NCBI GenBank assembly: GCA_964529975.1
Contig: CAZGXW010000001.1
Coordinates: forward strand, 33,705 to 97,704
Reading direction: 5' to 3'
DNA length: 64,000 bases
Source of the DNA: an uncultured Fimbriimonadaceae bacterium
GTDB lineage: Bacteria > Armatimonadota > Fimbriimonadia > Fimbriimonadales > Fimbriimonadaceae
A program made the translations under genes and the position numbers. Position 1 is the stretch's first letter; the number at the start of each line of letters is the position of its first letter. Of the stretch, positions 1-64,000 are shown one piece after another. The notes below the pieces were generated by a model that was given only the letters and a program-made list of their open reading frames with translations, had not been told where the DNA came from and searched no databases.

Positions 1-144
1 ATTCGCTTTGTCGTCGGATGGATCCTTCTCGGCATCCTTTGGCTGATCAATCTGTTTGTTTCGATCGCACAGGCTGTGGGCGCGCTGAACGGCAAGTGGC
101 CGAAGTCCGCAATCAAACGTGCCGCGCGCGGCAAGTCGTCCTAG
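1..144 (+). CDS. 3' end of a hypothetical membrane-protein gene, truncated by the window edge
   Basis: Frame 1 is open from base 1 to TAG at 142-144: IRFVVGWILLGILWLINLFVSIAQAVGALNGKWPKSAIKRAARGKSS. Hydrophobic helix followed by a basic tail. No family recognised. Confidence 0.4.
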   Translation: MRFVVGWILLGILWLINLFVSIAQAVGALNGKWPKSAIKRAARGKSS

Positions 145-1295
145 CCGTCGAGCCCGATCCGAGGAATGTCGGGCGTCCCTTCGCTAATGACGACGAACGA
201 CTCTTGAGTACGCTGATAGATAAAGGGCTTGTCGGTCAAGGGGTCGAGCGTAACCGTCTGGTCTGGAAGGACGGCGAGCGAACCAGGGAAGTATCCGCTG
301 GTCCACTTGTAGGTCACTATCGCCGCGACCAAGCGCAGGAGCCTGAATTGAGTTCGTCGGACGATCTCGAACATCTCGACGCGACCGAAGTCTGGAACCA
401 AGGTAGTGAACGCAAGGCGGGCGACTGGGTCGGCGGGAACAGCGACGTCCTTGATCGACTCTGCGCGACGAGGCCACTCTCGCTCAGGCTGCTGCATCAT
501 GGCTAGCCTGGCTTCATAGTGTCTTCGGATCGCAAAGACCAGTTCGTCAGTCACCGCCTTTCGTCGGGCTGGGGTCAATCTGCGGATCTCTCCCACGATG
601 TCCTCGTCCTCGCTGATTCCCAGTTTCGTGAGCTCGTCCGGATTGGCAATGACCTTCGGCAAGACTTCAGCGAGGACCGTCATTTCGGTCGTCAGGGCGC
701 GCGTCCAGGGGCTCTCCGATTCGAGCATTGCGGAGGCGACCCGATCGATCTCAGATGCCGCTGGCAACGACACAAGCGTCAGGTTCTTTGAGAGCGAAAG
801 CAGCGCTGGGCGACTGATCGCTCGTCCCACGAGGTTATGAATGACAGGACCGGAAAGCGACACCTTGTCCCCAAAGAGCATGACGTCCACAAGGGTGCCC
901 ACGCCATCGTTGACCCGGCCATCGGCAAAGTCGACTTCAGCCTTGAATACTAGGGCGCTCCCAATCGCCCGAAAGATCTGCAACTCCGGTAGCAAAGTGT
1001 CCCAGTCCATCGTGTTGGGATAGAACACCTTCTTCTTGTTGCCTTGAGAAACTAGAGGAGTGATGCGCCCGCACTGCCGATGGATCGCACGTAAGCGATC
1101 GAGCCGGGAGCCGGGAGCGTTTGGAGCCTCGACCGCCTCGAGCAAGGCGCGGACGTTCGAACCTACGGCTGCGTCCGCTGCTTGCAAGTACTCTTCGTAA
1201 CCGTTGTCTCCGGTCGGCTGCTTGACGATCGAGCGATAGAGACTGTTCTGCTGGTCCGCCCTTAGGACGATCGCGGCCAAGACTGTCGCGAACAT
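141..1295 (-). CDS. hypothetical protein (384 aa), no recognisable family
   Basis: Long ORF with protein-like composition that fills the gap before purD. The + strand ORFs over it are short and Arg/Ser-rich shadows. Confidence 0.6.
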   Translation of the reverse strand: MFATVLAAIVLRADQQNSLYRSIVKQPTGDNGYEEYLQAADAAVGSNVRALLEAVEAPNAPGSRLDRLRAIHRQCGRITPLVSQGNKKKVFYPNTMDWDTLLPELQIFRAIGSALVFKAEVDFADGRVNDGVGTLVDVMLFGDKVSLSGPVIHNLVGRAISRPALLSLSKNLTLVSLPAASEIDRVASAMLESESPWTRALTTEMTVLAEVLPKVIANPDELTKLGISEDEDIVGEIRRLTPARRKAVTDELVFAIRRHYEARLAMMQQPEREWPRRAESIKDVAVPADPVARLAFTTLVPDFGRVEMFEIVRRTQFRLLRLVAAIVTYKWTSGYFPGSLAVLPDQTVTLDPLTDKPFIYQRTQESFVVISEGTPDIPRIGLDG

Positions 1296-1304
1296 GCGAC
1301 GATT

Positions 1305-2552
1305 CTACTCACCGATGTCTGATCGGCAGTGACTTCCCTTGAACTCGATTCTTCGAGCTGCGGCGTAGGCCGACGCTCTTGCTGCCGCGAGGTCGTTCCC
1401 CGTTGCGGAAACCGCCAGTACGCGACCTCCTGAAGTAACAAGATCGTCGACCAGCATCGAGGTTCCTGCATGGAATACGACGACTTCCTCGGGCAGATCG
1501 TCTGGGATTGTCACACGCATGCCCTTCTTGTACTTGCCAGGATATCCCTCGCTCGCTAGGACAACGGTCAGCGCAGCGTTGTCCAACACCTCGAACTCCG
1601 GGATCTCTTCGCCTTTCGCCACGGCGGAAAGAGCACCGACAAACCCCTTTCCCAACCTTCGGACGATCGTCTGCGTCTCAGGATCGCCGAAGCGCACGTT
1701 GTACTCGAGGCAAAACGGTTCTCCCCCGACGACCATAAGCCCACTAAACAGGACGCCTCGAAACTCGACGCCCTTTGCAGCCATGAGTTCTATTAGAGGC
1801 TTGACGACACGCTGTTCCGTCCGTTCAATGAGGCCGTTATCGAGCCACCCAACGGGCGAGTAAGACCCCATTCCCCCCGTGTTTGGCCCCCGGTCGCCGT
1901 CGTACGCACGCTTGTAGTCTTGAGCGACAGGCAGCGATCGGAAATGACTGCCAGAAACGAGCGTCAGAAGGCTGAACTCGCGCCCAACGAGACAGTCCTC
2001 AATCACCAGCGTCTCTCCGGCTGGTCCGAACACTTTCTCGATCATCGCCTGGGCGATCGCGTTCTCAGCCTCTTCCTGCGTCAAGCAGACCGAGACACCC
2101 TTGCCAAACGCCGCTCCGCTGGCCTTTACCGCCACGTTGCGACCTCGCGCGAACATCTCTCCAACGAACTCGCGCGCGGATTCGGGATCGTTGAACTCCC
2201 CATAGTCGGCAGTCGGCACCCGCGCCTCCACCATCATCCGCTTGCTGAACGCCTTTGAACCCTCGAGTTGGGCTGCTTCGCGGGTCGGGCCAAACACGGC
2301 GATGCCGGCTTCTCGGAGCGCGTCACCGAGACCGTTGATCAACGGCTCCTCTGGCCCAACGAGCACGAAATCGACGCCCAACTGTCTGGCTAGCGCGACG
2401 ATCCGCTCTGTCTCGTTAGCCTGGACCTCGAAACAGTGGCACAGTCGCTCAATGCCTGCATTGCCCGGAGTGCAGAAGACCTCGGCTTCCTGCGCGATCT
2501 TCCACACGAGCGCGTGCTCTCTGCCCCCTGATCCGACAACGAGGACCTTCAC
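1305..2552 (-). CDS. purD: phosphoribosylamine--glycine ligase
   Basis: N-terminus MKVLVVGSGGREHALVWKIAQ, an ATP-grasp body and 415 aa length are typical of PurD. Confidence 0.95.
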   Translation of the reverse strand: MKVLVVGSGGREHALVWKIAQEAEVFCTPGNAGIERLCHCFEVQANETERIVALARQLGVDFVLVGPEEPLINGLGDALREAGIAVFGPTREAAQLEGSKAFSKRMMVEARVPTADYGEFNDPESAREFVGEMFARGRNVAVKASGAAFGKGVSVCLTQEEAENAIAQAMIEKVFGPAGETLVIEDCLVGREFSLLTLVSGSHFRSLPVAQDYKRAYDGDRGPNTGGMGSYSPVGWLDNGLIERTEQRVVKPLIELMAAKGVEFRGVLFSGLMVVGGEPFCLEYNVRFGDPETQTIVRRLGKGFVGALSAVAKGEEIPEFEVLDNAALTVVLASEGYPGKYKKGMRVTIPDDLPEEVVVFHAGTSMLVDDLVTSGGRVLAVSATGNDLAAARASAYAAARRIEFKGSHCRSDIGE

Positions 2553-3146
2553 TCAGATCTCCCTCCTGTATTCGAGCGCGGAGTGCAGTGTCGCGCTGTC
2601 CGCATAGTCGAGTTCTCCACCGACCGGCATGCCGTGCGCCAGCCGTGTGACTCGGACCCCGAGAGGCTTGATGAGTTTCGCCAAGTACAGCGCGGTCGCG
2701 TCGCCTTCGACCGTCGGATTCGTGGCGACGATGACCTCCTTGACCTCTCCATCGATCCTCGCCAACAACTCCTTGACCTTGATATCCTCCGGCCCGACGT
2801 CGTCCATAGGATTGAGCAGCCCGTGGAGGACGTGGTAGAGGCCGTGGTACTCATTGATCCTTTCTACGGCAACGATGTCTCGAGGTTCTGCCACCGCACA
2901 AATCACGGCCCTGTCCCGACGATGGTCCGCGCAGATCTCGCAGACTTCGCTCTCGCTCACGTTCTGGCACGTCTCGCAGAACCGCAGACTGTCCTTGGCG
3001 TTGCGAAGTGCGTCGGCGAACCGCCGGACGTCGTCCGCAGGCTGTCGAAGCATGTGGTACGCAAGCCGCTGGGCTGACTTCGGGCCGACGCCAGGCAGTT
3101 TTTCGAACTGGGCAATGAGTTCGGCGAGGGGGCGCGCGAACAGCAT
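2553..3146 (-). CDS. recR: recombination protein RecR
   Basis: LIAQFEKLPGVGPKSAQRLAYHML helix-hairpin-helix, C4 zinc finger (CETCQNVSESEVCEIC) and a Toprim-like C-terminus. Start moved to the internal ATG at 3146 (MLFARPL), because the 250-aa ORF-track extension overlaps ybaB. Confidence 0.93.
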   Translation of the reverse strand: MLFARPLAELIAQFEKLPGVGPKSAQRLAYHMLRQPADDVRRFADALRNAKDSLRFCETCQNVSESEVCEICADHRRDRAVICAVAEPRDIVAVERINEYHGLYHVLHGLLNPMDDVGPEDIKVKELLARIDGEVKEVIVATNPTVEGDATALYLAKLIKPLGVRVTRLAHGMPVGGELDYADSATLHSALEYRREI

Positions 3147-3153
3147 CCTCGAG

Positions 3154-3480
3154 TCAGATCCCAAGCCCTGGCGGAATGTCTGGCATGATCTCGGCGAGTT
3201 TCTTCTCGCGCATCTCCGTCGCTTGTGTAAACCCGTCCCGGACTGCCCCAAGGACCAGGTCTTCGAGCATCTCGACGTCCTCAGGATCAACGGCCTCCTT
3301 GTCAATCTTGATGCTCTGGATCATCCCGGTCCCGTCGAAAACGGCCTTGACTGGCCCCTTGTCGATCTCCAAACGCTCTTCGGCGAGTTCGCTCTCGAGG
3401 CTTTTCGCCCGGGCCATCGCGTCTTGCGCCTTTGCCAGCATGCCCTGCATGCCGCCGCCAAACTGCTTAGGAAGCTTCAT
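3154..3480 (-). CDS. ybaB: YbaB/EbfC family nucleoid-associated protein
   Basis: 108 aa with MQGMLAKAQ...GPVKAVFDGTG...IKIDKEAVDPEDVEMLEDLV, sitting in the conserved dnaX-ybaB-recR order. Confidence 0.9.
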   Translation of the reverse strand: MKLPKQFGGGMQGMLAKAQDAMARAKSLESELAEERLEIDKGPVKAVFDGTGMIQSIKIDKEAVDPEDVEMLEDLVLGAVRDGFTQATEMREKKLAEIMPDIPPGLGI

Positions 3481-3495
3481 GGATTCTCGTGGCCT

Positions 3496-5052
3496 CTATT
3501 CGCCGGCGGGTTGTCCGAAGACTTCCCGGCCTAACTTCTCGAGCATTTCGCCCTCTGCGGGCAATTCTACCGTCGTGGGTTCGACAGGCCGGGGACGCGC
3601 GCCGTTGGTTCTTGTGGTCTCAAACTTTAACTCAAACCCTTCCCCACCGGCCTTGTTCCAGGCCTCGTAGAGCGCTTTCTGCACCTTGGTGCTCTCGGTG
3701 ACCCATTCCGCGTCCGATTGCCGCTCAAAGGCGATCCTGGCCGTCTTTCCGGCCAAGTCAGAGAGTGCGCTCTTGACCAGGCGAGCAGCAGCGACCTTGG
3801 ACATCGCTGAGAGTTCGGCAACGACCTGTTGCCACGCGTTCGCCAACCGGTCTCGCTCGGGGTCCCCGCTCGGCTCGACAACCTTCGCCTTGGGAGCCTC
3901 TTTCTTCGCGGGCTGATGTACGGCCGCCGCCGTGGTGGGCCGCGAAGGCGTCGATGCTGCCGGTGCCTGATCAAAGAAAGCAATTCGCACCAGTTCGGCT
4001 TCGACCCACACTCGCGGAAGGCTGACGTCTCGAACTGCGCGGTGTGCCACTGCAAGTTCCGATCGGAACAAGAGCAGCCTCTCCTTTCCGATCAATCCAG
4101 CCGTAGACGTCAGGCTCGCCTCCAACGACGAGTCCGACTGCGAGCCAACCTCGACCCCATACGCAGCACGAGTCAAGTCGGTCAACCGCAGGAGCATGGA
4201 TTCGATGATGCTCCTCGGGTCTCGCCCAGCTCGATAGACCTCTTCGAGACCGTTCACAATTCCGCCAACGTCCCGTTCGCTCATTGACTTGAGCAAGGCG
4301 TCCGTCGTCTCGTCGGCGATCAGTCCCAACTGGCCGTACACATGGTCGAGCGTCACCTTCCGATCGCTCGTCAACATGGCCTGATCAAGCAACGTCAGAG
4401 CATCCCGAAACCCGCCATCGGCCATCTTGGCGATCGCCATCAGGGCGCTCGGCTCGCAGTCGATCCCTTCCTGCTTCGCAACAAAAGCCAGCCTCTCTGC
4501 AATCTGCTGGACGGTGCCCCTGTGGAACTCGAACCGTTGGCAGCGCGAGCGGATCGTCGGAGGGACCTTGTTGAACTCCGTCGTCGCCAGAATGAACACC
4601 ACGTGCTCGGGCGGTTCCTCGACAGTCTTCAGCAGCGCGTCGAACGCCTTGCCGCTGAGGTCGTGGACTTCGTCAATGATAAACACGCGGAATCGGCAGA
4701 ACGCAGGCTTGTACTCACTGGCCTGCACGATCGCCTCGCGCACATCCTCGACCCCAGACTCGCTCGCAGCGTCCATCTCCAGGACGTCCATCGAGCTACC
4801 GTTCGTGATCGAGACGCAGGCCTCGCACTCGTTGCACGGTTCCACAGCAGGTCCGTGCTCGCAGTTCAACGCCTTGGCGAGCAGCCGCGCCGTAGAGGTC
4901 TTTCCCGTGCCCCTCGGGCCGGTGAAGAGATACGCGTGCGAAAACTTGTTCTGCTCGATCGCGTTCTGCAAGGTCCGCACGATGTGGCCCTGACCGACCA
5001 GGTCGCCAAACGTCTGGCTTCGGTACTTTCGATAGAGAGCAAGTTGGGACAC
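3496..5052 (-). CDS. dnaX: DNA polymerase III subunit gamma/tau
   Basis: LYRKYRSQTFGDLVGQGHIV, Walker A GPRGTGKTS, a Cys cluster (CNECEAC) and IIDEVH. Confidence 0.93.
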   Translation of the reverse strand: MSQLALYRKYRSQTFGDLVGQGHIVRTLQNAIEQNKFSHAYLFTGPRGTGKTSTARLLAKALNCEHGPAVEPCNECEACVSITNGSSMDVLEMDAASESGVEDVREAIVQASEYKPAFCRFRVFIIDEVHDLSGKAFDALLKTVEEPPEHVVFILATTEFNKVPPTIRSRCQRFEFHRGTVQQIAERLAFVAKQEGIDCEPSALMAIAKMADGGFRDALTLLDQAMLTSDRKVTLDHVYGQLGLIADETTDALLKSMSERDVGGIVNGLEEVYRAGRDPRSIIESMLLRLTDLTRAAYGVEVGSQSDSSLEASLTSTAGLIGKERLLLFRSELAVAHRAVRDVSLPRVWVEAELVRIAFFDQAPAASTPSRPTTAAAVHQPAKKEAPKAKVVEPSGDPERDRLANAWQQVVAELSAMSKVAAARLVKSALSDLAGKTARIAFERQSDAEWVTESTKVQKALYEAWNKAGGEGFELKFETTRTNGARPRPVEPTTVELPAEGEMLEKLGREVFGQPAGE

Positions 5053-5080
5053 GTCTTTTCGCCTTCGGTCAACAAAAGAA

Positions 5081-5220
<140 letters not shown>

Positions 5221-5221
5221 C

Positions 5222-6673
5222 CTATTGTTGTGGCTGAGTCTCGGTCCTGAGGCCAGGGACCTGGATCGCCTCGCCGCCAACGCCGAGCGCGCTGCGCGGA
5301 TCGTAGTTGGGAGTCTTCACGATGGCCGGGCTCCGACCACGGCGATACTCGCCCGTCATCAAAACCATCTCCTTTGGAATCTCCAGTCTGCAAAAGATGA
5401 CACGCTGTCCTTCGCGCGCGTCCGTGCTCAAATAGTTCTTGTCCGTCATGCCTTCACCGTTGAATCCAAACTTGTCCTGGATGTGCGGCGGGGCGCTGCG
5501 GGGGTTGTAGTAGAACTCGATGACGTACTTGTCTTTCCGCAGAGGATACATGGTCACGTCCCGGCTCATGTCCACCTTGCGCGAGAAGCGTTGGCTGCGC
5601 ACGAACAACTGGTCCTGCAAGAACGTCTCGTTCGGGTCGACCTCGAACGTCACGTCGTCCCCCTTGTCCCAGACCATCCCGCCCGGAACTGCATCCTTGT
5701 AGTCCGCGTCCCGGAATATGAAGCGGATGCGAGTGCCCAGGGGAATGACTCCCCAAGTCCCTTCGACCAACAAGATCTTCGGCTCCAAAACGGTCACGCT
5801 CGCGCTGAAACCGATGTCGAACGGCGGCTCGACGTCGTAGCCCGTCAAAGCGTCTCCACGCTCACGCGCAAACGAGCCGCGCTGCGCCATGCGGACAAGA
5901 AGGTTGTCCAGGTTGCCTTCGACCGTGTCTCGGTTGATGCGCTGTGGGCTCATCGGCTCGTCACCCATCTTCGACTCGGCCTCCTTGAGGAACGCGTACA
6001 AGAGATCGACCGCAGAGTGGACCTGACCGTTGCGGAGATAGGCTTGCGCCAAGAGGTTGCGCCGAGCAATGGGGATCGCGTTCAGTTCAGCGCGCCAGTT
6101 CGCTTCGAGCTCGCCAATACCCGCATCCCGATATTCCGCCAAAAGTTCTTCGTACCGGTACTCGTTCGCCCTCTCAAAGTACTTGACCGCTTGTGCGTAA
6201 TCGTCGTCGACCTTGTGGTACCAGATCCAACCCGTCTCGAACCAAAGTTCATACGTGTAGTCGTTGAGCCGTGAACCTTCTTTGCCGAGCGCGATGGCGG
6301 GTGCGATGTACCGACGGTCAGATCTGTGCGCCTCGTCCGTGAAGTTGTAGGCAATGTGCCACATTCCGGTCGCATAGACGTCGATCTGCTTGGGATCAAG
6401 CATCGTCACGATGCGCACCATCGGCAGGATCGCGTCGTAGTTCCCTTCGTCAAAGTAGGCGTCGGCCCTCACCCACAGCAGGCCCGCGATCATCTCCCGG
6501 AACCCGGCCAGGGCAAACAGCATCTGGTCGGGATCGAGCGAAGACAGGTCGCTGTCCTTGCGCGGCGCGTAGTACTTCTTCCAGAAGGGATAAACCACCT
6601 TCTGCTGCATCAGCGCCTGACCAATGAAGGCGCCGACCAAGAGGGGAACGATGAACGCAGCCTTTGCCCTCAA
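5222..6673 (-). CDS. hypothetical membrane-anchored protein with a TPR-like helical region (483 aa), last gene of the ABC-2 operon
   Basis: N-terminal TM helix (AAFIVPLLVGAFIGQALM), a helical-repeat-like middle (YAQAVKYFERANEY, LLAQAYLRNGQVHSAVDLLYAFL) and an unknown C-terminal domain. Only 3 nt from the permease stop. Confidence 0.6.
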   Translation of the reverse strand: MRAKAAFIVPLLVGAFIGQALMQQKVVYPFWKKYYAPRKDSDLSSLDPDQMLFALAGFREMIAGLLWVRADAYFDEGNYDAILPMVRIVTMLDPKQIDVYATGMWHIAYNFTDEAHRSDRRYIAPAIALGKEGSRLNDYTYELWFETGWIWYHKVDDDYAQAVKYFERANEYRYEELLAEYRDAGIGELEANWRAELNAIPIARRNLLAQAYLRNGQVHSAVDLLYAFLKEAESKMGDEPMSPQRINRDTVEGNLDNLLVRMAQRGSFARERGDALTGYDVEPPFDIGFSASVTVLEPKILLVEGTWGVIPLGTRIRFIFRDADYKDAVPGGMVWDKGDDVTFEVDPNETFLQDQLFVRSQRFSRKVDMSRDVTMYPLRKDKYVIEFYYNPRSAPPHIQDKFGFNGEGMTDKNYLSTDAREGQRVIFCRLEIPKEMVLMTGEYRRGRSPAIVKTPNYDPRSALGVGGEAIQVPGLRTETQPQQ

Positions 6674-6676
6674 GCG

Positions 6677-7624
6677 TCAAACCTCCTTCCTATCGAAGAT
6701 CAGGATCCCAAGAATCAGCAGGATTGAGATGTACAGCAGCCCGTAGCCCGCCAAGTTGAGATAGTGGAACATCTCACCTCGGATCACCGTGCCAGGGTTG
6801 ACCACCGAGTTCTGGACGCTGAAGTTCTGGAAGTTGGGCACGATCGATTGGATGATCTGCACCGCCACCTTGGCGAAGACAGGCATCTGACTGTTCTCGG
6901 CCACGGCGTCGAACAGCGTGTTGAACATCGAACCGATCATGTACACGCCGCCCGAAAGGAAGAAGTTCACGATAGGAGACGTGAAAGTCGAGAAGAACAC
7001 GCCGACTGCCGCCAACAGGCACATCTGCACGTAGAACATTGCAGCCGTCTTGGCAAAGTCGCTGTACGTCTCCAACTGGTTCGTCAGCATCCCGATCCAG
7101 TACAGGATTCCCATGAGAGATGCTGCAAGAAGACCGATCACGACTTGACCTCCGGCCTTCTCCTTCAACCTGTTCGTCAGCGCCAGCAAGGCGATCAAGT
7201 TCACGATGAACAGCGCGATTTGCAGGGTCGGTTTGTCCTGCGTCTGCATGACCGCGTAAACGAACAGCAGGGTCAGCGTCATCAGGCCGATCATCAACCC
7301 GAGGGCGCCGATCGCCCCGAAGTACTTGCCGAGCAAGAACTGCCACCGTTGGACAGGCTTTGAAAGGATCGTGTAGATCGTCCTTCGCTCGACCTCGTTC
7401 GGAAGCATGTAGACCGTCAGGACGAGGGCGATGACAGCGCTCGTGATCTGGATGACACCGAGCGTGAGGCTGCGAAGGATCGTCGTCTCCTGGCGCGCCG
7501 TGAGCATGTTGAGGCTCGGGGCAATAACCAAGAAGAGGATGCCGATCAGAAGAATGATCAACAGGATGCGGCGACGGACAGCCTCGCCGATCGTCGTCTT
7601 CGCGATCGAAAGTATGATGTTCAC
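6677..7624 (-). CDS. ABC-2 type transporter permease
   Basis: 315 aa polytopic membrane protein with about 6 hydrophobic segments. Overlaps the ATPase gene stop by 4 nt. Confidence 0.8.
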   Translation of the reverse strand: MNIILSIAKTTIGEAVRRRILLIILLIGILFLVIAPSLNMLTARQETTILRSLTLGVIQITSAVIALVLTVYMLPNEVERRTIYTILSKPVQRWQFLLGKYFGAIGALGLMIGLMTLTLLFVYAVMQTQDKPTLQIALFIVNLIALLALTNRLKEKAGGQVVIGLLAASLMGILYWIGMLTNQLETYSDFAKTAAMFYVQMCLLAAVGVFFSTFTSPIVNFFLSGGVYMIGSMFNTLFDAVAENSQMPVFAKVAVQIIQSIVPNFQNFSVQNSVVNPGTVIRGEMFHYLNLAGYGLLYISILLILGILIFDRKEV

Positions 7625-8553
7625 GCCGACACCCCCGCAGGCTTCGAGTGCTCGCGCACGCTCTCCACAAAGAGGTCTTCCAAGCGCATCCTGCGTGGAA
7701 TGACGCTTACGACGCTTCCGCCAACGCTCCGCGCGCCATCAATGATCTTGTCTGTGTCGCCGCCGGCGGCCATGTCCATCGTCACGTTGCTCCCGCTCGC
7801 CGAGACGACCGCGTCCTTTCCAGCGAGTTCCTTCGCCTTTTCGACCGTGATCCCCTTGAACGTCATTTCGACGCGGGCTCCGGTCAAGAGTTCGTTCAAA
7901 TGGCCTTGCTTGATAACGAGGCCCTTATTGATGATCGCCACGCGGCTACAGATCAGTTCGACCTCGCTCAACTCGTGGCTAGAGATGAAGACTGTCCGTC
8001 CCTCGTCGCGGAACTGCAAGATCAGGTCACGGACCTCCTTGTGCGCCAGCGGGTCTAGACCGCCGGTCGGCTCGTCCAGGAACAACAGTTCAGGGTCGTT
8101 GAGCAGGCTTTGTGCAAGCCCGACGCGCTGCTGCATGCCCTTCGAGTACTCGGAGATCGGGCGGTTCATATCGTTGTGCAAGTTCACCCGCTCCAGCAGC
8201 CTTCGGCAAAGTGCGTCGTCGTTGATGCCGAAGAGCGATGCGTAGAAGTGCATGATCTCGAGGCCCGTCATGTGCTCGTAGTAGTAGGGCCGCTCCGGCA
8301 GGTACGCCAACTTCCTGTGCGCCTCCATGTCGCCCGCCTCCTTGTCGAGCACCTTCGCCTCACCAGAAGTTCCGGCGATGATCCCAAGAAGGATCTTGAT
8401 GGTCGTCGTCTTCCCCGCACCGTTTGGTCCGAGGAACCCGAAGATCTCGCCCTTCTCTACGGCGAGGTCCAGTTTGTCGACCACGTTCACCGCACGGCCT
8501 CCGCGCGACTTGTAGGTCTTGGTCAGTTGCTTCGTTTCTATGGCAAGGCTCAA
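7621..8553 (-). CDS. ABC transporter ATP-binding protein
   Basis: Walker A GPNGAGKTT, signature YSKGMQQR, Walker B LLFLDEPTGGLD. Start set to TTG at 8553 (MSLAIETKQLTKTY) with GGAG 8 nt upstream. The 75-aa upstream extension in the track is Arg/Ser-rich and unlikely to be coding. Confidence 0.9.
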   Translation of the reverse strand: MSLAIETKQLTKTYKSRGGRAVNVVDKLDLAVEKGEIFGFLGPNGAGKTTTIKILLGIIAGTSGEAKVLDKEAGDMEAHRKLAYLPERPYYYEHMTGLEIMHFYASLFGINDDALCRRLLERVNLHNDMNRPISEYSKGMQQRVGLAQSLLNDPELLFLDEPTGGLDPLAHKEVRDLILQFRDEGRTVFISSHELSEVELICSRVAIINKGLVIKQGHLNELLTGARVEMTFKGITVEKAKELAGKDAVVSASGSNVTMDMAAGGDTDKIIDGARSVGGSVVSVIPRRMRLEDLFVESVREHSKPAGVSA

Positions 8554-8683
8554 GGGTCTTGTCTCCGGCAATATTGCGGGCCGATTGTACCTATCGGCCT
8601 GGTTCAACCCAGGCTGAGGTACCCGCCCCGTGGTTTCAACCGCGCGAGCGCAAAATTCGTGCCGCGAATCCGATAAACGCAGG

Positions 8684-9292
8684 TTATGGGTCGAGCGTTC
8701 CGTCCGCCTCGCGGACGGCCTCGAAGAATGCACGCACCTTATCGGGGTCCTTGACCCCGGGCTCTGACTCGAGCCCACTGCTCACATCGACCGCGAACGG
8801 ACGAAGTTCCGCGATCACCTTTCCCACGTTCTCCGCCCTCAACCCTCCAGCCACGATCACAGGGCGAACCGACTCAGCCATAGCCCGTCGTGCGGCAAGA
8901 AGATCTATGGGGACTCCAGTACCCCCGTATTGGCCGGCGGCATGGGCATCGAGCAGGATCGCGTCGCAGTCCCCCTGGTCAGGCACGTCGTCGTCCGATC
9001 CAATGCGGTGGACGGCGATCGCGCGTTGGCTCGGATCCAACATCGAAGACCGCACGCCTATGGCCTGGACCGCATCGAACGATGCTAGGTGTCCTCCAGA
9101 CTGGAACGGGCCCATTACTGCTACGCGAGAAACATAGGGCGGAACGGACTCAAGCAGCGTTCCAACCTCTGCCAGCCCGACGCACCGTGGGCTCGAAGGC
9201 TCGAGCACGAACCCTACGGCGACCGCTCCCAACGAGACCGCAAGTTCTACGTCCTCGACGCGCGTCAGTCCACACACTTTGACCCGTGTCAC
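8684..9292 (-). CDS. trpF: phosphoribosylanthranilate isomerase
   Basis: MTRVKVCGLTRVEDVELAVSLGAVAVGFV, 202 aa, 4-nt overlap with trpC. Confidence 0.9.
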   Translation of the reverse strand: MTRVKVCGLTRVEDVELAVSLGAVAVGFVLEPSSPRCVGLAEVGTLLESVPPYVSRVAVMGPFQSGGHLASFDAVQAIGVRSSMLDPSQRAIAVHRIGSDDDVPDQGDCDAILLDAHAAGQYGGTGVPIDLLAARRAMAESVRPVIVAGGLRAENVGKVIAELRPFAVDVSSGLESEPGVKDPDKVRAFFEAVREADGTLDP

Positions 9293-10071
9293 CAGCCCAT
9301 CACCTCTCGAACCTTTCCTTGCACGTCGCGAGCAGCACAGAACGTCGTCCCGATCAGTACGGCCCGTGCGCCGGCCGAACGGACGCGCTCGACGTCTTCG
9401 CGCGACCGGATCGCGCTCTCGCTCACCACCGTTGCATGGGCAGCGATCTTCGGGATCAACTGCTCCGTCACATCGAGGTTGGTCTCAAACGTCGCCAAGT
9501 CTCGGTTGTTGATGCCGATGAGACTCGCGCCAGACTCGACGGCGACCTCTGCCTCATGTTCTGAATGCGCCTCGACAAGCGTGTCCATCCCAAGCGATTG
9601 CGCGAGTTCGCGATACTCCTTCAATTGGGACTTGGAAAGTCCGGAGACGATAAGCAGCACAGCATCGGCGCTCAACGCCCTGGCTTGCCACACGTCGTAC
9701 TCGTCGATCGTGAAGTCCTTTCGAAGGACTGGAAGCCCCGAGACTTCGCGACAGAGCGGCAGATAGAGGGGCGATCCCTGGAAGAAATGTACGTCCGTCA
9801 AGACGCTCAGGCAGTCTGCTCCAGCACTCTTGTAGTCTCTTGCGAACGCCTCCGGGTCGAAGTCCTCTCGGATCACGCCTTTGACCGGGCTGGCCTTCTT
9901 GACCTCAGCGATCAGGGCGACTGGGTGGGAAGACGTCGTCAACGCGCGGTGAAATCCGCGCGTCGCTGGCGCGTCCGACGCCATCTTCTTGAGTTCGCCT
10001 AGCGGCAAGCGCGCCTTGTTAGCCTCCAGGTCAGACCGCTTTTGATCGAAGATCCGCTTCAGGACGTCCAT
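9289..10071 (-). CDS. trpC: indole-3-glycerol phosphate synthase
   Basis: ALIAEVKKASPVKGVIREDFDP, LSVLTD..FFQGS and GINNRDL motifs. Confidence 0.93.
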   Translation of the reverse strand: MDVLKRIFDQKRSDLEANKARLPLGELKKMASDAPATRGFHRALTTSSHPVALIAEVKKASPVKGVIREDFDPEAFARDYKSAGADCLSVLTDVHFFQGSPLYLPLCREVSGLPVLRKDFTIDEYDVWQARALSADAVLLIVSGLSKSQLKEYRELAQSLGMDTLVEAHSEHEAEVAVESGASLIGINNRDLATFETNLDVTEQLIPKIAAHATVVSESAIRSREDVERVRSAGARAVLIGTTFCAARDVQGKVREVMGW

Positions 10072-11069
10072 GTGACCAGTTCCTGGAGCGTCTGAAGGGC
10101 CTTTCCGCTCTCGACGGCGTGTCGGGCCAGCATTCCGCCCTCATCCATCGATTCGGCCACGCCGGCCAAGTACAGGGCTGCAGCCGCGTTAGGCACGATT
10201 GCCATGGAGCGTGGCGAACGCGGGTTGCTGAGCGCCTCCAACAATTGCGCCGAACTAGATTCGATGTCGCGGCCAGCCGTCAATGACTCAAAGGGCACCG
10301 AATCGATGCCAAAGTCCCCCGGCGTGAACTCCCGCTTTACGACCCGCCCATCGACGAGTTCTCGAGCAAACGTCCGACCGCTGGGAGAGATCTCATCCAT
10401 GCCTTCCTCGCTATGGACAACCAAGGCTCTTTCCGCACCAAGAAGGTTCAAAGCGTCGGCCATGGGTTGAAGCATAGAAAGGTCGTAGACGCCGACCAAT
10501 TGGCGCGAAGCACCGGCCGGGTTGGACAAGGGGCCGAGTTGGTTGAACACGGTGCGAATGCCGAGCGCCTTGCGGGCTGGACCAACCGCCTTCATTGCGG
10601 GGTGGTGGTTCGGGGCGAACAAGAACACGATGCCTACGCTTTCAAGGGTCTTCGCGAGCAACTCCGGCTCAGAGCGCAGGCCGACACCAAGCGCCTCGAG
10701 CACGTCGGCGCTGCCACACCGGCTCGTCACCGCCCGGTTACCGTGCTTAGCGACCTTCGCGCCCGCGGCCGCGGCCAAGATTGCCGCGCCTGTGGAAAGG
10801 TTGAACGTCGTGGGTCCGCCGCCCGTACCGCACGTGTCGACGAGGTTCGGGAACGCAACTCCGAGACCAACAGAATGCTCTCGCATCGCAGAGGCGAAAC
10901 CCGCAAGTTCGTGAGCAGAGGCCCCCTTCGCGCGAAGTGCGATCAGCAACCCGCCGATCTGCGACTCCTCAAGCCCGCCTGCCATCAGGAGGTCCATCGT
11001 TTCCTTGGCCTGTTCGAACGTGAGGTCTTCCCTATCGAGCAGTAGCTCGAGCAGCGCAGGGAAGGTCAT
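10059..11069 (-). CDS. trpD: anthranilate phosphoribosyltransferase
   Basis: VDTCGTGGGPTTFNLSTGAAILAAAAGAKVAKHGNRAVTSRCGSADVLEALG signature. Confidence 0.93.
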   Translation of the reverse strand: MTFPALLELLLDREDLTFEQAKETMDLLMAGGLEESQIGGLLIALRAKGASAHELAGFASAMREHSVGLGVAFPNLVDTCGTGGGPTTFNLSTGAAILAAAAGAKVAKHGNRAVTSRCGSADVLEALGVGLRSEPELLAKTLESVGIVFLFAPNHHPAMKAVGPARKALGIRTVFNQLGPLSNPAGASRQLVGVYDLSMLQPMADALNLLGAERALVVHSEEGMDEISPSGRTFARELVDGRVVKREFTPGDFGIDSVPFESLTAGRDIESSSAQLLEALSNPRSPRSMAIVPNAAAALYLAGVAESMDEGGMLARHAVESGKALQTLQELVTWTS

Positions 11070-11114
11070 GGCGCGAGTCTACACCGGGCTCAAACCCAGG
11101 GGTAAGATGAGCCT

Positions 11115-11573
11115 ATGTCCGGCGAGTTCCTGCCGATCCTGATCTTGCTCGCGATCGCCGCACTTCTCTGCGCCGCAATGGTGACCCTCTCTTGGGTGCT
11201 GGGGCCAAAAAAGGTGACGCCGTACAAAGCCTCACCTTACGAGTGCGGAGTCGAGCCGATGGGCTCTGCTCAGGAGAGATTCCCGGTCAAGTTCTATCTT
11301 GTCGCGATCATCTTCGTCCTCTTCGACATCGAGGTGATCTTCCTGTGGAGCCTCATGTCGGTCTTTCGAGATGCCCCTCTCGACTTCAAGGTCTTCAGTG
11401 GCATCGCGCTCGGTGTCTATATGCTCCTTTGGATCATTGGGGACGCCTATGTGCTTCGCGTTGGTGCCATTGACTGGGACGAGTCCACGGCGATTGCCCC
11501 TGAAAAGATGCAGGACACGCCCTTGGCCGCGAAGTCGGTTCCATCGATCACAGAGGCAGGTGCCGCCCAGTGA
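11115..11573 (+). CDS. nuoA: NADH-quinone oxidoreductase subunit A, with a C-terminal extension
   Basis: YECGVEP...[24 protein letters not shown] core. At 152 aa it is about 25-30 aa longer than I recall for typical NuoA. Confidence 0.9.
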
Positions 11574-12157
11574 GCGTGGCGACCGAGCGCGCCGACGTCG
11601 CGGCGCTCAAGGCAAGGTTCGGGGACTCGATACTCGGAGTCTTGGACAAGCGCGGAGACGTGTACGTCCTGGCCCAGCGTGACCGGCTTGCTGACCTTGC
11701 CACCTATCTGCGGGACGAACAAGCCTACGACTACTATGTCGAGTGTGTCGGGATCGACTATCTGACCTGGACGCACGAACGGGACTTTACGGAGCGGTTC
11801 GAGGTCGTCCACAACCTGTACTCGACAAGAACTGACAAGCGGCTCTTCCTCAAGGTCGGCGTCGATGACGGCCATACCGTTCCAACCCTCAAGCACGTCT
11901 GGCTTGGGGCCGAATACCCCGAGCGCGAGGTCTGGGATCTGTTCGGCGTCGTGTTCGCTGGAAACGAGCAGTCCGAGCGCTTTCTTCTCCCCGACGATTG
12001 GATCGGCCACCCCCTACGCAAGGACGTGGGCCTGGGAGGAGAAGACGTCGTCTTCGACCAAGGCACCCGCGGCCCGGCCGTAGAGGATGTACAAACTCCC
12101 CATGCGGGCGAGAGTTTCGAAGGAAAGACCGGCAGCGAAGACGTCTCTGGCCGCTGA
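11570..12157 (+). CDS. nuoC: NADH-quinone oxidoreductase subunit C
   Basis: FEVVHNLYS...[22 protein letters not shown]...[16 protein letters not shown]. 4-nt overlap with nuoA. Confidence 0.9.
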
Positions 12158-12386
12158 GAAGTCCGGACTTCTGCCTGTTCTTGACCCCCAATTAGGTTCG
12201 GCTGAACCTGCGCGGCCCCTTCAAACGCTCACTCCAGCAAAAAGTTCATTTTTTTTGTCCCATTCTCAAAAAATAGGGCTAATATGACCTTGAGGTTGTT
12301 CGGATGCTCGTACCCATGTGGCCCGTTGCGGGCTCGTGGCGGGCCTTTGGGCTCTAGCATCATGCGCCTCCTCTATGGAGAAAGCA

Positions 12387-13241
12387 ATGCGTAAAGCGTT
12401 CACACTTATCGAACTGCTCGTCGTCATCGCGATCATCGCGATCCTGGCGGCGATCCTGTTCCCAGTCTTCGCCCAGGCCAAGGTCGCGGCGAAGCGCGCT
12501 GCTTCGATCTCGAACTTGAAGCAGCACTCGCTCGGCATCGTCATGTACGCCGGCGACTTCGACGACTACTTCCCGCGACACCAGTATCGCAACATCGGCT
12601 CGGCGTTCCCGAACGATCGCGTGTTCTGGCCGCTCGCGGTCCAGCCCTACACCAAGAACTGGCCGTTGTTCCGCGATCCTAACCAGAACGTGGACTTCGC
12701 CGGCATCTGGGCGGGCGGCAACCCTGGCCTCAAGTGGTACTACAACTGGATGCGATGGCCCGACTACGGGTTCAACGCGACCTACCTCAACCGCGCAGCG
12801 ACCTGCGCCGGTTGGTGGGGTACCCACGGTGGCTATGGACCGCCGGTCTCCACGACCGCCCCGTCCAACCCCGCCGACACGGTCATGCTGACCACAGCCA
12901 AGATCGTCCACAGCAACTCCGCTGGTTCCGCGTACACCTCGCAGGCCACCGACGCGCCGAGCGCCGTCTGGACGCCTGACGCGTGCACATGGTCCAACGG
13001 CGGCTGGGGAACCGGCTCTTGGGGCGACTCGGTCGGAACCTGGACCTATCCCGGCAACCCGACCTACACCGGACCCAACGCCATCAACTACGGCAACGGC
13101 GGCAACGTGGCCTTCACGGACACCCACGTCAAGCACCTCAAGCCGGGCGGCATGGCTGCTGGCACCAACTGGCTGGTCCCCATCGCGAACACCGCGATCC
13201 AGACCACAGACCTCAGCATCTACGCCTGGGATCTCAACTAG
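12387..13241 (+). CDS. prepilin-type N-terminal cleavage/methylation domain protein (DUF1559/H-X9-DG-like), tandem copy 1
   Basis: [32 protein letters not shown] class III signal, C-terminal [12 protein letters not shown] motif. GGAG 7 nt upstream of the ATG at 12387. Confidence 0.85.
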
Positions 13242-13249
13242 GATCGACC

Positions 13250-13275
13250 GAGGGCCGCGCTCCGGCGCGGCCCTC
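13250..13275 (+). terminator. GC-rich stem-loop 9 nt after the stop of pilin-like copy 1 (no U-tract)
   Basis: gagggccgcgc-tccg-gcgcggccctc, an 11-bp perfect stem. Confidence 0.4.
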
Positions 13276-13485
13276 CCAGACCCTTCCACCCCGTAAACCA
13301 CCCGGGGCGCCCTCCCCCGCGTTTTCCACATTAAATCTCGAAAAAAACCCCATTTCTCCCCTAGGCACAGTATCATGTGGCTTGAGGTTGGGCGGTTATT
13401 CGTGCCTTGAGGCTTGTGGCACTCTTGTTGCAAGCGTAGGGGTACCGAGAACCGGTCAATCCGCTCTACGGAGAAAAAACAAGCA

Positions 13486-14340
13486 ATGCGTAAAGCGTTC
13501 ACACTCATCGAACTGCTCGTCGTCATCGCGATCATCGCGATCCTGGCGGCGATCCTGTTCCCAGTCTTCGCCCAGGCCAAGGTCGCGGCGAAGCGCGCTG
13601 CTTCGATCTCGAACTTGAAGCAGCACTCGCTCGGCATCGTCATGTACGCCGGCGACTTCGACGACTACTTCCCGCGACACCAGTATCGCAACATCGGCTC
13701 GGCGTTCCCGAACGATCGCGTGTTCTGGCCGCTCGCGGTCCAGCCCTACACCAAGAACTGGCCGTTGTTCCGCGATCCTAACCAGAACGTGGACTTCGCC
13801 GGCATCTGGGCGGGCGGCAACCCTGGCCTCAAGTGGTACTACAACTGGATGCGATGGCCCGACTACGGGTTCAACGCGACCTACCTCAACCGCGCAGCGA
13901 CCTGCGCCGGTTGGTGGGGTACCCACGGTGGCTATGGACCGCCGGTCTCCACGACCGCCCCGTCCAACCCCGCCGACACGGTCATGCTGACCACAGCCAA
14001 GATCGTCCACAGCAACTCCGCTGGTTCCGCGTACACCTCGCAGGCCACCGACGCGCCGAGCGCCGTCTGGACGCCTGACGCGTGCACATGGTCCAACGGC
14101 GGCTGGGGAACCGGCTCTTGGGGCGACTCGGTCGGAACCTGGACCTATCCCGGCAACCCGACCTACACCGGACCCAACGCCATCAACTACGGCAACGGCG
14201 GCAACGTGGCCTTCACGGACACCCACGTCAAGCACCTCAAGCCGGGCGGCATGGCTGCTGGCACCAACTGGCTGGTCCCCATCGCGAACACCGCGATCCA
14301 GACCACAGACCTCAGCATCTACGCTTGGGACCTCAACTAA
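13486..14340 (+). CDS. prepilin-type N-terminal cleavage/methylation domain protein (DUF1559/H-X9-DG-like), tandem copy 2
   Basis: 284-aa product identical to copy 1. Start at ATG 13486. Confidence 0.85.
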
Positions 14341-14341
14341 C

Positions 14342-14557
14342 ATGAAGAAGACCTTACTACTGCTCGTCGGTATCGCCCTCATCGCCTGCTTCTACGGATG
14401 CGGCAGCGAGGACGCGGCTCTAGAGACGGCGGCACCGAAGACCTCGGAAGGCGCGCAAGCGCCCGCCGGCGGTGGACAGCCGAAGTCAGTCGGAGATCGC
14501 GGTCCCGAAGGCTCTGACGGGCCGGAAGGCCCTGCGATGAAGCCTGAAGGCATGTAG
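14342..14557 (+). CDS. small lipoprotein (71 aa) with a Pro/Gly/Glu-rich mature part
   Basis: MKKTLLLLVGIALIAC lipobox. The ATG lies 1 nt after the TAA of pilin-like copy 2, which suggests translational coupling. Confidence 0.6.
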   Translation: MKKTLLLLVGIALIACFYGCGSEDAALETAAPKTSEGAQAPAGGGQPKSVGDRGPEGSDGPEGPAMKPEGM

Positions 14558-14579
14558 TCGGGGTCTTCCCAATGACGAT

Positions 14580-14616
14580 GGAAGCGGACGGAGAAATCCG
14601 TCCGCTTCCGCTTTAA
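14580..14616 (+). terminator. intrinsic terminator after the pilin-like/lipoprotein insert
   Basis: ggaagcggacgga-gaaa-tccgtccgcttcc, a 13-bp perfect stem with a GAAA loop, followed by gcttt. Confidence 0.6.
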
Positions 14617-14676
14617 CTCGGTCCGGTTTCACCCGTTCCATCGAACCTGCGTCTGGTACGATTCCAGCGTCTCAGC

Positions 14677-15894
14677 ATGAGCACCAAGACGTTCATCCCC
14701 AGCACCGAGACGGTGTTCCAGAAGACCGACCAGAACACCATGATCGTGAATATGGGGCCGCAGCACCCCAGCACCCACGGTGTCCTGCGGATCATCTGCG
14801 AACTCGAAGGCGAAACCATCGTGCAGGCCAAGTGCGTCATCGGCTACCTCCATACGGGAATGGAGAAGGAGGCCGAGTTCCAGCAGTACCACAAGTGCGT
14901 GGTGATGACCGACCGCATGGACTACCTCAATGCGAACGGCAACAACCTTGCCCACGCGCTCGCGGTCGAGAAACTCCTCGGTTGTGAGATCCCTAAGCGC
15001 GCCCAATACATCCGCGTCGTCCTCGCAGAACTCAGCAGGATCGCCAGCCACTGCGTCTGGCTCGGAACCCACGGCCTCGATCTCGGGGCGATGACGCCCT
15101 TCTTCTACATCATGCAGCAGCGCGAGTTGGTGCTCGACCTCTTTGAAATGATGTCGGGCGTTCGCATGATGCCGTCATGGATCGTTCCCGGTGGCCTGCG
15201 CGGCGACATGCCCGAGGGCTTTGAGACGCGCCTACGCGAGTTCCTCGACCAGTTCCTCGCCGAACTCACCGTCGTTGAAGACCTGCTCGTCGAGAACCCG
15301 ATCTGGAAGGAGCGCACTCAGGGTGTCGGCGCCCTTACTGGCACAGAAGCCCTCGCCCTCGGCTGCAGCGGCCCCATCGCCAGGGGAAGCGGGGTCCCCT
15401 TCGACCTCCGGAAAGCGCAACCGTACTGCTCGTACGAAGACTTCGACTTCCAAATCCCGATCGGCACCAAGGGCGACGTCTACGACCGCTTCCTCGTGCG
15501 CATCGCCGAGATGAAGGAGTCGCACAAGATCATCACCCAGGCGCTCGACGGCATGCCGGAGGGCGGGCATTGGACCAGCGACCGTAAAGTCGCCCCGCCC
15601 CCGCGAAAGGAACTCGACACGTCGATGGAGTCGCTCATCCACCACTTCAAACTCTATACAGAGGGCTACCGAGTGCCCGCCGGAGAGGCCTACGCGGGCA
15701 TCGAGGGTTCGAAGGGCGAACTCGGGTTCTACATCGTCAGCGACGGCACCGCGACGCCGTACCGCTGGCACGAAAGGCCGTCCTCGTTTATGAACCTCAA
15801 GTCTCTAGAAGTCCTCGCGGAGGGCCGGTTGATCGCCGACCTCATCGCGATCATCGGCTCGATCGACATCGTGCTCGGGGAGATCGACCGGTGA
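14677..15894 (+). CDS. nuoD: NADH-quinone oxidoreductase subunit D
   Basis: MIVNMGPQHPSTHGVLR...GYLHTGMEK...IGSIDIVLGEIDR. Confidence 0.95.
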   Translation: MSTKTFIPSTETVFQKTDQNTMIVNMGPQHPSTHGVLRIICELEGETIVQAKCVIGYLHTGMEKEAEFQQYHKCVVMTDRMDYLNANGNNLAHALAVEKLLGCEIPKRAQYIRVVLAELSRIASHCVWLGTHGLDLGAMTPFFYIMQQRELVLDLFEMMSGVRMMPSWIVPGGLRGDMPEGFETRLREFLDQFLAELTVVEDLLVENPIWKERTQGVGALTGTEALALGCSGPIARGSGVPFDLRKAQPYCSYEDFDFQIPIGTKGDVYDRFLVRIAEMKESHKIITQALDGMPEGGHWTSDRKVAPPPRKELDTSMESLIHHFKLYTEGYRVPAGEAYAGIEGSKGELGFYIVSDGTATPYRWHERPSSFMNLKSLEVLAEGRLIADLIAIIGSIDIVLGEIDR

Positions 15895-16508
15895 GCAGCC
15901 TCCTCAAACTCACCGACGGCAAGTCCCGGCCGCGTGCTCCAAGAGCCGACGAACTCGCACTAAAGTTCGGCCAAGAGGCAGTACGCGAACTCGAGGCGCT
16001 CAAGGGGCACTATCCCGACCTCAAGTCTTGCATCCTCCCGGGCCTCTGGATCGCGCAGCGCGAGTACGGCGGCTGGCTTCCGCCCGAGGCCATCGCCGAG
16101 GTCGCGCACAGGCTCCAACGCTCGTACGCCGAAGTCGAAGGCGTCGCGACGTTCTACTCCATGTACAACACCGACCACGCGGTCGGGCGGCACATGATCG
16201 AGGTCTGCACGTGCCTGAGTTGCCACATGTGCGGGGCGTACAAAATCGCCGGTTACCTGAAGGAAAGACTCGGGATCGGCTTCGGAGAGACCACTCCTGA
16301 CGGCGCGATCACATTGCACGAAGTGGAGTGCCTCGACGCGTGCGACCGCGCTCCGGTGCTGCAGGTCGGCGACCAGTACATCGGCCCCGTCGACGAGGCG
16401 AAGATCGATGCTCTGATCGACGACCTGCGGAGCCGTTCGGAGTCGAGTGTCGTGAAACTCGCGGACGAGATCGTCAAGGCGCAGATCCCGGCCAAGGAGC
16501 GTAACTGA
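15891..16508 (+). CDS. nuoE: NADH-quinone oxidoreductase subunit E
   Basis: 2Fe-2S ligands in VCTCLSCHMCG and ECLDACDRAP. 4-nt overlap with nuoD. Confidence 0.92.
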   Translation: MSSLLKLTDGKSRPRAPRADELALKFGQEAVRELEALKGHYPDLKSCILPGLWIAQREYGGWLPPEAIAEVAHRLQRSYAEVEGVATFYSMYNTDHAVGRHMIEVCTCLSCHMCGAYKIAGYLKERLGIGFGETTPDGAITLHEVECLDACDRAPVLQVGDQYIGPVDEAKIDALIDDLRSRSESSVVKLADEIVKAQIPAKERN

Positions 16509-16509
16509 A

Positions 16510-17847
16510 ATGGCCGAACTCAAACTCCTGCTCGAGCACGCTCACGACCCCGCCTATCGCACCCTCGCGGGCTATCGGTCCAAGGGGGGCTACAAGGCGC
16601 TCGCCAAGGCTCTGGACATGGATCGACAGGCGGTCATCGACCAGGTCAAAGCTAGCGGACTTCGCGGTCGCGGCGGCGCAGGATTCCCGACGTGGATCAA
16701 GTGGAACGGTCTTCCCAAGGAAAAGACCAAGCCCCACTACGTCCTGTGCAACGCCGACGAAGGAGAGCCCGGCACGTTCAAGGACAAGCAACTCATGGAG
16801 GAGACTCCGTTCCTGCTTGTCGAGGGCATGACGATCGCAGGGCATGCGACGCAGTCCAACGTCGGCTACATCTACATCCGCGGAGAGTTCGTGGACGCTG
16901 CCCGAGCGCTGCGAAGCGCCATCGACGAGGCCTATGCGAACGGACTGCTCGGCAAAAACATCCTGGGCAAAGGATTCGACTTCGACCTTTACATCCACCT
17001 GGGAGCCGGCTCGTACGAGTGCGGCGAAGAGTCCGCGCTGATGAGTAGCCTCATGGGCGAGCGCGGCATGCCCAGGCTCAAGTTCCCGCACGCTCCTCTC
17101 CCCACAATCGCCGGCCTGTGGGACAGGCCGACGCTGATCAACAACGTCGAGACTTTCACGTGCGTGCCGTTCATCGTCGACAAGGGCGGCGAATGGTACG
17201 CGACGCTGGGCGCCTCGACCAAGAACTCACGCGGGACCAAGGTGTTCTCCGTCAGCGGCCACGTCAACAGGCCAGGCAACTACGAGGTCGAGTTCGGCAC
17301 GCCGCTCCGAGACCTGCTCGCTCTTGCGGGCGGGATCAAAGAAGGACGTCTCAAAGCGTGCGTCCCGGGCGGTTCGTCGGTTCCCATCCTCGACCGAGAA
17401 TCGACCGAGCGGGCTGTGATCGGGTACGAGGAAATGTCCGAGGTCGGCTCGATGGTGGGGTCCGGCGGCTGTATGTTCCTCAACGACGAGACCTGCATCG
17501 TCTCGTTCATCTGGCGGACTGCCAAGTTCTACGCCGAGGAGTCCTGTGGCAAGTGCACTCCGTGTCGCGAGGGCACGCGGTGGATGGAGCAGATCCTGGA
17601 GCGCATCGTTCGCGGCAACGGTCAGCCGGGAGACAAGGAACTCCTGCTAGAAATCTGCTCACAGATCGACGGGCGCTCGTTCTGCGGCCTGGGCGACGCG
17701 GCCGCCTGGCCGGTGGCCGGAGCGATCAAGGTGTTCGGCGAGGAGTTCGACCACTTCATCGAGCACGGGCACAGTCTGGTCGCCTCGCGACTGATGGACG
17801 AGTACAACCCCGATTGGATCGCCCGCTCCTCCAAAGCCAAGGCTTGA
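16510..17847 (+). CDS. nuoF: NADH-quinone oxidoreductase subunit F
   Basis: GLRGRGGAGFPT, CNADEGEPGTFKD and ESCGKCTPCREG motifs. Confidence 0.95.
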   Translation: MAELKLLLEHAHDPAYRTLAGYRSKGGYKALAKALDMDRQAVIDQVKASGLRGRGGAGFPTWIKWNGLPKEKTKPHYVLCNADEGEPGTFKDKQLMEETPFLLVEGMTIAGHATQSNVGYIYIRGEFVDAARALRSAIDEAYANGLLGKNILGKGFDFDLYIHLGAGSYECGEESALMSSLMGERGMPRLKFPHAPLPTIAGLWDRPTLINNVETFTCVPFIVDKGGEWYATLGASTKNSRGTKVFSVSGHVNRPGNYEVEFGTPLRDLLALAGGIKEGRLKACVPGGSSVPILDRESTERAVIGYEEMSEVGSMVGSGGCMFLNDETCIVSFIWRTAKFYAEESCGKCTPCREGTRWMEQILERIVRGNGQPGDKELLLEICSQIDGRSFCGLGDAAAWPVAGAIKVFGEEFDHFIEHGHSLVASRLMDEYNPDWIARSSKAKA

Positions 17848-17890
17848 CCAGTCAATTTGACGGGTAATCCGGGTGCCATAATCGGGCTTC

Positions 17891-17966
17891 GCGGCCGTAG
17901 CTCAGTGGATAGAGCGCTTGCCTCCGGAGCAAGAGGTCGCGGGTTCGAATCCCGCCGGCCGCGCCA
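17891..17966 (+). tRNA. tRNA-Arg (anticodon CCG), CCA encoded
   Basis: Cloverleaf by hand: acceptor GCGGCCG/CGGCCGC, D arm GCUC..GAGC, anticodon stem CUUGC/GCAAG with loop CUCCGGA, T arm GCGGG-UUCGAAU-CCCGC, then G-CCA. Confidence 0.93.
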
Positions 17967-18039
17967 CCCTCGGATTTGAACCTAAAAAGTAGACTTACGT
18001 CTACCTCCCCGAGTTTTCCCCTGCATTATCAAATTCAGG

Positions 18040-18068
18040 TTGCCTTCTGGTTCAAGGTTTGATATACT
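18040..18068 (+). promoter_or_regulatory. sigma70-like promoter for the third pilin-like gene
   Basis: TTGCCT, 17-nt spacer, TATACT, with an extended -10 TG (tttGaTATACT). About 24 nt upstream of the ATG at 18092. Confidence 0.5.
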
Positions 18069-18091
18069 GGAAGCGTTTGGAGACATATATC

Positions 18092-18991
18092 ATGCGTAAG
18101 CGTGCATTTACACTTATCGAGTTGCTCGTCGTGATCGCTATCATTGCGATCCTGGCAGCGATTCTCTTCCCTGTGTTCGCACAAGCCAAGGTTGCTGCGA
18201 AGAAGGCTGCCTGCATCAGCAACATGAAGCAGTGGGGCCTCGCCAACCAGATGTACTGGGCGGACTACGACGACCAGATCGCACTCTGGGAGTACCACTT
18301 CGTGTACAACGTTCTGCCTCCGCAGAACAACCGAGACACCGGCAACATCCTCTATCCGTATGTCAAGAACATGCAGATGGTGGTCACGCCGAACAGCCCG
18401 ATCTCGTTCCGACCTCGCATGTACCCCGATCCGTCGCTCGGTTTTGGTAACCCGGCTTCGATGACGGGCCAGCAGAGGACCGACCAGGAGCTCTACAACG
18501 CAGGTTGGTTGAGCGACTACGGTCTGAACTACATGCCGCTGACGGGCGCGTTCGCCGGCTCCGGCGTTGCCTATCCGTACGGAGTGGGCTTCAACCCGCA
18601 GAAGGCGACCTCGGTCGCCAACCCCGGTGACACCATCCTCCTCGCGACCTCGGTTTGGGACCGCGATGCTTCGGGCGGCGTCATCCACGGTGGAAACATT
18701 GCGTTCGATCCTCCGTGCCGCTACTACACGGACGGTACCGACACCATGGCTCCTCGCCCCTACGGTGCGACGGGCGCCTACTGGTTCGGCGGTTGGAACC
18801 CCGGTTCCCCGCTCGCCTGGAACGTGTTCGGCGGCGTCTGGCCGTACTACGCCAACAAGGCTACGGTCGGCTATATGGACAGCCACGCCAAGTCGCTCAA
18901 CATTGGTGCGATCTCGGCCGGTTGTAACGTGCTGAACGGCTGGGGCGGTCAGGTCATCGACCCGAGCATCTACATCTGGGACCGCAACTAA
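18092..18991 (+). CDS. prepilin-type N-terminal cleavage/methylation domain protein (DUF1559/H-X9-DG-like)
   Basis: [34 protein letters not shown]-terminal [11 protein letters not shown]...[15 protein letters not shown] upstream of the ATG at 18092. Confidence 0.85.
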
Positions 18992-19004
18992 GGCGGCCAC
19001 GACG

Positions 19005-19035
19005 TTTGGGGCCCGATCACAAGTCGGGCCCCAAA
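19005..19035 (+). other. stem-loop between the pilin-like gene and its lipoprotein gene
   Basis: tttggggcccga-tcacaag-tcgggccccaaa, a 12-bp perfect stem, 14 nt after the stop codon. Confidence 0.5.
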
Positions 19036-19061
19036 AATTTGCCGGACACAATCAAAGCAAC

Positions 19062-19253
19062 ATGAAACCGATTTCCGTCATCTTCCTCGCTATCCTCGCG
19101 CTCGCCCTCGTCGGCTGTTCGCAGACCGAGACGACCCAAGACCAGGTCGAAAAGGACGCCAAGGCGATCACGCTCGACCCCAACGCCACGCCGGACACGT
19201 CCGCTTCCGAAGGCATGATGCCCATGCCCGGCCCGAAGAAGGGCGGCGGCTAG
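19062..19253 (+). CDS. small lipoprotein (63 aa) with a Pro/Gly-rich tail
   Basis: MKPISVIFLAILALALVGC lipobox. Mature SQTETTQDQVEKDAKAITLDPNATP is shared with the 21197 paralog. Confidence 0.65.
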   Translation: MKPISVIFLAILALALVGCSQTETTQDQVEKDAKAITLDPNATPDTSASEGMMPMPGPKKGGG

Positions 19254-19272
19254 GCCCCCGACTCAACGTGAC

Positions 19273-19310
19273 GCGGCCCCAGGCTTTGAGCCTGGGGCCG
19301 CTTGCTTTTG
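19273..19310. terminator. bidirectional intrinsic terminator between convergent genes
   Basis: gcggccccaggc-tttga-gcctggggccgc, a 12-bp stem, followed by ttgcttttg. Confidence 0.7.
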
Positions 19311-19324
19311 GAAACCTGAACCGA

Positions 19325-19648
19325 CTACGGCCCCGCGTGGTCTGGACAGACGACGGACGTGCTTCCGTTGCCCAACGCGTACGTCGCATGGGTCGGGCAC
19401 TCGGGCTCGACCTTGATGTAGGCCGGAACCAGGTCGCTCATCGCAGGTGTCGACGAGGAAGTCTGGCCCGTGTCCATGATCCACATGTGCTTTGCCGCCT
19501 CTAGTTTCTGCTGGTTCGACCAGCATGACTTCTCTTGGGCGTTCTCGCGGGCGCTCACGAACTGTGGCACGGCGATGGCCAAGAGGATGCCGATGATCAG
19601 GACTACGATCATGATCTCGACCAGCGTGAAGGCCTTGTTCCTACGCAT
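19325..19648 (-). CDS. small type IV pilin/pseudopilin-like protein (107 aa)
   Basis: MRRNKA/FTLVEIMIVVLIIGILLAIAVPQF class III signal. C-terminal Cys pattern C..(45)..ECP..(15)..VCPDH. Start at the internal ATG 19648 with GGAG upstream. Confidence 0.8.
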   Translation of the reverse strand: MRRNKAFTLVEIMIVVLIIGILLAIAVPQFVSARENAQEKSCWSNQQKLEAAKHMWIMDTGQTSSSTPAMSDLVPAYIKVEPECPTHATYALGNGSTSVVCPDHAGP

Positions 19649-19726
19649 GAGGGACTCCAACGAGGTTTTTCCACGTTGGAGCCTGCCAATCGCGGCTCTG
19701 CGCCCTAGTAAGGAGACCGGTATTCG

Positions 19727-20053
19727 CTACCGGTTATGGGCGCTGCAGGTCGTTTCGCCTTGGAGACCGTTGAGGCTGTAGGTGCCCTTCAGGGGGCATA
19801 GGGGAGGATTCTCGATGTACTCGGGGAGCAGGTCTCGGAAGTAGACCTCGTCGCCAAAGACCTTGCCGTTGTCGACCATCCAGAGCATCTTGGCCTGCTG
19901 GAAGACCTGGCGGTTCTTGGAGCAGGCCGACTCTGTCGTCCTGACCCGGGCGTTGGCGTAGGCCGGGACGGCGATCGCGGTCAAGACGCCCAGGATCGCG
20001 ACGACGATCGCGAGTTCGATCAGGGTGAAGGCCTTGCGCTTCATATGGGACAC
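19727..20053 (-). CDS. small type IV pilin/pseudopilin-like protein (108 aa), paralog of 19325-19648
   Basis: (M)[34 protein letters not shown] start at 20053 with AGGAGG 8 nt upstream. Cys pattern matches the neighbour (LCPLKGTY...TTCSAH). Confidence 0.8.
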   Translation of the reverse strand: MSHMKRKAFTLIELAIVVAILGVLTAIAVPAYANARVRTTESACSKNRQVFQQAKMLWMVDNGKVFGDEVYFRDLLPEYIENPPLCPLKGTYSLNGLQGETTCSAHNR

Positions 20054-20181
20054 CTGTCAAACCTCCTGCACAGGACGGGCCAGGATCTGCCGTTCAGCCC
20101 AATCGCGACGTAAAGCCGTCACTCAACTCAGCAGACATGTGTCTACTCTTGCGAGAAAGTTCCCGCCATACCACAAAACCA

Positions 20182-20210
20182 TTGACAGCGCGCAACGGCT
20201 TTGATACAAT
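20182..20210 (+). promoter_or_regulatory. near-consensus sigma70 promoter for the fourth pilin-like gene
   Basis: TTGACA, 17-nt spacer, TACAAT, with an extended -10 TG (tttGaTACAAT). Confidence 0.6.
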
Positions 20211-20233
20211 TGGGACGTTTGGAGGTTATTATC

Positions 20234-21124
20234 ATGCGTAAGCGTGGATTCACACTCATCGAGTTGCTCGTCGTGATCGCGATCATCGCGATCCTGGCAG
20301 CGATTCTGTTCCCCGTGTTCGCTCAAGCCAAGGTTGCTGCGAAGAAGGCTGCCTGCATCAGTAACATGAAGCAGTGGAGCCTTGCGCACCAAATGTACTG
20401 GGCTGACTTCGACGACATGGTGTCGTTGTGGCAGTACCACTACAACTTCTCGGTTATTGCTCCGCAATACGACCGCGACCTGGGCAACTTGCTCTATCCG
20501 TACGTGAAGAACATGCAAATGTCCGTCACGCCGAACAGCCCGATCAGCTATCGGGCGCGCTTGACGAGCATCTACTTCCCTAACCCCGGAACGCTTACCG
20601 GACAGGCGAGGACCGACCAAGAGATCTTCAACGCTGGATGGTTGACCGACTACGGCTACAACTACCAGGCGCTGACGGGCTTCTTTGCTGGAAATCCGCC
20701 GTACGCCCCGTTCGGATTCATGTGGAACCCTCAAAAGGCCACTTCTGTCCAGAACCCGGGTGACTCGATCCTGAGCGTTACGGGCGTATTCGACCGTGAC
20801 TCAGCGGGCGGCGTCCTTGATGGAGGCCAGTTGCCGATCGACCCGCCGTGCCGTTACTACACTGACGGTACGGACACGTTGGCTCCGTCTCCCTATGGCT
20901 CGACAGGACGCTACTACTATGGTGGCTGGCGACCTGACCTGCCGCTCGCTTGGAACGTGTTCGGTGGCGTGTGGCCGTACTATGCCAACAGGGCAACAGT
21001 CGGCTTCATGGACAGCCACGCCAAGTCGCTCAACATTGGAGCGATCTCGGCAGGCTGTAATGTCCTCCCCGCTTGGGGTGGGCAGATCGTCGACCCGAGC
21101 ATCTACATCTGGGACCGCAACTAG
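20234..21124 (+). CDS. prepilin-type N-terminal cleavage/methylation domain protein (DUF1559/H-X9-DG-like), paralog of 18092-18991
   Basis: [44 protein letters not shown]...[16 protein letters not shown] upstream of the ATG at 20234. Confidence 0.85.
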
Positions 21125-21140
21125 TCGGACTCCCCTGACC

Positions 21141-21171
21141 GAGGGATCCGACACACGATGTCGGATCCCTC
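21141..21171 (+). other. stem-loop between the pilin-like gene and its lipoprotein gene
   Basis: gagggatccgaca-cacga-tgtcggatccctc, a 13-bp perfect stem, 17 nt after the stop codon. Confidence 0.5.
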
Positions 21172-21196
21172 ATCCATGTCGGAACCAAGAAGACCT

Positions 21197-21415
21197 ATGA
21201 AATCGATTCTCACTCTAATCCTGCTGGGCATCGCGCTGGCGATGTTCGGCTGCTCCTCGACGGAGACTACGCAAGACCAGGTCGAAAAGGACGCTGCGGC
21301 GATCACCACCGACCCCTCAGCGACTCCCATGCAGAGTCCAGACGTCCAACAGGCTCCACCGATCCCGTCTTCGCCCGATGGTCAACAGTACGGTAAGAAG
21401 CCGGCTGGCGGTTAG
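21197..21415 (+). CDS. small lipoprotein (72 aa) with a Pro/Gln-rich tail
   Basis: MKSILTLILLGIALAMFGC lipobox. Mature SSTETTQDQVEKDAAAITTDPSATP. Start set to the ATG at 21197. Confidence 0.65.
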   Translation: MKSILTLILLGIALAMFGCSSTETTQDQVEKDAAAITTDPSATPMQSPDVQQAPPIPSSPDGQQYGKKPAGG

Positions 21416-21433
21416 GCTCTCGATCCGCGTGAC

Positions 21434-21469
21434 AAGCGGGCCGGAACCCATGCGGTTTCCGGCCCGCTT
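21434..21469. terminator. stem-loop between the convergent lipoprotein gene and thrS
   Basis: aagcgggccggaa-(10 nt)-ttccggcccgctt, a 13-bp stem. Confidence 0.5.
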
Positions 21470-21488
21470 TCACTTGCCTGTACTGATC

Positions 21489-23363
21489 TCACTCCTTCAC
21501 TTTTTCCAAAAAGGCCGCAAGCGGCATCGCGCCGAGGTCGCCCTCTTCCCGCCCGCGCACACCGACAGTTCCCGCTTCGACGTCGTTGTCGCCGACTATC
21601 AGCATGTACGGGATCTTCATGCGGGCGTTCTCGCGGATCTTCTTCCCGAGCGTCTCGCGCCTGTCGTCGACCTGGACGCGCATCGGCTTCTCCGGCCTTG
21701 CCACGATCGGGGCGAAGGAAGTGAGTTCGCCTGTGAGTTTGGCGTCCCTGTTCGGGAAGCCCCGCAGCGCCGTTGCGATCGCCTCGGCGTAGTCGTTGTG
21801 ACGGTCTGCGATGGGCAACACCGCGACTTGGACGGGCGCAAGCCAAAACGGGAACGCGCCGGCGTACTGCTCCGTGAGGAGCCCGATCATGCGCTCGAGC
21901 GAACCGAAGGGCGCACGGTGGATCATGATCGGCCGGTGCGGCTTGCCGTCCTCGCCGATGTACTCCAGTTCGAACCTCTCGGGCAGGTTGTAGTCGACCT
22001 GGTTTGTGCCCATCTGCCACTCACGGCCGAGGGCGTCCTTGACCATCATGTCGAGTTTGGGGCCGTAGAAGGCCGCATCGCCGGGCGAGACCTCGTACTC
22101 CATACCGAGTTCGTCGCAGGCGCGTGTGATCGCCTCTTCGGCAAGTTTCCAGTTGTCCGGATGCCCGACGTACTTGTCCGAGGCCGGGTCGCGCGTGCCC
22201 ACGCGGGCGCGGTACTCGCTGAGCCCGAGCCGTTTGAGCACCGTGATGATGATGTCCACCACGCCCTTGAACTCCGCGAGGAGTTGGTCTTCGCGGACAA
22301 AGAGGTGGGCGTCGTCCTGCGTGAACCCGCGCACTCGGAGCATTCCGGCGAGTTCGCCGCTCTGCTCGTAGCGATAGACCGTGCCGAACTCGGCGTACCT
22401 GATCGGTAGGTCGCGGTACGACCGGAGCGCAGACTGGTACATCTCGATGTGGAACGGGCAGTTCATCGGCTTGAGGATGAAGGTCTCCTTCTCCTCGTCC
22501 TCCATGAACGGGAACATCTTCTCCTTGTATGTCTGGATGTGCCCCGACTTTTCGTACAGGCGCTTGCTAGCGATGTGCGGCGTGACGACCGGCAGATAGC
22601 CTCGCTTCAACTGCTCGTCCTTCATGAAGTCGCTTAGGACGTCGCGCAAGACCGCGCCCTTGGGAAGCCAGAGCGCGAGCCCGGGGCCGACGTTGTGCGA
22701 GAACATGAACAGCCCGAGTTCGCGCCCGAGGACTCGGTGGTCACGCTTCTTGGCCTCTTCCAGCATGTGGAGGTACTGCTCGAGTTCCTCCTTGGTCTCG
22801 AACGCTGTGCCGTAGATGCGTGTGAGTTGCTTGTTCTTAATGTCGCCGCGCCAGTACGCGCCTGCGATCGACATCAGTTTGAAGTTTTTGATGCCCTTCG
22901 TCGATTCGATGTGCGGACCGCGGCACAAGTCGATGAATACGTGCTCTTTGCCTTGCTTGTCCGTGGCGCGCTGCTCGTAGAACGAGACCTCGTCTCCCTC
23001 GGGGATGGCGTCGAGGAGTTCCAACTTGTACAGGGCCGTCTCCTCGCCCTGGCCCAGCGTGCACTCCTCAAGGATGATCCTCTTGGCGTCGGCCCTGTCC
23101 TTGGCCACGCGCTTGACGATGGACATGTCCAACTTGGCGAGTTCGCGCATCTTCTGCTCGATCTTGCCGAGATCCTCCTCTTTGAGGGGGCTCGGGAAGT
23201 CGATATCGTAGTAGAAGCCGTTCTCGATCGGGGGGCCGATGGAAAGTCTCGAGCCTGGGAACAGTTCGGTCACGGCCTGGGCCATGAGGTGGGCGGCGGA
23301 GTGGCGGAGACGGTAGAGGTCTGACTGCTCGTAGACCTGCTTTTCCTGTAGAAGTGAACTCAT
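21489..23363 (-). CDS. thrS: threonine--tRNA ligase (starts at the editing domain, no TGS domain)
   Basis: RHSAAHLMAQAV, CRGPH, KPMNCPFH, FTQDDAHLF and HRAPFGSLERMIGLL motifs. Start at ATG 23363 with GGGAGG 9 nt upstream. The 169-aa extension in the track overlaps the divergent gene. Confidence 0.93.
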   Translation of the reverse strand: MSSLLQEKQVYEQSDLYRLRHSAAHLMAQAVTELFPGSRLSIGPPIENGFYYDIDFPSPLKEEDLGKIEQKMRELAKLDMSIVKRVAKDRADAKRIILEECTLGQGEETALYKLELLDAIPEGDEVSFYEQRATDKQGKEHVFIDLCRGPHIESTKGIKNFKLMSIAGAYWRGDIKNKQLTRIYGTAFETKEELEQYLHMLEEAKKRDHRVLGRELGLFMFSHNVGPGLALWLPKGAVLRDVLSDFMKDEQLKRGYLPVVTPHIASKRLYEKSGHIQTYKEKMFPFMEDEEKETFILKPMNCPFHIEMYQSALRSYRDLPIRYAEFGTVYRYEQSGELAGMLRVRGFTQDDAHLFVREDQLLAEFKGVVDIIITVLKRLGLSEYRARVGTRDPASDKYVGHPDNWKLAEEAITRACDELGMEYEVSPGDAAFYGPKLDMMVKDALGREWQMGTNQVDYNLPERFELEYIGEDGKPHRPIMIHRAPFGSLERMIGLLTEQYAGAFPFWLAPVQVAVLPIADRHNDYAEAIATALRGFPNRDAKLTGELTSFAPIVARPEKPMRVQVDDRRETLGKKIRENARMKIPYMLIVGDNDVEAGTVGVRGREEGDLGAMPLAAFLEKVKE

Positions 23364-23456
23364 TTTCGGAACCCTCCCAGACGATGGGAACGAATTGTGG
23401 AACCCCATTATAGTGGGACTGGAAACATTCCAGCCCAGAATGGGGTCTAAGGAACC

Positions 23457-24230
23457 GTGAGACGAACTCTCGCTCTGTTGTGCGTGTTTGTGCCTGGCCT
23501 GAGCCTGGCGCAGGACTACGAGGCCGCCAAGGCCGTCATGGACGGCGCCTTGGCCGAGCTCGCGACCCAGAGCAGGCTCACGATGACCTTGACCGGGATC
23601 GAGGCAGACGGACAGAAGAAGACCCCGCTCTACGTCAGCCTGGGGCTTGAGACGTTTATCGTCGACAATCGGCCCGTGCCGTTCCTCGAGGTCATGGACT
23701 TCCGCAACAACCAGATCGTCAGCCGATCGGCAGCCGACGGCCAGAGGTTCTGGAACTACACCGTCGCAGATCGGACTTACACCAGCGCGGACTACGCAAC
23801 CGCTCCGTTCGTCGGTAAAGAAAAGGACAGGCTCTACCAGAACCTCGTCCTGCGCTCCAAAGGTCCGCAAGCCTTCATCGCGCGACTAATGAAGGACGCC
23901 TATGTGGGCGGCGAGCTTACGAGGGCGAACTGGTCGCCCTGGCGACCCAACTCGACAGTGACCTTCGATGCCGCCGGCAACGTGGTGTGCACTTCGAACC
24001 TCCCGAACCCGAGCACGCTGACCTACATCCTCTCACGCAACGCGGGCGGTACGTTCGTGCTGGACGGTGCTCAATACGTCGAGACCTCTGTGATCTCTGG
24101 CCGCACCCGGTCGACAACCTGGACGCTCACGATCACGCGCGGCCAGTATCCGCAAGGCACTTCGTTCCAGTTTGTTCCCCCCCAAGGCTCACGGGCGATC
24201 GCGATCAGCGAAGCGCGCGGCGGCTTTTAG
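23457..24230 (+). CDS. secreted hypothetical protein (possibly a LolA-like fold)
   Basis: GTG start, signal peptide MRRTLALLCVFVPGLSLAQD, beta-rich body, C-terminal FQFVPPQGSRAI reminiscent of LolA/DUF2092-type proteins (weak). Confidence 0.6.
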   Translation: MRRTLALLCVFVPGLSLAQDYEAAKAVMDGALAELATQSRLTMTLTGIEADGQKKTPLYVSLGLETFIVDNRPVPFLEVMDFRNNQIVSRSAADGQRFWNYTVADRTYTSADYATAPFVGKEKDRLYQNLVLRSKGPQAFIARLMKDAYVGGELTRANWSPWRPNSTVTFDAAGNVVCTSNLPNPSTLTYILSRNAGGTFVLDGAQYVETSVISGRTRSTTWTLTITRGQYPQGTSFQFVPPQGSRAIAISEARGGF

Positions 24231-24285
24231 CCCTGTCGCCCGCCCCCTGAACGGCTAGACTCCGACGTTCCGATTCGGAATCGTC

Positions 24286-25710
24286 GTGTCCGCTGAGCCT
24301 CAAGCCCTTGAGCGGCTTCCCGAAAGTTCGCTCCGCACCGTCTGGACCCTCGCCTGGCCCGCAGTGGCGTTGAACTCCCTCCAGACGTTCAATTCGCTGC
24401 TCGACAACTTCTTTTTGAGTTATGTTGGGGCGGCGGCCCTCACTGCTGTCGGCGCGTCGACGTCCTATGTCTTCCTGCTCTTCTCCATCAGCATGGCGCT
24501 CGGTACCGCGGCGACGGCGATCGTTAGCAGGGCCTTCGGCGCCGGGACCCACGACGAGTGCGTTACGGCGAACGGCAAGTGCCTCAGCCTCTCGGTCTGG
24601 TTCGGATTCGCGTTGATGGTGCTGGCCTATCCAGGGGCCCTCGGAGCGTCCCGTCTCCTCGTGTCGTCCGACCACCCCGAGGTCCAGTCGCAGTTCGTCC
24701 TCTACGCGACCCTCTTCGGGCTTGCCCTCCCGGCAGTCTTCGTCATCCAGTCGCTGGCCGGCGCACTGCGAGGCATCGGCGACACCAGAAGCCCCATGAT
24801 CCTGAGTGGGATCCAGATCCTCATCCACGTTCTGCTCAACTGCGTGCTCGTCCTTCCGACCCGCGACGTCGGAGGAATCACCTTTCCAGGAGCAGGTTGG
24901 GGACTCGCCGGCGCAGGAATCGCCATGACCGTCAGCGCTTGGGTGTCCGCCATCGCTTACCTCGTGTGGAGCAAGAGGACCTCTTTGGAGACCCGCCTTG
25001 AGTTCCGCTTGCCCGAGATGGACTGGATCAAGCGCATCTTGCGCATCGCCATACCGGCAAGCATGATGTCGATCGTCCGCGTCACGTCCTTGGCCATGTT
25101 CACGGTCGTGCTCAAGCACGTCGCAGACTCGATGCACGCCCAAGGTGCCCTTAGGCCAGGATTCTCCATCGAGTCGTTCGCGTTCATGCCTGCGTTCGGG
25201 CTCTCGATCGCCGCAGCCGCTCTCGTCGGCCAAAGCCTTGGCATGAAAGACCCCGACCGCGCCGAGCGCCTCGGCTGGACCGCCGCACACCAGGCGGCCA
25301 TCGTCAGCCTTGTCGTCTCGGTCCTCCTGTTCGTGTTCGCCGACCCTCTCTCGCGCATGGTCTTGCCAGGCGACCTGCCCACCGCCAGACTCGCCGCCAA
25401 CTTCATCCGCTACATCGCGTCGACCGAAGTCTTCTTTGCGTACGCCATGGTGCTCATCGGTGCGATGCAGGGCGCCGGAGACACCAAGCGGCCGCTCTGG
25501 CTCACCCTCATCTCCCTTTGGGGCCTGAGGGTGCCGCTGGCCGCGATCTTCGCCTGGCCAGGGGTCGTCCTCCTCGGGTTCGTCAGCGTCGACGGCCTGG
25601 GAATGGGTTCGGACGGAGCCTGGCTCAGCATGGCACTGACCCAGTTGGTCCAAGGCGTCTTCGCTATCTGGCTGTTCAAGAAGGGCGACTGGAAGCGGAC
25701 AGAAGTGTAG
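24286..25710 (+). CDS. MATE family efflux transporter
   Basis: 474 aa with about 12 TM segments. N-terminal WTLAWPAVALNSLQTFNSLLDNFFLS and GALRGIGDT / GAMQGAGDT repeats are typical of MatE domains. Confidence 0.9.
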   Translation: MSAEPQALERLPESSLRTVWTLAWPAVALNSLQTFNSLLDNFFLSYVGAAALTAVGASTSYVFLLFSISMALGTAATAIVSRAFGAGTHDECVTANGKCLSLSVWFGFALMVLAYPGALGASRLLVSSDHPEVQSQFVLYATLFGLALPAVFVIQSLAGALRGIGDTRSPMILSGIQILIHVLLNCVLVLPTRDVGGITFPGAGWGLAGAGIAMTVSAWVSAIAYLVWSKRTSLETRLEFRLPEMDWIKRILRIAIPASMMSIVRVTSLAMFTVVLKHVADSMHAQGALRPGFSIESFAFMPAFGLSIAAAALVGQSLGMKDPDRAERLGWTAAHQAAIVSLVVSVLLFVFADPLSRMVLPGDLPTARLAANFIRYIASTEVFFAYAMVLIGAMQGAGDTKRPLWLTLISLWGLRVPLAAIFAWPGVVLLGFVSVDGLGMGSDGAWLSMALTQLVQGVFAIWLFKKGDWKRTEV

Positions 25711-25755
25711 CAAACGCCCGGGTGCTAGACTCTGTATTCAAGAGCGGAGCCCAGA

Positions 25756-26229
25756 ATGAACGCCTCCCACCTGCACCTCGTCGTCAACCATATGCCGATG
25801 GCGTTCACTATCGCCGCGCTGTTCGTCATGCTGATAGGGTTCATCGGCAAGAACTCCAGCATCAAGAAAGTCTCGCTCGGCCTCATGGTGCTCGTCGCCC
25901 TGGCTAGCGGGGCTTCCTACTACTCCGGCGGGGCGGCTGGCGAGATCCTGGAAGAGGATCCCCGCTATCACGACCGGCTCGAAGCGCACGAAGAGTCCGC
26001 CGAAGTCACGTGGATTATCGGAATCGTCGTCGGCGTCGTCGGGCTGGCCGGACTGCTGATGGGCAAGAAGATGAACGACGTGCCGACGCCCGTCATGTTG
26101 GGCGCGCTCCTCTCGCTGCTGGTCGCGTCCTACTTCATCGCCAAGACGGCGAACCTCGGCGGGCACCTCATGCACCCCGAGACGCGGTCCGACGCAGTCT
26201 CCAAGTTCCTCAACCCTGGCGAAGGATAG
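25756..26229 (+). CDS. hypothetical membrane protein (157 aa, about 4 TM)
   Basis: Hydrophobic segments with protein-like composition. No family recognised. Confidence 0.55.
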   Translation: MNASHLHLVVNHMPMAFTIAALFVMLIGFIGKNSSIKKVSLGLMVLVALASGASYYSGGAAGEILEEDPRYHDRLEAHEESAEVTWIIGIVVGVVGLAGLLMGKKMNDVPTPVMLGALLSLLVASYFIAKTANLGGHLMHPETRSDAVSKFLNPGEG

Positions 26230-27037
26230 CGTCCGCCGTCACGGCCGCCCGTTTCGCTTGCGCGACGTCGTGCACACGAATGACCCGCGCGCCCTTCGCC
26301 TGGGCAAGCGTCTGCGCCGCCAGCGAACCCTCCAACCGCTTCTCAACCGGGGCTGGCTGGTCCTCAGTCCCCAACACGCGTCCAAGGAACGACTTCCTGC
26401 TAACGCCGACGAGCACGGGATAGCCAAGCGCGGCGACGCCTTCTAGTCGCGCGAGCAGACGCAAGTTATGCTCCAGCGTCTTGCCGAAGCCGATCCCAGG
26501 ATCGAGCCAGATGTTCTCGCGCAGCACGCCAGACTCCCTAGCGCGTGACGCGTGTCTCTCGAGTTCGCTCGTGACGTCGGCCACGACGTCGCCATATGTC
26601 GGATTGCTCTGCATCGTCCTCGGCTCGCCCTGCATGTGCATCAGGCACACGGTACAGCCCGCCTCGGCACACACTTCGCGCATGGCAGGGTCGCGCAGAG
26701 CAGTCACGTCGTTCACGACCAGCGCTCCGAGCCGCAGGCACTCCAGCGCCACCTCGTGCTTCGATGTGTCGATCGAGACCGCGACCCCGTCGCGGCACAA
26801 CGCCTCGACGACGGGAGCCACGCGCGCGAGTTCGTCGTCCAGGCTCACGGGCTCCGCTCCTGGTCGGGTCGATTCCCCGCCCACGTCGATCAGGTCCGCG
26901 CCTTCGGAGACCATCTGACGCGCCCTCTGCAGCGCGTCGTCGGGACGCAGGAACATCCCGCCGTCGCTGAAACTGTCTGGCGTCACGTTCAGCACCCCCA
27001 TGACCACGGTGCGGCCAGGAGGCAACGTGAAGGGCAC
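26210..27037 (-). CDS. folP: dihydropteroate synthase
   Basis: MGVLNVTPDSFSDGG, DVGGESTRPG and GFGK motifs. Start uncertain: GTG at 27037 (TAGTG overlap with the lysC stop) or ATG at 27001. Confidence 0.88.
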   Translation of the reverse strand: MPFTLPPGRTVVMGVLNVTPDSFSDGGMFLRPDDALQRARQMVSEGADLIDVGGESTRPGAEPVSLDDELARVAPVVEALCRDGVAVSIDTSKHEVALECLRLGALVVNDVTALRDPAMREVCAEAGCTVCLMHMQGEPRTMQSNPTYGDVVADVTSELERHASRARESGVLRENIWLDPGIGFGKTLEHNLRLLARLEGVAALGYPVLVGVSRKSFLGRVLGTEDQPAPVEKRLEGSLAAQTLAQAKGARVIRVHDVAQAKRAAVTADAILRQG

Positions 27038-28386
27038 TACGCCGACCCCTGGACCACGAACCGCTCGTGCAGCACGGCCACCGCCTTGCGTAGTTCCGAT
27101 TCGGGGATCAAGCACGAGAGCGAGTAGTCGCTGTCACTGACCTGCATCACTGGCACGCCGTTCCCGTGCAAGGTCGTCAGCACGCTCTCGAACACACCTG
27201 GCTGCTGCATGTACTCGTGCCCGACAAGTGAGACCATCGTCGCGCCCTCCGTCACGCGGTATGGCACCGCGACGGGGGTTCCCAGCGACCCAAGCAAGCG
27301 CGTTTGCGTCTCAGAGGCGCGCGTCGGCTTGTCGTGGCGGCGTACGACGTAGATCGCGCTGCCGCCGTTCACGATAGGCACCACGAGCCCGTCAAAGAGG
27401 TCCTCGACTCCTGCGAACTGCTCGCGCGGAACCGCGAACCCGATGCTCTCCGGGCTTAGGTCGATCATGTGGAGGCTTGTGCCCTCCTTCGCCAGCGTCT
27501 CGTACACGCGAGCCTGGAACTCCTTGCGGTGCTTCTCGCCGACCGATTCCAGGTCGAACTGGACGTGGACAAGTTTGCCCGTGTGCGAGACGCCGGTGAT
27601 GCGCCGCCCTGGAAACCTGTCCTTGCGCACAATCTCCGTGCCTGGGTGCTCGCTGAACGTGTTCTTGACCCAAAGCGGTACGTCGTACCGCATGGCGATC
27701 TCGGCGGCCCTTGGATGCACGACCTTCGCGCCGAGGTACGCCAACTCTGCGACCTCGTCGTAAGTCACCATCGGAAGCGTGGGCGCGTCGGCCACAAAAT
27801 CCGGGTCGGCGGTCTTGATGCCGTCGACGTCCGTGAAGATCTCGACGGCCTCCGCACGGACCGCCGCACCCACTGCGCTCGCCGTAGTGTCCGAACCACC
27901 TCGGCCAAGCGTCGTGAGTTCTGCGCCCGGCAGGCCGCCTTGCGTCCAGACGCCCTGGAACCCGCACACGACCGGGGTGTGCCCGCGCTTCAAAACCTCG
28001 AACAAGCCAAGCGGGTTGAGCCCAAGGATGCGCGCGTTTCCATAGACCCCGTCGGTCCGGATTCCGGCCTGCCCGCCGCGCATCGACATCGCGCTATGGC
28101 CCAGGGTCTTCAACGTATGCGCGAAAACGACCGATGAAAGGATCTCGCCACAAGCCATCATGAGGTCCATCTCGCGCTGGTCCGGCTCGACGCTCCGGTC
28201 GATGTCCCGCAGCATGTTGATCAGCGTGTCCGTGGCATACGGCTCGCCACGCCGGCCGATTGCACTGACGACCACGACCGGGGTGAACCCCTGCTCGCGC
28301 GCCGAGATCACGCGCATCGCGGCCCTCATGCGCGCTTCGGGAGTGCGCACGCTTGTGCCGCCGAACTTCATGACCTTGATCTTCAC
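27037..28386 (-). CDS. lysC: aspartate kinase
   Basis: VMKFGGTSV, TLGRGGSDTTA, TDVDGIKTADP, and C-terminal ACT repeats. Confidence 0.93.
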   Translation of the reverse strand: MKIKVMKFGGTSVRTPEARMRAAMRVISAREQGFTPVVVVSAIGRRGEPYATDTLINMLRDIDRSVEPDQREMDLMMACGEILSSVVFAHTLKTLGHSAMSMRGGQAGIRTDGVYGNARILGLNPLGLFEVLKRGHTPVVCGFQGVWTQGGLPGAELTTLGRGGSDTTASAVGAAVRAEAVEIFTDVDGIKTADPDFVADAPTLPMVTYDEVAELAYLGAKVVHPRAAEIAMRYDVPLWVKNTFSEHPGTEIVRKDRFPGRRITGVSHTGKLVHVQFDLESVGEKHRKEFQARVYETLAKEGTSLHMIDLSPESIGFAVPREQFAGVEDLFDGLVVPIVNGGSAIYVVRRHDKPTRASETQTRLLGSLGTPVAVPYRVTEGATMVSLVGHEYMQQPGVFESVLTTLHGNGVPVMQVSDSDYSLSCLIPESELRKAVAVLHERFVVQGSA

Positions 28387-28925
28387 TCGCCGACCTCCCC
28401 AATCCGAGCGCGGAGAGACTCGGCCAAACGCGCGCCTGTCGCCTCGTCCGTGACCAAGAGGAGCCGGTCGTGCATATCGCCCACGTGGTCGACGTCTTCC
28501 CCGCTTGCGATGACTTCGCTCACGATCCTGGCCACTAGCCCCTCCTCGTCCTGCATGTTCACGGCATGCACGCTCACGATGCAGCAGCCCGCTTCGATCT
28601 CCGCCTTTCCGTTGACTTTCGAAAGCGCGTCTCCCAGCGCCTTGTGCTGGGCCTCTTCCGCGACGAACGACACCGCGTCGTGGGCAAACTTGAGGAAGTC
28701 GATGCTCACCCCGGCTTCGCGGACGGCCTTGAGCACGGCTAGACGCGACTCGAACACAGGCTCGGGAAGGTCGGAAACGTGCGCGCGGGTCAGCCCGCCC
28801 CGGACCTCGACCGCGTTGATGCCGCGACGTTTCTCAAACTCCGTCTCGCCGACCCCCTGGGAGTCTTTGACCCGGTCGCTCGCGTCCTGGCGGAGCGGTT
28901 CCCTCTCGTCGTCCTTGGTGCGCAC
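28383..28925 (-). CDS. stand-alone ACT-domain protein, translationally coupled to aspartate kinase
   Basis: Two ACT-like beta-alpha-beta-beta-alpha-beta units (LTRAHVSDLPE...LKAVREAGVSIDFL; CIVSVHAVNM...ARIVSEVIASGEDVDHV). 4-nt overlap with the lysC start. True start may be internal. Confidence 0.6.
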   Translation of the reverse strand: MRTKDDEREPLRQDASDRVKDSQGVGETEFEKRRGINAVEVRGGLTRAHVSDLPEPVFESRLAVLKAVREAGVSIDFLKFAHDAVSFVAEEAQHKALGDALSKVNGKAEIEAGCCIVSVHAVNMQDEEGLVARIVSEVIASGEDVDHVGDMHDRLLLVTDEATGARLAESLRARIGEVGE

Positions 28926-28958
28926 CTCGGGCGTGTTATACCGCCGCGTTCGAACCTG

Positions 28959-29909
28959 CTATGAGCCAAAGAGGGCGTCAGCCTCGTCCCACGCGGTCTG
29001 AGGGATATCGAGCCCGCTGGCCGCCGCGTTCTCCTCGATCTGGGCCAGTTTCGTGGCCCCGACGATCACGCTGCTGACGCCTGGCTGCCTCAGGCACCAG
29101 GCAAGCGCGAACTGCCCCACCGTGCATCCGTTCTTCTGCGCCACCGCCTCCAATCGCTGGACCTTGCCCAGGGTCTCGTCCGTGAGAAGGTTCTGCATGA
29201 ACATGTTCGACTTCTCGTCTGCGCCACGGGACCCTGTCGGCAGCGGTGCACCGGGCTTGTACTTCCCGGTGAGCACCCCTTGCGCGAGCGGGGAGAACAC
29301 GACCTGCCCCAGACCGTGCCTCTCGCAGGTCGGAAGCACCTCGGCCTCGATATAACGGTTGACCATGTTGTACACGGGCTGGTTGCTCACGGGCGGGCTG
29401 CAACCAAGTTCCCGGGCGACATGGCACGCTTCAGCGATGCGCGAAGCAGGCCATTCACTCACTCCCCAATACAACGCCTTGCCTTGCCGGATCATATCGT
29501 CCATCGCGCGGACAGTCTCCTCGATCGGCACGCTAGGGTCGTTTCGGTGGCACTGCATCAGGTCCACGTAGTCCATGTCCAGCCGCTTGAGCGACGCGTG
29601 CAGGCTTTCGACGATGTGCTTGCGACTGAGGCCCCGGTCGTTTGGCTCGTCCGACATCGGGAAGTAACACTTAGTTGCAATGAACAGGCTTTCACGGCGC
29701 ATGCCCTTGGTGGCCCGCGCAAGCGCCTTCTCGGCCTCGCCACGGTTGTACACGTCAGCCGTGTCGAAGAAGTTGATGCCCAGTTCGAAGGCGCGGTGGA
29801 CGATCGCTGAGGTCGTGTCGTCGTCGATCGAGCGTCCGTGAGTCAGCCAGCCGCCAAGGGCGACCTCGCTGACCTTCACACCCCACTTGCCCAACTGCCT
29901 GTAGTTCAT
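28959..29909 (-). CDS. aldo/keto reductase
   Basis: MNYRQLGKWGVKVSEVALGGW, FDTADVY and WGVSEW motifs, 316 aa. Confidence 0.9.
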   Translation of the reverse strand: MNYRQLGKWGVKVSEVALGGWLTHGRSIDDDTTSAIVHRAFELGINFFDTADVYNRGEAEKALARATKGMRRESLFIATKCYFPMSDEPNDRGLSRKHIVESLHASLKRLDMDYVDLMQCHRNDPSVPIEETVRAMDDMIRQGKALYWGVSEWPASRIAEACHVARELGCSPPVSNQPVYNMVNRYIEAEVLPTCERHGLGQVVFSPLAQGVLTGKYKPGAPLPTGSRGADEKSNMFMQNLLTDETLGKVQRLEAVAQKNGCTVGQFALAWCLRQPGVSSVIVGATKLAQIEENAAASGLDIPQTAWDEADALFGS

Positions 29910-29918
29910 GCGCAGAGT

Positions 29919-31862
29919 CTAGCGCACGAACTCGCCTAGTGCCGCCCGCTCGAAGTCGGAGACGTCCTTGACCAGGCCCTTGTTCGCCGCGTCGGCGAGG
30001 AGCAGTTTCCACTTGTGGTTGAGGTCTTTCGACATCTCGGCCCACTCCTGCTCGGTGTAGGGCTCCTGGTTGCTCAAGGCGTCGCGAAAACGCTTGTCGC
30101 TGAACACGAGGTTGACGTATGCGTGCGTGAACCCGAGTTCCTTCATCTTCGCGGCATACTCCTCGCCAGAACTCAGGCTCTCGTAGGGGATGAACATCGA
30201 ATGCCCCGGGTTAGCCCAGAAGTACGGCACGTCCAAGTAGAACCCGAACACCTCGTCGTACAGTGCGACCTTGCTGCCTACCGGCAGGGCGTTCATCGTC
30301 TTGGTCGCAGAATAGAACGGGGCGAGCGTCGCCGAAAGGTACTCATCCTCGCTAACCTTTCCTGTCACGACCTGCAGTTGCATCTTCGTCTGCATCGTGT
30401 TGATCAGGTAGACGGTCACACCCGCCTGCAACGCGAGCGCTCCGGCGAGCACAGGGCCCCACCGCACTCGCGAGACCATGCCGGCGCCGAGCACGCCAAG
30501 CGGGATCGCGAGCATCGTCAGATAGCGGCTTTGCTGCGACAAGAAGAACCACATCAAGAACCCGAGCCCGACAATCGCAAGGATGAGCCGCTCTTCCCTC
30601 CTGAGTCGGCCGCTTGTCGCCGCGCACACTCCGGCAAGTAGCGCCGCGAAGCCGATCGCCCCCGTCGGAAAGCCGCCGCCTGTGTCCTGCCTCGGGTTGG
30701 TGTACCGCCCTGGCTGGTATCCGAGTCCCAGCACCGCATGGCCAAGGTTTCCAATGGAAGACCCAACGCCGAACGACTTCTGCTCGGCCTTGTAGATCTC
30801 TGCGCGCCACGCGTCCCAATCCCTGCCGCCAAGCACGCTGCTAAAGAACGGGTACACAGGGTTTCCCGTGTAGACCGCCGTCTTGATGTACCACGGTCCC
30901 GCAATGGCTAGCGCAACCAGAACGACTGTCAAACTGGCCCGCACGGCATTTGCGAATACTCCCCCTCGCCCCTCTGGGGGAGAGGGGGCTGGGGGGTGAG
31001 GGGTCTGTCCAACAAGCGCCGCAACACCGACGACGACAGCAACGGCGAACAACACTTGGAGACCCGTGTACTTCGTCCCTAGTGCGAACCCGAGACAAAC
31101 CCCCGCAAGGACGTACATCGGTCGACCGCCGAAACGGTACGCCTCTACCGCGTAGCACGCGCCGAGCGCTGCATAAAGCCCGTGCGCGACGTCGATGTAC
31201 CCCGTGCCGCTCTCCCAAGCAACGACCGGTATTCCCGCAAACGCAATCGCAGCCCACCAACCTGCACCTCGCGAGTACCACCGGCGCGCAAGCCCGAACA
31301 GCGCGAGGCATCCGAACACGTACACCATCAGTGAGAACGTCTTAGCGCCGCTCTGACCGCCCCACTCCAGTCCCCACATGAACAGCATCTCCATGGTCGA
31401 CGGGAAGTTCGAGTGATGGATGCCCTGGATGTATCCGATCTGTCCTTGCTGCAGCCAAAGTTTCGGGACTGCGAGGTGATAGGCGATCGTGTCCCAGTCC
31501 GTGCCGACGCTCGGCGCAAGCACGGCAATCAGAGCGAGGAGGCCAATTACGACGAGCGCTGCGACAGCGAGCAGTTCTGGCGCGCCTTGGAGGCTAGGTT
31601 TGAGGCCGTTCAGTGCGCCGCTCTTGACCGCAACGACGGAGAGAGCAAGGAGCACGGCCAGCACGGCGAAAAGCGCAAAGCCAAGCCCACCGGGGAGCAG
31701 CCCGACAAGAAGCGTAACGAGCCCTGCGATCCCGAACCCGACCAATCCCCCAACACCCAGGCGTTCGCTCGGGTCGAGCCCTTCGGCGAACCTGCGTACG
31801 ACCGCCGTCCCCGCCGCCGCTGCAAGCAGCGAGAAAAGGGCCGTCCACAGCACACCGAGCAT
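29919..31862 (-). CDS. polytopic membrane protein, putative GT-C fold glycosyltransferase (PMT/ArnT-like)
   Basis: At least 10 TM segments followed by a soluble C-terminal domain. Start set to ATG 31862 (MLGVLWTALF), because the upstream Gly/Lys-rich extension comes from a polypurine tract. Confidence 0.65.
   Translation of the reverse strand: MLGVLWTALFSLLAAAAGTAVVRRFAEGLDPSERLGVGGLVGFGIAGLVTLLVGLLPGGLGFALFAVLAVLLALSVVAVKSGALNGLKPSLQGAPELLAVAALVVIGLLALIAVLAPSVGTDWDTIAYHLAVPKLWLQQGQIGYIQGIHHSNFPSTMEMLFMWGLEWGGQSGAKTFSLMVYVFGCLALFGLARRWYSRGAGWWAAIAFAGIPVVAWESGTGYIDVAHGLYAALGACYAVEAYRFGGRPMYVLAGVCLGFALGTKYTGLQVLFAVAVVVGVAALVGQTPHPPAPSPPEGRGGVFANAVRASLTVVLVALAIAGPWYIKTAVYTGNPVYPFFSSVLGGRDWDAWRAEIYKAEQKSFGVGSSIGNLGHAVLGLGYQPGRYTNPRQDTGGGFPTGAIGFAALLAGVCAATSGRLRREERLILAIVGLGFLMWFFLSQQSRYLTMLAIPLGVLGAGMVSRVRWGPVLAGALALQAGVTVYLINTMQTKMQLQVVTGKVSEDEYLSATLAPFYSATKTMNALPVGSKVALYDEVFGFYLDVPYFWANPGHSMFIPYESLSSGEEYAAKMKELGFTHAYVNLVFSDKRFRDALSNQEPYTEQEWAEMSKDLNHKWKLLLADAANKGLVKDVSDFERAALGEFVR
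30961..31008. repeat. GC-rich imperfect palindromic element lying in frame inside the GT-C gene
   Basis: ccccctcgcccc-tct-gggggagaggggg, then ctggggggtgagggg. It translates on the minus strand as PHPPAPSPPEGRGG in a loop between hydrophobic segments. Confidence 0.4.
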
Positions 31863-31956
31863 CACAGGAGTATAGACGTCGCTTCCCCCACTCTTCTCTC
31901 CGCCCCCGCTCCCTTTCCGCCCCTTCCCCACTCTCCTCCCCGGTACTCTCTCGTCC

Positions 31957-32742
31957 TTGCGCCGCATCCTCGCCGTCTACAAGGTCTTCCTCACGTCTTC
32001 GCTGGTTCGCGAACTGGAGTTCCGCGCCAACTTCATCGCGAAGATCGTGCAGAACATGGTGTGGGTCGGATGGTTCCTCATGGTGCTGCTCGTCGTATAC
32101 CGCAATACCGACAGCGTCGCAGGGTGGGGAAAGGGCGAGGGGTTCGTCCTTGGAGCGACCACGTTCCTCCTTAGTGCCGTACACGGTCTGTTCTTCCGGT
32201 CGATGCTCGAGATCCCGGACATGATCCGCAAGGGAACGCTCGACTTTGTGCTGACCAAGCCCGTCGATTCGCAGTTCTGGGCCTCGACGCGCCGGTTCAA
32301 CTTCGACCAGATCGGATCGTTCGTGGCAGGCTCGCTCATGCTCTGGTACGGCCTGGCGCAGTTCGGCCAGGCGACGAGCGTGCTCCAATGGCTGGGTTTC
32401 GTCTCCTTGTTTGTCAGTGCGCTTGCACTGTTCTACAGCATGAACGCCGTGTTCATGATCACCAGCGTCTGGTTCGTCCGCGTCGACAACCTTTGGGTGC
32501 TCAGCGAGACTTCGCTGGACATCTCGCGCTTCCCGATCGACATATTCACCGCGTCTGTCCAGCGCGCGCTCATCTACTTTCTCCCCCTCGCGTTCTTGGC
32601 AACGATGCCAGCAAGACAACTCGTCCGGGGCTTCGACCCTGCGATGGTCGCCTTGGGACTCGCGTGGGCCATCGCCGCGCTTATCGTTTCACGCTTCTTC
32701 TGGCTCTACGCCCTCCGCTCCTACAGCAGCGCGTCCTCCTAG
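31957..32742 (+). CDS. ABC-2 family transporter permease (DUF990-like)
   Basis: TTG start. (M)RRILAVYKVFLTSSLVRELEFRANF N-terminus and 6 TM topology are typical of the ABC2_membrane_6 type. No adjacent ATPase. Confidence 0.65.
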   Translation: MRRILAVYKVFLTSSLVRELEFRANFIAKIVQNMVWVGWFLMVLLVVYRNTDSVAGWGKGEGFVLGATTFLLSAVHGLFFRSMLEIPDMIRKGTLDFVLTKPVDSQFWASTRRFNFDQIGSFVAGSLMLWYGLAQFGQATSVLQWLGFVSLFVSALALFYSMNAVFMITSVWFVRVDNLWVLSETSLDISRFPIDIFTASVQRALIYFLPLAFLATMPARQLVRGFDPAMVALGLAWAIAALIVSRFFWLYALRSYSSASS

Positions 32743-32858
32743 CCCAAACGTCCCAAAAGGCTTGACTTCATATGTCATAATGTCAATGTAATCGCACTTT
32801 GACAGCCTCATAGTGGACAGTTCATAAGGGGATATGAGACGGGTAAAGAGCACCCAGG

Positions 32859-32877
32859 TTCCCGTTTTAAACGGGAA
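32859..32877. terminator. short hairpin downstream of the lptD-like gene
   Basis: ttcccgtt-tta-aacgggaa, an 8-bp stem, between convergent genes. Confidence 0.4.
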
Positions 32878-32889
32878 TTCGCGAACTTT

Positions 32890-35088
32890 CTAGAACCCCA
32901 TCCCGGTACCGCCGCCGATCGCTTGGCCCCGCGTTCCGCTTCCAAACGGCGACCGCGTCGGAAACGCCTTCAGACGGAGGAACAGCGAGATCTGGCGCCC
33001 AGACCGAAAACCGACGTTGTTGTCCATGAAGTCGAGCACCAGCTCGGCCTCGTGCAGGTCGTAGATCACGCTGTAGTGCTGCGCTTCGAACCGCTGGCTG
33101 TAACCGTTGTAGTCCAGAGCAGTTCCGAAAGTCGTCTTCCCGATCCTCAACCCTTCCAGGAAAACGGAGCCCGAAGCCCAAACAGAACGACGTCCGTCGA
33201 ACCTGGTTCCAATCCCAAACCGCGTGTCCCCGCTGACATAACTTGCGTCCATCCGAAGGTTGTTCCAAACCTGGTTGAACGTGTCATAAGTGCTGCTGGT
33301 GCGGACCTGCAGAGCCTTGCTTGGGTTCCACGCGGTCTGGATCCACACCTGCTGCCAAGGGACGTTCCCGCGGTCCGCCTGCAGAACGTCGTACCCCGTT
33401 CGCGCGGTCATCGAAAAGGCCTTAGTGAGTTGGTAGACCAGGTTCATCGAGAATGCGTCGTTCCGACCCGTCCGATCCATCGAGAGAGGTGTGAAACCGA
33501 ACGATCTTCGGTTGCGATATCCGAGTTCGAACCGCGACTTCGAGTCAAAGTTGTAGATCCAACCTAGGTTGTAATCGAGGATGTACTGGGCGGTGTCGTC
33601 GCTATAGATGCCCTGCTTGAAAGCCCCCTGCCACCTGAGGGCGCTTCGGCCCTTCGTGTCGGTCCGGGCCATGCCGAAGTTGAAGTCGAACCTGGAGATC
33701 GAGCCTCCTGAAGCGGGATCGGCCAATTCGCCAACGCTCATCTCGGTCGTGAACGGCCATAGCCTGGCGACCCTTGCATCGAGCAACCGCCTTGCATCGG
33801 TCTTGAGGACCAGCATGGGAGTGCGATCGGTCGAACTGAAGAAGTTCTCCGTGTCTCCGATCGGGATGCTGCGCATGTACAGCAGGTCAGCGGTGAACGA
33901 CCTCAGGTCCGTGCGCCCCGTGAACCGGATGTCTAGGCGGTCGCTGCTCGTCGCACTGGAAGTCGAGTTCGTCTCCGAACGCGCCAAGTTCGCATCGAAC
34001 TGGGTCGTGAGCCACTTGCTCCACGGTCTTGCGTCGCTCATCGAGAGCGTCTGAGTCAGAGAACTGAATCCAGGACGGTCGTTCCCAACACGGAACCATG
34101 AGAACCGCGTCGTCCCCAATCCAGTTGGAAGGACGTACTGCATCCGCGTGTTGACCGAAGTCGTTTGAGGCGCGGTAAGGTAGTTGCGCTGCTGGTAGTT
34201 GGCGTCGAACAGCAAGTTTCCTGAACCGACTTTCTGCTTGTGGTTCGCACTGATCGTGCTCGACTTCTCCGGCCCTAGAACGGAATACGCCTTGAGCACT
34301 CCGTCCAATCCGCCCGCCTCGTAGAAGTAGTCCACTCCGAGCGCGGGACCGAGCCGCGTCATGTAGTCGACCCTCGTGTCAAAGTAACTCTCTCCGGGGA
34401 GTGGCGTGCTGATCCGCGTCTTGACGTACTGCCCTTCGTCCGGGCTTTGACCGACATCGGGAAGGTACTTGGTGCCGTTCTCGATAAGCGGAATGACCAA
34501 GTAGGGGAGCCCGAGGATCGTGTTGCCGAGAACCTCTAGCCGGACGTTCCGCAGTTCGACGTACCTGCCCGGCCGGATGTGGGAAGAGCCCACGACGAAC
34601 TTCGAGTGCGGATGCTCAAGGTCGCACGTCGTGAGCTGTCCCTTCTTGATCGTAAAGGAGTTCGCTGTGCCGCTGCCAGATGCACTGTCTACGAACACCG
34701 GCTTTTGCGCTTGGCCTTGCAGAGTCTCCGGCGAGAGCGTCGCCTTACCGTCTTCGAACGAATAGGTGTCGGACTTGAAGTCGACGACAATCAACCCACC
34801 AAGGACTTCAGAGCCCTTGCCTACCAGTCTTGCCTTGCCTTCTAGCCGAAAGATCTGGGTTCTCTTGTTCCCAACGAGCCGTTCCGCATAGATGTCGTAG
34901 CCCTTGAACCTCGCGTGGATGTTGCCGGTCGCTCTGACGTCGTCTCCATCAAACGTCGCTTCGTCCGCATGGACGAGTTCGAACTCCTGCTTCTTCTGCG
35001 GATCGCTAGGTGGGAGCGGGTTTTGGTGCGTTTGCGCTTGGACGACTGCGGCGAGCGCGAGCGCGGCGAAGAGGACTCGGCCCCTCAC
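32890..35088 (-). CDS. LptD/OstA-like outer-membrane LPS-assembly protein
   Basis: GTG start at 35088 (GTGA overlap with the upstream stop, GGAGGG SD). Signal peptide RGRVLFAALALAAVVQAQ, an OstA-like N-terminal beta-jellyroll (VHADEATFDGDD...ATGNIHARFKGYDIYAERL) and a large beta-barrel-like C-terminus ending in F. Confidence 0.75.
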   Translation of the reverse strand: MRGRVLFAALALAAVVQAQTHQNPLPPSDPQKKQEFELVHADEATFDGDDVRATGNIHARFKGYDIYAERLVGNKRTQIFRLEGKARLVGKGSEVLGGLIVVDFKSDTYSFEDGKATLSPETLQGQAQKPVFVDSASGSGTANSFTIKKGQLTTCDLEHPHSKFVVGSSHIRPGRYVELRNVRLEVLGNTILGLPYLVIPLIENGTKYLPDVGQSPDEGQYVKTRISTPLPGESYFDTRVDYMTRLGPALGVDYFYEAGGLDGVLKAYSVLGPEKSSTISANHKQKVGSGNLLFDANYQQRNYLTAPQTTSVNTRMQYVLPTGLGTTRFSWFRVGNDRPGFSSLTQTLSMSDARPWSKWLTTQFDANLARSETNSTSSATSSDRLDIRFTGRTDLRSFTADLLYMRSIPIGDTENFFSSTDRTPMLVLKTDARRLLDARVARLWPFTTEMSVGELADPASGGSISRFDFNFGMARTDTKGRSALRWQGAFKQGIYSDDTAQYILDYNLGWIYNFDSKSRFELGYRNRRSFGFTPLSMDRTGRNDAFSMNLVYQLTKAFSMTARTGYDVLQADRGNVPWQQVWIQTAWNPSKALQVRTSSTYDTFNQVWNNLRMDASYVSGDTRFGIGTRFDGRRSVWASGSVFLEGLRIGKTTFGTALDYNGYSQRFEAQHYSVIYDLHEAELVLDFMDNNVGFRSGRQISLFLRLKAFPTRSPFGSGTRGQAIGGGTGMGF

Positions 35089-36155
35089 TCCGCCCTCCAA
35101 ATGAGAACGAGCGCGACGAGCCCGTAGAGCACGTCCGGCAGCCAGGCCGAGAGCATCGGCGGCAGCCACCCGTTCCTTCCAATGATCTCGGTGCTCACGA
35201 TATGGACGTTGTAGAACAACATGACCAGACCCATGCTGACAATGAGCCCGACGAACGGGCCGCTGCGCATCATCGTCACAGCGAACGCCGCGCTTGCGAG
35301 CGCGAAAACGATGCACGAGGCGGGGAGCGAGAACTTGACGTAGTAGGCGACCTCTAGGATCGATGTGTCGGCCCTTGCGGCTTTTCCTGCAACGATCGCC
35401 TTCCTCAGGGCGGAGGCCGTCTCCTCGTCGGGGGTCGGTTGCGCGAAGAGGTCGGGGACGCGGATCCGTTCGTTGATGACCATTTGCACCGAGTGGGTCG
35501 CGATCAGGTCGGTACCGCTCATCTTCCACGCATACGTGTTAGGGATCGTCCAGACGCCGTCGTCGTAGACGCCCTCAGCGGCGATGTAGAGCCACGTCTC
35601 ACCCGCCTTTGGCCTCTCGAATATGACGACGTCCTTGAGCAGCACCGTCCCTTCCCTAGTGCGCTGGATCGTGCCGAAACTCGCCGTGTAGCGATCGAGT
35701 TGGAGCATGACGTTTGACTTGAACGCGGGCGCAGAACCGAGGACGCTCGCCCTCCCCGTCACGTTGCGATACTGCTTCGCGGCTGGGGGGATGAGTTTCT
35801 CAACGATGAGGAAGTTAGCAACTCCGACGATGAGGCCCACGAGCAGAATGGGCAGGAATACCCGCCTGATGGGAACGCCTGCGGCCCTCATGGCCGTGAT
35901 CTCGCTCTCCCGCGCCAACCTGGAGACCGCAAGAGCGACTCCGATCGCTGTTCCGCTCGGCAGGGTGAGGCTGAGCCAGTACGGCATTCGGTAGAGGACC
36001 ATTTGGAGGATTGCGGCAACCGGCAGGCGCGAGACTTCAAAACTCTTGAAGATCGCGATGAACTCGTTGGCCATGAAGAGGAGCGCGATGACGACGGTCC
36101 CCACCAGCATTGGTGTGGCCATCTCTTTGAGGATGTAGCGGTCGAGTCGCTTCAT
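35085..36155 (-). CDS. LptF/LptG family permease
   Basis: MKRLDRYILKEMATPMLVGTVVIALLFMANEF N-terminus, a periplasmic beta-jellyroll insert and 6 TM segments. Confidence 0.85.
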   Translation of the reverse strand: MKRLDRYILKEMATPMLVGTVVIALLFMANEFIAIFKSFEVSRLPVAAILQMVLYRMPYWLSLTLPSGTAIGVALAVSRLARESEITAMRAAGVPIRRVFLPILLVGLIVGVANFLIVEKLIPPAAKQYRNVTGRASVLGSAPAFKSNVMLQLDRYTASFGTIQRTREGTVLLKDVVIFERPKAGETWLYIAAEGVYDDGVWTIPNTYAWKMSGTDLIATHSVQMVINERIRVPDLFAQPTPDEETASALRKAIVAGKAARADTSILEVAYYVKFSLPASCIVFALASAAFAVTMMRSGPFVGLIVSMGLVMLFYNVHIVSTEIIGRNGWLPPMLSAWLPDVLYGLVALVLIWRAE

Positions 36156-36799
36156 TCCTTTGGCTCCTCATCCTCTGACGTCTCAGGCGGCTCCGATTGG
36201 TCGGGTTTGACCTTCTTGCGCAGGTCGAGCCTCGGCTCCTCGCCCCTCAAGAGCCGCTGGATGTTGGACTTGTGCCTGACGAACAGATACGCCGTGAGTG
36301 GGCCAAAGACGGCAAAGAAGAGCCAGTGCTGACCCGTGAGGTAGCCCGCGAACAACACGGCAAGCGCAGCGATGAGGCTCGAAACACTGACGATCCGCGT
36401 GGCCGCGAAGACGACTAGGAACGCGCCAAATCCTATGGCACCGACGAGCGGCGCGCTCCCGACCAACGCGCCGAGGCTTGTCGCGACGCCCTTGCCGCCT
36501 TTGAACTTCAGGAACGGGCTGAAGGTGTGCCCGAGGACCGAGACGACACCCAAAAGCAGCGCGGCCACCTCGTTGTCCGTGAGGAGCATGGCGACGATCG
36601 GCGAAACCGCGCCCTTGAGCACGTCGAGGACGAACACGAAGATCCCAAGTTTCCAACCGAGGACGCGCGCGACGTTCGTCGCGCCAGTGTTGCCGCTCCC
36701 TACCGACATGATGTCGACGCCCTTTGCACGAGCCACGAACACGCCGAACGGGATCGAGCCGAGCAGATAGGAGAAGAGCGTGAGGAACCCGTAGACCAT
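36152..36799 (-). CDS. plsY: glycerol-3-phosphate acyltransferase PlsY
   Basis: YLLGSIPFGVFVA...GSGNTGATNV...FKGGKGVAT. Confidence 0.92.
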   Translation of the reverse strand: MVYGFLTLFSYLLGSIPFGVFVARAKGVDIMSVGSGNTGATNVARVLGWKLGIFVFVLDVLKGAVSPIVAMLLTDNEVAALLLGVVSVLGHTFSPFLKFKGGKGVATSLGALVGSAPLVGAIGFGAFLVVFAATRIVSVSSLIAALAVLFAGYLTGQHWLFFAVFGPLTAYLFVRHKSNIQRLLRGEEPRLDLRKKVKPDQSEPPETSEDEEPKE

Positions 36800-39418
36800 C
36801 TATGACATCAATCGTTCCATCGTCGATTCGTAGAGGCCCCTCACAACACGGCGTTGCCGCTCGTAAGCCTCGAGCACCTCGTTTCCGTCCTTGACTCCAA
36901 GCGCGTTTGCGAGCCTTTCGAGTTTATCCGGGTTCTCAGGCATGACCTCGTCGCTCAGTCCAAGCATGGCGAGTTGCAGCCGGACTCGTGCATAGAACTG
37001 CCATCCGTCCGTCAGGGCGTCGCGTTCGAAGGCATTGATCGCGCCCACCCTCGCAAGGCTCGAGACTCGGTCGAGGACCGAGGTGGCTTCGAGGTCGACT
37101 TCCTTGGCGTTTGCCCACCAGAGAAGTCCGACCATCCAAAGAGCGTCGTCCTGCCCTCCCGGGCCCAGTTTGATGTGACGGTTGCGAAACTGTACGGGGA
37201 TCCTCTCGGTCTCGACCCGGCGCTTCATCTTGCTGAGCGATTCGAGCGTCTCCGCGTCCAGCGGTCGCTCAAACGCGGCGATTCTCAGTTCCGTTGGCAC
37301 TGGCCCAGCGACCGACCTCGCCCTTCCTAGGGCGAGTCGCTCCCACGGTTCCATGACGCTCTCGTCGTAGTGCGAAACGAGTTCGGGAGACTGGACTAGG
37401 CGGCCTTTGCGTCCCTCTGGCCTCAGCCTGAGGTCGAGTTCGATAGGTGCTCCCGCCCTCCGAAGCGCTTGGACTGCGCTCAGGACAGCCTGCGCGCCCT
37501 TCTCAGCGGGTTCGTGGTCGAGTTTCTCGCTGAAGAAGAGGACGTCGAGGTCGCTGAAGGCGCCAAGTTCTCGGCCGGCATAACTTCCCAGAGCGATGAT
37601 GCTCGCGTCCAGCCCGTTCTCTTGTGCCAAGACGGCCAGGGCGCGATCGAACGCTTCGGCGCAAGCCGTACCAAAGTCAAAGTCTTCGACCAGAACCCAC
37701 AGGACTGCGCTACGCAACCACTCCGCCCTGACTGCGTCGGCAAACGCCGGCACTGAGTTGAGGCGGCGGTAGTCGACCTCGCGCGGCTCGAACACTTCGC
37801 CGCTCATAAGTTGCTCGGTCACCGAAACAGACCGTCGGAGAAACGGTACGAGCGCTGGTGCGCGCTCTGCGATCAATCGCAGTCGGTCGATGCTCGACTC
37901 GTTCTCGATCAGACTCTCGTAGAACGCTTCGCTCGACGGCAAGTCGTCGATCCACTGCGACAGCAAGGTCGCGTTGCGGCCCGCGAGTCGGACAACTTCT
38001 GTACGAGCGGTCGTTCCTGTTCCGGATGACACTAGGACGGACTCGTACCAGTTGCGCGCGTTGTCCCGGTGGAGTTGAAGCGTTGCGTCGAACGCTGCAA
38101 GCGACACGAACCCAGAGCGCAGCGCAAGTTCGTAGCGTTGCTCGTCGTCAATCGGAACACTGTGCGACTGCTGGTCACCGAGGATCTGAATGCGGTGTTC
38201 GACCTGTCGGAGGAACGTATAGGACGCGATCAACTCGTGGACCGCTCCGGAGCTCAAGATGTCGGTCTTTGCCAACTCTTCCAGCGCGTCACAGGTCGGG
38301 CGCACTTTGAGAGCATCGTGGTCGTGCCCGTACAACACTTGGAGGATTTGCGTGAGGAACTCGACGTCGCGGATGCCGCCCGCGCCTCGCTTGATGTCCG
38401 ACTCGTCGTGGCGCTCCTCGATCCGTGCCCGCATGTGAAGAAGCTCTTGAACAAACCACTCTCCCCTTTGGGGCTGGAAGCAGGTCTTGTCGCGCAAGGA
38501 CTCCCAGGCTTCCTGTATGTCGCCGCTTGCGACGATCACCCTGCTCCTGAGGAGGGCGAGTTGTTCCCACGACTCGGCGTACTTCGCGTAGTAACTCTCG
38601 ACTGCCGCCCACCTGGGCACGAGGGGTCCACGACCGCCGTACGGCCTGAGGCGCAGATCGACTCGGTACAGCGAACCCCGTCCCATCCGGTTTGCCAGCG
38701 CACGGTTGAGCGTCTCGCAGAACTTCTTGGCGACTTCTTCGATCTCGCTAGGAGCCAGGTCGTCAAGGACATAGACCAAGTCGATGTCCGAAGAAAAGTT
38801 CAACTCTTGGCCCCCTAACTTGCCGAAAGCCACGATCGAGACGGGGCAAGCGTGGCTCACACCCTTCGCCTCGCCCACGTGCCTCCAGACGACTTCGCTC
38901 GCCCCGACCAGGCAGGCGTCTGCGACGTCTGAGAGCGCCCTCCAAACGTCGCGCTCGGGCCAAAGACGACCCAGGTCGGCAGCGGCGATGCGCACGTGCC
39001 AGGACTGCTTTAGGAACCTCAGTCGATCGAGGGAGTGCGTGTAAGAACTGGCCGCTGCAAGGAGGCCTTCGATCTCTGATTTGAGGCCCTGTGGCTTTGG
39101 TGGCGACTGAAGGGCTTCCGGATCGAGGACCAAGTTAGCAAGTTCAGGGTTTTGGACAAGGACGTCTGCGATCTGGTGGCTTGCACCGAAGAGAGCGATG
39201 AGCAGCCTGCCGAGATCGGGAACTGCAACGAGGCTATCGAACAGCGTGTCCGGGCTGCCCGTCGCCTTGAGCCAGCGTTCGAGATTGACCACGGCCTGGT
39301 CCGGACGGCTCGTCGCAAGGGCCGACGAAACGACGAAGTCGTCCGACCTCCTGTTGGTCGCGGCGTTGATCCTTTGGACGGTCGCCAAAGCCCGCTCTTG
39401 GTCCTTGAACCCGCTCAC
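36800..39418 (-). CDS. glnE: bifunctional glutamine synthetase adenylyltransferase/adenylyl-removing enzyme
   Basis: Two nucleotidyltransferase modules (GKLGGQELNFSSDIDLVYV; GSYAGRELGAFSDLDVLFF) and RLRPYGGRGPL / RLRPEGRKGRL. GTG start at 39418 (GTGA overlap with the nth stop, AGGAG SD). Confidence 0.9.
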   Translation of the reverse strand: MSGFKDQERALATVQRINAATNRRSDDFVVSSALATSRPDQAVVNLERWLKATGSPDTLFDSLVAVPDLGRLLIALFGASHQIADVLVQNPELANLVLDPEALQSPPKPQGLKSEIEGLLAAASSYTHSLDRLRFLKQSWHVRIAAADLGRLWPERDVWRALSDVADACLVGASEVVWRHVGEAKGVSHACPVSIVAFGKLGGQELNFSSDIDLVYVLDDLAPSEIEEVAKKFCETLNRALANRMGRGSLYRVDLRLRPYGGRGPLVPRWAAVESYYAKYAESWEQLALLRSRVIVASGDIQEAWESLRDKTCFQPQRGEWFVQELLHMRARIEERHDESDIKRGAGGIRDVEFLTQILQVLYGHDHDALKVRPTCDALEELAKTDILSSGAVHELIASYTFLRQVEHRIQILGDQQSHSVPIDDEQRYELALRSGFVSLAAFDATLQLHRDNARNWYESVLVSSGTGTTARTEVVRLAGRNATLLSQWIDDLPSSEAFYESLIENESSIDRLRLIAERAPALVPFLRRSVSVTEQLMSGEVFEPREVDYRRLNSVPAFADAVRAEWLRSAVLWVLVEDFDFGTACAEAFDRALAVLAQENGLDASIIALGSYAGRELGAFSDLDVLFFSEKLDHEPAEKGAQAVLSAVQALRRAGAPIELDLRLRPEGRKGRLVQSPELVSHYDESVMEPWERLALGRARSVAGPVPTELRIAAFERPLDAETLESLSKMKRRVETERIPVQFRNRHIKLGPGGQDDALWMVGLLWWANAKEVDLEATSVLDRVSSLARVGAINAFERDALTDGWQFYARVRLQLAMLGLSDEVMPENPDKLERLANALGVKDGNEVLEAYERQRRVVRGLYESTMERLMS

Positions 39419-40095
39419 GCCGGCTCCTGTACTCTCGAGGGACAAAGGTCGTTGAGGACGCACTCCGCGCACTTGGGTCTCTGTGCCTTGCAGGTTGTGC
39501 GGCCGTGTTGGATGAGCAGCGTGTGGTAGCGGTATGCGTCCGCCCTCGGCACTTTCTCTAGTAGAACTTCATGCGCCTTGTCTGCCGTCGCCTTTGGCGG
39601 AACGAACCCCAGGCGTTGGCTCACGCGCAGGATGTGTGTGTCAACCGGGATCGCTTCCATATTGAAACTGAAGCAGAGCACGATGCTCGCCGTCTTCATT
39701 CCGACTCCTGGAAGCGAGGTGAGCCAGTCGCGCGCCTCACGCATCGGCATCTTCTTCAGATTGTCGATATTGTAGGCACCGTTCCTTCGCTTGATCTCTC
39801 GGAGCGAATTGATGATCGAGTTGGCTTTTTGCCGTGCGAGCCCTGCGCGTTTGATAGCGACCGCAAGCCTCTTTGGTCCGAGGTCGACGACCTGCTGCCA
39901 CGACGGATACTTTTCTTTGAGGGCGTAGAAAGTTGGGAACGACGTCGCGTCGGTCGTGTTCTGGCTCAAGATGCACGAGACAAGTTCGTCCATGGGCTCG
40001 AACCGGCGGGAGTAGGTTTGTTTTCCGAACTCGGATTCTAGCCTGTCGAGCACCTTCTTGATCCTCGTCCGCTCGCTGGCCTCCGCCCGACCCAT
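39415..40095 (-). CDS. nth: endonuclease III
   Basis: LVSCILSQNTTD, HhH-GPD (LPGVGMKTASIVL) and a 4Fe-4S cluster CKAQRPKCAECVLNDLC. Start at ATG 40095. Confidence 0.92.
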   Translation of the reverse strand: MGRAEASERTRIKKVLDRLESEFGKQTYSRRFEPMDELVSCILSQNTTDATSFPTFYALKEKYPSWQQVVDLGPKRLAVAIKRAGLARQKANSIINSLREIKRRNGAYNIDNLKKMPMREARDWLTSLPGVGMKTASIVLCFSFNMEAIPVDTHILRVSQRLGFVPPKATADKAHEVLLEKVPRADAYRYHTLLIQHGRTTCKAQRPKCAECVLNDLCPSRVQEPA

Positions 40096-40140
40096 CGTGG
40101 CCAGGATACCGGGCTCAGGCTCAAAGGGTAGAGTCAGCGC

Positions 40141-41184
40141 ATGGGCTTTCGTCGCGCCGCCGTCGTGATGGCTGGCGGTTCTGGCACGCGCTTTTGGCCC
40201 GTATCCACGGTTCAACGGCCGAAGCAGTTCCTCCGGCTGGCATCGCCGGACAAGTCGCTTATGGCGCAGTCTGTCTCACGAGCCGAAGGCCTCTTTGGGG
40301 ACGACGTCTTTGTTGCGACATCAGGCGATCTGGTGGCTGCGACTATGGCAGAAACCGGATTTGGAGCGGAGCGCGTCTTCGGCGAACCGATCAGGCGGAA
40401 CACGCTCGGCGCGCTGGTTTGGGCGACAGCCCAGGTCGTGAACAGGCTTGGCACGACAGAGGTCTCGTTGGCCATCCTTACGGCCGACCACATGATCTCG
40501 CCTGCCGAAGGTTTCGCACGGACAGTCTCGCGTGCGATGGACGTTGCGGAGTCACGGGAAGCCTTGGTGACGATAGGAATCCCACCGGACCGCGCTGCGA
40601 CTGAATATGGGTACATCGAGAAGGGCGAGGCGCTTGATGGCGCGTGGGTGGCGAGGCGGTTTCGCGAGAAGCCGGACGCAGAATCAGCGAGGGAATTTGT
40701 CTCTAGCGGAGAGTTCCTTTGGAACTCGGGCATGTTTTTTTGGACTGTGCCCGCCTTCCTTGCCGCGCTCTCAGACGCAAACCCATCTGCGTCCCAGGTC
40801 TACGAGTCCGTTCTAAGGGCACTGGCTGCCAAAGACGCAGAAGGAGCGTCGAGCGCGTTTGCGTCGCTGGAGAACATTTCGATCGATTACGCGTTGATGG
40901 AGAGAACCCGCGACGTATGCGTCGTGGCTGCTGATTTCGCTTGGGACGATCTGGGATCGTGGGACGCGCTCTCGCGCAGTCTGCCGCAAGACGGCGCGGG
41001 CAACGTTTCTGTCGGGAATTGTCGACTTGAAGACTCGCGTGGTTCTATCGTGTACAACGATGACCCGTCGGTCCGCGTCAGCGTGCTCGGTGTCGAGGGC
41101 GTTGTCGTGGTCGTCTCCGGCTCAGAGGTCCTCGTTTGTCCAAAAGACCGCGCGCAAGACGTTCGTCGTCTAGCCGACGATTGA
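40141..41184 (+). CDS. manC: mannose-1-phosphate guanylyltransferase
   Basis: VVMAGGSGTRFWPVS...KQFL, EYGYIEKG, FREKPD, WNSGMFFW, SIDYALME. Confidence 0.88.
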   Translation: MGFRRAAVVMAGGSGTRFWPVSTVQRPKQFLRLASPDKSLMAQSVSRAEGLFGDDVFVATSGDLVAATMAETGFGAERVFGEPIRRNTLGALVWATAQVVNRLGTTEVSLAILTADHMISPAEGFARTVSRAMDVAESREALVTIGIPPDRAATEYGYIEKGEALDGAWVARRFREKPDAESAREFVSSGEFLWNSGMFFWTVPAFLAALSDANPSASQVYESVLRALAAKDAEGASSAFASLENISIDYALMERTRDVCVVAADFAWDDLGSWDALSRSLPQDGAGNVSVGNCRLEDSRGSIVYNDDPSVRVSVLGVEGVVVVVSGSEVLVCPKDRAQDVRRLADD

Positions 41185-41742
41185 CCGGACGAGATCGGCG
41201 AGGTCTCCGCTCTCGTACATGTAGCCGTTGATCCCGAACGCTTGCGCCGCGCCGAGGTCAGAGTCCCTGTTCCCGATCAAGAATGACCGCGGGCGGTCCA
41301 TCTCAAACTCCTCTGCTGCGCGATCGAGCATTCCGGTGCCCGGCTTGCGTGCGGAACACGTCGCCCTGTACTCGTCGTCGTTCGATTCAGGATGGTGCGG
41401 GCAGTAATAGACGACGTCGATGACGCCCCCTAGTTTGTCGATCTCACGGAGCATCCAGAGCGTGAGGAACATGAATTCCTCTTCGCCGTAGAGCCCCCGC
41501 CCGATGCCGGACTGGTTCGTCACGACGGCGACGATGTAGCCCCTTGCGTTGAGGAGACGGATGGCTTCGACCGCTCCAGGGATCCACTCGAATTCCTCGA
41601 CGAGATGAACGTAGCCCTTGTCAGCATTGACCACGCCATCCCTATCGAGGAAGGCGATCGGTCTGGGGGCCTGGCCAGCGGGCCTGTCCTGTCGCGGAGC
41701 GTCGGGACAGCCTCGCCTGACCTTGTCGGAGAGAGCGGACAT
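41170..41742 (-). CDS. gmhB: D-glycero-D-manno-heptose 1,7-bisphosphate phosphatase (HAD-IIIA)
   Basis: FLDRDGVVN, VTNQSGIGRG, CPHHP...C.ARKPGTGM zinc motif, GNRDSDL. Confidence 0.8.
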   Translation of the reverse strand: MSALSDKVRRGCPDAPRQDRPAGQAPRPIAFLDRDGVVNADKGYVHLVEEFEWIPGAVEAIRLLNARGYIVAVVTNQSGIGRGLYGEEEFMFLTLWMLREIDKLGGVIDVVYYCPHHPESNDDEYRATCSARKPGTGMLDRAAEEFEMDRPRSFLIGNRDSDLGAAQAFGINGYMYESGDLADLVRSIVG

Positions 41743-41789
41743 TTGGCGGGTGGTCCAGGATTAGCGACGATCCGTAGCCTGGGTTAGAT

Positions 41790-42467
41790 TCAGAAGTAGC
41801 CCTTCGACACGGTGTTTGCCTCGTCGATGAAGTCGGCAATGAACTTCTTCATGTCGTTCTTGACCTTCATCTGGTCGGGCGAGTCGTGGAGCGGGATGAA
41901 GCGGTAGAAGACTCCGTCGAGGTCGTTTCCACCAAGCAGCTGCTCAAGGAACATCCCTTTCTTTAGGTCGTTCGTTGACTCGTAGAACTTGCCTTGGCCC
42001 CTGTAGAGAAACGCAGCAATTCTGTTCTGGCCGTCCGGACCATCCATGACGGTGACGGTCATGTAGATGCTTCCTCGGGTCTTGGTCTCAACGCTCTCGG
42101 ACCACTGGTTGTTCAGCGTCCACCCCTGGGCCGTGAAGCAGATCCTTGGATCGTGGAAAGAGTCCTTGCTGCGGCTTGCAATGACGACCGTGTCGTACTT
42201 CTCGCCTGTCTCAGCGTTTTCAAACAAGCGCGCAACGATCCCATAAGGGTCAAGTTCCTTGTATGTGCGCTCGTCCATCTTGTAGGAGAACTCGCTGCTC
42301 TCGACGCCGCCGAGCATTTTGAAGCCCTTGATGTTGCGCGGGGCGTTCTGGAGCATCCAGTCCTCGGTCTTGGGGTCGGCCGCGTTCTTCGCGCTAAGCA
42401 CGATGAATGCACCGCCCGCGACGACGAGCGCGATTACGACGAGCGATCTCTTTCTCAGTCCTTCCAT
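41790..42467 (-). CDS. epsI: EpsI family exosortase-associated protein
   Basis: N-terminal TM anchor and HDPRICFTAQGW motif. Overlaps the exosortase gene end by 13 nt. Confidence 0.75.
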   Translation of the reverse strand: MEGLRKRSLVVIALVVAGGAFIVLSAKNAADPKTEDWMLQNAPRNIKGFKMLGGVESSEFSYKMDERTYKELDPYGIVARLFENAETGEKYDTVVIASRSKDSFHDPRICFTAQGWTLNNQWSESVETKTRGSIYMTVTVMDGPDGQNRIAAFLYRGQGKFYESTNDLKKGMFLEQLLGGNDLDGVFYRFIPLHDSPDQMKVKNDMKKFIADFIDEANTVSKGYF

Positions 42468-43393
42468 CCGAGCACCTTTGCAAACTTGAACAATATGAAG
42501 AAGCAGATGACCAGCGTGACGTAGCCGCTGTAGTCGTGGAACTGGAGCCCGGCGGCGCGGCCAGACTCCTCACCGACGATACCGATGAGGCCGATTCTCA
42601 GTCCGTTGATGAAGAGGCACAGCGGCAGCACGCTGGCGATCATGATGGCGTTCGCCCACCAGCGGAGCCGCGCGATCAGCATGAAGAACACCGTGAACGC
42701 GGTCACTGCGACCAAAAGTTTCAGTCCGCTGCACGGGACGGCGACGTTGAGCTCAAAGTTATCGAGGAGGAGCTCCGTCGGCGCATATTGGAACACGTTG
42801 TAGCCGACGCCTTCGAGGATGAACTTGGCGACCTTGGTCGAGACCACTTGTAGGGAGTTCGTGTAGTTGTCGATGAAACCCGTCCAGACGGGCAGTGCGA
42901 ACAGCAGGTAGAGGATCGAGGGCGCGAGAGCAAGCATCCAGCGGAAACCGGCCACGAACCAGACCGTGGAGACCAAGATGAGGATGAAAGCGTATGAGCG
43001 CAGCAGGTGGATGTCAGTCGCGTTGGCGGCCCAAAGAATCCAGAGCGAGAGCAAGATGGGAAGGAGCGCGAACCAACCCGGTTTGACCGGAATGTCTCTC
43101 ATCCGGTGCCAGTTCTTGTAGATGATGAATCCAGAGATGAGCGGGACGAGAATACCGTGCGAGTAGTAGCCGTCTCCAGAGCGCCACTCCCAGTTGCCCA
43201 ACCCAAGCCACATATAGGGGAGTTGGCTGAGCAGGGGCCAGAAGGCGAAACCGATCGCGAGGACGGCAGCTATCGTTGTGTAGAGCCAAAATCGGTCGCA
43301 GGTCTTGAAGAACTCGACGGCCTTGTCGAGAAGCGACGCGCCCTTGGCCTCTAACTGGTCTTGTGCGATCGTTTCCGCTTGCGCCTCACTCAT
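42455..43393 (-). CDS. exosortase (EpsH/Xrt family)
   Basis: GYYSHGILVPLIS motif, 8 or more TM segments, CSGLK-type Cys (AVPCSGLKLL) and NGLRI. Start at ATG 43393. Confidence 0.8.
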   Translation of the reverse strand: MSEAQAETIAQDQLEAKGASLLDKAVEFFKTCDRFWLYTTIAAVLAIGFAFWPLLSQLPYMWLGLGNWEWRSGDGYYSHGILVPLISGFIIYKNWHRMRDIPVKPGWFALLPILLSLWILWAANATDIHLLRSYAFILILVSTVWFVAGFRWMLALAPSILYLLFALPVWTGFIDNYTNSLQVVSTKVAKFILEGVGYNVFQYAPTELLLDNFELNVAVPCSGLKLLVAVTAFTVFFMLIARLRWWANAIMIASVLPLCLFINGLRIGLIGIVGEESGRAAGLQFHDYSGYVTLVICFFILFKFAKVLGWKD

Positions 43394-43492
43394 ATCCCTT
43401 CCAACCCGTACAAGTATACTTAAGGCTGTGCCGTCAAGAACCGTTCCTATCGGCGGCAAGACTGCGCCATTCGCCGTGGAATTGAGGCTTGT

Positions 43493-44938
43493 ATGACGGC
43501 ATTTTTGCGGTGGTCGCTCGTAATCCTCGTTGCCTTGGTGCCGTGGATCATGCGGGCCGTGTACTACCCGACATATCCAGGTGCGGACGACGCGTTCATC
43601 CACATGGCTATCGTGGACTCCCTTCTGGAGACGGGGACTTGGGGCATCAATCCTGGAGAGACCGTCCACCTCTCGACGAGCCCCCTGTTTACGCTGGTCT
43701 TCTTGGCGCTGTCCTTTCTCTCCAGAGACCTGTTGACGATGGGTGCCATTGTCTCCGTTTGCCTCGTTGCTGGTGCGGTGACCCTAACCTTCCTCATTGC
43801 AGAAAGGCGGCTTAAGTCGTTCTTCCCGAGCCTGGCGATTGCAGGGATCGCCGCCACTAACATCCACCTTTGGAGATGGACCGGCACCTTCATGGAAGCG
43901 ACATTCGCGTACTTCCTCGTGGTGCTGAACGTCTACCTGCACCTTTCGATCGATGGGCGGACTGGAAGAAGCATCGTGCAGGGCGTGCTCCTCGGATTGA
44001 CTGCTTTAGTCAGGCCGGAGTTAGCGCTGCTTCCTTTGGCACTGCTGGCGCATGGACTTGTTTCGGACCGGGCCATGACCCTTCGACGCTTGTCTTGGGT
44101 GGTGCTCGGCGTCCTAGCAGTGGCAGTGCCCTATGTGTTGTGGTCGAACGCGTACTTCGGGAGCGTGCTGCCGACGACGTTCTACGCGAAGACGAGCGGG
44201 TCGATGGAACTCGCGAACTTTGACGTCGCTAAGCAACTGGCGCAGGTCGTTGCGTCCGGTCTGCCTGCGCTCGCTTTGGTGGCGGTCCTTGCGGCCGTGC
44301 TTGCGCGCAAGTCTGACTCCCGGGCGGAGCAGGGCGACGCACTGTTGTTCTTGCTTGTGCCCTTGCTGGGGTTCCTGTTCTTCTATTTGAAGACCCCGAT
44401 GCTGCAGAGCGCAGGGCGGTACTTCTTGCCCTTTCTCGCAACTTTGCCGCTGCTGGCAATACCAATGGTCCAGCGCGCTCGGCTTTCCCCTTCGCTGGTT
44501 GTTGGGTGCGTAGTGATTCAGGCTGGCACGGCCCTCTTTCTAAACACGACCCGGATCGCACCAGTCCTCCGAGGCATGTGGGACGGCTACGTCGCGACCA
44601 TGAGGGAGGGGGCACAGACGATCAAGGCTCGTGTTCCCGAGGGCAATGATGTGCTTGTGTACTACGACATCGGCGTCGTGTCATGGGAACTCAAGGGCGC
44701 GAAGCGCATCGTAGACGGCGGTGCCCTCGCTTCTCCGGAACTGAAGGGACTACAACTCGATGAAATGGTCGCGAAGACTGGAGTGAAGTACGTGTTCGAG
44801 AGCCTCGGAAACCCCGAGTACCCCATCGAGTTTGAAGGGCGACCCAGCAAGATTCTCTGGGAGAGGTCGTTCCGCTCGCACGGAGTCGAGAACCCCGACA
44901 GGACGTACGTCGCAAGGCTTTACGAACTCGGCGAGTGA
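43493..44938 (+). CDS. polytopic membrane protein, putative GT-C glycosyltransferase
   Basis: First loop has the acidic motif YPGADDAFIHMA, followed by about 11 TM segments and a soluble C-terminal domain. Confidence 0.55.
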   Translation: MTAFLRWSLVILVALVPWIMRAVYYPTYPGADDAFIHMAIVDSLLETGTWGINPGETVHLSTSPLFTLVFLALSFLSRDLLTMGAIVSVCLVAGAVTLTFLIAERRLKSFFPSLAIAGIAATNIHLWRWTGTFMEATFAYFLVVLNVYLHLSIDGRTGRSIVQGVLLGLTALVRPELALLPLALLAHGLVSDRAMTLRRLSWVVLGVLAVAVPYVLWSNAYFGSVLPTTFYAKTSGSMELANFDVAKQLAQVVASGLPALALVAVLAAVLARKSDSRAEQGDALLFLLVPLLGFLFFYLKTPMLQSAGRYFLPFLATLPLLAIPMVQRARLSPSLVVGCVVIQAGTALFLNTTRIAPVLRGMWDGYVATMREGAQTIKARVPEGNDVLVYYDIGVVSWELKGAKRIVDGGALASPELKGLQLDEMVAKTGVKYVFESLGNPEYPIEFEGRPSKILWERSFRSHGVENPDRTYVARLYELGE

Positions 44939-44990
44939 GCGCCTGCCCGGCCCGTAACTTGCTCCGGTACACTCGCTTCCGCCGAACCTG

Positions 44991-46082
44991 ATGAAACGCG
45001 CGCTTATCACTGGGATAACTGGGCAGGACGGGGCCTACCTAGCGGAGTTCCTCCTGAACAAGGGGTACGAGGTCCACGGCATCAAGCGCCGGGCAAGCCT
45101 TTTCAACACCTCCCGCATCGACCACCTGTTCCACGATCGCCACGAGTCGGGTCTCCCCTTCTCTCTGCACTACGGCGACCTCACGGACAGTGTCTCTCTC
45201 ATCCGGGTCATTGAAGAGACCCAGCCGGATGAGATCTACAACCTGGGGGCACAGAGCCACGTCCAAGTGAGTTTCGACCAGCCCGATTACACGGCAAAAG
45301 TCGACGGCGTTGGAACGCTCGGAATGCTCGAAGCGATCCGAGTCCTGCGGATGGTCGACAAAGTGCGGTTCTATCAGGCGTCGACGAGCGAACTCTACGG
45401 CAAGGTGCAGGAGACTCCGCAGAAGGAGACGACGCCCTTCTATCCGCGCAGCCCCTATGGCGTGGCGAAACTGTACGCGTTCTGGATCACAGTCAACTAC
45501 CGCGAAGCATACGGGCTTTACGCGTGCAACGGCATCCTTTTCAACCACGAGTCGCCGATCCGCGGTGAGACGTTCGTCACGCGAAAGATTACGCGCGCCG
45601 CTGCCAGAATCTCAGTCGGGCTCCAGAAGCGCTTGTATCTTGGAAACCTGAACGCCTTGCGCGATTGGGGGCACGCACGCGACTACGTCGAGGGGATGTG
45701 GTTGATGCTCCAGCAGCCCAAACCCGACGACTTCATTCTTGCGACCGGCGAGCAACACTCGGTCCGCGAGTTCGCGACTCTCGCCTTCGAGAGGGCCGGC
45801 GTTCCGTTAACTTGGAAGGGTGAAGGGCCCGATGAGGTCGGCATCGATGCGAGCGGCGAGACCCGAGTAGCCGTCGATCCCCAGTACTACAGGCCCGCAG
45901 AAGTTGAAACGCTGCTCGGCGACCCCACTAAGGCTAAGACCGTTCTCGGTTGGGAACCGAAGTGCACATTTCAACAGTTGGTCGAGGAAATGGTGGACTC
46001 CGACCTCGACACAGCCCGGCGCGACAGCCTTGTGAAAGAGAGGGGCTTCAAACTCTATGCCAGCGCTGAAGAAGGACAGTAA
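44991..46082 (+). CDS. gmd: GDP-mannose 4,6-dehydratase
   Basis: [52 protein letters not shown]. Confidence 0.95.
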
Positions 46083-46995
46083 GGTCTTCCTGGCGGGGCA
46101 CCGCGGCCTGGTCGGCTCAGCGATTCATCGCGCCTTGGTCGGAGAAGGATTCGAGAACCTGATCGTAAGAACGCGGAGCGAACTCGACCTCTCCAACCAG
46201 CAGGCGGTCTATGACTTCCTCGAGGAGGAGCGACCGGACGTGGTCGTCGTGGCGGCGGCCAAAGTCGGTGGGATCCAAGCGAACAGAACACAGCCTGCGG
46301 ACTTCATCGGCGAGAACATGGTGATCGAGTCAAACCTGATATGGGGCTCGCACCTTGCCAATGTTCAAAACCTGCTCTTCCTCGGATCGAGTTGCATCTA
46401 TCCTCGCGAGACCTCCCAGCCAATACCGGAGACCGCACTGTTCTCTGGACCGCCAGAACCTACGAACGCACCTTACGCCGTCGCGAAGATCGCAGGACTC
46501 TTCTTGTGCGACGCGCTCTCTGCACAGTACGGTCGCAACTACTTCACGGTAATGCCGCCGAACGTGTTTGGCCCCGGAGACAATTTCCATCCCGAGCACT
46601 CCCACGTCATAGGGGCGCTGATCCGACGCTTCCATGAGAATCTCCCCGACAAGCCCGTGACGTGCTGGGGAACCGGCTCGCCTAGACGAGAGTTCTTGCA
46701 CAGCGACGAGGTTGCAGACGCATGCCTCTTCCTGCTCGCCCAAGACCGCGTTCAGGGCCACGTCAACGTTGGGACCGGGACCTCCGTAACGATTAAATCG
46801 CTTGCCGAGACCATTCAGCGCGTCGTCGGACACTCAGGCGAGATTCTTTGGGACAAGTCGATGCCTGACGGATTCCCTGAGAAGACGATGGACGTCGCTA
46901 AGATCAACGCAATGGGATGGCGCTCGACGCGCTCGCTCGAGGACGGACTTCGCGACGCCTATTCGTGGTTCAAGTCGAACGTCGTCCAGGTGTGA
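46057..46995 (+). CDS. fcl: GDP-L-fucose synthase
   Basis: [37 protein letters not shown]. Confidence 0.93.
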
Positions 46996-46997
46996 CG

Positions 46998-48023
46998 ATG
47001 AAGGTCGTCGCGTATCCCAAGAAGGCTGAGGTCAATCCCTACAACTCGCTGCTTTACTCCGCGGTCGAACCGCTGGGTGTCGAGGTCGTCGAGTTTGACC
47101 CGCTTGCCTGCCCCCAGCAGGCAGACGTTCTCCACATTCATTGGCCTGAGGGTTTCTTGTCCAGACGCAATCCTCTGCGCGTCGCTGCAGAGATGAAGCG
47201 CTGGCTGCGCTGTCTCGCCGCTTACCGGGCCCAAGGAACGAGAATCGTTTGGACAGCACACAACGTGCGCCAGCACGAAGGAAGGCATAAGACGATCGAA
47301 GAGGCGTTCTGGCGGCGGTTCTTGCCCTTGGTCGATGGCGTCGTCTGCCTGTCTGAGGCGTCTTGGATCGAACTCAAGAGGATGCGACCGACTGTGACAG
47401 AGTGCCACGCGATCGTCCCGCACGGGCATTACCGCGACGTCTACCCCAATACCGTCGGGCGGACCGCCTCACGAAAGGCGCTGGGAGTCAAAGACGATTC
47501 CGCTGTGCTCGTGAGCGTGGGCCTGATTAGGCCCTACAAGAACATCCCTGCCTTGATCCGTGCCTTTCGTGCCCACAGGGGCGACGACAGGCTCCTGGTT
47601 GCGGGAGACTGCTTCGACGCAGACCTCGCTACCAAGGTGCGTTCCCTCGCCAGCCAAGACGAACGGGTCACTCTCCACTTGAGGAACGTCTCCGACAACG
47701 CTCTCCAAGCCTACTTTGCAGGGGCTGACCTAGCCGTCATGCCCTTCACTTCGATCTTGAACTCCGGATCAGCCCTCATGGCTCTCTCGTTCGACGTTCC
47801 TATCCTCGTTCCGTCGATTGGCTCCATGCCAGAACTTCAGACGCAGGTTGGAAAGGACTGGGTGATGACTTATGATGGTGAGTTCGGATTGGACGTCTTG
47901 GAGGCCGCGATCGTTTGGACGAAGAAAACGTCGCGAGGCAACCACGCCCCTCTTCAACTGTTTGATTGGCCAGCAATCGGCGAGAAGACTGTTGCGTTCT
48001 ATCGTGAAGTCTTGGCCAAGTAA
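46998..48023 (+). CDS. glycosyltransferase family 4 (GT-B, Glycos_transf_1)
   Basis: C-terminal half VGLIRPYKNIPALIRAF...LLVAG...FAGADLAVMPF..ILNSGSALMALSFDVP. ATG at 46998 lies 2 nt after the fcl stop. Confidence 0.8.
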   Translation: MKVVAYPKKAEVNPYNSLLYSAVEPLGVEVVEFDPLACPQQADVLHIHWPEGFLSRRNPLRVAAEMKRWLRCLAAYRAQGTRIVWTAHNVRQHEGRHKTIEEAFWRRFLPLVDGVVCLSEASWIELKRMRPTVTECHAIVPHGHYRDVYPNTVGRTASRKALGVKDDSAVLVSVGLIRPYKNIPALIRAFRAHRGDDRLLVAGDCFDADLATKVRSLASQDERVTLHLRNVSDNALQAYFAGADLAVMPFTSILNSGSALMALSFDVPILVPSIGSMPELQTQVGKDWVMTYDGEFGLDVLEAAIVWTKKTSRGNHAPLQLFDWPAIGEKTVAFYREVLAK

Positions 48024-49489
48024 GGCAATCGTCGTTGCACGCTGTCCGGCAACGGCGCGATGTTTAAGAAGTGGCATACGAGAAGGAACGCTCCTGACAA
48101 CAATGGCGCGAGAAGGACGGCGACCCAGTCGCTCGGCAATTGCCAGAGGAGCACGCCAAGCACGACAAAGGCGGATGCGACCGCAAGGATGGCACAGAGT
48201 CGCGCCGTCCATCTCGTAAGTTTGATTTGCGGCGCGACCGTGCTCTGTGTGAACGCCACGATCGGCACGAACTGTAGAACGTGGATTCCTAATCGGAGTG
48301 CAGCGACACCAACTATTCCGAACAGCAGCGCGGCAGGATAGGCAAGCGCAAGAAGGGCTACCGCGTTGTAAAGAGTAAACGGGAGCACCTTCTGAGGCGA
48401 ACCGTGGGCGATCATCGCCGAAGCAAGGCTAGAGTAAAGCATCTGGAGCGCGGCGTAAGCGCCGAGCAAAAGCATCACCCAAGACATCGCGGTCGAATGT
48501 TTGTCGCCGAGCCAGACCTGCAGGATTGGCTCGGAAATCGAGCAAGGCACAAGGATCGCAGCGCAAGATACGGCGAACACGGTGAGCGTGTTCTTCTCGA
48601 CGGACTCGGAGAACGCCTTTGGGCCCTCGCCGTGCGCCTTCGTGAAGTCGGGCAGAACGGTCTGGTTGACCGGGAGGACTTCCTGGCCGGCCTCGGGAAT
48701 CCGCGCGGCTGTGCCATACGGAGCGACCGCCGAAGCCCCGAGCGCGTTGGTCACCAAGACGCGGTCAAAGGTCGAGGTCACCGCCGCCGCAACACGCGTA
48801 ATGTACAACTTCACGCCGAATCTTAGGCTATATCGAAAGGCCTCGCGATCGAACAAAGAGGCCCCTCGAACGGCGTTCGCTTGTTGGGCCGCAGTTCCAA
48901 AATTGAACAGGGCAACGATCCCGTTTCCGATCGCGAAGCCGTAGAGGTACGCCTCTGGTCGGCGAAGCCAGAGGACCAGACCGAGCGCTCCAAGAGCGCT
49001 CAAGAGCGTTTGTGCGCCGTTCGAGACGGCGAGATAGCCGAACTGCCTCCGCGCGTTGAAGTAGATGGAGGCCCCGAAGTACAGGTACTGGCCTGCGAAC
49101 ATCGCTCCGGCAGCAAGGAACAGCGGCCGAAGCGCGACTCCTTGGTCGATGTCCGGAACCCTGACGAACAGGCTCAGGGCGACAAAGACGAGGACACCAA
49201 GGACCGCGTGCGCTACAAGAAGGACACGGTAGGTGTTCCATGCGGAGAATGCTGTCGCTTCTTCACCGGAATCGAACGCCTGGGTCATACGACGCTGGGT
49301 TCCATCGTGGAATCCCAAGTCGATCAGGTTGACCCATCTCCCGAGCGCAATCAGAAAGAAGCACGCGCCAAGTCCTGCCGCGCCCAAGACGTCCCAGACG
49401 ATAGGGATGCTGACGAGTTGGACGGCGATTCCAAGAAAGCGGGCGGCGCTCAGATAGACGGTGCTTCTGGTCTTGCTCACGCTCACCAC
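47999..49489 (-). CDS. wzx: oligosaccharide flippase (Wzx-like, MOP superfamily)
   Basis: 496 aa with about 12-14 TM segments, located in a polysaccharide locus. Confidence 0.75.
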   Translation of the reverse strand: MVSVSKTRSTVYLSAARFLGIAVQLVSIPIVWDVLGAAGLGACFFLIALGRWVNLIDLGFHDGTQRRMTQAFDSGEEATAFSAWNTYRVLLVAHAVLGVLVFVALSLFVRVPDIDQGVALRPLFLAAGAMFAGQYLYFGASIYFNARRQFGYLAVSNGAQTLLSALGALGLVLWLRRPEAYLYGFAIGNGIVALFNFGTAAQQANAVRGASLFDREAFRYSLRFGVKLYITRVAAAVTSTFDRVLVTNALGASAVAPYGTAARIPEAGQEVLPVNQTVLPDFTKAHGEGPKAFSESVEKNTLTVFAVSCAAILVPCSISEPILQVWLGDKHSTAMSWVMLLLGAYAALQMLYSSLASAMIAHGSPQKVLPFTLYNAVALLALAYPAALLFGIVGVAALRLGIHVLQFVPIVAFTQSTVAPQIKLTRWTARLCAILAVASAFVVLGVLLWQLPSDWVAVLLAPLLSGAFLLVCHFLNIAPLPDSVQRRLPYLAKTSR

Positions 49490-50364
49490 TTGTCTGGCCT
49501 AGGATAGCGCACTCTGGTCAAGACTTTGCGCACCTTGCGAAGCCACATCGTGCGGTCTTCGTGGCTCGTCGTGCGGCCAAGTTGTGCTGCACCGACGCGC
49601 ATCACCTTCTTGACTGCGCTCCAGTAGCGTAAGTCCCAGTCTCCGTGCGCGGAGTGATAGATGTAGGGCTTCACGACTTTGGGGCCGTTGAGCCATTTGA
49701 CGAACGAATACTCGCCTGCAAGGACGTCGAACCGCATACGGCTCATTTGCCTCCACGGCGTGAATGAAAACTGCTCCTTGTCTGTGAAGAGCGTCCCGAC
49801 GCCGGTCTCGGCCATCCCAAAACTGATGCACGGCTCGTCCACCGGCTGGTTGCGGTTCCGCTTCAAGCCGAGCGAATCGTAGTCCGAGGCGATCTCCATG
49901 ATCCTCTCGATCAGTCGTTGGGTGTTCGGAGTCCGCTCGTAGTAGAGGAGGCCGCTGTTCAGGATCGGTGCCTGATCAAGCCCGCGCTTCTTGATCGCCC
50001 CCGCAAAGTCTCCATACCACTCAGCACCGCTCGACCAGGTTCCTTGTGCCCCAAACTCGCAGCCCTTCATACGTTCGAAGATCGGCTCGATGTTGCGAAC
50101 GGCCAGGCAGTCTGCATCGATGAAAAGGATCCGGTCGAAGTCCGTGAGGGCCAGGCCACTCAGTTTTCCGAACCAATAGGGGAACTTCTCGCTAGTGGGA
50201 ACGACGACGTCGTAAAGCTTGTGGATCTCCGGGTCGTCCGTGTCTGCGACGACGACCTTGGGAACGTCCACAAAGTGCATGTCCAGGGTCAGCGCGAGCG
50301 CCTTCGCCATCGTCAAATACTTTGGCTTGCCGCTCGCGACGGTCATGATCGCGGCGTTGTTCAC
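49483..50364 (-). CDS. putative GT-A fold glycosyltransferase (GT8-like)
   Basis: ILFIDADCL DxD-type motif and LNSGLLYY. Assignment is tentative. Confidence 0.55.
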   Translation of the reverse strand: MNNAAIMTVASGKPKYLTMAKALALTLDMHFVDVPKVVVADTDDPEIHKLYDVVVPTSEKFPYWFGKLSGLALTDFDRILFIDADCLAVRNIEPIFERMKGCEFGAQGTWSSGAEWYGDFAGAIKKRGLDQAPILNSGLLYYERTPNTQRLIERIMEIASDYDSLGLKRNRNQPVDEPCISFGMAETGVGTLFTDKEQFSFTPWRQMSRMRFDVLAGEYSFVKWLNGPKVVKPYIYHSAHGDWDLRYWSAVKKVMRVGAAQLGRTTSHEDRTMWLRKVRKVLTRVRYPRPDKW

Positions 50365-51245
50365 GGTCGATCCACCCCCAAAATCCGCTGATCGAGGGCG
50401 TCAAGAAGCGTCGTACTCAACTCGGTGCTCACCTTCCTGACGAAGTAACGGTCTGATTTGGCGATGAGATCGTAGTCTTCGAGCGTAAACCACTTGGCCA
50501 AAGACGGGTCGATGAGGTGGAGGTTCGCGAGGTTAACCGTACCTACGCCAAGGTATTCCTGCACTCCAGACGACTGGGCGGCAAACGGGGAGTTCCCCAC
50601 GATCGTGTGAAAGAAGTGCTCGTCAGGAGAGAACGTCCTGCGGTTCATCGCCTCGAAGCCATTGTTCGCTTCGACGAACTCGACGATGTATCGACAGCAA
50701 TCCGGCGTGAGCGCCCACCAATTGGATCCGAAGTAAGGCACGATCGAGGGGTCCCATTTGTTCGGCAAGTTGATCGAACGCAGGACCTTGCGAATAGCGC
50801 GGTCAACGAGAGACTCGCCGAAGACAGGGTCCTGAAAGTGCTTTCTCGTGACCTGTCGCAGATAGTGGTCCTTGCTCTCCCTCATGTCGATGTACTTGAT
50901 GAACTGCCGACCTCTGTTCTCAACCAAGTGGGCACAGATCTCGCTCTGAGGCTTGATTGGATAGTCGGCGCCTGAGAGCAGCACGAAGTGCGTGTACTCA
51001 CGACCTGAGTCCAGGGCTCTCCTGATCAGTCGCATGATTGCCTCGACCATCGAGTAGCCGGCCCAGAATACGCGCACGCGTTCTTCGATAAAGGCCGCGC
51101 GCCCTGCGGCGGCCACGAATGGACCTTGGTCGACTTTGGCGTCAACGTGGACAAAGACGTCGCTTGAGTCGCCTAGCGCACGAACGAGCCGACCAAGGTG
51201 CACCGGGTCGGCATGGGCGAGGACCAGATACGCTGGGGCCGACAT
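50361..51245 (-). CDS. core-2/I-branching-type beta-1,6-N-acetylglucosaminyltransferase family protein (GT14-like)
   Basis: YLVLAHADPVHLGRLVRAL, VFWAGYSMVEA, LLSGADYP, SNWWAL, SPDEHFFHT. Confidence 0.7.
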   Translation of the reverse strand: MSAPAYLVLAHADPVHLGRLVRALGDSSDVFVHVDAKVDQGPFVAAAGRAAFIEERVRVFWAGYSMVEAIMRLIRRALDSGREYTHFVLLSGADYPIKPQSEICAHLVENRGRQFIKYIDMRESKDHYLRQVTRKHFQDPVFGESLVDRAIRKVLRSINLPNKWDPSIVPYFGSNWWALTPDCCRYIVEFVEANNGFEAMNRRTFSPDEHFFHTIVGNSPFAAQSSGVQEYLGVGTVNLANLHLIDPSLAKWFTLEDYDLIAKSDRYFVRKVSTELSTTLLDALDQRILGVDRP

Positions 51246-52628
51246 TTACTCAGAGACCAACGCCCCGTTCTTCCTATTGTCGCCAATCCTGACCTTGGGA
51301 ATCTCGTCGTAGACGGGCATAGCCATGCCAGCGACGATGAAGTAGAACATACCCAGCGAGATGTTGGTGATCATGTTTCCAAAGTACATCCCGTATCCGA
51401 AGGCGAGCGCGATGACCAGGGCGGCGACCGCATAGCCCTTCTCCCACCTATCGTCGGTCCTTCGGGCAACGAGGCGGATCGCTCCCACGATGGACGCGAT
51501 GACTGCCAGGATCATGAAGGTGACCGCCGGTATCCCACCAAAAGCGGCGGCGACAAGGTAGCCGTTGTCCAGAATGATCGCGTCCGACCACCTGTCCGAG
51601 GCGACCACGGGAAAGCCCGCGAACGCCGGTTCGACCCCGATCCCAAACCAGGGCCTGTTCTCAATGATGTTGAAGGCTTGTGGCCAAAGCACGTCTTGGC
51701 GATAGTTGAACGTCGACGTGTCGCCGCTGAACAGGTACTGGAACCTGTCGCCACCGTAGAAGATCATAAGCAGCAGGGCGACGACTCCGGCGACGACGTA
51801 GGGCAGTGCGGCGTACCGGTGCCGCTTCACAAACAGAGCGACGAGCGGCAAGAGGACGAGCGCGATCAGCACTGTGGCATTGCGCACCTGCGACATCAGC
51901 ATGACGCCGATCAGAACGACAATGAGTGTGATCTCGGGTGCGTTGAGTTTTCGGTAGAAGAGTGCGGCCGCAATGATCCCAATCACGATCAGGTTGTAGT
52001 GAACCGGAAGGATGACGCCTGGGAAGATCCCCACCGCACGGACGCCCCCCTGACCCGCCCAGTTGGTGATGTCATCGATCCCGACCATGATGTTGGCGAG
52101 ATTGATCGCTGGGCCAAAGTCCACAAACTGCAGCAGCGCGACGAAGGCCGAGATCAAGCAGAGCGCGATGAGCCCTTTTGCCATCGTCTTCCGCAGATCA
52201 GGGGCCATCTGCACGAGCATGGCGCCCTGTATGAACGCGAGGAAGTAGGTGACCAGGCTATAGTCGGGCGCAATGAACTCGTAATGCCGTCCAAGTTCCA
52301 ACTGAGAGACGACGGTTGAAACCGTGAACCACACCTGGACGACTATGAGCAAGATCATCGCAGCAGGGATGCGCAGCGGCGCGACCTTGCGTGCGAGGGC
52401 GATGGCGACCCACAGCCCGAAACTTGCCATGAAGAACTTGTTCAGGTTGCCAATGTCCACCCCGACCATATAGCCGACTGGGGCGATGAACATTTGGATG
52501 AGCGCAAGGATCACGTTTCCGATCCCCCATGCGATCATTGGGCGACGCACGGCCTTTGTGTGCAGAGAGGCCCGCATGCGCTCGCGCACATCTGTGGGTA
52601 GCGCTTTGCTCATCGGCGCCTGGCTCAT
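51246..52628 (-). CDS. wzy: O-antigen polymerase/ligase family membrane protein (Wzy-like)
   Basis: 460 aa with about 11 TM segments and a large loop. ATGA overlap with the upstream GT2 gene, AGGAGG SD. Confidence 0.75.
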   Translation of the reverse strand: MSQAPMSKALPTDVRERMRASLHTKAVRRPMIAWGIGNVILALIQMFIAPVGYMVGVDIGNLNKFFMASFGLWVAIALARKVAPLRIPAAMILLIVVQVWFTVSTVVSQLELGRHYEFIAPDYSLVTYFLAFIQGAMLVQMAPDLRKTMAKGLIALCLISAFVALLQFVDFGPAINLANIMVGIDDITNWAGQGGVRAVGIFPGVILPVHYNLIVIGIIAAALFYRKLNAPEITLIVVLIGVMLMSQVRNATVLIALVLLPLVALFVKRHRYAALPYVVAGVVALLLMIFYGGDRFQYLFSGDTSTFNYRQDVLWPQAFNIIENRPWFGIGVEPAFAGFPVVASDRWSDAIILDNGYLVAAAFGGIPAVTFMILAVIASIVGAIRLVARRTDDRWEKGYAVAALVIALAFGYGMYFGNMITNISLGMFYFIVAGMAMPVYDEIPKVRIGDNRKNGALVSE

Positions 52629-53464
52629 GCCGACCTCCTGAGGCTCTGGTACAGGCTTTTCCAGAAGAACCTGCGGCTGAGCGGCCAGTGCGCCTTGCGG
52701 AACAAGTCGACGCTTTTCGGCCACGGGGTGACTTCTGCTGCGGTCAGATATGCGTGAGAGGCGAAGGCTTGTCGTTGCTCCTTGCTGGTGAACGGCCAAC
52801 CCGCGAACAGGATTTCAAGGTTTTGTTCGATCTGGTCCGTAGACTTGCTAACGCTCGCAGCGTCTGAAACGCGATAGTTCGTGTAGGACTCTCGAAGGCA
52901 CTTTGCTGGCCCGTTAGCGTGGGCACAACGCACCCAGAAGTCGACGTCTTGAAACTTGCGAAGACCTGGATTGAATCCGCCTATTGCCATGAACGCGGCC
53001 TTCTTGACCGAGAAACTCGAGCCACTGGCCCACGCATGGTGGCAAAGGAACTCTTGCCACTCCGCGCTACCATCCCGGTCGAGCCCGCCTCTCCAGTAGG
53101 ACTTCTCGCCGCTCGGGGTGACAGGTGTGGAGCGGTCGATCACGAAACTCTGATCGCCCGTTTGCCATGCGTCGAGGTGGGCTCCGATCTTTCCGGGCTC
53201 CCACCAGTCGTCAGCGTCCAAGAAGAACAGGACTTCCCCTTCTGCGGCTTCCGCGCCTCTGTTGCGGGCGACAGAGCCGTTGCCCTTGGGAAGTTCTAAG
53301 ACCCTCGCGCCGGAGCGTTCAGCGGCCGCTGCGGTCGAATCCGTACACCCGTCGCACGCGACGATCACTTCTCCGGGCTTGATCGTCTGGGCGTGCGCCG
53401 ACTCCACAGCCTGGGCGATGGTCGCCTCAGCGTTGTGGGCCGGAATCACGACCGACGTGGTCAT
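52625..53464 (-). CDS. glycosyltransferase family 2
   Basis: VVIPAHNAEATIAQAVESAHAQT, ARNRG, LFFLDADDWW. Start at ATG 53464. Confidence 0.85.
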   Translation of the reverse strand: MTTSVVIPAHNAEATIAQAVESAHAQTIKPGEVIVACDGCTDSTAAAAERSGARVLELPKGNGSVARNRGAEAAEGEVLFFLDADDWWEPGKIGAHLDAWQTGDQSFVIDRSTPVTPSGEKSYWRGGLDRDGSAEWQEFLCHHAWASGSSFSVKKAAFMAIGGFNPGLRKFQDVDFWVRCAHANGPAKCLRESYTNYRVSDAASVSKSTDQIEQNLEILFAGWPFTSKEQRQAFASHAYLTAAEVTPWPKSVDLFRKAHWPLSRRFFWKSLYQSLRRSA

Positions 53465-53466
53465 AC

Positions 53467-55539
53467 TCAGCCGGCCCGTTGAATCGACTTTGCTGCCGTA
53501 AACGGCTCTGTGTCGCGCGAGGTGTCGCTCAAGATCAACTTGATCGACTTGGCGCCGCTCTTGTCGAGAATGTCGTACGCGATCGGTACCGATCCGTACT
53601 CGTTCGTTTTGGCAGAAACGCACAGGCAGACTTCGTCGACCTTTGAGGCGAACGCGGCTGCGTCCGCGACGAGGTCCGTCGGGGCCACCGCGACGACCAC
53701 CACTTGTGCCGTCTGGCGCAGACTTGCGATCAGGGAGTCGATCCTTTCCGGAGTCGAAAACTTCGCCAGCGAGTCTGCGACCGTGCCGATCGGCAAGATC
53801 CTGAGGTTGTCGTGCTTGGTGTCAACGAGCATTCCCGCGGCGTCCGAGCCGTCTTGGAACGCATTGCTGACGCCGCGCTTGTCTGTCGCCTTGAATCCGT
53901 TGGTGATGACTTGTCGCGTTCGTTCGGCGTCCACAAGGACGACGCTCGTTCCAGCCTGCGCAAGCGCGACAGCGAAGTGTGCGGCTCCAAACGAACTGCT
54001 GCCTGCGGAGCCGATACCGGTGAACAAGACGCTTTGGCCCGACTGCGCGCCGCTTGCAAGGAACGAGTAGGCCATGGTACGGAAGCTTTCCATCGCTGGA
54101 CCTCCGGACTGTGCGAGCGACTCGACGGCTCGGCTGCGCGAAAGACCACCAAGCGCCGGGATGCTGGCAACGACCGGTAGGCCGGTCAGCTCGGCCAACT
54201 GGCTGGACGAGTAGACGCGCGGTCGAAGGGCTTCGAGCGCGAAACTGAACACGAGGCCGATACACGCACCTGCGATGAACCCGATGAATCCAAGTTTGAC
54301 CGGCTCCGGAGCAACCGGATCTTCGCTGGCCTGGGCACCGACACCGCCCAAAACGACGCCATAAAGCGTTCCGGTTTCGCGTCGGTTGAGGAGTTCCTCA
54401 AGTTGCGACTTGAGCCGCCTGTACTTCTCGTCGAAGATCATGCGCTCGCGCTGGAGTTGGGTGAGTTGGATCTCTTGGTCCGGCGTCTTTGCAAGTTTGA
54501 GGTCAGCCTGGTTGAGCGATGCCTGGAGCGAGGATATCTTTCCTTCGATCTCGCGCTTCTTGGCCTTCGTCGTTTCCAACTGGGCCTCGAGCGCGGACTT
54601 GATCGGGTCCTTTCGCTCGCTCTCATATCCCATCGTCGTGGGGTTGCCTTTCGCTTCAGCAAGGCGCTCACGAGCGTTTGCCAGTGCGTCTGCGTTGGCC
54701 TTGACCCGTGGATTGGACTCGGTGTACTGGGTCAACAGGACGGACCGCTGGAATTCAAGTTCGTTGACTTGGGACTCAAGCCTGTCGATGTTCGGGTTGC
54801 GAACGAGAGAAGACGAGTCGTCCATCCTGTCTGGGCGCGCAGCGATGAGTTTGTTGAGCTCGATGATCGTCTCGTTCACGCCTTCGAGCTCGGCGAGGTT
54901 GCTCTCGATCGCAAGGCTATACGTGTTCTGCGTGTCCGTGTCGACGATCATGCTGCGATCGAAGTTTGCGATCGCGTTCTCTTCCTTGTACTTTTGGTAG
55001 GCGGTTTCCGATGCCTTGAGGTCGCGGTCTGTCGCAGAAATCTGTGCTTCGAGATAGGTGATCGCTGCAGCGATGGAGTCCTTGCTCGCTTTCTGGCGGG
55101 TCTCGTTGTACGCGTCCGTGACGGCGTTGGCCACCTTCTCCGCTGTCTCCGGGTCTCCCATCCGAACGCGGACCTGGGCGAGTCCTGCGCCCATCTCGTT
55201 CTGGTTCGGCGTACGCACGGTGATGACGTCGTACATCAAGTAGTACTTCTCCCAGTCCTCAAGGAGGTTCCTATTGACGGCCTGCAGCGCCTGGACGAAC
55301 ACGGTCTCACTGTTCAGGAGTTGTCGCTCGGTCTGCACGCCCTGCGGGGCGTTGCGGTCGATGATCTTGCGGACCTCGTCGTCAAAGACGATGCTCTGCG
55401 ACCGCGCATCCATGTTCGAACCGAGGAGCATCTCGACTCGGGCCTCGTAGATCTTGGGGGAGAAGATGACGATCCCCAGGGCCACAAGGAGGCCGAGGAC
55501 GGCAAAAATGATTGTGCGCCGGACGTGGACTTTGTACAT
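53467..55539 (-). CDS. polysaccharide co-polymerase (GumC/Wzz-type) fused to a degenerate BY-kinase-like P-loop domain
   Basis: N-terminal TM helix, a long coiled-coil periplasmic region, a second TM helix, then a CpsD/CapB-like domain. In that domain Walker A reads TGIGSAGSSSF with no Lys, and there is no C-terminal Tyr cluster. Confidence 0.8.
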   Translation of the reverse strand: MYKVHVRRTIIFAVLGLLVALGIVIFSPKIYEARVEMLLGSNMDARSQSIVFDDEVRKIIDRNAPQGVQTERQLLNSETVFVQALQAVNRNLLEDWEKYYLMYDVITVRTPNQNEMGAGLAQVRVRMGDPETAEKVANAVTDAYNETRQKASKDSIAAAITYLEAQISATDRDLKASETAYQKYKEENAIANFDRSMIVDTDTQNTYSLAIESNLAELEGVNETIIELNKLIAARPDRMDDSSSLVRNPNIDRLESQVNELEFQRSVLLTQYTESNPRVKANADALANARERLAEAKGNPTTMGYESERKDPIKSALEAQLETTKAKKREIEGKISSLQASLNQADLKLAKTPDQEIQLTQLQRERMIFDEKYRRLKSQLEELLNRRETGTLYGVVLGGVGAQASEDPVAPEPVKLGFIGFIAGACIGLVFSFALEALRPRVYSSSQLAELTGLPVVASIPALGGLSRSRAVESLAQSGGPAMESFRTMAYSFLASGAQSGQSVLFTGIGSAGSSSFGAAHFAVALAQAGTSVVLVDAERTRQVITNGFKATDKRGVSNAFQDGSDAAGMLVDTKHDNLRILPIGTVADSLAKFSTPERIDSLIASLRQTAQVVVVAVAPTDLVADAAAFASKVDEVCLCVSAKTNEYGSVPIAYDILDKSGAKSIKLILSDTSRDTEPFTAAKSIQRAG

Positions 55540-55721
55540 GGCTTGATGCCCCGCTCCGCCTTGCGGTACCCGCTCGCGGTAATCAGGATTATACTCGGTT
55601 TGAGCCTGTTTGAACCTGAGCCAGACGGGCTGGATCGATCCAAGACAGACCCTTCATTCAACGCTCTCAAGGGCACGATTTGTGCCGCGTCGCCTGGTTC
55701 AGGCAGAATCCCTGCAGCCCC

Positions 55722-56642
55722 ATGCGCTACAAGATCGAACGTTTCCCAAAGATCAGCGTGGTAACGCCCTCGTTCAATCAGGCGGAGTACCTGGCAGAAA
55801 CACTGGATTCGATCTTTGCCCAGAGGTATCCCAACCTCGAGGTCATCGTCATCGATGGCGGGAGCACGGACAGAAGCACCGACGTCATCCGCCGTTACCA
55901 AGACAAGATCGCCTACTGGGAGAGCGAGAAGGACCGAGGGCAGGCGCATGCAATCAACAAAGGCTTTGAAAAGACCACGGGTGAGATTGTCTGCTGGCTC
56001 AATAGCGACGACGTGTTCCTTCCCGGCGCCCTGGACGCAGTGGCGCACTTTTTCAACAACCACCCAGGCTGGGACTGGATCTCTGGCCCAAGCCTGAAGT
56101 TTGGGCAAGGCGCCTACGAAGTCGGTGGGTTCTACGAGCTTCCGCGCGACCGCGCGGAGTGGTTCGTGCACTGCCCCATCTCGCAGCCCTCAACTTTTTG
56201 GAGGCGGTCGCTTTATGAGCGGTTCGGAGGGCTCGACGAAGAGTTCCACTTCGCATTGGACTATGAGTACTGGATCCGCTTCGTCGTCGGAGGCGTCGAC
56301 CTGCACTTCGTCGACAGGCCGCTTTCTGCATACCGCCTTCACGATGTCAGCAAGACGGTCGCACAGGCCGAACGCTTCAAGGGCGATGAACTGCGATTAC
56401 GCGACAAGTACAAAGAGGCCCTCACGCAATCGGAACAGTCCAGGCTGTCGCGCCTCCTCGCCAACTCTCAGGCCATGGACGACTTGACTGCGGCCGTTAT
56501 GAGGATGCAAGACGGCGAATGGACCGAAGCGCGCCGTCGCGTGACCTCGGTCCTCGCCAAGCGGCCTGGCTTGCTCTTCACGCGCATCGGAGCAGCGTCG
56601 CTCTACCGCGTGTTGGCCAAGAAGCCGCGATACGTGAGTTAG
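55722..56642 (+). CDS. glycosyltransferase family 2
   Basis: ISVVTPSFNQAEYLAETLDSIFAQ, VIDGGSTD, WLNSDD. Confidence 0.85.
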   Translation: MRYKIERFPKISVVTPSFNQAEYLAETLDSIFAQRYPNLEVIVIDGGSTDRSTDVIRRYQDKIAYWESEKDRGQAHAINKGFEKTTGEIVCWLNSDDVFLPGALDAVAHFFNNHPGWDWISGPSLKFGQGAYEVGGFYELPRDRAEWFVHCPISQPSTFWRRSLYERFGGLDEEFHFALDYEYWIRFVVGGVDLHFVDRPLSAYRLHDVSKTVAQAERFKGDELRLRDKYKEALTQSEQSRLSRLLANSQAMDDLTAAVMRMQDGEWTEARRRVTSVLAKRPGLLFTRIGAASLYRVLAKKPRYVS

Positions 56643-58747
56643 TCCGTGCCCGTCCTGTACTCGTCGAGATAGAGGCCCATCAACTCCGGATCGATAGGCT
56701 TGATCTTGAGTTTGCCGAGTGGCGAACTAGTGGCAAACCAGTAGTTCTCGTTCGCCATGTCTGCGAAGCCTGGGTCGACCATCCCCACCGAGTTCCGATA
56801 GTAGAACACTGGGTATGCGCTGGACTTCGTGGAGACTTTCAAGTTGTCCCACACAACGAGCATCGACCCGTCTCCCACGTCAACATTGTTCGTGATGTAG
56901 TTCCGCTTTGGCGTCTCTGGCTTGTCCTTGAGGAAGTTCGGCAGTTTCGAATACTGCTTCTTCCAGATCGAGCCTTTGTACGGAACTTCCGCAAGCATCG
57001 CCGGGACGTTCCACGCGGACATGAAGTCGCTCGCCCATGAAAGGCCACGGCCATCGACATGAACGGCGTCGTCCGTATCGAAGAAATAGTTGTTGACGAC
57101 CTTGTTGTCCCTTCCGCCACCGACGATCGTGCCGATCTGGACGTCCTTGAACAGGTTCATGGAGACCTCTGTTCCCTGCGCCATATCGTCGAGGTAGACA
57201 CCGGCCACGAAGTTTGAATAGTCGCCGTCGATCCGGGTCCGTAGGTCTGAGAAGCGGTTGTACCAAACCTTGTTGCCGTGGAACGTCACGTTCCGACCGA
57301 TGTAGATCGCCCCGGAGTCGTTCGTCTCCAAGCACACGCGATTGAATTCGGTGAACTCGACGATGTTGTTGTTGCCGTGCAGGATCACGCCAGAGTGGGG
57401 CGCGTCCTCAATCTTGCATCGAGAGACACGATGGCCGACTCCCCAGAGGTCGATTGCAGGCTTGTAGCTTTTGCTTTGTCGGCCAAAGTCGCGGAAGTGG
57501 CAGTTCTCGACTAGGAACCCAGATCGCTTCAAAGTTAGCCGATCTCCACCAAACATCGTGACGCCGCCCTCTCCAAGCTCGTAAAAGTCGCACGAGAGGA
57601 TCGTGTGGTCGATGCCGCTTCCAACCACCACCGCCGTATAGTCGAACCTTCGGAACGTACAGCCCTTGAAGGCGACGCGTGCGCCATAACGTACCCACGC
57701 GCCGCTACCGCGGCCGTTTTGAAACGTGATGTTCTCAAAGGTCACATCGCTCGCGTCGTATGTCTCTACAAGCGCTGAAGGAACGCTTGTCAGCGACGTT
57801 CCTGCATTCAGGCTCGCGATCTTCTGCGCGTCGCTGGCGCCCTCCAAAGGAACGTAGAAATAGACGATCGAGGTCGTGCGGTCGATGAAGAACTCACCGG
57901 GAGAGTCGATGGCTTCGAGGGCGTTCACGAGCACATAGCGCTTGTTCCCCTTGAGGCCGAGTTCCGGCGATTCCGCGAGTCGGACGACTCCTGCGACCGG
58001 GTCGAAGGACTCGACTTGCTCATAGGTGTCGGACCAGTCCCACGAAAAGAAACCGTAGGCCCAAATGTCGCCCGTGTTCTGCCAAGACATCGGAGTGCTA
58101 TCGGAGGTTTGGATATCGCGCGTGGCCAGGTCGCCGTTCGTCCGCGTCAATGCCCAGCCTTCGTTCGGATGCCTGGATAGCGTCATCGTCGCGCCGTTGA
58201 AAACTAGCGTCGACCATGTTTGGGTCGTCTCATACGGGAACCCGCGCCTGTTCAGGTACCCGACGTCCATCGGTTGCGTCTGTCCCGGCTGTCCCTCGAC
58301 GGGCACTCGCGGCAAGTTCGCCTCGAACACCTTGTCTCGCACCTCAGGCTTCAGTCGCCCTGCCGCACCGCCGGTCGCCTTTTGCCACCCTATAACGCGC
58401 AGCGACCCATCGAAGTAGACCTCCTTGCTCTCTCCCCGAAACACCAAGGGAACGCCAAAGGCGCCGTTGTCCGGCGAGATGAACTTAAGGGTTCGGTCCA
58501 TGGGATAAGTCCCGTTCGCGAACTGGACGACGAACTGCCCTGTCGCACCGTTCAGCCTCATCGCGCGGACTCTTTCGAGCGCGCCGTAAGGCGACCGAAG
58601 CGGTGCTTCCGCAGTGCCAGCCGCTTCGTCATCGCCACTCGGCGAGACGTAGACCGTGTTGACGGCCTGGGCAGAGCCCAGGCTGGCTAGAAACAAACCA
58701 AATGCTGCGAGTATCGGGCGAAAGACCATGCTGCGGACAGACTCCAC
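56639..58747 (-). CDS. secreted right-handed parallel beta-helix repeat protein (possible polysaccharide lyase or hydrolase)
   Basis: Signal peptide ...FGLFLASLGSAQA, YVSPSGDD...GT...PL start and repeated beta-helix turn motifs (NITFQNG, GCTFRRF, ILSCDFY, VENCHFRDF, VSRCKIED, NNIVEF). Confidence 0.7.
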   Translation of the reverse strand: MESVRSMVFRPILAAFGLFLASLGSAQAVNTVYVSPSGDDEAAGTAEAPLRSPYGALERVRAMRLNGATGQFVVQFANGTYPMDRTLKFISPDNGAFGVPLVFRGESKEVYFDGSLRVIGWQKATGGAAGRLKPEVRDKVFEANLPRVPVEGQPGQTQPMDVGYLNRRGFPYETTQTWSTLVFNGATMTLSRHPNEGWALTRTNGDLATRDIQTSDSTPMSWQNTGDIWAYGFFSWDWSDTYEQVESFDPVAGVVRLAESPELGLKGNKRYVLVNALEAIDSPGEFFIDRTTSIVYFYVPLEGASDAQKIASLNAGTSLTSVPSALVETYDASDVTFENITFQNGRGSGAWVRYGARVAFKGCTFRRFDYTAVVVGSGIDHTILSCDFYELGEGGVTMFGGDRLTLKRSGFLVENCHFRDFGRQSKSYKPAIDLWGVGHRVSRCKIEDAPHSGVILHGNNNIVEFTEFNRVCLETNDSGAIYIGRNVTFHGNKVWYNRFSDLRTRIDGDYSNFVAGVYLDDMAQGTEVSMNLFKDVQIGTIVGGGRDNKVVNNYFFDTDDAVHVDGRGLSWASDFMSAWNVPAMLAEVPYKGSIWKKQYSKLPNFLKDKPETPKRNYITNNVDVGDGSMLVVWDNLKVSTKSSAYPVFYYRNSVGMVDPGFADMANENYWFATSSPLGKLKIKPIDPELMGLYLDEYRTGTD

Positions 58748-58929
58748 ACGATTTGCGTTCCATGCGAGCGTGCCAATCGAGCCGGTATCTCTCTCGGCGG
58801 GTGGAACTGCTTGCCAGCAAGTGCGCGGTGGTTCTCAGGTTCAGTTTTCGACCGCCTCACGTTTGTTTGCTGGGTGGAAAAACCGTACGCGTTCGGGGGA
58901 CTTTTTCTAGGCTCAAGTAGACTCGACCA

Positions 58930-59787
58930 ATGCAGAGCGGTGGGGCGTCGGTCGTCGCGATCGTGCCGACGTATAACGAGCCCGAAGAACTTGCTAGGGT
59001 CGTACGCTCGCTTCTAGACCAGGCCATAAGTGGCCTACGAATCCTTGTGATCAACGCTGGCGACGCGCTTCCAGAGTCTCTCTCACGGCAAGTCGAAGAG
59101 GTGCGTGTCGACAAGGACCACTACTGGACCCACTGTATCGCCAAAGGCCTCGAAATCGCTCAAGCGGAGCCCTACGATTTCGTGTATCTGACCAACGCCG
59201 ACACGTATGCGATGGAGGGCACCCTTGGATCCATGATCGCACACATGAGTGCGAACCCGAAGACGATCGCGTGCGCCCCGGCCTACATCGAGGACGGCGA
59301 TGTGCACTTGCTCTATGCGTACCAAGACCCCATGGGATTCTTGCTCTATGGACGATTGATCAGGCCTTGGACCAATCCCGGTGAAGCGCCGACCAGCCCG
59401 ATCAGGATCGCGCTTACTGGAGGACAGGGTGTACTATTTCCTGTCGCATTGTTGCAGGAAGTGAAAGTTGATGCAAAAAACTTCCCGCACTACGCAAGCG
59501 ACCACGACCTGTGGCTCCAGGCCGGGAAGGCCGGATGGAAACTGGAACTCCTTCCACGGACAGGAGTCGTCAACTTACGGACATTGAGTGCCAATCGCGC
59601 GCGCGGGCTTGCCCGCCTAAAAAAGCTTCTGTGGAGAATGACTTCGGAACTCACACCTGAGAGTTGGCGAATCATGTGGCGACTCCGCCGAAAGCACCTC
59701 TCTCTTCCCGTTGCGATCGTCTCGACTGTGGTCAGTTTCCTGATGAGGTGGACGATCGGTTTTCCAAAGATCCTGAGGCGCACTTGA
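58930..59787 (+). CDS. glycosyltransferase family 2
   Basis: VVAIVPTYNEPEELARVVRSLLDQ, LTNADT. Confidence 0.75.
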   Translation: MQSGGASVVAIVPTYNEPEELARVVRSLLDQAISGLRILVINAGDALPESLSRQVEEVRVDKDHYWTHCIAKGLEIAQAEPYDFVYLTNADTYAMEGTLGSMIAHMSANPKTIACAPAYIEDGDVHLLYAYQDPMGFLLYGRLIRPWTNPGEAPTSPIRIALTGGQGVLFPVALLQEVKVDAKNFPHYASDHDLWLQAGKAGWKLELLPRTGVVNLRTLSANRARGLARLKKLLWRMTSELTPESWRIMWRLRRKHLSLPVAIVSTVVSFLMRWTIGFPKILRRT

Positions 59788-60541
59788 TGTCGCTCGACCG
59801 CGTTATGAGCGCGCGCCAGAGGAACACGGGGTTTCCAACTACGTACCTCCGCCACATCCTCTTTGGCTCGATGGCGAGCCTGTAGGCCCACTCGAGCCCG
59901 ACCCTCCTCATTGCCAGTGGCGCCCGCGTCTTTGCTCCGCTAAAGAAGTCGAACATGCCACCGCAAGTGACTGCGACCCGGACGTTGAACGCTGCGAGGT
60001 TCTCCGCCATGAAGAACTCTTGCTTGGGCTGGCCCAACGCGCACATCAGTACGTCGGCGCGGGACTCTGCAATCAAAGGGAGGGCCTCCTTGACAGGGTC
60101 TACGAAGCCATTGATCCTGCCCGCACACTCGACCCTCGGGTGGCTGGCGCACACCTTCTCGACTGCGAGCCTGTTGCTCTCTTCGGTAGCGCCGTAGAAG
60201 AACACGCGGATGCCGCGGTGCGCCTCAGCAAACAGCCGTGGCATCAAGTCCGTTCCGGCGAAGTTGTACTTCGTCTCGACCCCGCGCATCCGGCTGGCCA
60301 TTCTGATCCCAACGCCATCGTTCACGCAGACGTCGCTCATCTTCAGGATCGACATGAACTCGTCGTTCTTGTAAGCGATGTTCAAGGTGTTCGGATTAGC
60401 GAGTTCGAGCAGCCTTGCCGACGGAGCGTTGTCAAGGGTCCAGTCCCACCAAGCCTTGAACTCCTCATAGGTGGGGTTCCAAAACGGCACGGAAAACACG
60501 CAGTAGTCGGCCTTCGGCCGTGGTGCGTCAGTAGGCGCCAT
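59732..60541 (-). CDS. WecB/TagA/CpsF family glycosyltransferase (GT26)
   Basis: VNDGVGI, RVFFYGATEE, LMCALGQPKQEFF, TCGGMFDFFSG...RAP, GLEWAYRL..EPKRMWRRY. Confidence 0.85.
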   Translation of the reverse strand: MAPTDAPRPKADYCVFSVPFWNPTYEEFKAWWDWTLDNAPSARLLELANPNTLNIAYKNDEFMSILKMSDVCVNDGVGIRMASRMRGVETKYNFAGTDLMPRLFAEAHRGIRVFFYGATEESNRLAVEKVCASHPRVECAGRINGFVDPVKEALPLIAESRADVLMCALGQPKQEFFMAENLAAFNVRVAVTCGGMFDFFSGAKTRAPLAMRRVGLEWAYRLAIEPKRMWRRYVVGNPVFLWRALITRSSDIKCASGSLENRSSTSSGN

Positions 60542-61205
60542 CGCCCTTCAAGACGGCTGCCGGAGTCTTGAGGAGTATCTTCAAGTCCGTCCAGACGGAC
60601 ATTTCCTCCAAGTACTTGTGGTCAAGCTCCATCCATTCTTCGAACGTGAGGTTGCTGCGTCCCATGATTTGCCAATAGCACGTCATTCCTGGGCGGACAC
60701 TGAGCCGCTCCATGGCATAGTCGTCGTACTTCTCGACTTCGTGTGGGAGCGGTGGGCGGGGCCCAACCAGGCTCATGTCGCCTCGAAACACGTTGAACAA
60801 CTGAGGCAACTCGTCAAGGCTGGTCTTCCTCAAGAACCTGCCGAGCCGGGTGATTCGCGGATCGTCGTGCATCTTAAAGATTGGACCGTCCTTCTCGTTG
60901 CGGTCCATGACTTCCTTCAGCCGCTTGTCGGCGTCTTGGTACATGGATCGGAACTTGTAGAACTCAAAAATGCGACCCATGCGACCGACCCGCTTGCTCG
61001 TGTAGAAGACAGGGCCTGAGCTCGTGACCTTGACGAGCAACATGGTCAACAACATTACGGGGGAAAGGACCACGAGCAAGAAAAGAGAGCCAAAGATGTC
61101 GAGCAAGCGCTTGCGCTTCCGATAGGTGATCACCTTCGGGGCGATTTGACGCCTGACTCTCTCCTCCACGGCGCTTCGCTCGGCTATCGCGTTTGTGCTC
61201 GACAT
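60528..61205 (-). CDS. polyprenyl-phosphate sugar-1-phosphate transferase (small bacterial sugar transferase, initiating enzyme)
   Basis: KRLLDIFGSLFLLVVLSPVML, YKFRSM, DELPQLFNVFRGDMSLVGPRP. Start at ATG 61205. Confidence 0.88.
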   Translation of the reverse strand: MSSTNAIAERSAVEERVRRQIAPKVITYRKRKRLLDIFGSLFLLVVLSPVMLLTMLLVKVTSSGPVFYTSKRVGRMGRIFEFYKFRSMYQDADKRLKEVMDRNEKDGPIFKMHDDPRITRLGRFLRKTSLDELPQLFNVFRGDMSLVGPRPPLPHEVEKYDDYAMERLSVRPGMTCYWQIMGRSNLTFEEWMELDHKYLEEMSVWTDLKILLKTPAAVLKGDGAY

Positions 61206-61356
61206 GTCGTCCGGTCCGACCTGGCCCCAGCCCATTGACCGCGCACAGGCTCCCCTGGGTTCATTCTATCACGGGCTTCGGCTCGAACCTGGTTCCGATA
61301 AGCACAAGGTTCGGGCCAAAACCCCCACAGGCCCAGTGCCCAGCAACTGTGCCTGC

Positions 61357-63186
61357 CTATTCGACCGTCACAGACTTCGCAAGGTTCCTCGGCTGGTCGA
61401 TTTCACACCCGCGGGCCTTGGCGACGTAGTAGGCGAACAGCTGCATCGGCACGATCGTCAACAAGGCATTAAGATATGCGTGGCCTGTTTGCGGGACCTT
61501 GACGACCGTGTCGGCGACGGCCTCTAACGTCACGTCGTCCGATGTCGTGATGGCTATGGCGTGACCGCCGCGAGCCTGGATCTCTTTGATGTTGCTGGCC
61601 AGTTTCTCTCGGACGTCGGCGTCAGTGGCTCCAAACACAGCCGGCACTCCAGGCTCGACGAGCGCAAGCGGACCATGCTTCATCTCCCCTGCGGGGCACT
61701 CTTGCGTCGGGATGTACGCGATCTCTTTCAGTTTCAGCGCGCCTTCCAACGACAAGTAGGCGTCCGCCCCTCGTCCAAGGAAGAACACGAGCCGCGCGTC
61801 CTTGAACTGTCCGGCGAGCTCCTTGATTCTCTCTTCGTCCTTCATCGCGTCCTGGAGATACTCTCCGAACTTTCTCAAAGTACCGACCGTCTCCTTGACT
61901 CTGACGCCCGGCATTTCTCGAACCTGCGCGATGTACAATGCCAACAAGAACAAGGTCAGAGCCTGCGCCGTGTACGCCTTGGTGCTGGCGACGGAGATCT
62001 CTGGCCCGGCCTGCGTGAACAACACACGGTCGCATTCGCGGGCGATGCTCGATCCCACGACGTTGACGATCCCCAGCGTCCGAATGCGCCGTGCCTTGCA
62101 CAGACGGAGCGCCGCAAGCGAATCAGCGGTCTCTCCGCTCTGGCTCACAAAGATGGCAATGGACTTGGGCGAGAGCACTGGGTCGCCATAGCGAAACTCG
62201 CTCGAGAAGAACACGTCGGTGGGCAACCGGAGCATCCGCTCGAACACGAACTTCGCCATCAGGCCGGCGTGATAGGCCGTGCCGCACGCGATCACATTGA
62301 CCCGGTCGATGTCCTGAAGGACGACATCGCTGAACACTTGGTCGAGAGTCACGCGGTCGTCGACAGTCAGGCGTCCGGCCAAGCACTGATGCACCACGTC
62401 GGGCTGCTCATGGATCTCCTTCAGCATGAAGTGCTCGTAGCCGCCCTTTTCTGCCGATTCGATGTCCCAGTCTGCGACGAACGGCTTGAACTCGACACTT
62501 CCACCATTCAAATCGGTGACTTGAAGTCCGCTTGGCTGCAATACCGCGATCTGGCCGCTCTCTAGAACAACGATGTTCCGCGTGTAGGGCAGCAACGCTG
62601 GAATGTCGCTAGCAAGGAGAGTCTCGCCTTCTCCCAGGCCGATCACGAGCGGGCTCGCCGCCCGCACGGCGACGATCTTGTCTGGTTCGTCTGCGCTCAA
62701 AACAACAAAGGCGTATGCCCCTCGCATCTGTCGGACCGCCCTTCGCACGGCTTCTTCGAGCCGTACACCGGCGTCGTACTCCTTTCCGATCAAGTGTGCG
62801 GCGACCTCGGTGTCTGTCTCGCTCTGAAAGACGTGGCCCTCGCGGACTAGCGCTTCCTTGATCTCCAGATAGTTCTCGATGATCCCGTTGTGGATCAGGG
62901 CGACGCGCCCGGACTGGTCGGAGTGGGGATGGGCGTTGAGGTCGGTCGGGGCACCGTGGGTCGCCCAACGCGAGTGTGCGATCGCCAGATGCGAGACGGG
63001 CACCCCAGCGCCGAACTGTGCCGAGAGTTCGGTCAGTTTCCCCGCCCGTTTGACCGTCTTCAGCGCCTTGCCGTTGCGGTATGCGACCCCGGCGCTGTCA
63101 TAGCCCCGGTACTCCAATCGCTTAAGTTGATCGAGGACGACCTCGACCGCGTTCCTTGGCCCGACGTAACCAGCAATGCCGCACAC
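61357..63186 (-). CDS. glmS: glutamine--fructose-6-phosphate aminotransferase
   Basis: (M)CGIAGYVG N-terminal nucleophile, SIS domains, C-terminal LAKSVTVE. GTG start at 63186. Confidence 0.95.
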   Translation of the reverse strand: MCGIAGYVGPRNAVEVVLDQLKRLEYRGYDSAGVAYRNGKALKTVKRAGKLTELSAQFGAGVPVSHLAIAHSRWATHGAPTDLNAHPHSDQSGRVALIHNGIIENYLEIKEALVREGHVFQSETDTEVAAHLIGKEYDAGVRLEEAVRRAVRQMRGAYAFVVLSADEPDKIVAVRAASPLVIGLGEGETLLASDIPALLPYTRNIVVLESGQIAVLQPSGLQVTDLNGGSVEFKPFVADWDIESAEKGGYEHFMLKEIHEQPDVVHQCLAGRLTVDDRVTLDQVFSDVVLQDIDRVNVIACGTAYHAGLMAKFVFERMLRLPTDVFFSSEFRYGDPVLSPKSIAIFVSQSGETADSLAALRLCKARRIRTLGIVNVVGSSIARECDRVLFTQAGPEISVASTKAYTAQALTLFLLALYIAQVREMPGVRVKETVGTLRKFGEYLQDAMKDEERIKELAGQFKDARLVFFLGRGADAYLSLEGALKLKEIAYIPTQECPAGEMKHGPLALVEPGVPAVFGATDADVREKLASNIKEIQARGGHAIAITTSDDVTLEAVADTVVKVPQTGHAYLNALLTIVPMQLFAYYVAKARGCEIDQPRNLAKSVTVE

Positions 63187-63282
63187 AGTGGGATTTTGGC
63201 ATGGGTCTGGCCAGCCCACCTAGAAACGGGTCGTAACGCCCGAACCCTCAGGCCGCCGCTCCAGATACAATCCAGACGACCA

Positions 63283-64000
63283 GTGAGCCTAATTCCAACG
63301 ATTCGACTGCTCCGCCCCAAGCAGTGGACCAAGAACCTCCTGGTCTTCGCCGCGCTGATCTTTGCTCACGAGTACACAGACGTGAACAAGGTGATCCTCG
63401 CGCTGATCGCGTTCGCAGCTCTCTGCTTCTTCAGCAGCAGCGTGTATGCGATGAACGACGTCTTCGATGCCGAGAGGGACAGGGCGCACCCGAAGAAGAT
63501 GCACCGACCGATCGCAAGTGGCGACTTGTCGCCCGCGTCCGGCTCCATGATCGCAGTCGTCGCGCTGATCGCAGGAACGCTCCTGGCGGCGTTTGTGTCG
63601 CCCTCGTTTCTCGCCGGCGTGTTCGGATACCTCGTCCTTCAACTCTTCTACAACCTCTGGCTGAAGCACGTGCCCGTCGTCGATGTCATGGTGGTTGCCA
63701 CTGGATTCGTCATGCGGGCTGCGCTTGGTGCCATAGCGATCGACGCCCACATCTCAGGGTGGCTCCTCTTCTGTACCGGGATGCTCGCACTTCTCCTTGG
63801 CACAGCGAAACGCCGACACGAGTTCCACTTGCAAGGAGACGAGCGCGGGGCGAGCCGCGCCGCCCTACTCGGTTACACAGGCCCTTCGCTCGATGCGATG
63901 GTCGTGTTCTCTGCTGGGGTCGCGGCGATAGCCTACGGTGTGTACGCCATCGAGAGCGACACCGCGCGCACTTACCCGTCGCTCATTGTAACGGTGCCGT
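63283..64000 (+). CDS. UbiA-family polyprenyl-phosphate phosphoribosyltransferase-like protein (DPPR synthase-like), 3' end outside the window
   Basis: My own translation from GTG 63283: VSLIPTIRLLRPKQWTKNLLVFAALIFA...YAMNDVFDAERDRAHPKKMHRPIASG (NDxxDxxxD motif), then several TM segments. The frame is open to base 64000, and the ORF is absent from the track because no stop codon falls inside the window. Confidence 0.75.
   Translation, partial: MSLIPTIRLLRPKQWTKNLLVFAALIFAHEYTDVNKVILALIAFAALCFFSSSVYAMNDVFDAERDRAHPKKMHRPIASGDLSPASGSMIAVVALIAGTLLAAFVSPSFLAGVFGYLVLQLFYNLWLKHVPVVDVMVVATGFVMRAALGAIAIDAHISGWLLFCTGMLALLLGTAKRRHEFHLQGDERGASRAALLGYTGPSLDAMVVFSAGVAAIAYGVYAIESDTARTYPSLIVTVP

Follow-up and report, generated by a model that had tools for sequence, protein, structure and literature searches.

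Prepilin-type proteins of the DUF1559/H-X9-DG kind occur in Planctomycetota, Verrucomicrobiota, Lentisphaerota and Armatimonadota, and paralogous expansions reach 74 copies of the DUF1559 type in R. baltica and 68 in P. limnophila, while F. ginsengisoli has 79 PulG-like genes. In the archaeal bindosome, class III signal peptides are carried by the sugar-binding proteins of Sulfolobus. The small Geobacter protein PilA-C (Spc) binds and stabilises its pilin. Pilin-accessory cassettes are represented by Pseudomonas aeruginosa pilA with tfpO/W/X/Y/Z and by FimB in Dichelobacter, Neisseria and Acinetobacter (PMC11841053). The window analysed here, that is, the whole stretch of 64,000 nt from a genome of the Armatimonadota (Fimbriimonadaceae), contains four pilin-like genes, three of which are followed on the same strand by a small ORF, called partner hereafter (Table 1).

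Table 1. Pilin-like genes, partner genes and putative regulatory elements of the window.
Feature	Position (strand)	Characteristics
Pilin-like gene A1	12387..13241 (+)	284 aa; ATG start; class III signal MRKA|FTLIE; without partner of its own
Hairpin after the A1 stop	13250..13275 (+)	11 bp, GC-rich, without U tract; -31.6 kcal/mol, z = -5.0
Pilin-like gene A2	13486..14340 (+)	284 aa; ATG start; protein sequence identical to A1
Partner A	14342..14557 (+)	71 aa; lipobox LIAC, or YGC by homology; Pro/Gly/Glu-rich tail ending PAMKPEGM
Terminator-like hairpin between partner A and nuoD downstream	14580..14609 (+)	13 bp; -34.3 kcal/mol, z = -3.9
Promoter B, sigma-70-type	18040..18068 (+)	TTGCCT-17-TATACT, extended -10 TG; homologous to the promoter region of cassette C
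Pilin-like gene B	18092..18991 (+)	299 aa; ATG start; class III signal; long alpha-1 helix; large head
Pilin B/partner B hairpin, candidate attenuator	19005..19035 (+)	13 bp; UUU and AAAAAUUU flanks; -31.3 kcal/mol, z = -4.1
Partner B	19062..19253 (+)	63 aa; lipobox LVGC; short helix QDQVEKDA; disordered tail ending GMMPMPGPKKGGG
Intrinsic terminator of cassette B	19273..19301 (+)	13-bp stem followed by UUGCUUUU
Promoter C, sigma-70-type	20182..20210 (+)	TTGACA-17-TACAAT, extended -10 TG; 11/12 consensus positions
Pilin-like gene C	20234..21124 (+)	296 aa; ATG start; paralogue of B, 75% amino-acid identity
Pilin C/partner C hairpin	21141..21171 (+)	13 bp; -32.3 kcal/mol, z = -3.7
Partner C	21197..21415 (+)	72 aa; lipobox MFGC; Pro/Gln-rich tail ending YGKKPAGG
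Strong hairpin between convergent partner C and thrS genes	21429..21473 (.)	probably shared terminator; -37 kcal/mol, z = -5.6

The pilin-like genes and their family

The four prepilin-type genes with a class III signal and a characteristic tail, which the initial annotation had reported, are present in the window: all four proteins begin with MRK(R)(A/G), and the C-terminal tail has one 10-residue form in A1 and A2 and another in B and C. The CDSs of A1 and A2 differ at 4 nt in 855 nt and their similarity ends at the CDS boundaries; they are not independent genes, and their near-identity is confined to the coding sequence. Owing to this near-identity, the window contains two lineages, A and B/C, and A1 lacks a partner because its twin A2 comes next. 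The B and C cassettes are 75% identical at the nucleotide level from the -10 element through the middle of the partner gene (dS ~0.8) and arose by an old duplication that took in the whole cassette, pilin and partner as one unit. Their similar promoter-like sites with an extended -10, noticed earlier in two modules, were confirmed, with the TG preceding both. Comparison of pilins B and C gave a dN/dS of 0.24 at a dS of 0.82, and pilin C is 58% identical to the product of the syntenic gene in L087.

In profile searches, PF07963 and TIGR02532 were above threshold in the pilin-like proteins of the window (30.4 bits for PF07963 in A1). The designation "DUF1559-like" stood only in part. Relatives of gene A at 40–54% identity carry PF07596 and are named DUF1559, among them the homologue P0177, which shares 54% identity with A2. 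However, the window proteins themselves gave 12.7–16.9 bits with PF07596, in their N-terminal part only and below the cut-off of 23.3, TIGR04294 had no match among them in the profile search, and the H-X9-DG motif is degenerate in these copies, which have Y-X9-DS or DT instead. We concluded that the window proteins are distant relatives of the DUF1559/H-X9-DG proteins. The Y-x-W-D C-terminal tail is particular to the pilin-like family (115 of 121 members), in which position -1 is mostly Ala. The family profile matched the alpha-1 helices of solved type IV pilins (E = 6e-14 to 1e-10), the closest being Geobacter PilA-N, "Geopilin domain 1 protein" (E = 6e-14). In pilin B, residues 3–60 alone match solved type IV pilins, and the head contains two conserved Cys residues, C209 and C278. 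The AlphaFold2 model of this protein has a pLDDT of 95.9, and its best fold match in the PDB reached only E = 3.7.

Small anchored ORFs downstream of the pilin-like genes

The downstream-ORF count proposed in the initial annotation gave a clear result: a membrane-anchored ORF of 63–80 aa was found directly downstream of the pilin-like gene in all 16 testable cassettes, compared with a background of 7 such ORFs after 519 control ORFs (at least 150 aa, same DNA). The 16 cassettes, selected by homology and representing about ten genomes or populations, are window A, B and C and 13 others from Fimbriimonadaceae and Chthonomonadales metagenomes (one Chthonomonadales MAG), with 44–63% pilin identity (L082, L083, L087, L090, L093, L095, L099, L102+, L102-, L103+, L103-, L106 and L107). 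Eleven of these 13 outside partners had been called by the collection's gene caller in the frame used here; of the remaining two, that of L103- was called as a truncated 39-aa version and that of L106 was missed. Other Armatimonadota prepilins were followed by a partner in none of six subfamilies, and PVC-type or generic DUF1559-like loci had a small anchored ORF in only two to three of 73 cases. The occurrence of a small anchored ORF after the pilin-like genes exceeds chance and its position is conserved in the 13 further cassettes; that it belongs to a real, conserved two-gene unit we regard as very likely.

The junction of the two genes takes two forms. In nine of the 16 cassettes, the pilin stop and partner start codons overlap (TAATG, TGATG) or are separated by a gap of at most 5 nt, no hairpin is present, and the overlap suggests coupled synthesis; the start codon of partner A, for instance, lies 1 nt past the A2 stop. 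All seven cassettes with a gap of 49–128 nt, namely window B and C and five homologous cassettes (gap of at least 49 nt), carry a GC-rich hairpin of 10–14 bp after the pilin stop.

Lipobox ORFs after three of the four window genes were confirmed, as was the exact block TETTQDQVEKDA followed by AIT.DP.ATP, which is common to partners B and C. The synonymous-versus-nonsynonymous constraint on these ORFs, named earlier as a test of the unit, was borne out by the comparison of partners B and C (omega 0.42 overall and 0.23 over codons 20–45, at a dS of ~0.9–1.0); the partner ORF is under purifying selection. Four population variants of partner A were all intact, without frameshifts or stops and with a conserved C-terminus, and an identical copy of partner B was found on an independent contig (L081). 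The GC3 of the small ORFs of the window was 0.70–0.88 (0.71 for partner A) versus 0.76–0.88 for the neighbouring genes, and the window partners are without good Shine-Dalgarno sequences. In the AlphaFold2 model of partner B, a signal helix and one short helix were predicted, at residues 3–18 and 26–33, with low confidence elsewhere, including the tail. The partner evolves fast: in a pair whose pilins are 58% identical, the partners share only 38% over 40 aa. The similarity between partner C and the L087 partner was weak but detectable. A sequence search of 5.8 billion proteins found no partner homologues, the partners match no Pfam or NCBIfam family and are "hypothetical" in the source annotation, and no published description of them was found in the literature. 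The suggestion that this is a conserved unit not described previously therefore agrees with the conserved position, the constraint and the intact variants on the one hand and with the lack of a family model, annotation or paper on the other.

The same plan recurs in all 16 partners: a start codon is followed by a basic n-region, then by a hydrophobic helix, which may or may not include a lipobox, and finally by a hydrophilic tail. The term "lipoprotein" held for the 12 partners with a lipobox, but the other four have an uncleaved TM helix without Cys, so the lipobox is not the defining feature. The residue at lipobox +2 is Ser or Gly in most partners, and B/C-type partners have a short helix after the anchor. 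The tails of ~45–55 aa are largely disordered, rich in Ala, Pro, Gly and Lys and of low complexity, and 22 of their 34 Met residues fall within the final 15 positions. A C-terminal motif, Met-(Gly/Pro)2-x-Lys/Arg (also Met-(Gly/Pro)2-Lys/Arg), which was defined post hoc, after the data had been seen, occurs in 12 of the 16 partners versus a mean of 0.8 in shuffled tails; it is absent in window partner C, L082 and L090, and the loose fit in L103- (MMTVPK) was not counted. Because the partners diverge fast and had no database matches, the putative homology among the 16 rests on position, architecture and this short post hoc motif. As the motif recurs although the heads of the cognate pilins differ greatly, its target could just as well be a third component shared by the cassettes as the cognate pilin.

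Possible roles of the micro-proteins

Stand-alone "pilin-accessory" cassettes with an escort-type partner are, in our opinion, the best explanation overall, with a little less than an even chance. Gene 1 of such a cassette encodes a type IV pilin-like protein of ~285–300 aa with a short class III leader, FTLIE, a 50-residue alpha-1 helix and a large head domain, for which modelling predicts a fold without solved relative. The product of gene 2 would be a micro-protein tethered at the periplasmic face of the membrane via a lipid or an uncleaved TM helix and exposing a largely disordered tail of ~45–55 aa. Judging from the sequence, every cassette appears to have a strong sigma-70 promoter and a terminator to itself, and the partner output may be set either by the stop-start overlap (translational coupling) or by the hairpin after the pilin stop (attenuation). 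No machinery genes are linked to the cassettes. The periplasmic target of the micro-protein could be the cognate pilin-like protein or the shared type IV filament/type II secretion machinery handling that protein. By analogy with TfpY/FimB-type pilin accessory proteins and Geobacter PilA-C, it might be an accessory factor or escort, either keeping the membrane-embedded subunit stable or governing how that subunit enters a (pseudo)pilus. That the two products are partners, functionally or physically, seems fairly probable; a specific escort or assembly role of the partner is possible, if somewhat doubtful.

Several other explanations were considered. If the small ORFs were untranslated by-products of composition and the conserved feature were an RNA hairpin or terminator, the low complexity, the absence of good Shine-Dalgarno sequences in the window partners and the fruitless sequence search would be understandable, but this is hardly credible in view of the recurrence of the full architecture at 63–80 aa in 16 of 16 cassettes despite sequence divergence, the nine cassettes with overlapping stop and start codons and no hairpin, omega below 1 at saturating dS, the coding-like GC3 of the proposed frame, and population variants free of frameshifts and stops. 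The small ORF could also descend, in reduced form, from a larger lipoprotein that accompanies DUF1559-type genes more widely, which would make the unit ancient and superfamily-wide, as opposed to an Armatimonadota innovation. The larger partner of Planctomycetota is a beta-sandwich-like lipoprotein of 130–152 aa; a lipoprotein ORF follows nine of 68 generic DUF1559-like genes, four of the nine (L008, L020, L021 and L047) have a GTVT.DG.PV-type motif, and in L008 the partner start overlaps the DUF1559 stop. Nevertheless, such a descent seems distinctly unlikely, since the frequency at generic DUF1559-like loci is only ~13%, the sequences of the two partner types showed no similarity to each other, and the six other Armatimonadota prepilin subfamilies are without any partner. 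This reading is evolutionary and compatible with the pilin-accessory explanation.

It is unlikely, too, that the micro-protein works independently and merely shares the pilin promoter, so that the partnership is regulatory (co-expression) and not physical. It might then serve as a tether or spacer in the periplasm, as a lipoprotein associated with peptidoglycan via its Lys-rich C-terminus, or as a Met-rich metal/ligand-binding peptide. Braun's lipoprotein Lpp ends in Lys, as do five of the partner tails; the similar C-terminal motif despite very divergent heads points to a shared target that is not the variable head, and the hairpin partly uncouples both genes in seven cassettes. The top sub-threshold NCBIfam matches were to Lpp/OprI-type proteins, LptM and other small envelope lipoproteins, but these lay far under the cut-offs and covered mostly the signal peptide. 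Moreover, a partner after essentially every family paralogue, as opposed to 7 of 519 control ORFs, would be unexpected for an independent protein, the B/C pair was duplicated as a single unit, and the nine stop-start overlaps suggest coupled synthesis. The micro-protein might instead be cargo carried to, or displayed at, the cell surface by the pilin-like protein or a pseudopilus, with the head as carrier domain. Type II secretion takes lipoproteins such as pullulanase to the cell surface, which provides a precedent, and the presence of one partner for each pilin-like gene, the Ser or Gly at lipobox +2 in most partners and a head whose predicted novel fold could serve as a binding module would all suit this role. 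However, the uncleaved TM helix of four partners is hard to square with surface export, the short, low-complexity and poorly conserved tails offer no obvious payload, and attenuating hairpins imply less partner than pilin-like protein, which makes the cargo role very unlikely.

Comparison with known systems

Similar to DUF1559/SBP_bac_10 (PF07596) and H-X9-DG (TIGR04294) proteins, the window proteins have a class III signal, a head of ~250–300 aa and a DGH/DSH-AK type motif near the C-terminus, but they score under the Pfam gathering threshold and have their own Y-x-W-D tail and mostly Ala at -1. The Sulfolobus bindosome resembles them in its large globular proteins, periplasmic or at the surface, with a pilin-type signal, in its many paralogues and probably in a shared type IV filament-like assembly system; we know of no small tethered partner of bindosome proteins. 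Pfam labels DUF1559 as a family of solute-binding proteins. A solute-binding fold for the pilin-like head was not supported by the high-confidence model, which had no PDB match.

LptM/YifL and the T2SS pilotins GspS/PulS/AspS are, like the partners, small lipoproteins of the envelope; they serve as assembly factors in which short peptide segments act on a larger envelope machine, and two partners gave weak LptM matches (E = 0.013, far under the cut-offs and mostly over the signal peptide). Pilotins, however, are folded proteins of at least 100 aa whose genes accompany those of secretins and which bind to the S-domain of the secretin, whereas no secretin or Lpt gene is adjacent to the cassettes described here. 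The Geobacter PilA-N/PilA-C (Spc) split pilin (PDB 7tgg) likewise has a small gene after the pilin gene, but PilA-C is a folded beta-rich domain supplying the missing head of a truncated pilin, whereas here the pilin-like protein already carries a head, and a very large one, while its partner is disordered.

The Pseudomonas accessory proteins TfpX/Y/Z are ~235–245 aa long (170 aa in one TfpX variant) and have three TM helices and, in the periplasm, a folded domain. They have no sequence relationship to the partners described here, which are 63–80 aa long, are anchored once, by a lipid or a TM helix, and have a disordered tail. The pilin-like proteins also differ from the Pseudomonas pilin in that their head, without a known fold, is ~240 aa long and that they are members of a massively paralogous family instead of the product of one major-pilin locus. 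In both systems, nevertheless, the pilin gene is followed directly, on the same strand, by an accessory gene under common regulation (PMC11841053), and this accessory gene duplicates and diverges along with the pilin. In Pseudomonas, expression of the accessory gene is attenuated by a terminator-like hairpin that follows the pilin gene (PMC11841053), and hairpins occupy this place in B, C and the five homologous cassettes. The pilin-like gene and its tiny, tethered, disordered protein apparently form a conserved and so far undescribed unit of the "pilin plus accessory protein" type.

Pairing of the pilin-like genes with a downstream small ORF

The pilin-like genes A2, B and C of the window are each followed on the same strand by a small ORF, and these three ORFs with a lipobox (71, 63 and 72 aa; partners A, B and C, respectively) and the TETTQDQVEKDA block common to partners B and C were present as claimed in the initial annotation. 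A sequence search with partner C in 5.8 billion proteins returned partner C itself only. Since the partners are too short and divergent for sequence search, positional analysis was used instead. Ten homologues of the pilin-like proteins (44–63% identity) were examined on their contigs together with neighbouring paralogues, which yielded 13 distinct cassettes, that is, pilin-like genes with enough downstream DNA to look for an anchored micro-protein (L082, L083, L087, L090, L093, L095, L099, L102+, L102−, L103+, L103−, L106 and L107, where + and − mark the strand). The last of these belongs to a Chthonomonadales MAG and has a pilin-like protein that scores as DUF1559. Directly downstream and on the same strand, all 13 cassettes carried an ORF of 63–80 aa whose product has a basic N-terminus followed by a hydrophobic helix and then a hydrophilic tail. 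Counting the three window cassettes as well, an anchored small ORF was found in 16/16, as anticipated for homologous pilin-like genes elsewhere.

In the same DNA, a small anchored ORF stood after 7 of the 519 other ORFs of at least 150 aa. Other prepilin subfamilies in the Armatimonadota loci had no partner (0/6), and generic DUF1559-like genes, mostly from PVC phyla, were followed by one in 2–3 of 73 cases. The latter loci originated from a profile search of genome contigs with the family alignment, which caught the universal N-terminal helix and returned, rather than close relatives, mostly DUF1559-like loci of PVC phyla that were used as out-group and control. A head-domain search of metagenome contigs returned one locus, identical to the window. 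The pilin-like gene and its partner form a conserved two-gene cassette, which is inherited and duplicated as one unit and which joins a pilin-like protein having a large novel head to a tethered, disordered micro-protein.

Coordinates of the window features and of outside partners affected by gene calling
Feature	Position	Strand	Remark
Bacterial small SRP RNA	5083-5181	−	Rfam, 59 bits
trpC, trpD	9289-11069	−	
nuoA	11115-11573	+	
nuoC	11570-12157	+	
Pilin-like A1	12387-13241	+	
Pilin-like A2	13486-14340	+	
Partner A	14342-14557	+	
Hairpin before nuoD	14580-14609		strong
nuoD, nuoE, nuoF	14677-17847	+	
tRNA-Arg(CCG)	17891-17966	+	Rfam; between nuoF and cassette B
Pilin-like B	18092-18991	+	
Hairpin of cassette B	19005-19035		
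Partner B	19062-19253	+	
Two small pilins	19325-19648 and 19727-20044	−	
Pilin-like C	20234-21124	+	
Hairpin of cassette C	21141-21171		
Partner C	21197-21415	+	
thrS	from 21489	−	
L099 partner (outside contig)	6987-7208		not called there; identical ORF called in L100
L106 partner (outside contig)	6834-7052		missed by gene caller
L103− partner (outside contig)	about 1667-1858	−	full ORF 63 aa, called as 39 aa

Of the 13 outside partners, 11 had been recognised by the source gene caller in the frame used here; it missed the one in L106 and truncated that of L103−. All partner annotations read "hypothetical" save one spurious "LpoB" (JGI) for window partner B, and small-ORF annotation is unreliable for this family. 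A 111-aa minus-strand ORF after the L083 partner was considered and rejected as a pilin, its likeness in length to the small pilin of the window being a coincidence.

In the Planctomycetota loci, about 13% of the DUF1559-like genes were followed by a lipoprotein, most of them of 124–152 aa; such cases were seen in L008, L020, L021 and L047 and also in L025, L026, L027 and L045, the last (Isosphaeraceae) having a lipoprotein of 64 aa. Several, of 130–152 aa, had a common GTVT.DG.PV-type motif, which may correspond to a beta-sandwich resembling the carboxypeptidase regulatory domain. Lipoprotein pairing may be a wider property of the DUF1559 superfamily.

Identity, surroundings and duplication of the pilin-like genes

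Judged by their sequence, the large proteins of the window are type IV pilin-like proteins and remote relatives of the DUF1559/H-X9-DG superfamily. They passed the family thresholds of PF07963 (30.4–37.4 bits vs. a cut-off of 21.2) and TIGR02532 (31–37 bits vs. 16.3) through the N-terminal methylation motif only. The class III signature is present, with a short basic leader, F-T-L-I-E after the cleavage site, Glu at +5 and a hydrophobic alpha-1, and both the common class III N-terminus and the D(L/P)SIY(A/I)WD(L/R)N tails had been described correctly, as had the start coordinates. Residue −1 of the predicted prepilin cleavage site, canonically Gly, is indeed Gly in gene C but Ala in A and B, as in at least 90% of family members; some prepilin peptidases tolerate Ala.

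The profile of the family, built from 121 members, matched solved structures along the alpha-1 helix only (E = 6e-14 to 1e-10), the top match being a Geobacter pilin ("Geopilin domain 1 protein"), followed by the Thermus and Myxococcus major pilins. The AlphaFold2 model of B (very confident, pLDDT 95.9) combines a helix at 8–58 with a large head in which loops and beta strands are mixed. In a Foldseek search with this head, no PDB entry scored better than E = 3.7, which supports neither a solute-binding-protein fold nor any other solved fold. The family has a near-invariant Cys pair (C209 and C278 in B), both members of which A lacks, and 115 of the 121 members carry a Y-x-W-[DGSA] tail at the C-terminus. 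The exact H-X9-DG motif occurs in 38/121, the window proteins having Y-X9-DS (B, C) or Y-X9-DT (A) instead.

The name DUF1559-like, given to these proteins in the initial annotation, could be retained in part. The window proteins stay below the cut-off of PF07596 (DUF1559, SBP_bac_10; 13.5, 16.9 and 12.7 bits vs. 23.3, model positions 2–59 only), but relatives of A at 40–54% identity score as PF07596 and one of them is named DUF1559; consequently, the window proteins are remote relatives and not scoring members. NCBIfam scans gave no TIGR04294 match in any window protein or in any of 26 family members. The family comprises 9,020 representative clusters (50% identity) at E = 1e-30 or better. 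Within a superfamily that is known but uncharacterised, the pilin-like part of the cassette represents a new member at the subfamily level.

The GC content of the window is about 60%, and the pilin-like proteins have their closest homologues in MAGs of Fimbriimonadaceae/Fimbriimonas (Armatimonadota). The 64 kb contains only six prepilin-type genes, namely A1, A2, B, C and two small pilins, and within the window no filament or secretion machinery genes lie adjacent to the cassettes. The small pilins (about 105–107 aa from ATG), located on the opposite strand between cassettes B and C, resemble ComGC/GspG (49.7 and 46.2 bits, respectively, both under cut-off), and neither is followed by a small partner ORF. 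An Rfam scan detected no RNA family in the cassettes, only the tRNA-Arg and SRP RNA elsewhere in the window. Cassette A (A1, A2 and partner A) is embedded in the NADH dehydrogenase cluster, where it separates nuoC from nuoD and shares their strand, and a strong hairpin precedes nuoD; this arrangement implies that the nuo cluster may be split into separate transcription units. nuoB is absent between nuoA and nuoC.

All four large pilin-like genes of the initial annotation were present, but they do not count as four independent genes. Only 4 of 855 nt distinguish A1 from A2 (positions 21, 840, 846 and 855), and their similarity stops exactly at the CDS borders, the upstream and downstream flanks being unrelated. 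Near-identity bounded in this way indicates one lineage and points to conversion between the tandem genes, to duplication of the CDS only in the very recent past, or to an assembly artefact. B and C arose when the whole cassette, from the −10 box as far as the middle of the partner gene, was duplicated long ago; they have 75% nucleotide identity and dS of about 0.8. The order of pilin-like gene, partner and convergent thrS, seen in the window from 20234 to about 23400, is kept at 4001–6950 of L087, a 1.23-Mb contig of another Fimbriimonadaceae population, whose pilin is 58% identical to gene C. In L106, a homologue of gene A lies about 4 kb from trpF-trpC-trpD; the window trpC and trpD are located just upstream of the nuo/A region.

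Anatomy and expression of the partner micro-proteins

The three window partners have a basic n-region, an h-region and a lipobox of the [LVI][ASTVI][GAS]C type (LIAC, LVGC and MFGC, the last being a permissive match). In partner A the candidate lipidated Cys is ambiguous, C16 (LIAC) or C20 (YGC, aligned with the GC-G of other partners). The description of the partner as a lipoprotein applies to 12 of the 16 cassettes, where a lipobox is predicted, but not to the other four (L095, L099, L102+ and L103+), which have an uncleaved TM helix without Cys. The conserved feature of the partners is tethering and not lipidation. A single lipoprotein signal peptidase is reported from the genome of F. ginsengisoli.

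The tails are composed of 14% Ala, 12.5% Pro, 11.5% Gly and 8% Lys, and AlphaFold2 predicted for partner B the signal helix and one short helix (26–33), with low confidence elsewhere. B/C-type partners have a post-anchor T-x-x-[DQ]-[VI]-x-K-x-A segment, detectable between partner C and its L087 counterpart. A C-terminal motif, [AVTM]-M-[GPK]-[GP]-x(0-4)-[KR], was found in 12/16 partners as compared with a mean of 0.8 in shuffled tails, a statistic that is merely indicative since the motif was defined post hoc; examples are AMKPEGM, MMPMPGPKK, VMGKPG, VMGPPKR, TMGGAGK, AMMRGGKK, MMGGGGK, AMPPGVNR and TMGGGPAAR. Of the 34 Met residues in the tails, 22 fall within the last 15 positions.

No Pfam or NCBIfam family fitted the 16 partners. 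The best NCBIfam matches reached 15–20 bits vs. cut-offs of 43–120, the sub-threshold matches covered mostly the signal peptide, any one family was seen in at most 3 of 16 partners, and Pfam gave nothing consistent. LpoB (the JGI label), PG1828, Lpp/OprI, LptM, MNIO RiPP precursors and pilotins were rejected, all being sub-threshold and driven by the signal peptide.

In 9 of the 16 cassettes the pilin stop and the partner start overlap or nearly touch (TAATG, TGATG, gaps of 1–5 nt), which suggests translational coupling. In the remaining seven (window B and C, L093, L095, L099, L102+ and L103−), the gap is 49–128 nt and always contains a GC-rich hairpin of 10–14 bp right after the pilin stop. 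Each window cassette terminates in a strong hairpin or terminator. A consensus scan recovered the look-alike promoters noticed earlier, TTGCCT-17-TATACT and TTGACA-17-TACAAT, the −10 element being TG-extended in each. A Shine-Dalgarno sequence, GGAG or GGAGG, precedes the pilin genes, and the partner genes are without one. The partner is probably made in lower or coupled amounts relative to the pilin-like protein.

Possible role of the partner and related accessory systems

The possibility that the small ORFs are non-coding is effectively excluded. Between partners B and C, omega was 0.42 overall and 0.23 in codons 20–45 (at dS 0.94), as compared with 0.24 for the pilin genes, which indicates purifying selection on the small ORFs. 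In-frame GC3 of the partners (0.70–0.88) is like that of the neighbouring genes, and population variants of three partners showed substitutions without frameshifts or stops and with unchanged C-termini. Contigs carrying the same pilin differed at 0–4 positions, too few for informative polymorphism-based pN/pS. Divergence is much faster in the partner, with 38% identity over 40 aa, than in the head, where full-length identity is 58%.

We infer that the micro-protein may serve as an accessory or escort factor, which would act at the periplasmic face of the membrane on the cognate pilin-like protein or on a shared assembly machinery. Three features favour this reading: the anchor is interchangeable, as if membrane proximity alone mattered; the constraint falls mainly on short linear segments, as would fit the binding of a peptide in a groove; and the layout parallels accessory systems of the TfpY/FimB type. 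The main rival explanation is that the micro-protein has an independent envelope function and is merely co-expressed with the pilin-like gene. The C-terminal motif, which is alike across very different heads, speaks for such a function, but the rule of one partner per paralogue argues against it. That the micro-protein is cargo of the pilin-like protein is disfavoured by the TM-anchored partner variants.

Beyond the accessory or escort role, we tentatively propose, as a possible though somewhat doubtful generalisation, that the tethered disordered micro-proteins with C-terminal Met-Gly/Pro-Lys are an unrecognised family and the obligate partner of the Armatimonadota DUF1559-related pilin-like clade, and that, more generally, a DUF1559-type head with a downstream lipoprotein could be the ancestral functional unit of a paralogous expansion that ranks among the largest uncharacterised ones in bacteria. 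Prepilin-type proteins with DUF1559-like heads number tens to hundreds per genome in Planctomycetota, Verrucomicrobiota, Lentisphaerota and Armatimonadota; 74 copies are reported for R. baltica and 68 for P. limnophila, two of the latter being essential. The large proteins of this type have no solved structure and no assigned function. A strictly co-inherited micro-protein makes this anonymous paralogue family a defined two-component unit and, if the proposal holds, would for the first time open an experimental way to learn what these hundreds of pilin-like genes in a genome do, through co-purification, a partner-dependent phenotype and a peptide motif marking the binding site. It also exemplifies conserved small proteins that pipelines label "hypothetical", mislabel (LpoB) or skip (L106, the L099 copy), and which are revealed by position alone as homology searches cannot link them.

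In the searched literature mentioning DUF1559 no partner is described, and the F. ginsengisoli genome paper lists 79 PulG-like genes without mentioning one. The cassette logic itself is already known from Pseudomonadota. As in the TfpX/TfpY/TfpZ/FimB systems, the accessory gene follows the pilin gene directly and a terminator-like hairpin separates the two (window B and C and 5/5 long-gap homologous cassettes), and in the Pseudomonas, Dichelobacter, Eikenella and Xanthomonas cassettes the post-pilin terminator is thought to attenuate the accessory gene (PMC11841053). TfpX/TfpY/TfpZ/FimB are, however, proteins of about 235–245 aa that combine three TM helices at the N-terminus with a folded alpha/beta domain in the periplasm, unlike the partners described here, which have 63–80 aa, one anchor and a tail predicted with low confidence. 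The partner matches no described family in sequence or architecture, and with this cassette the pilin-accessory design, here combined with a very different accessory protein, reaches beyond Pseudomonadota into a distant phylum.
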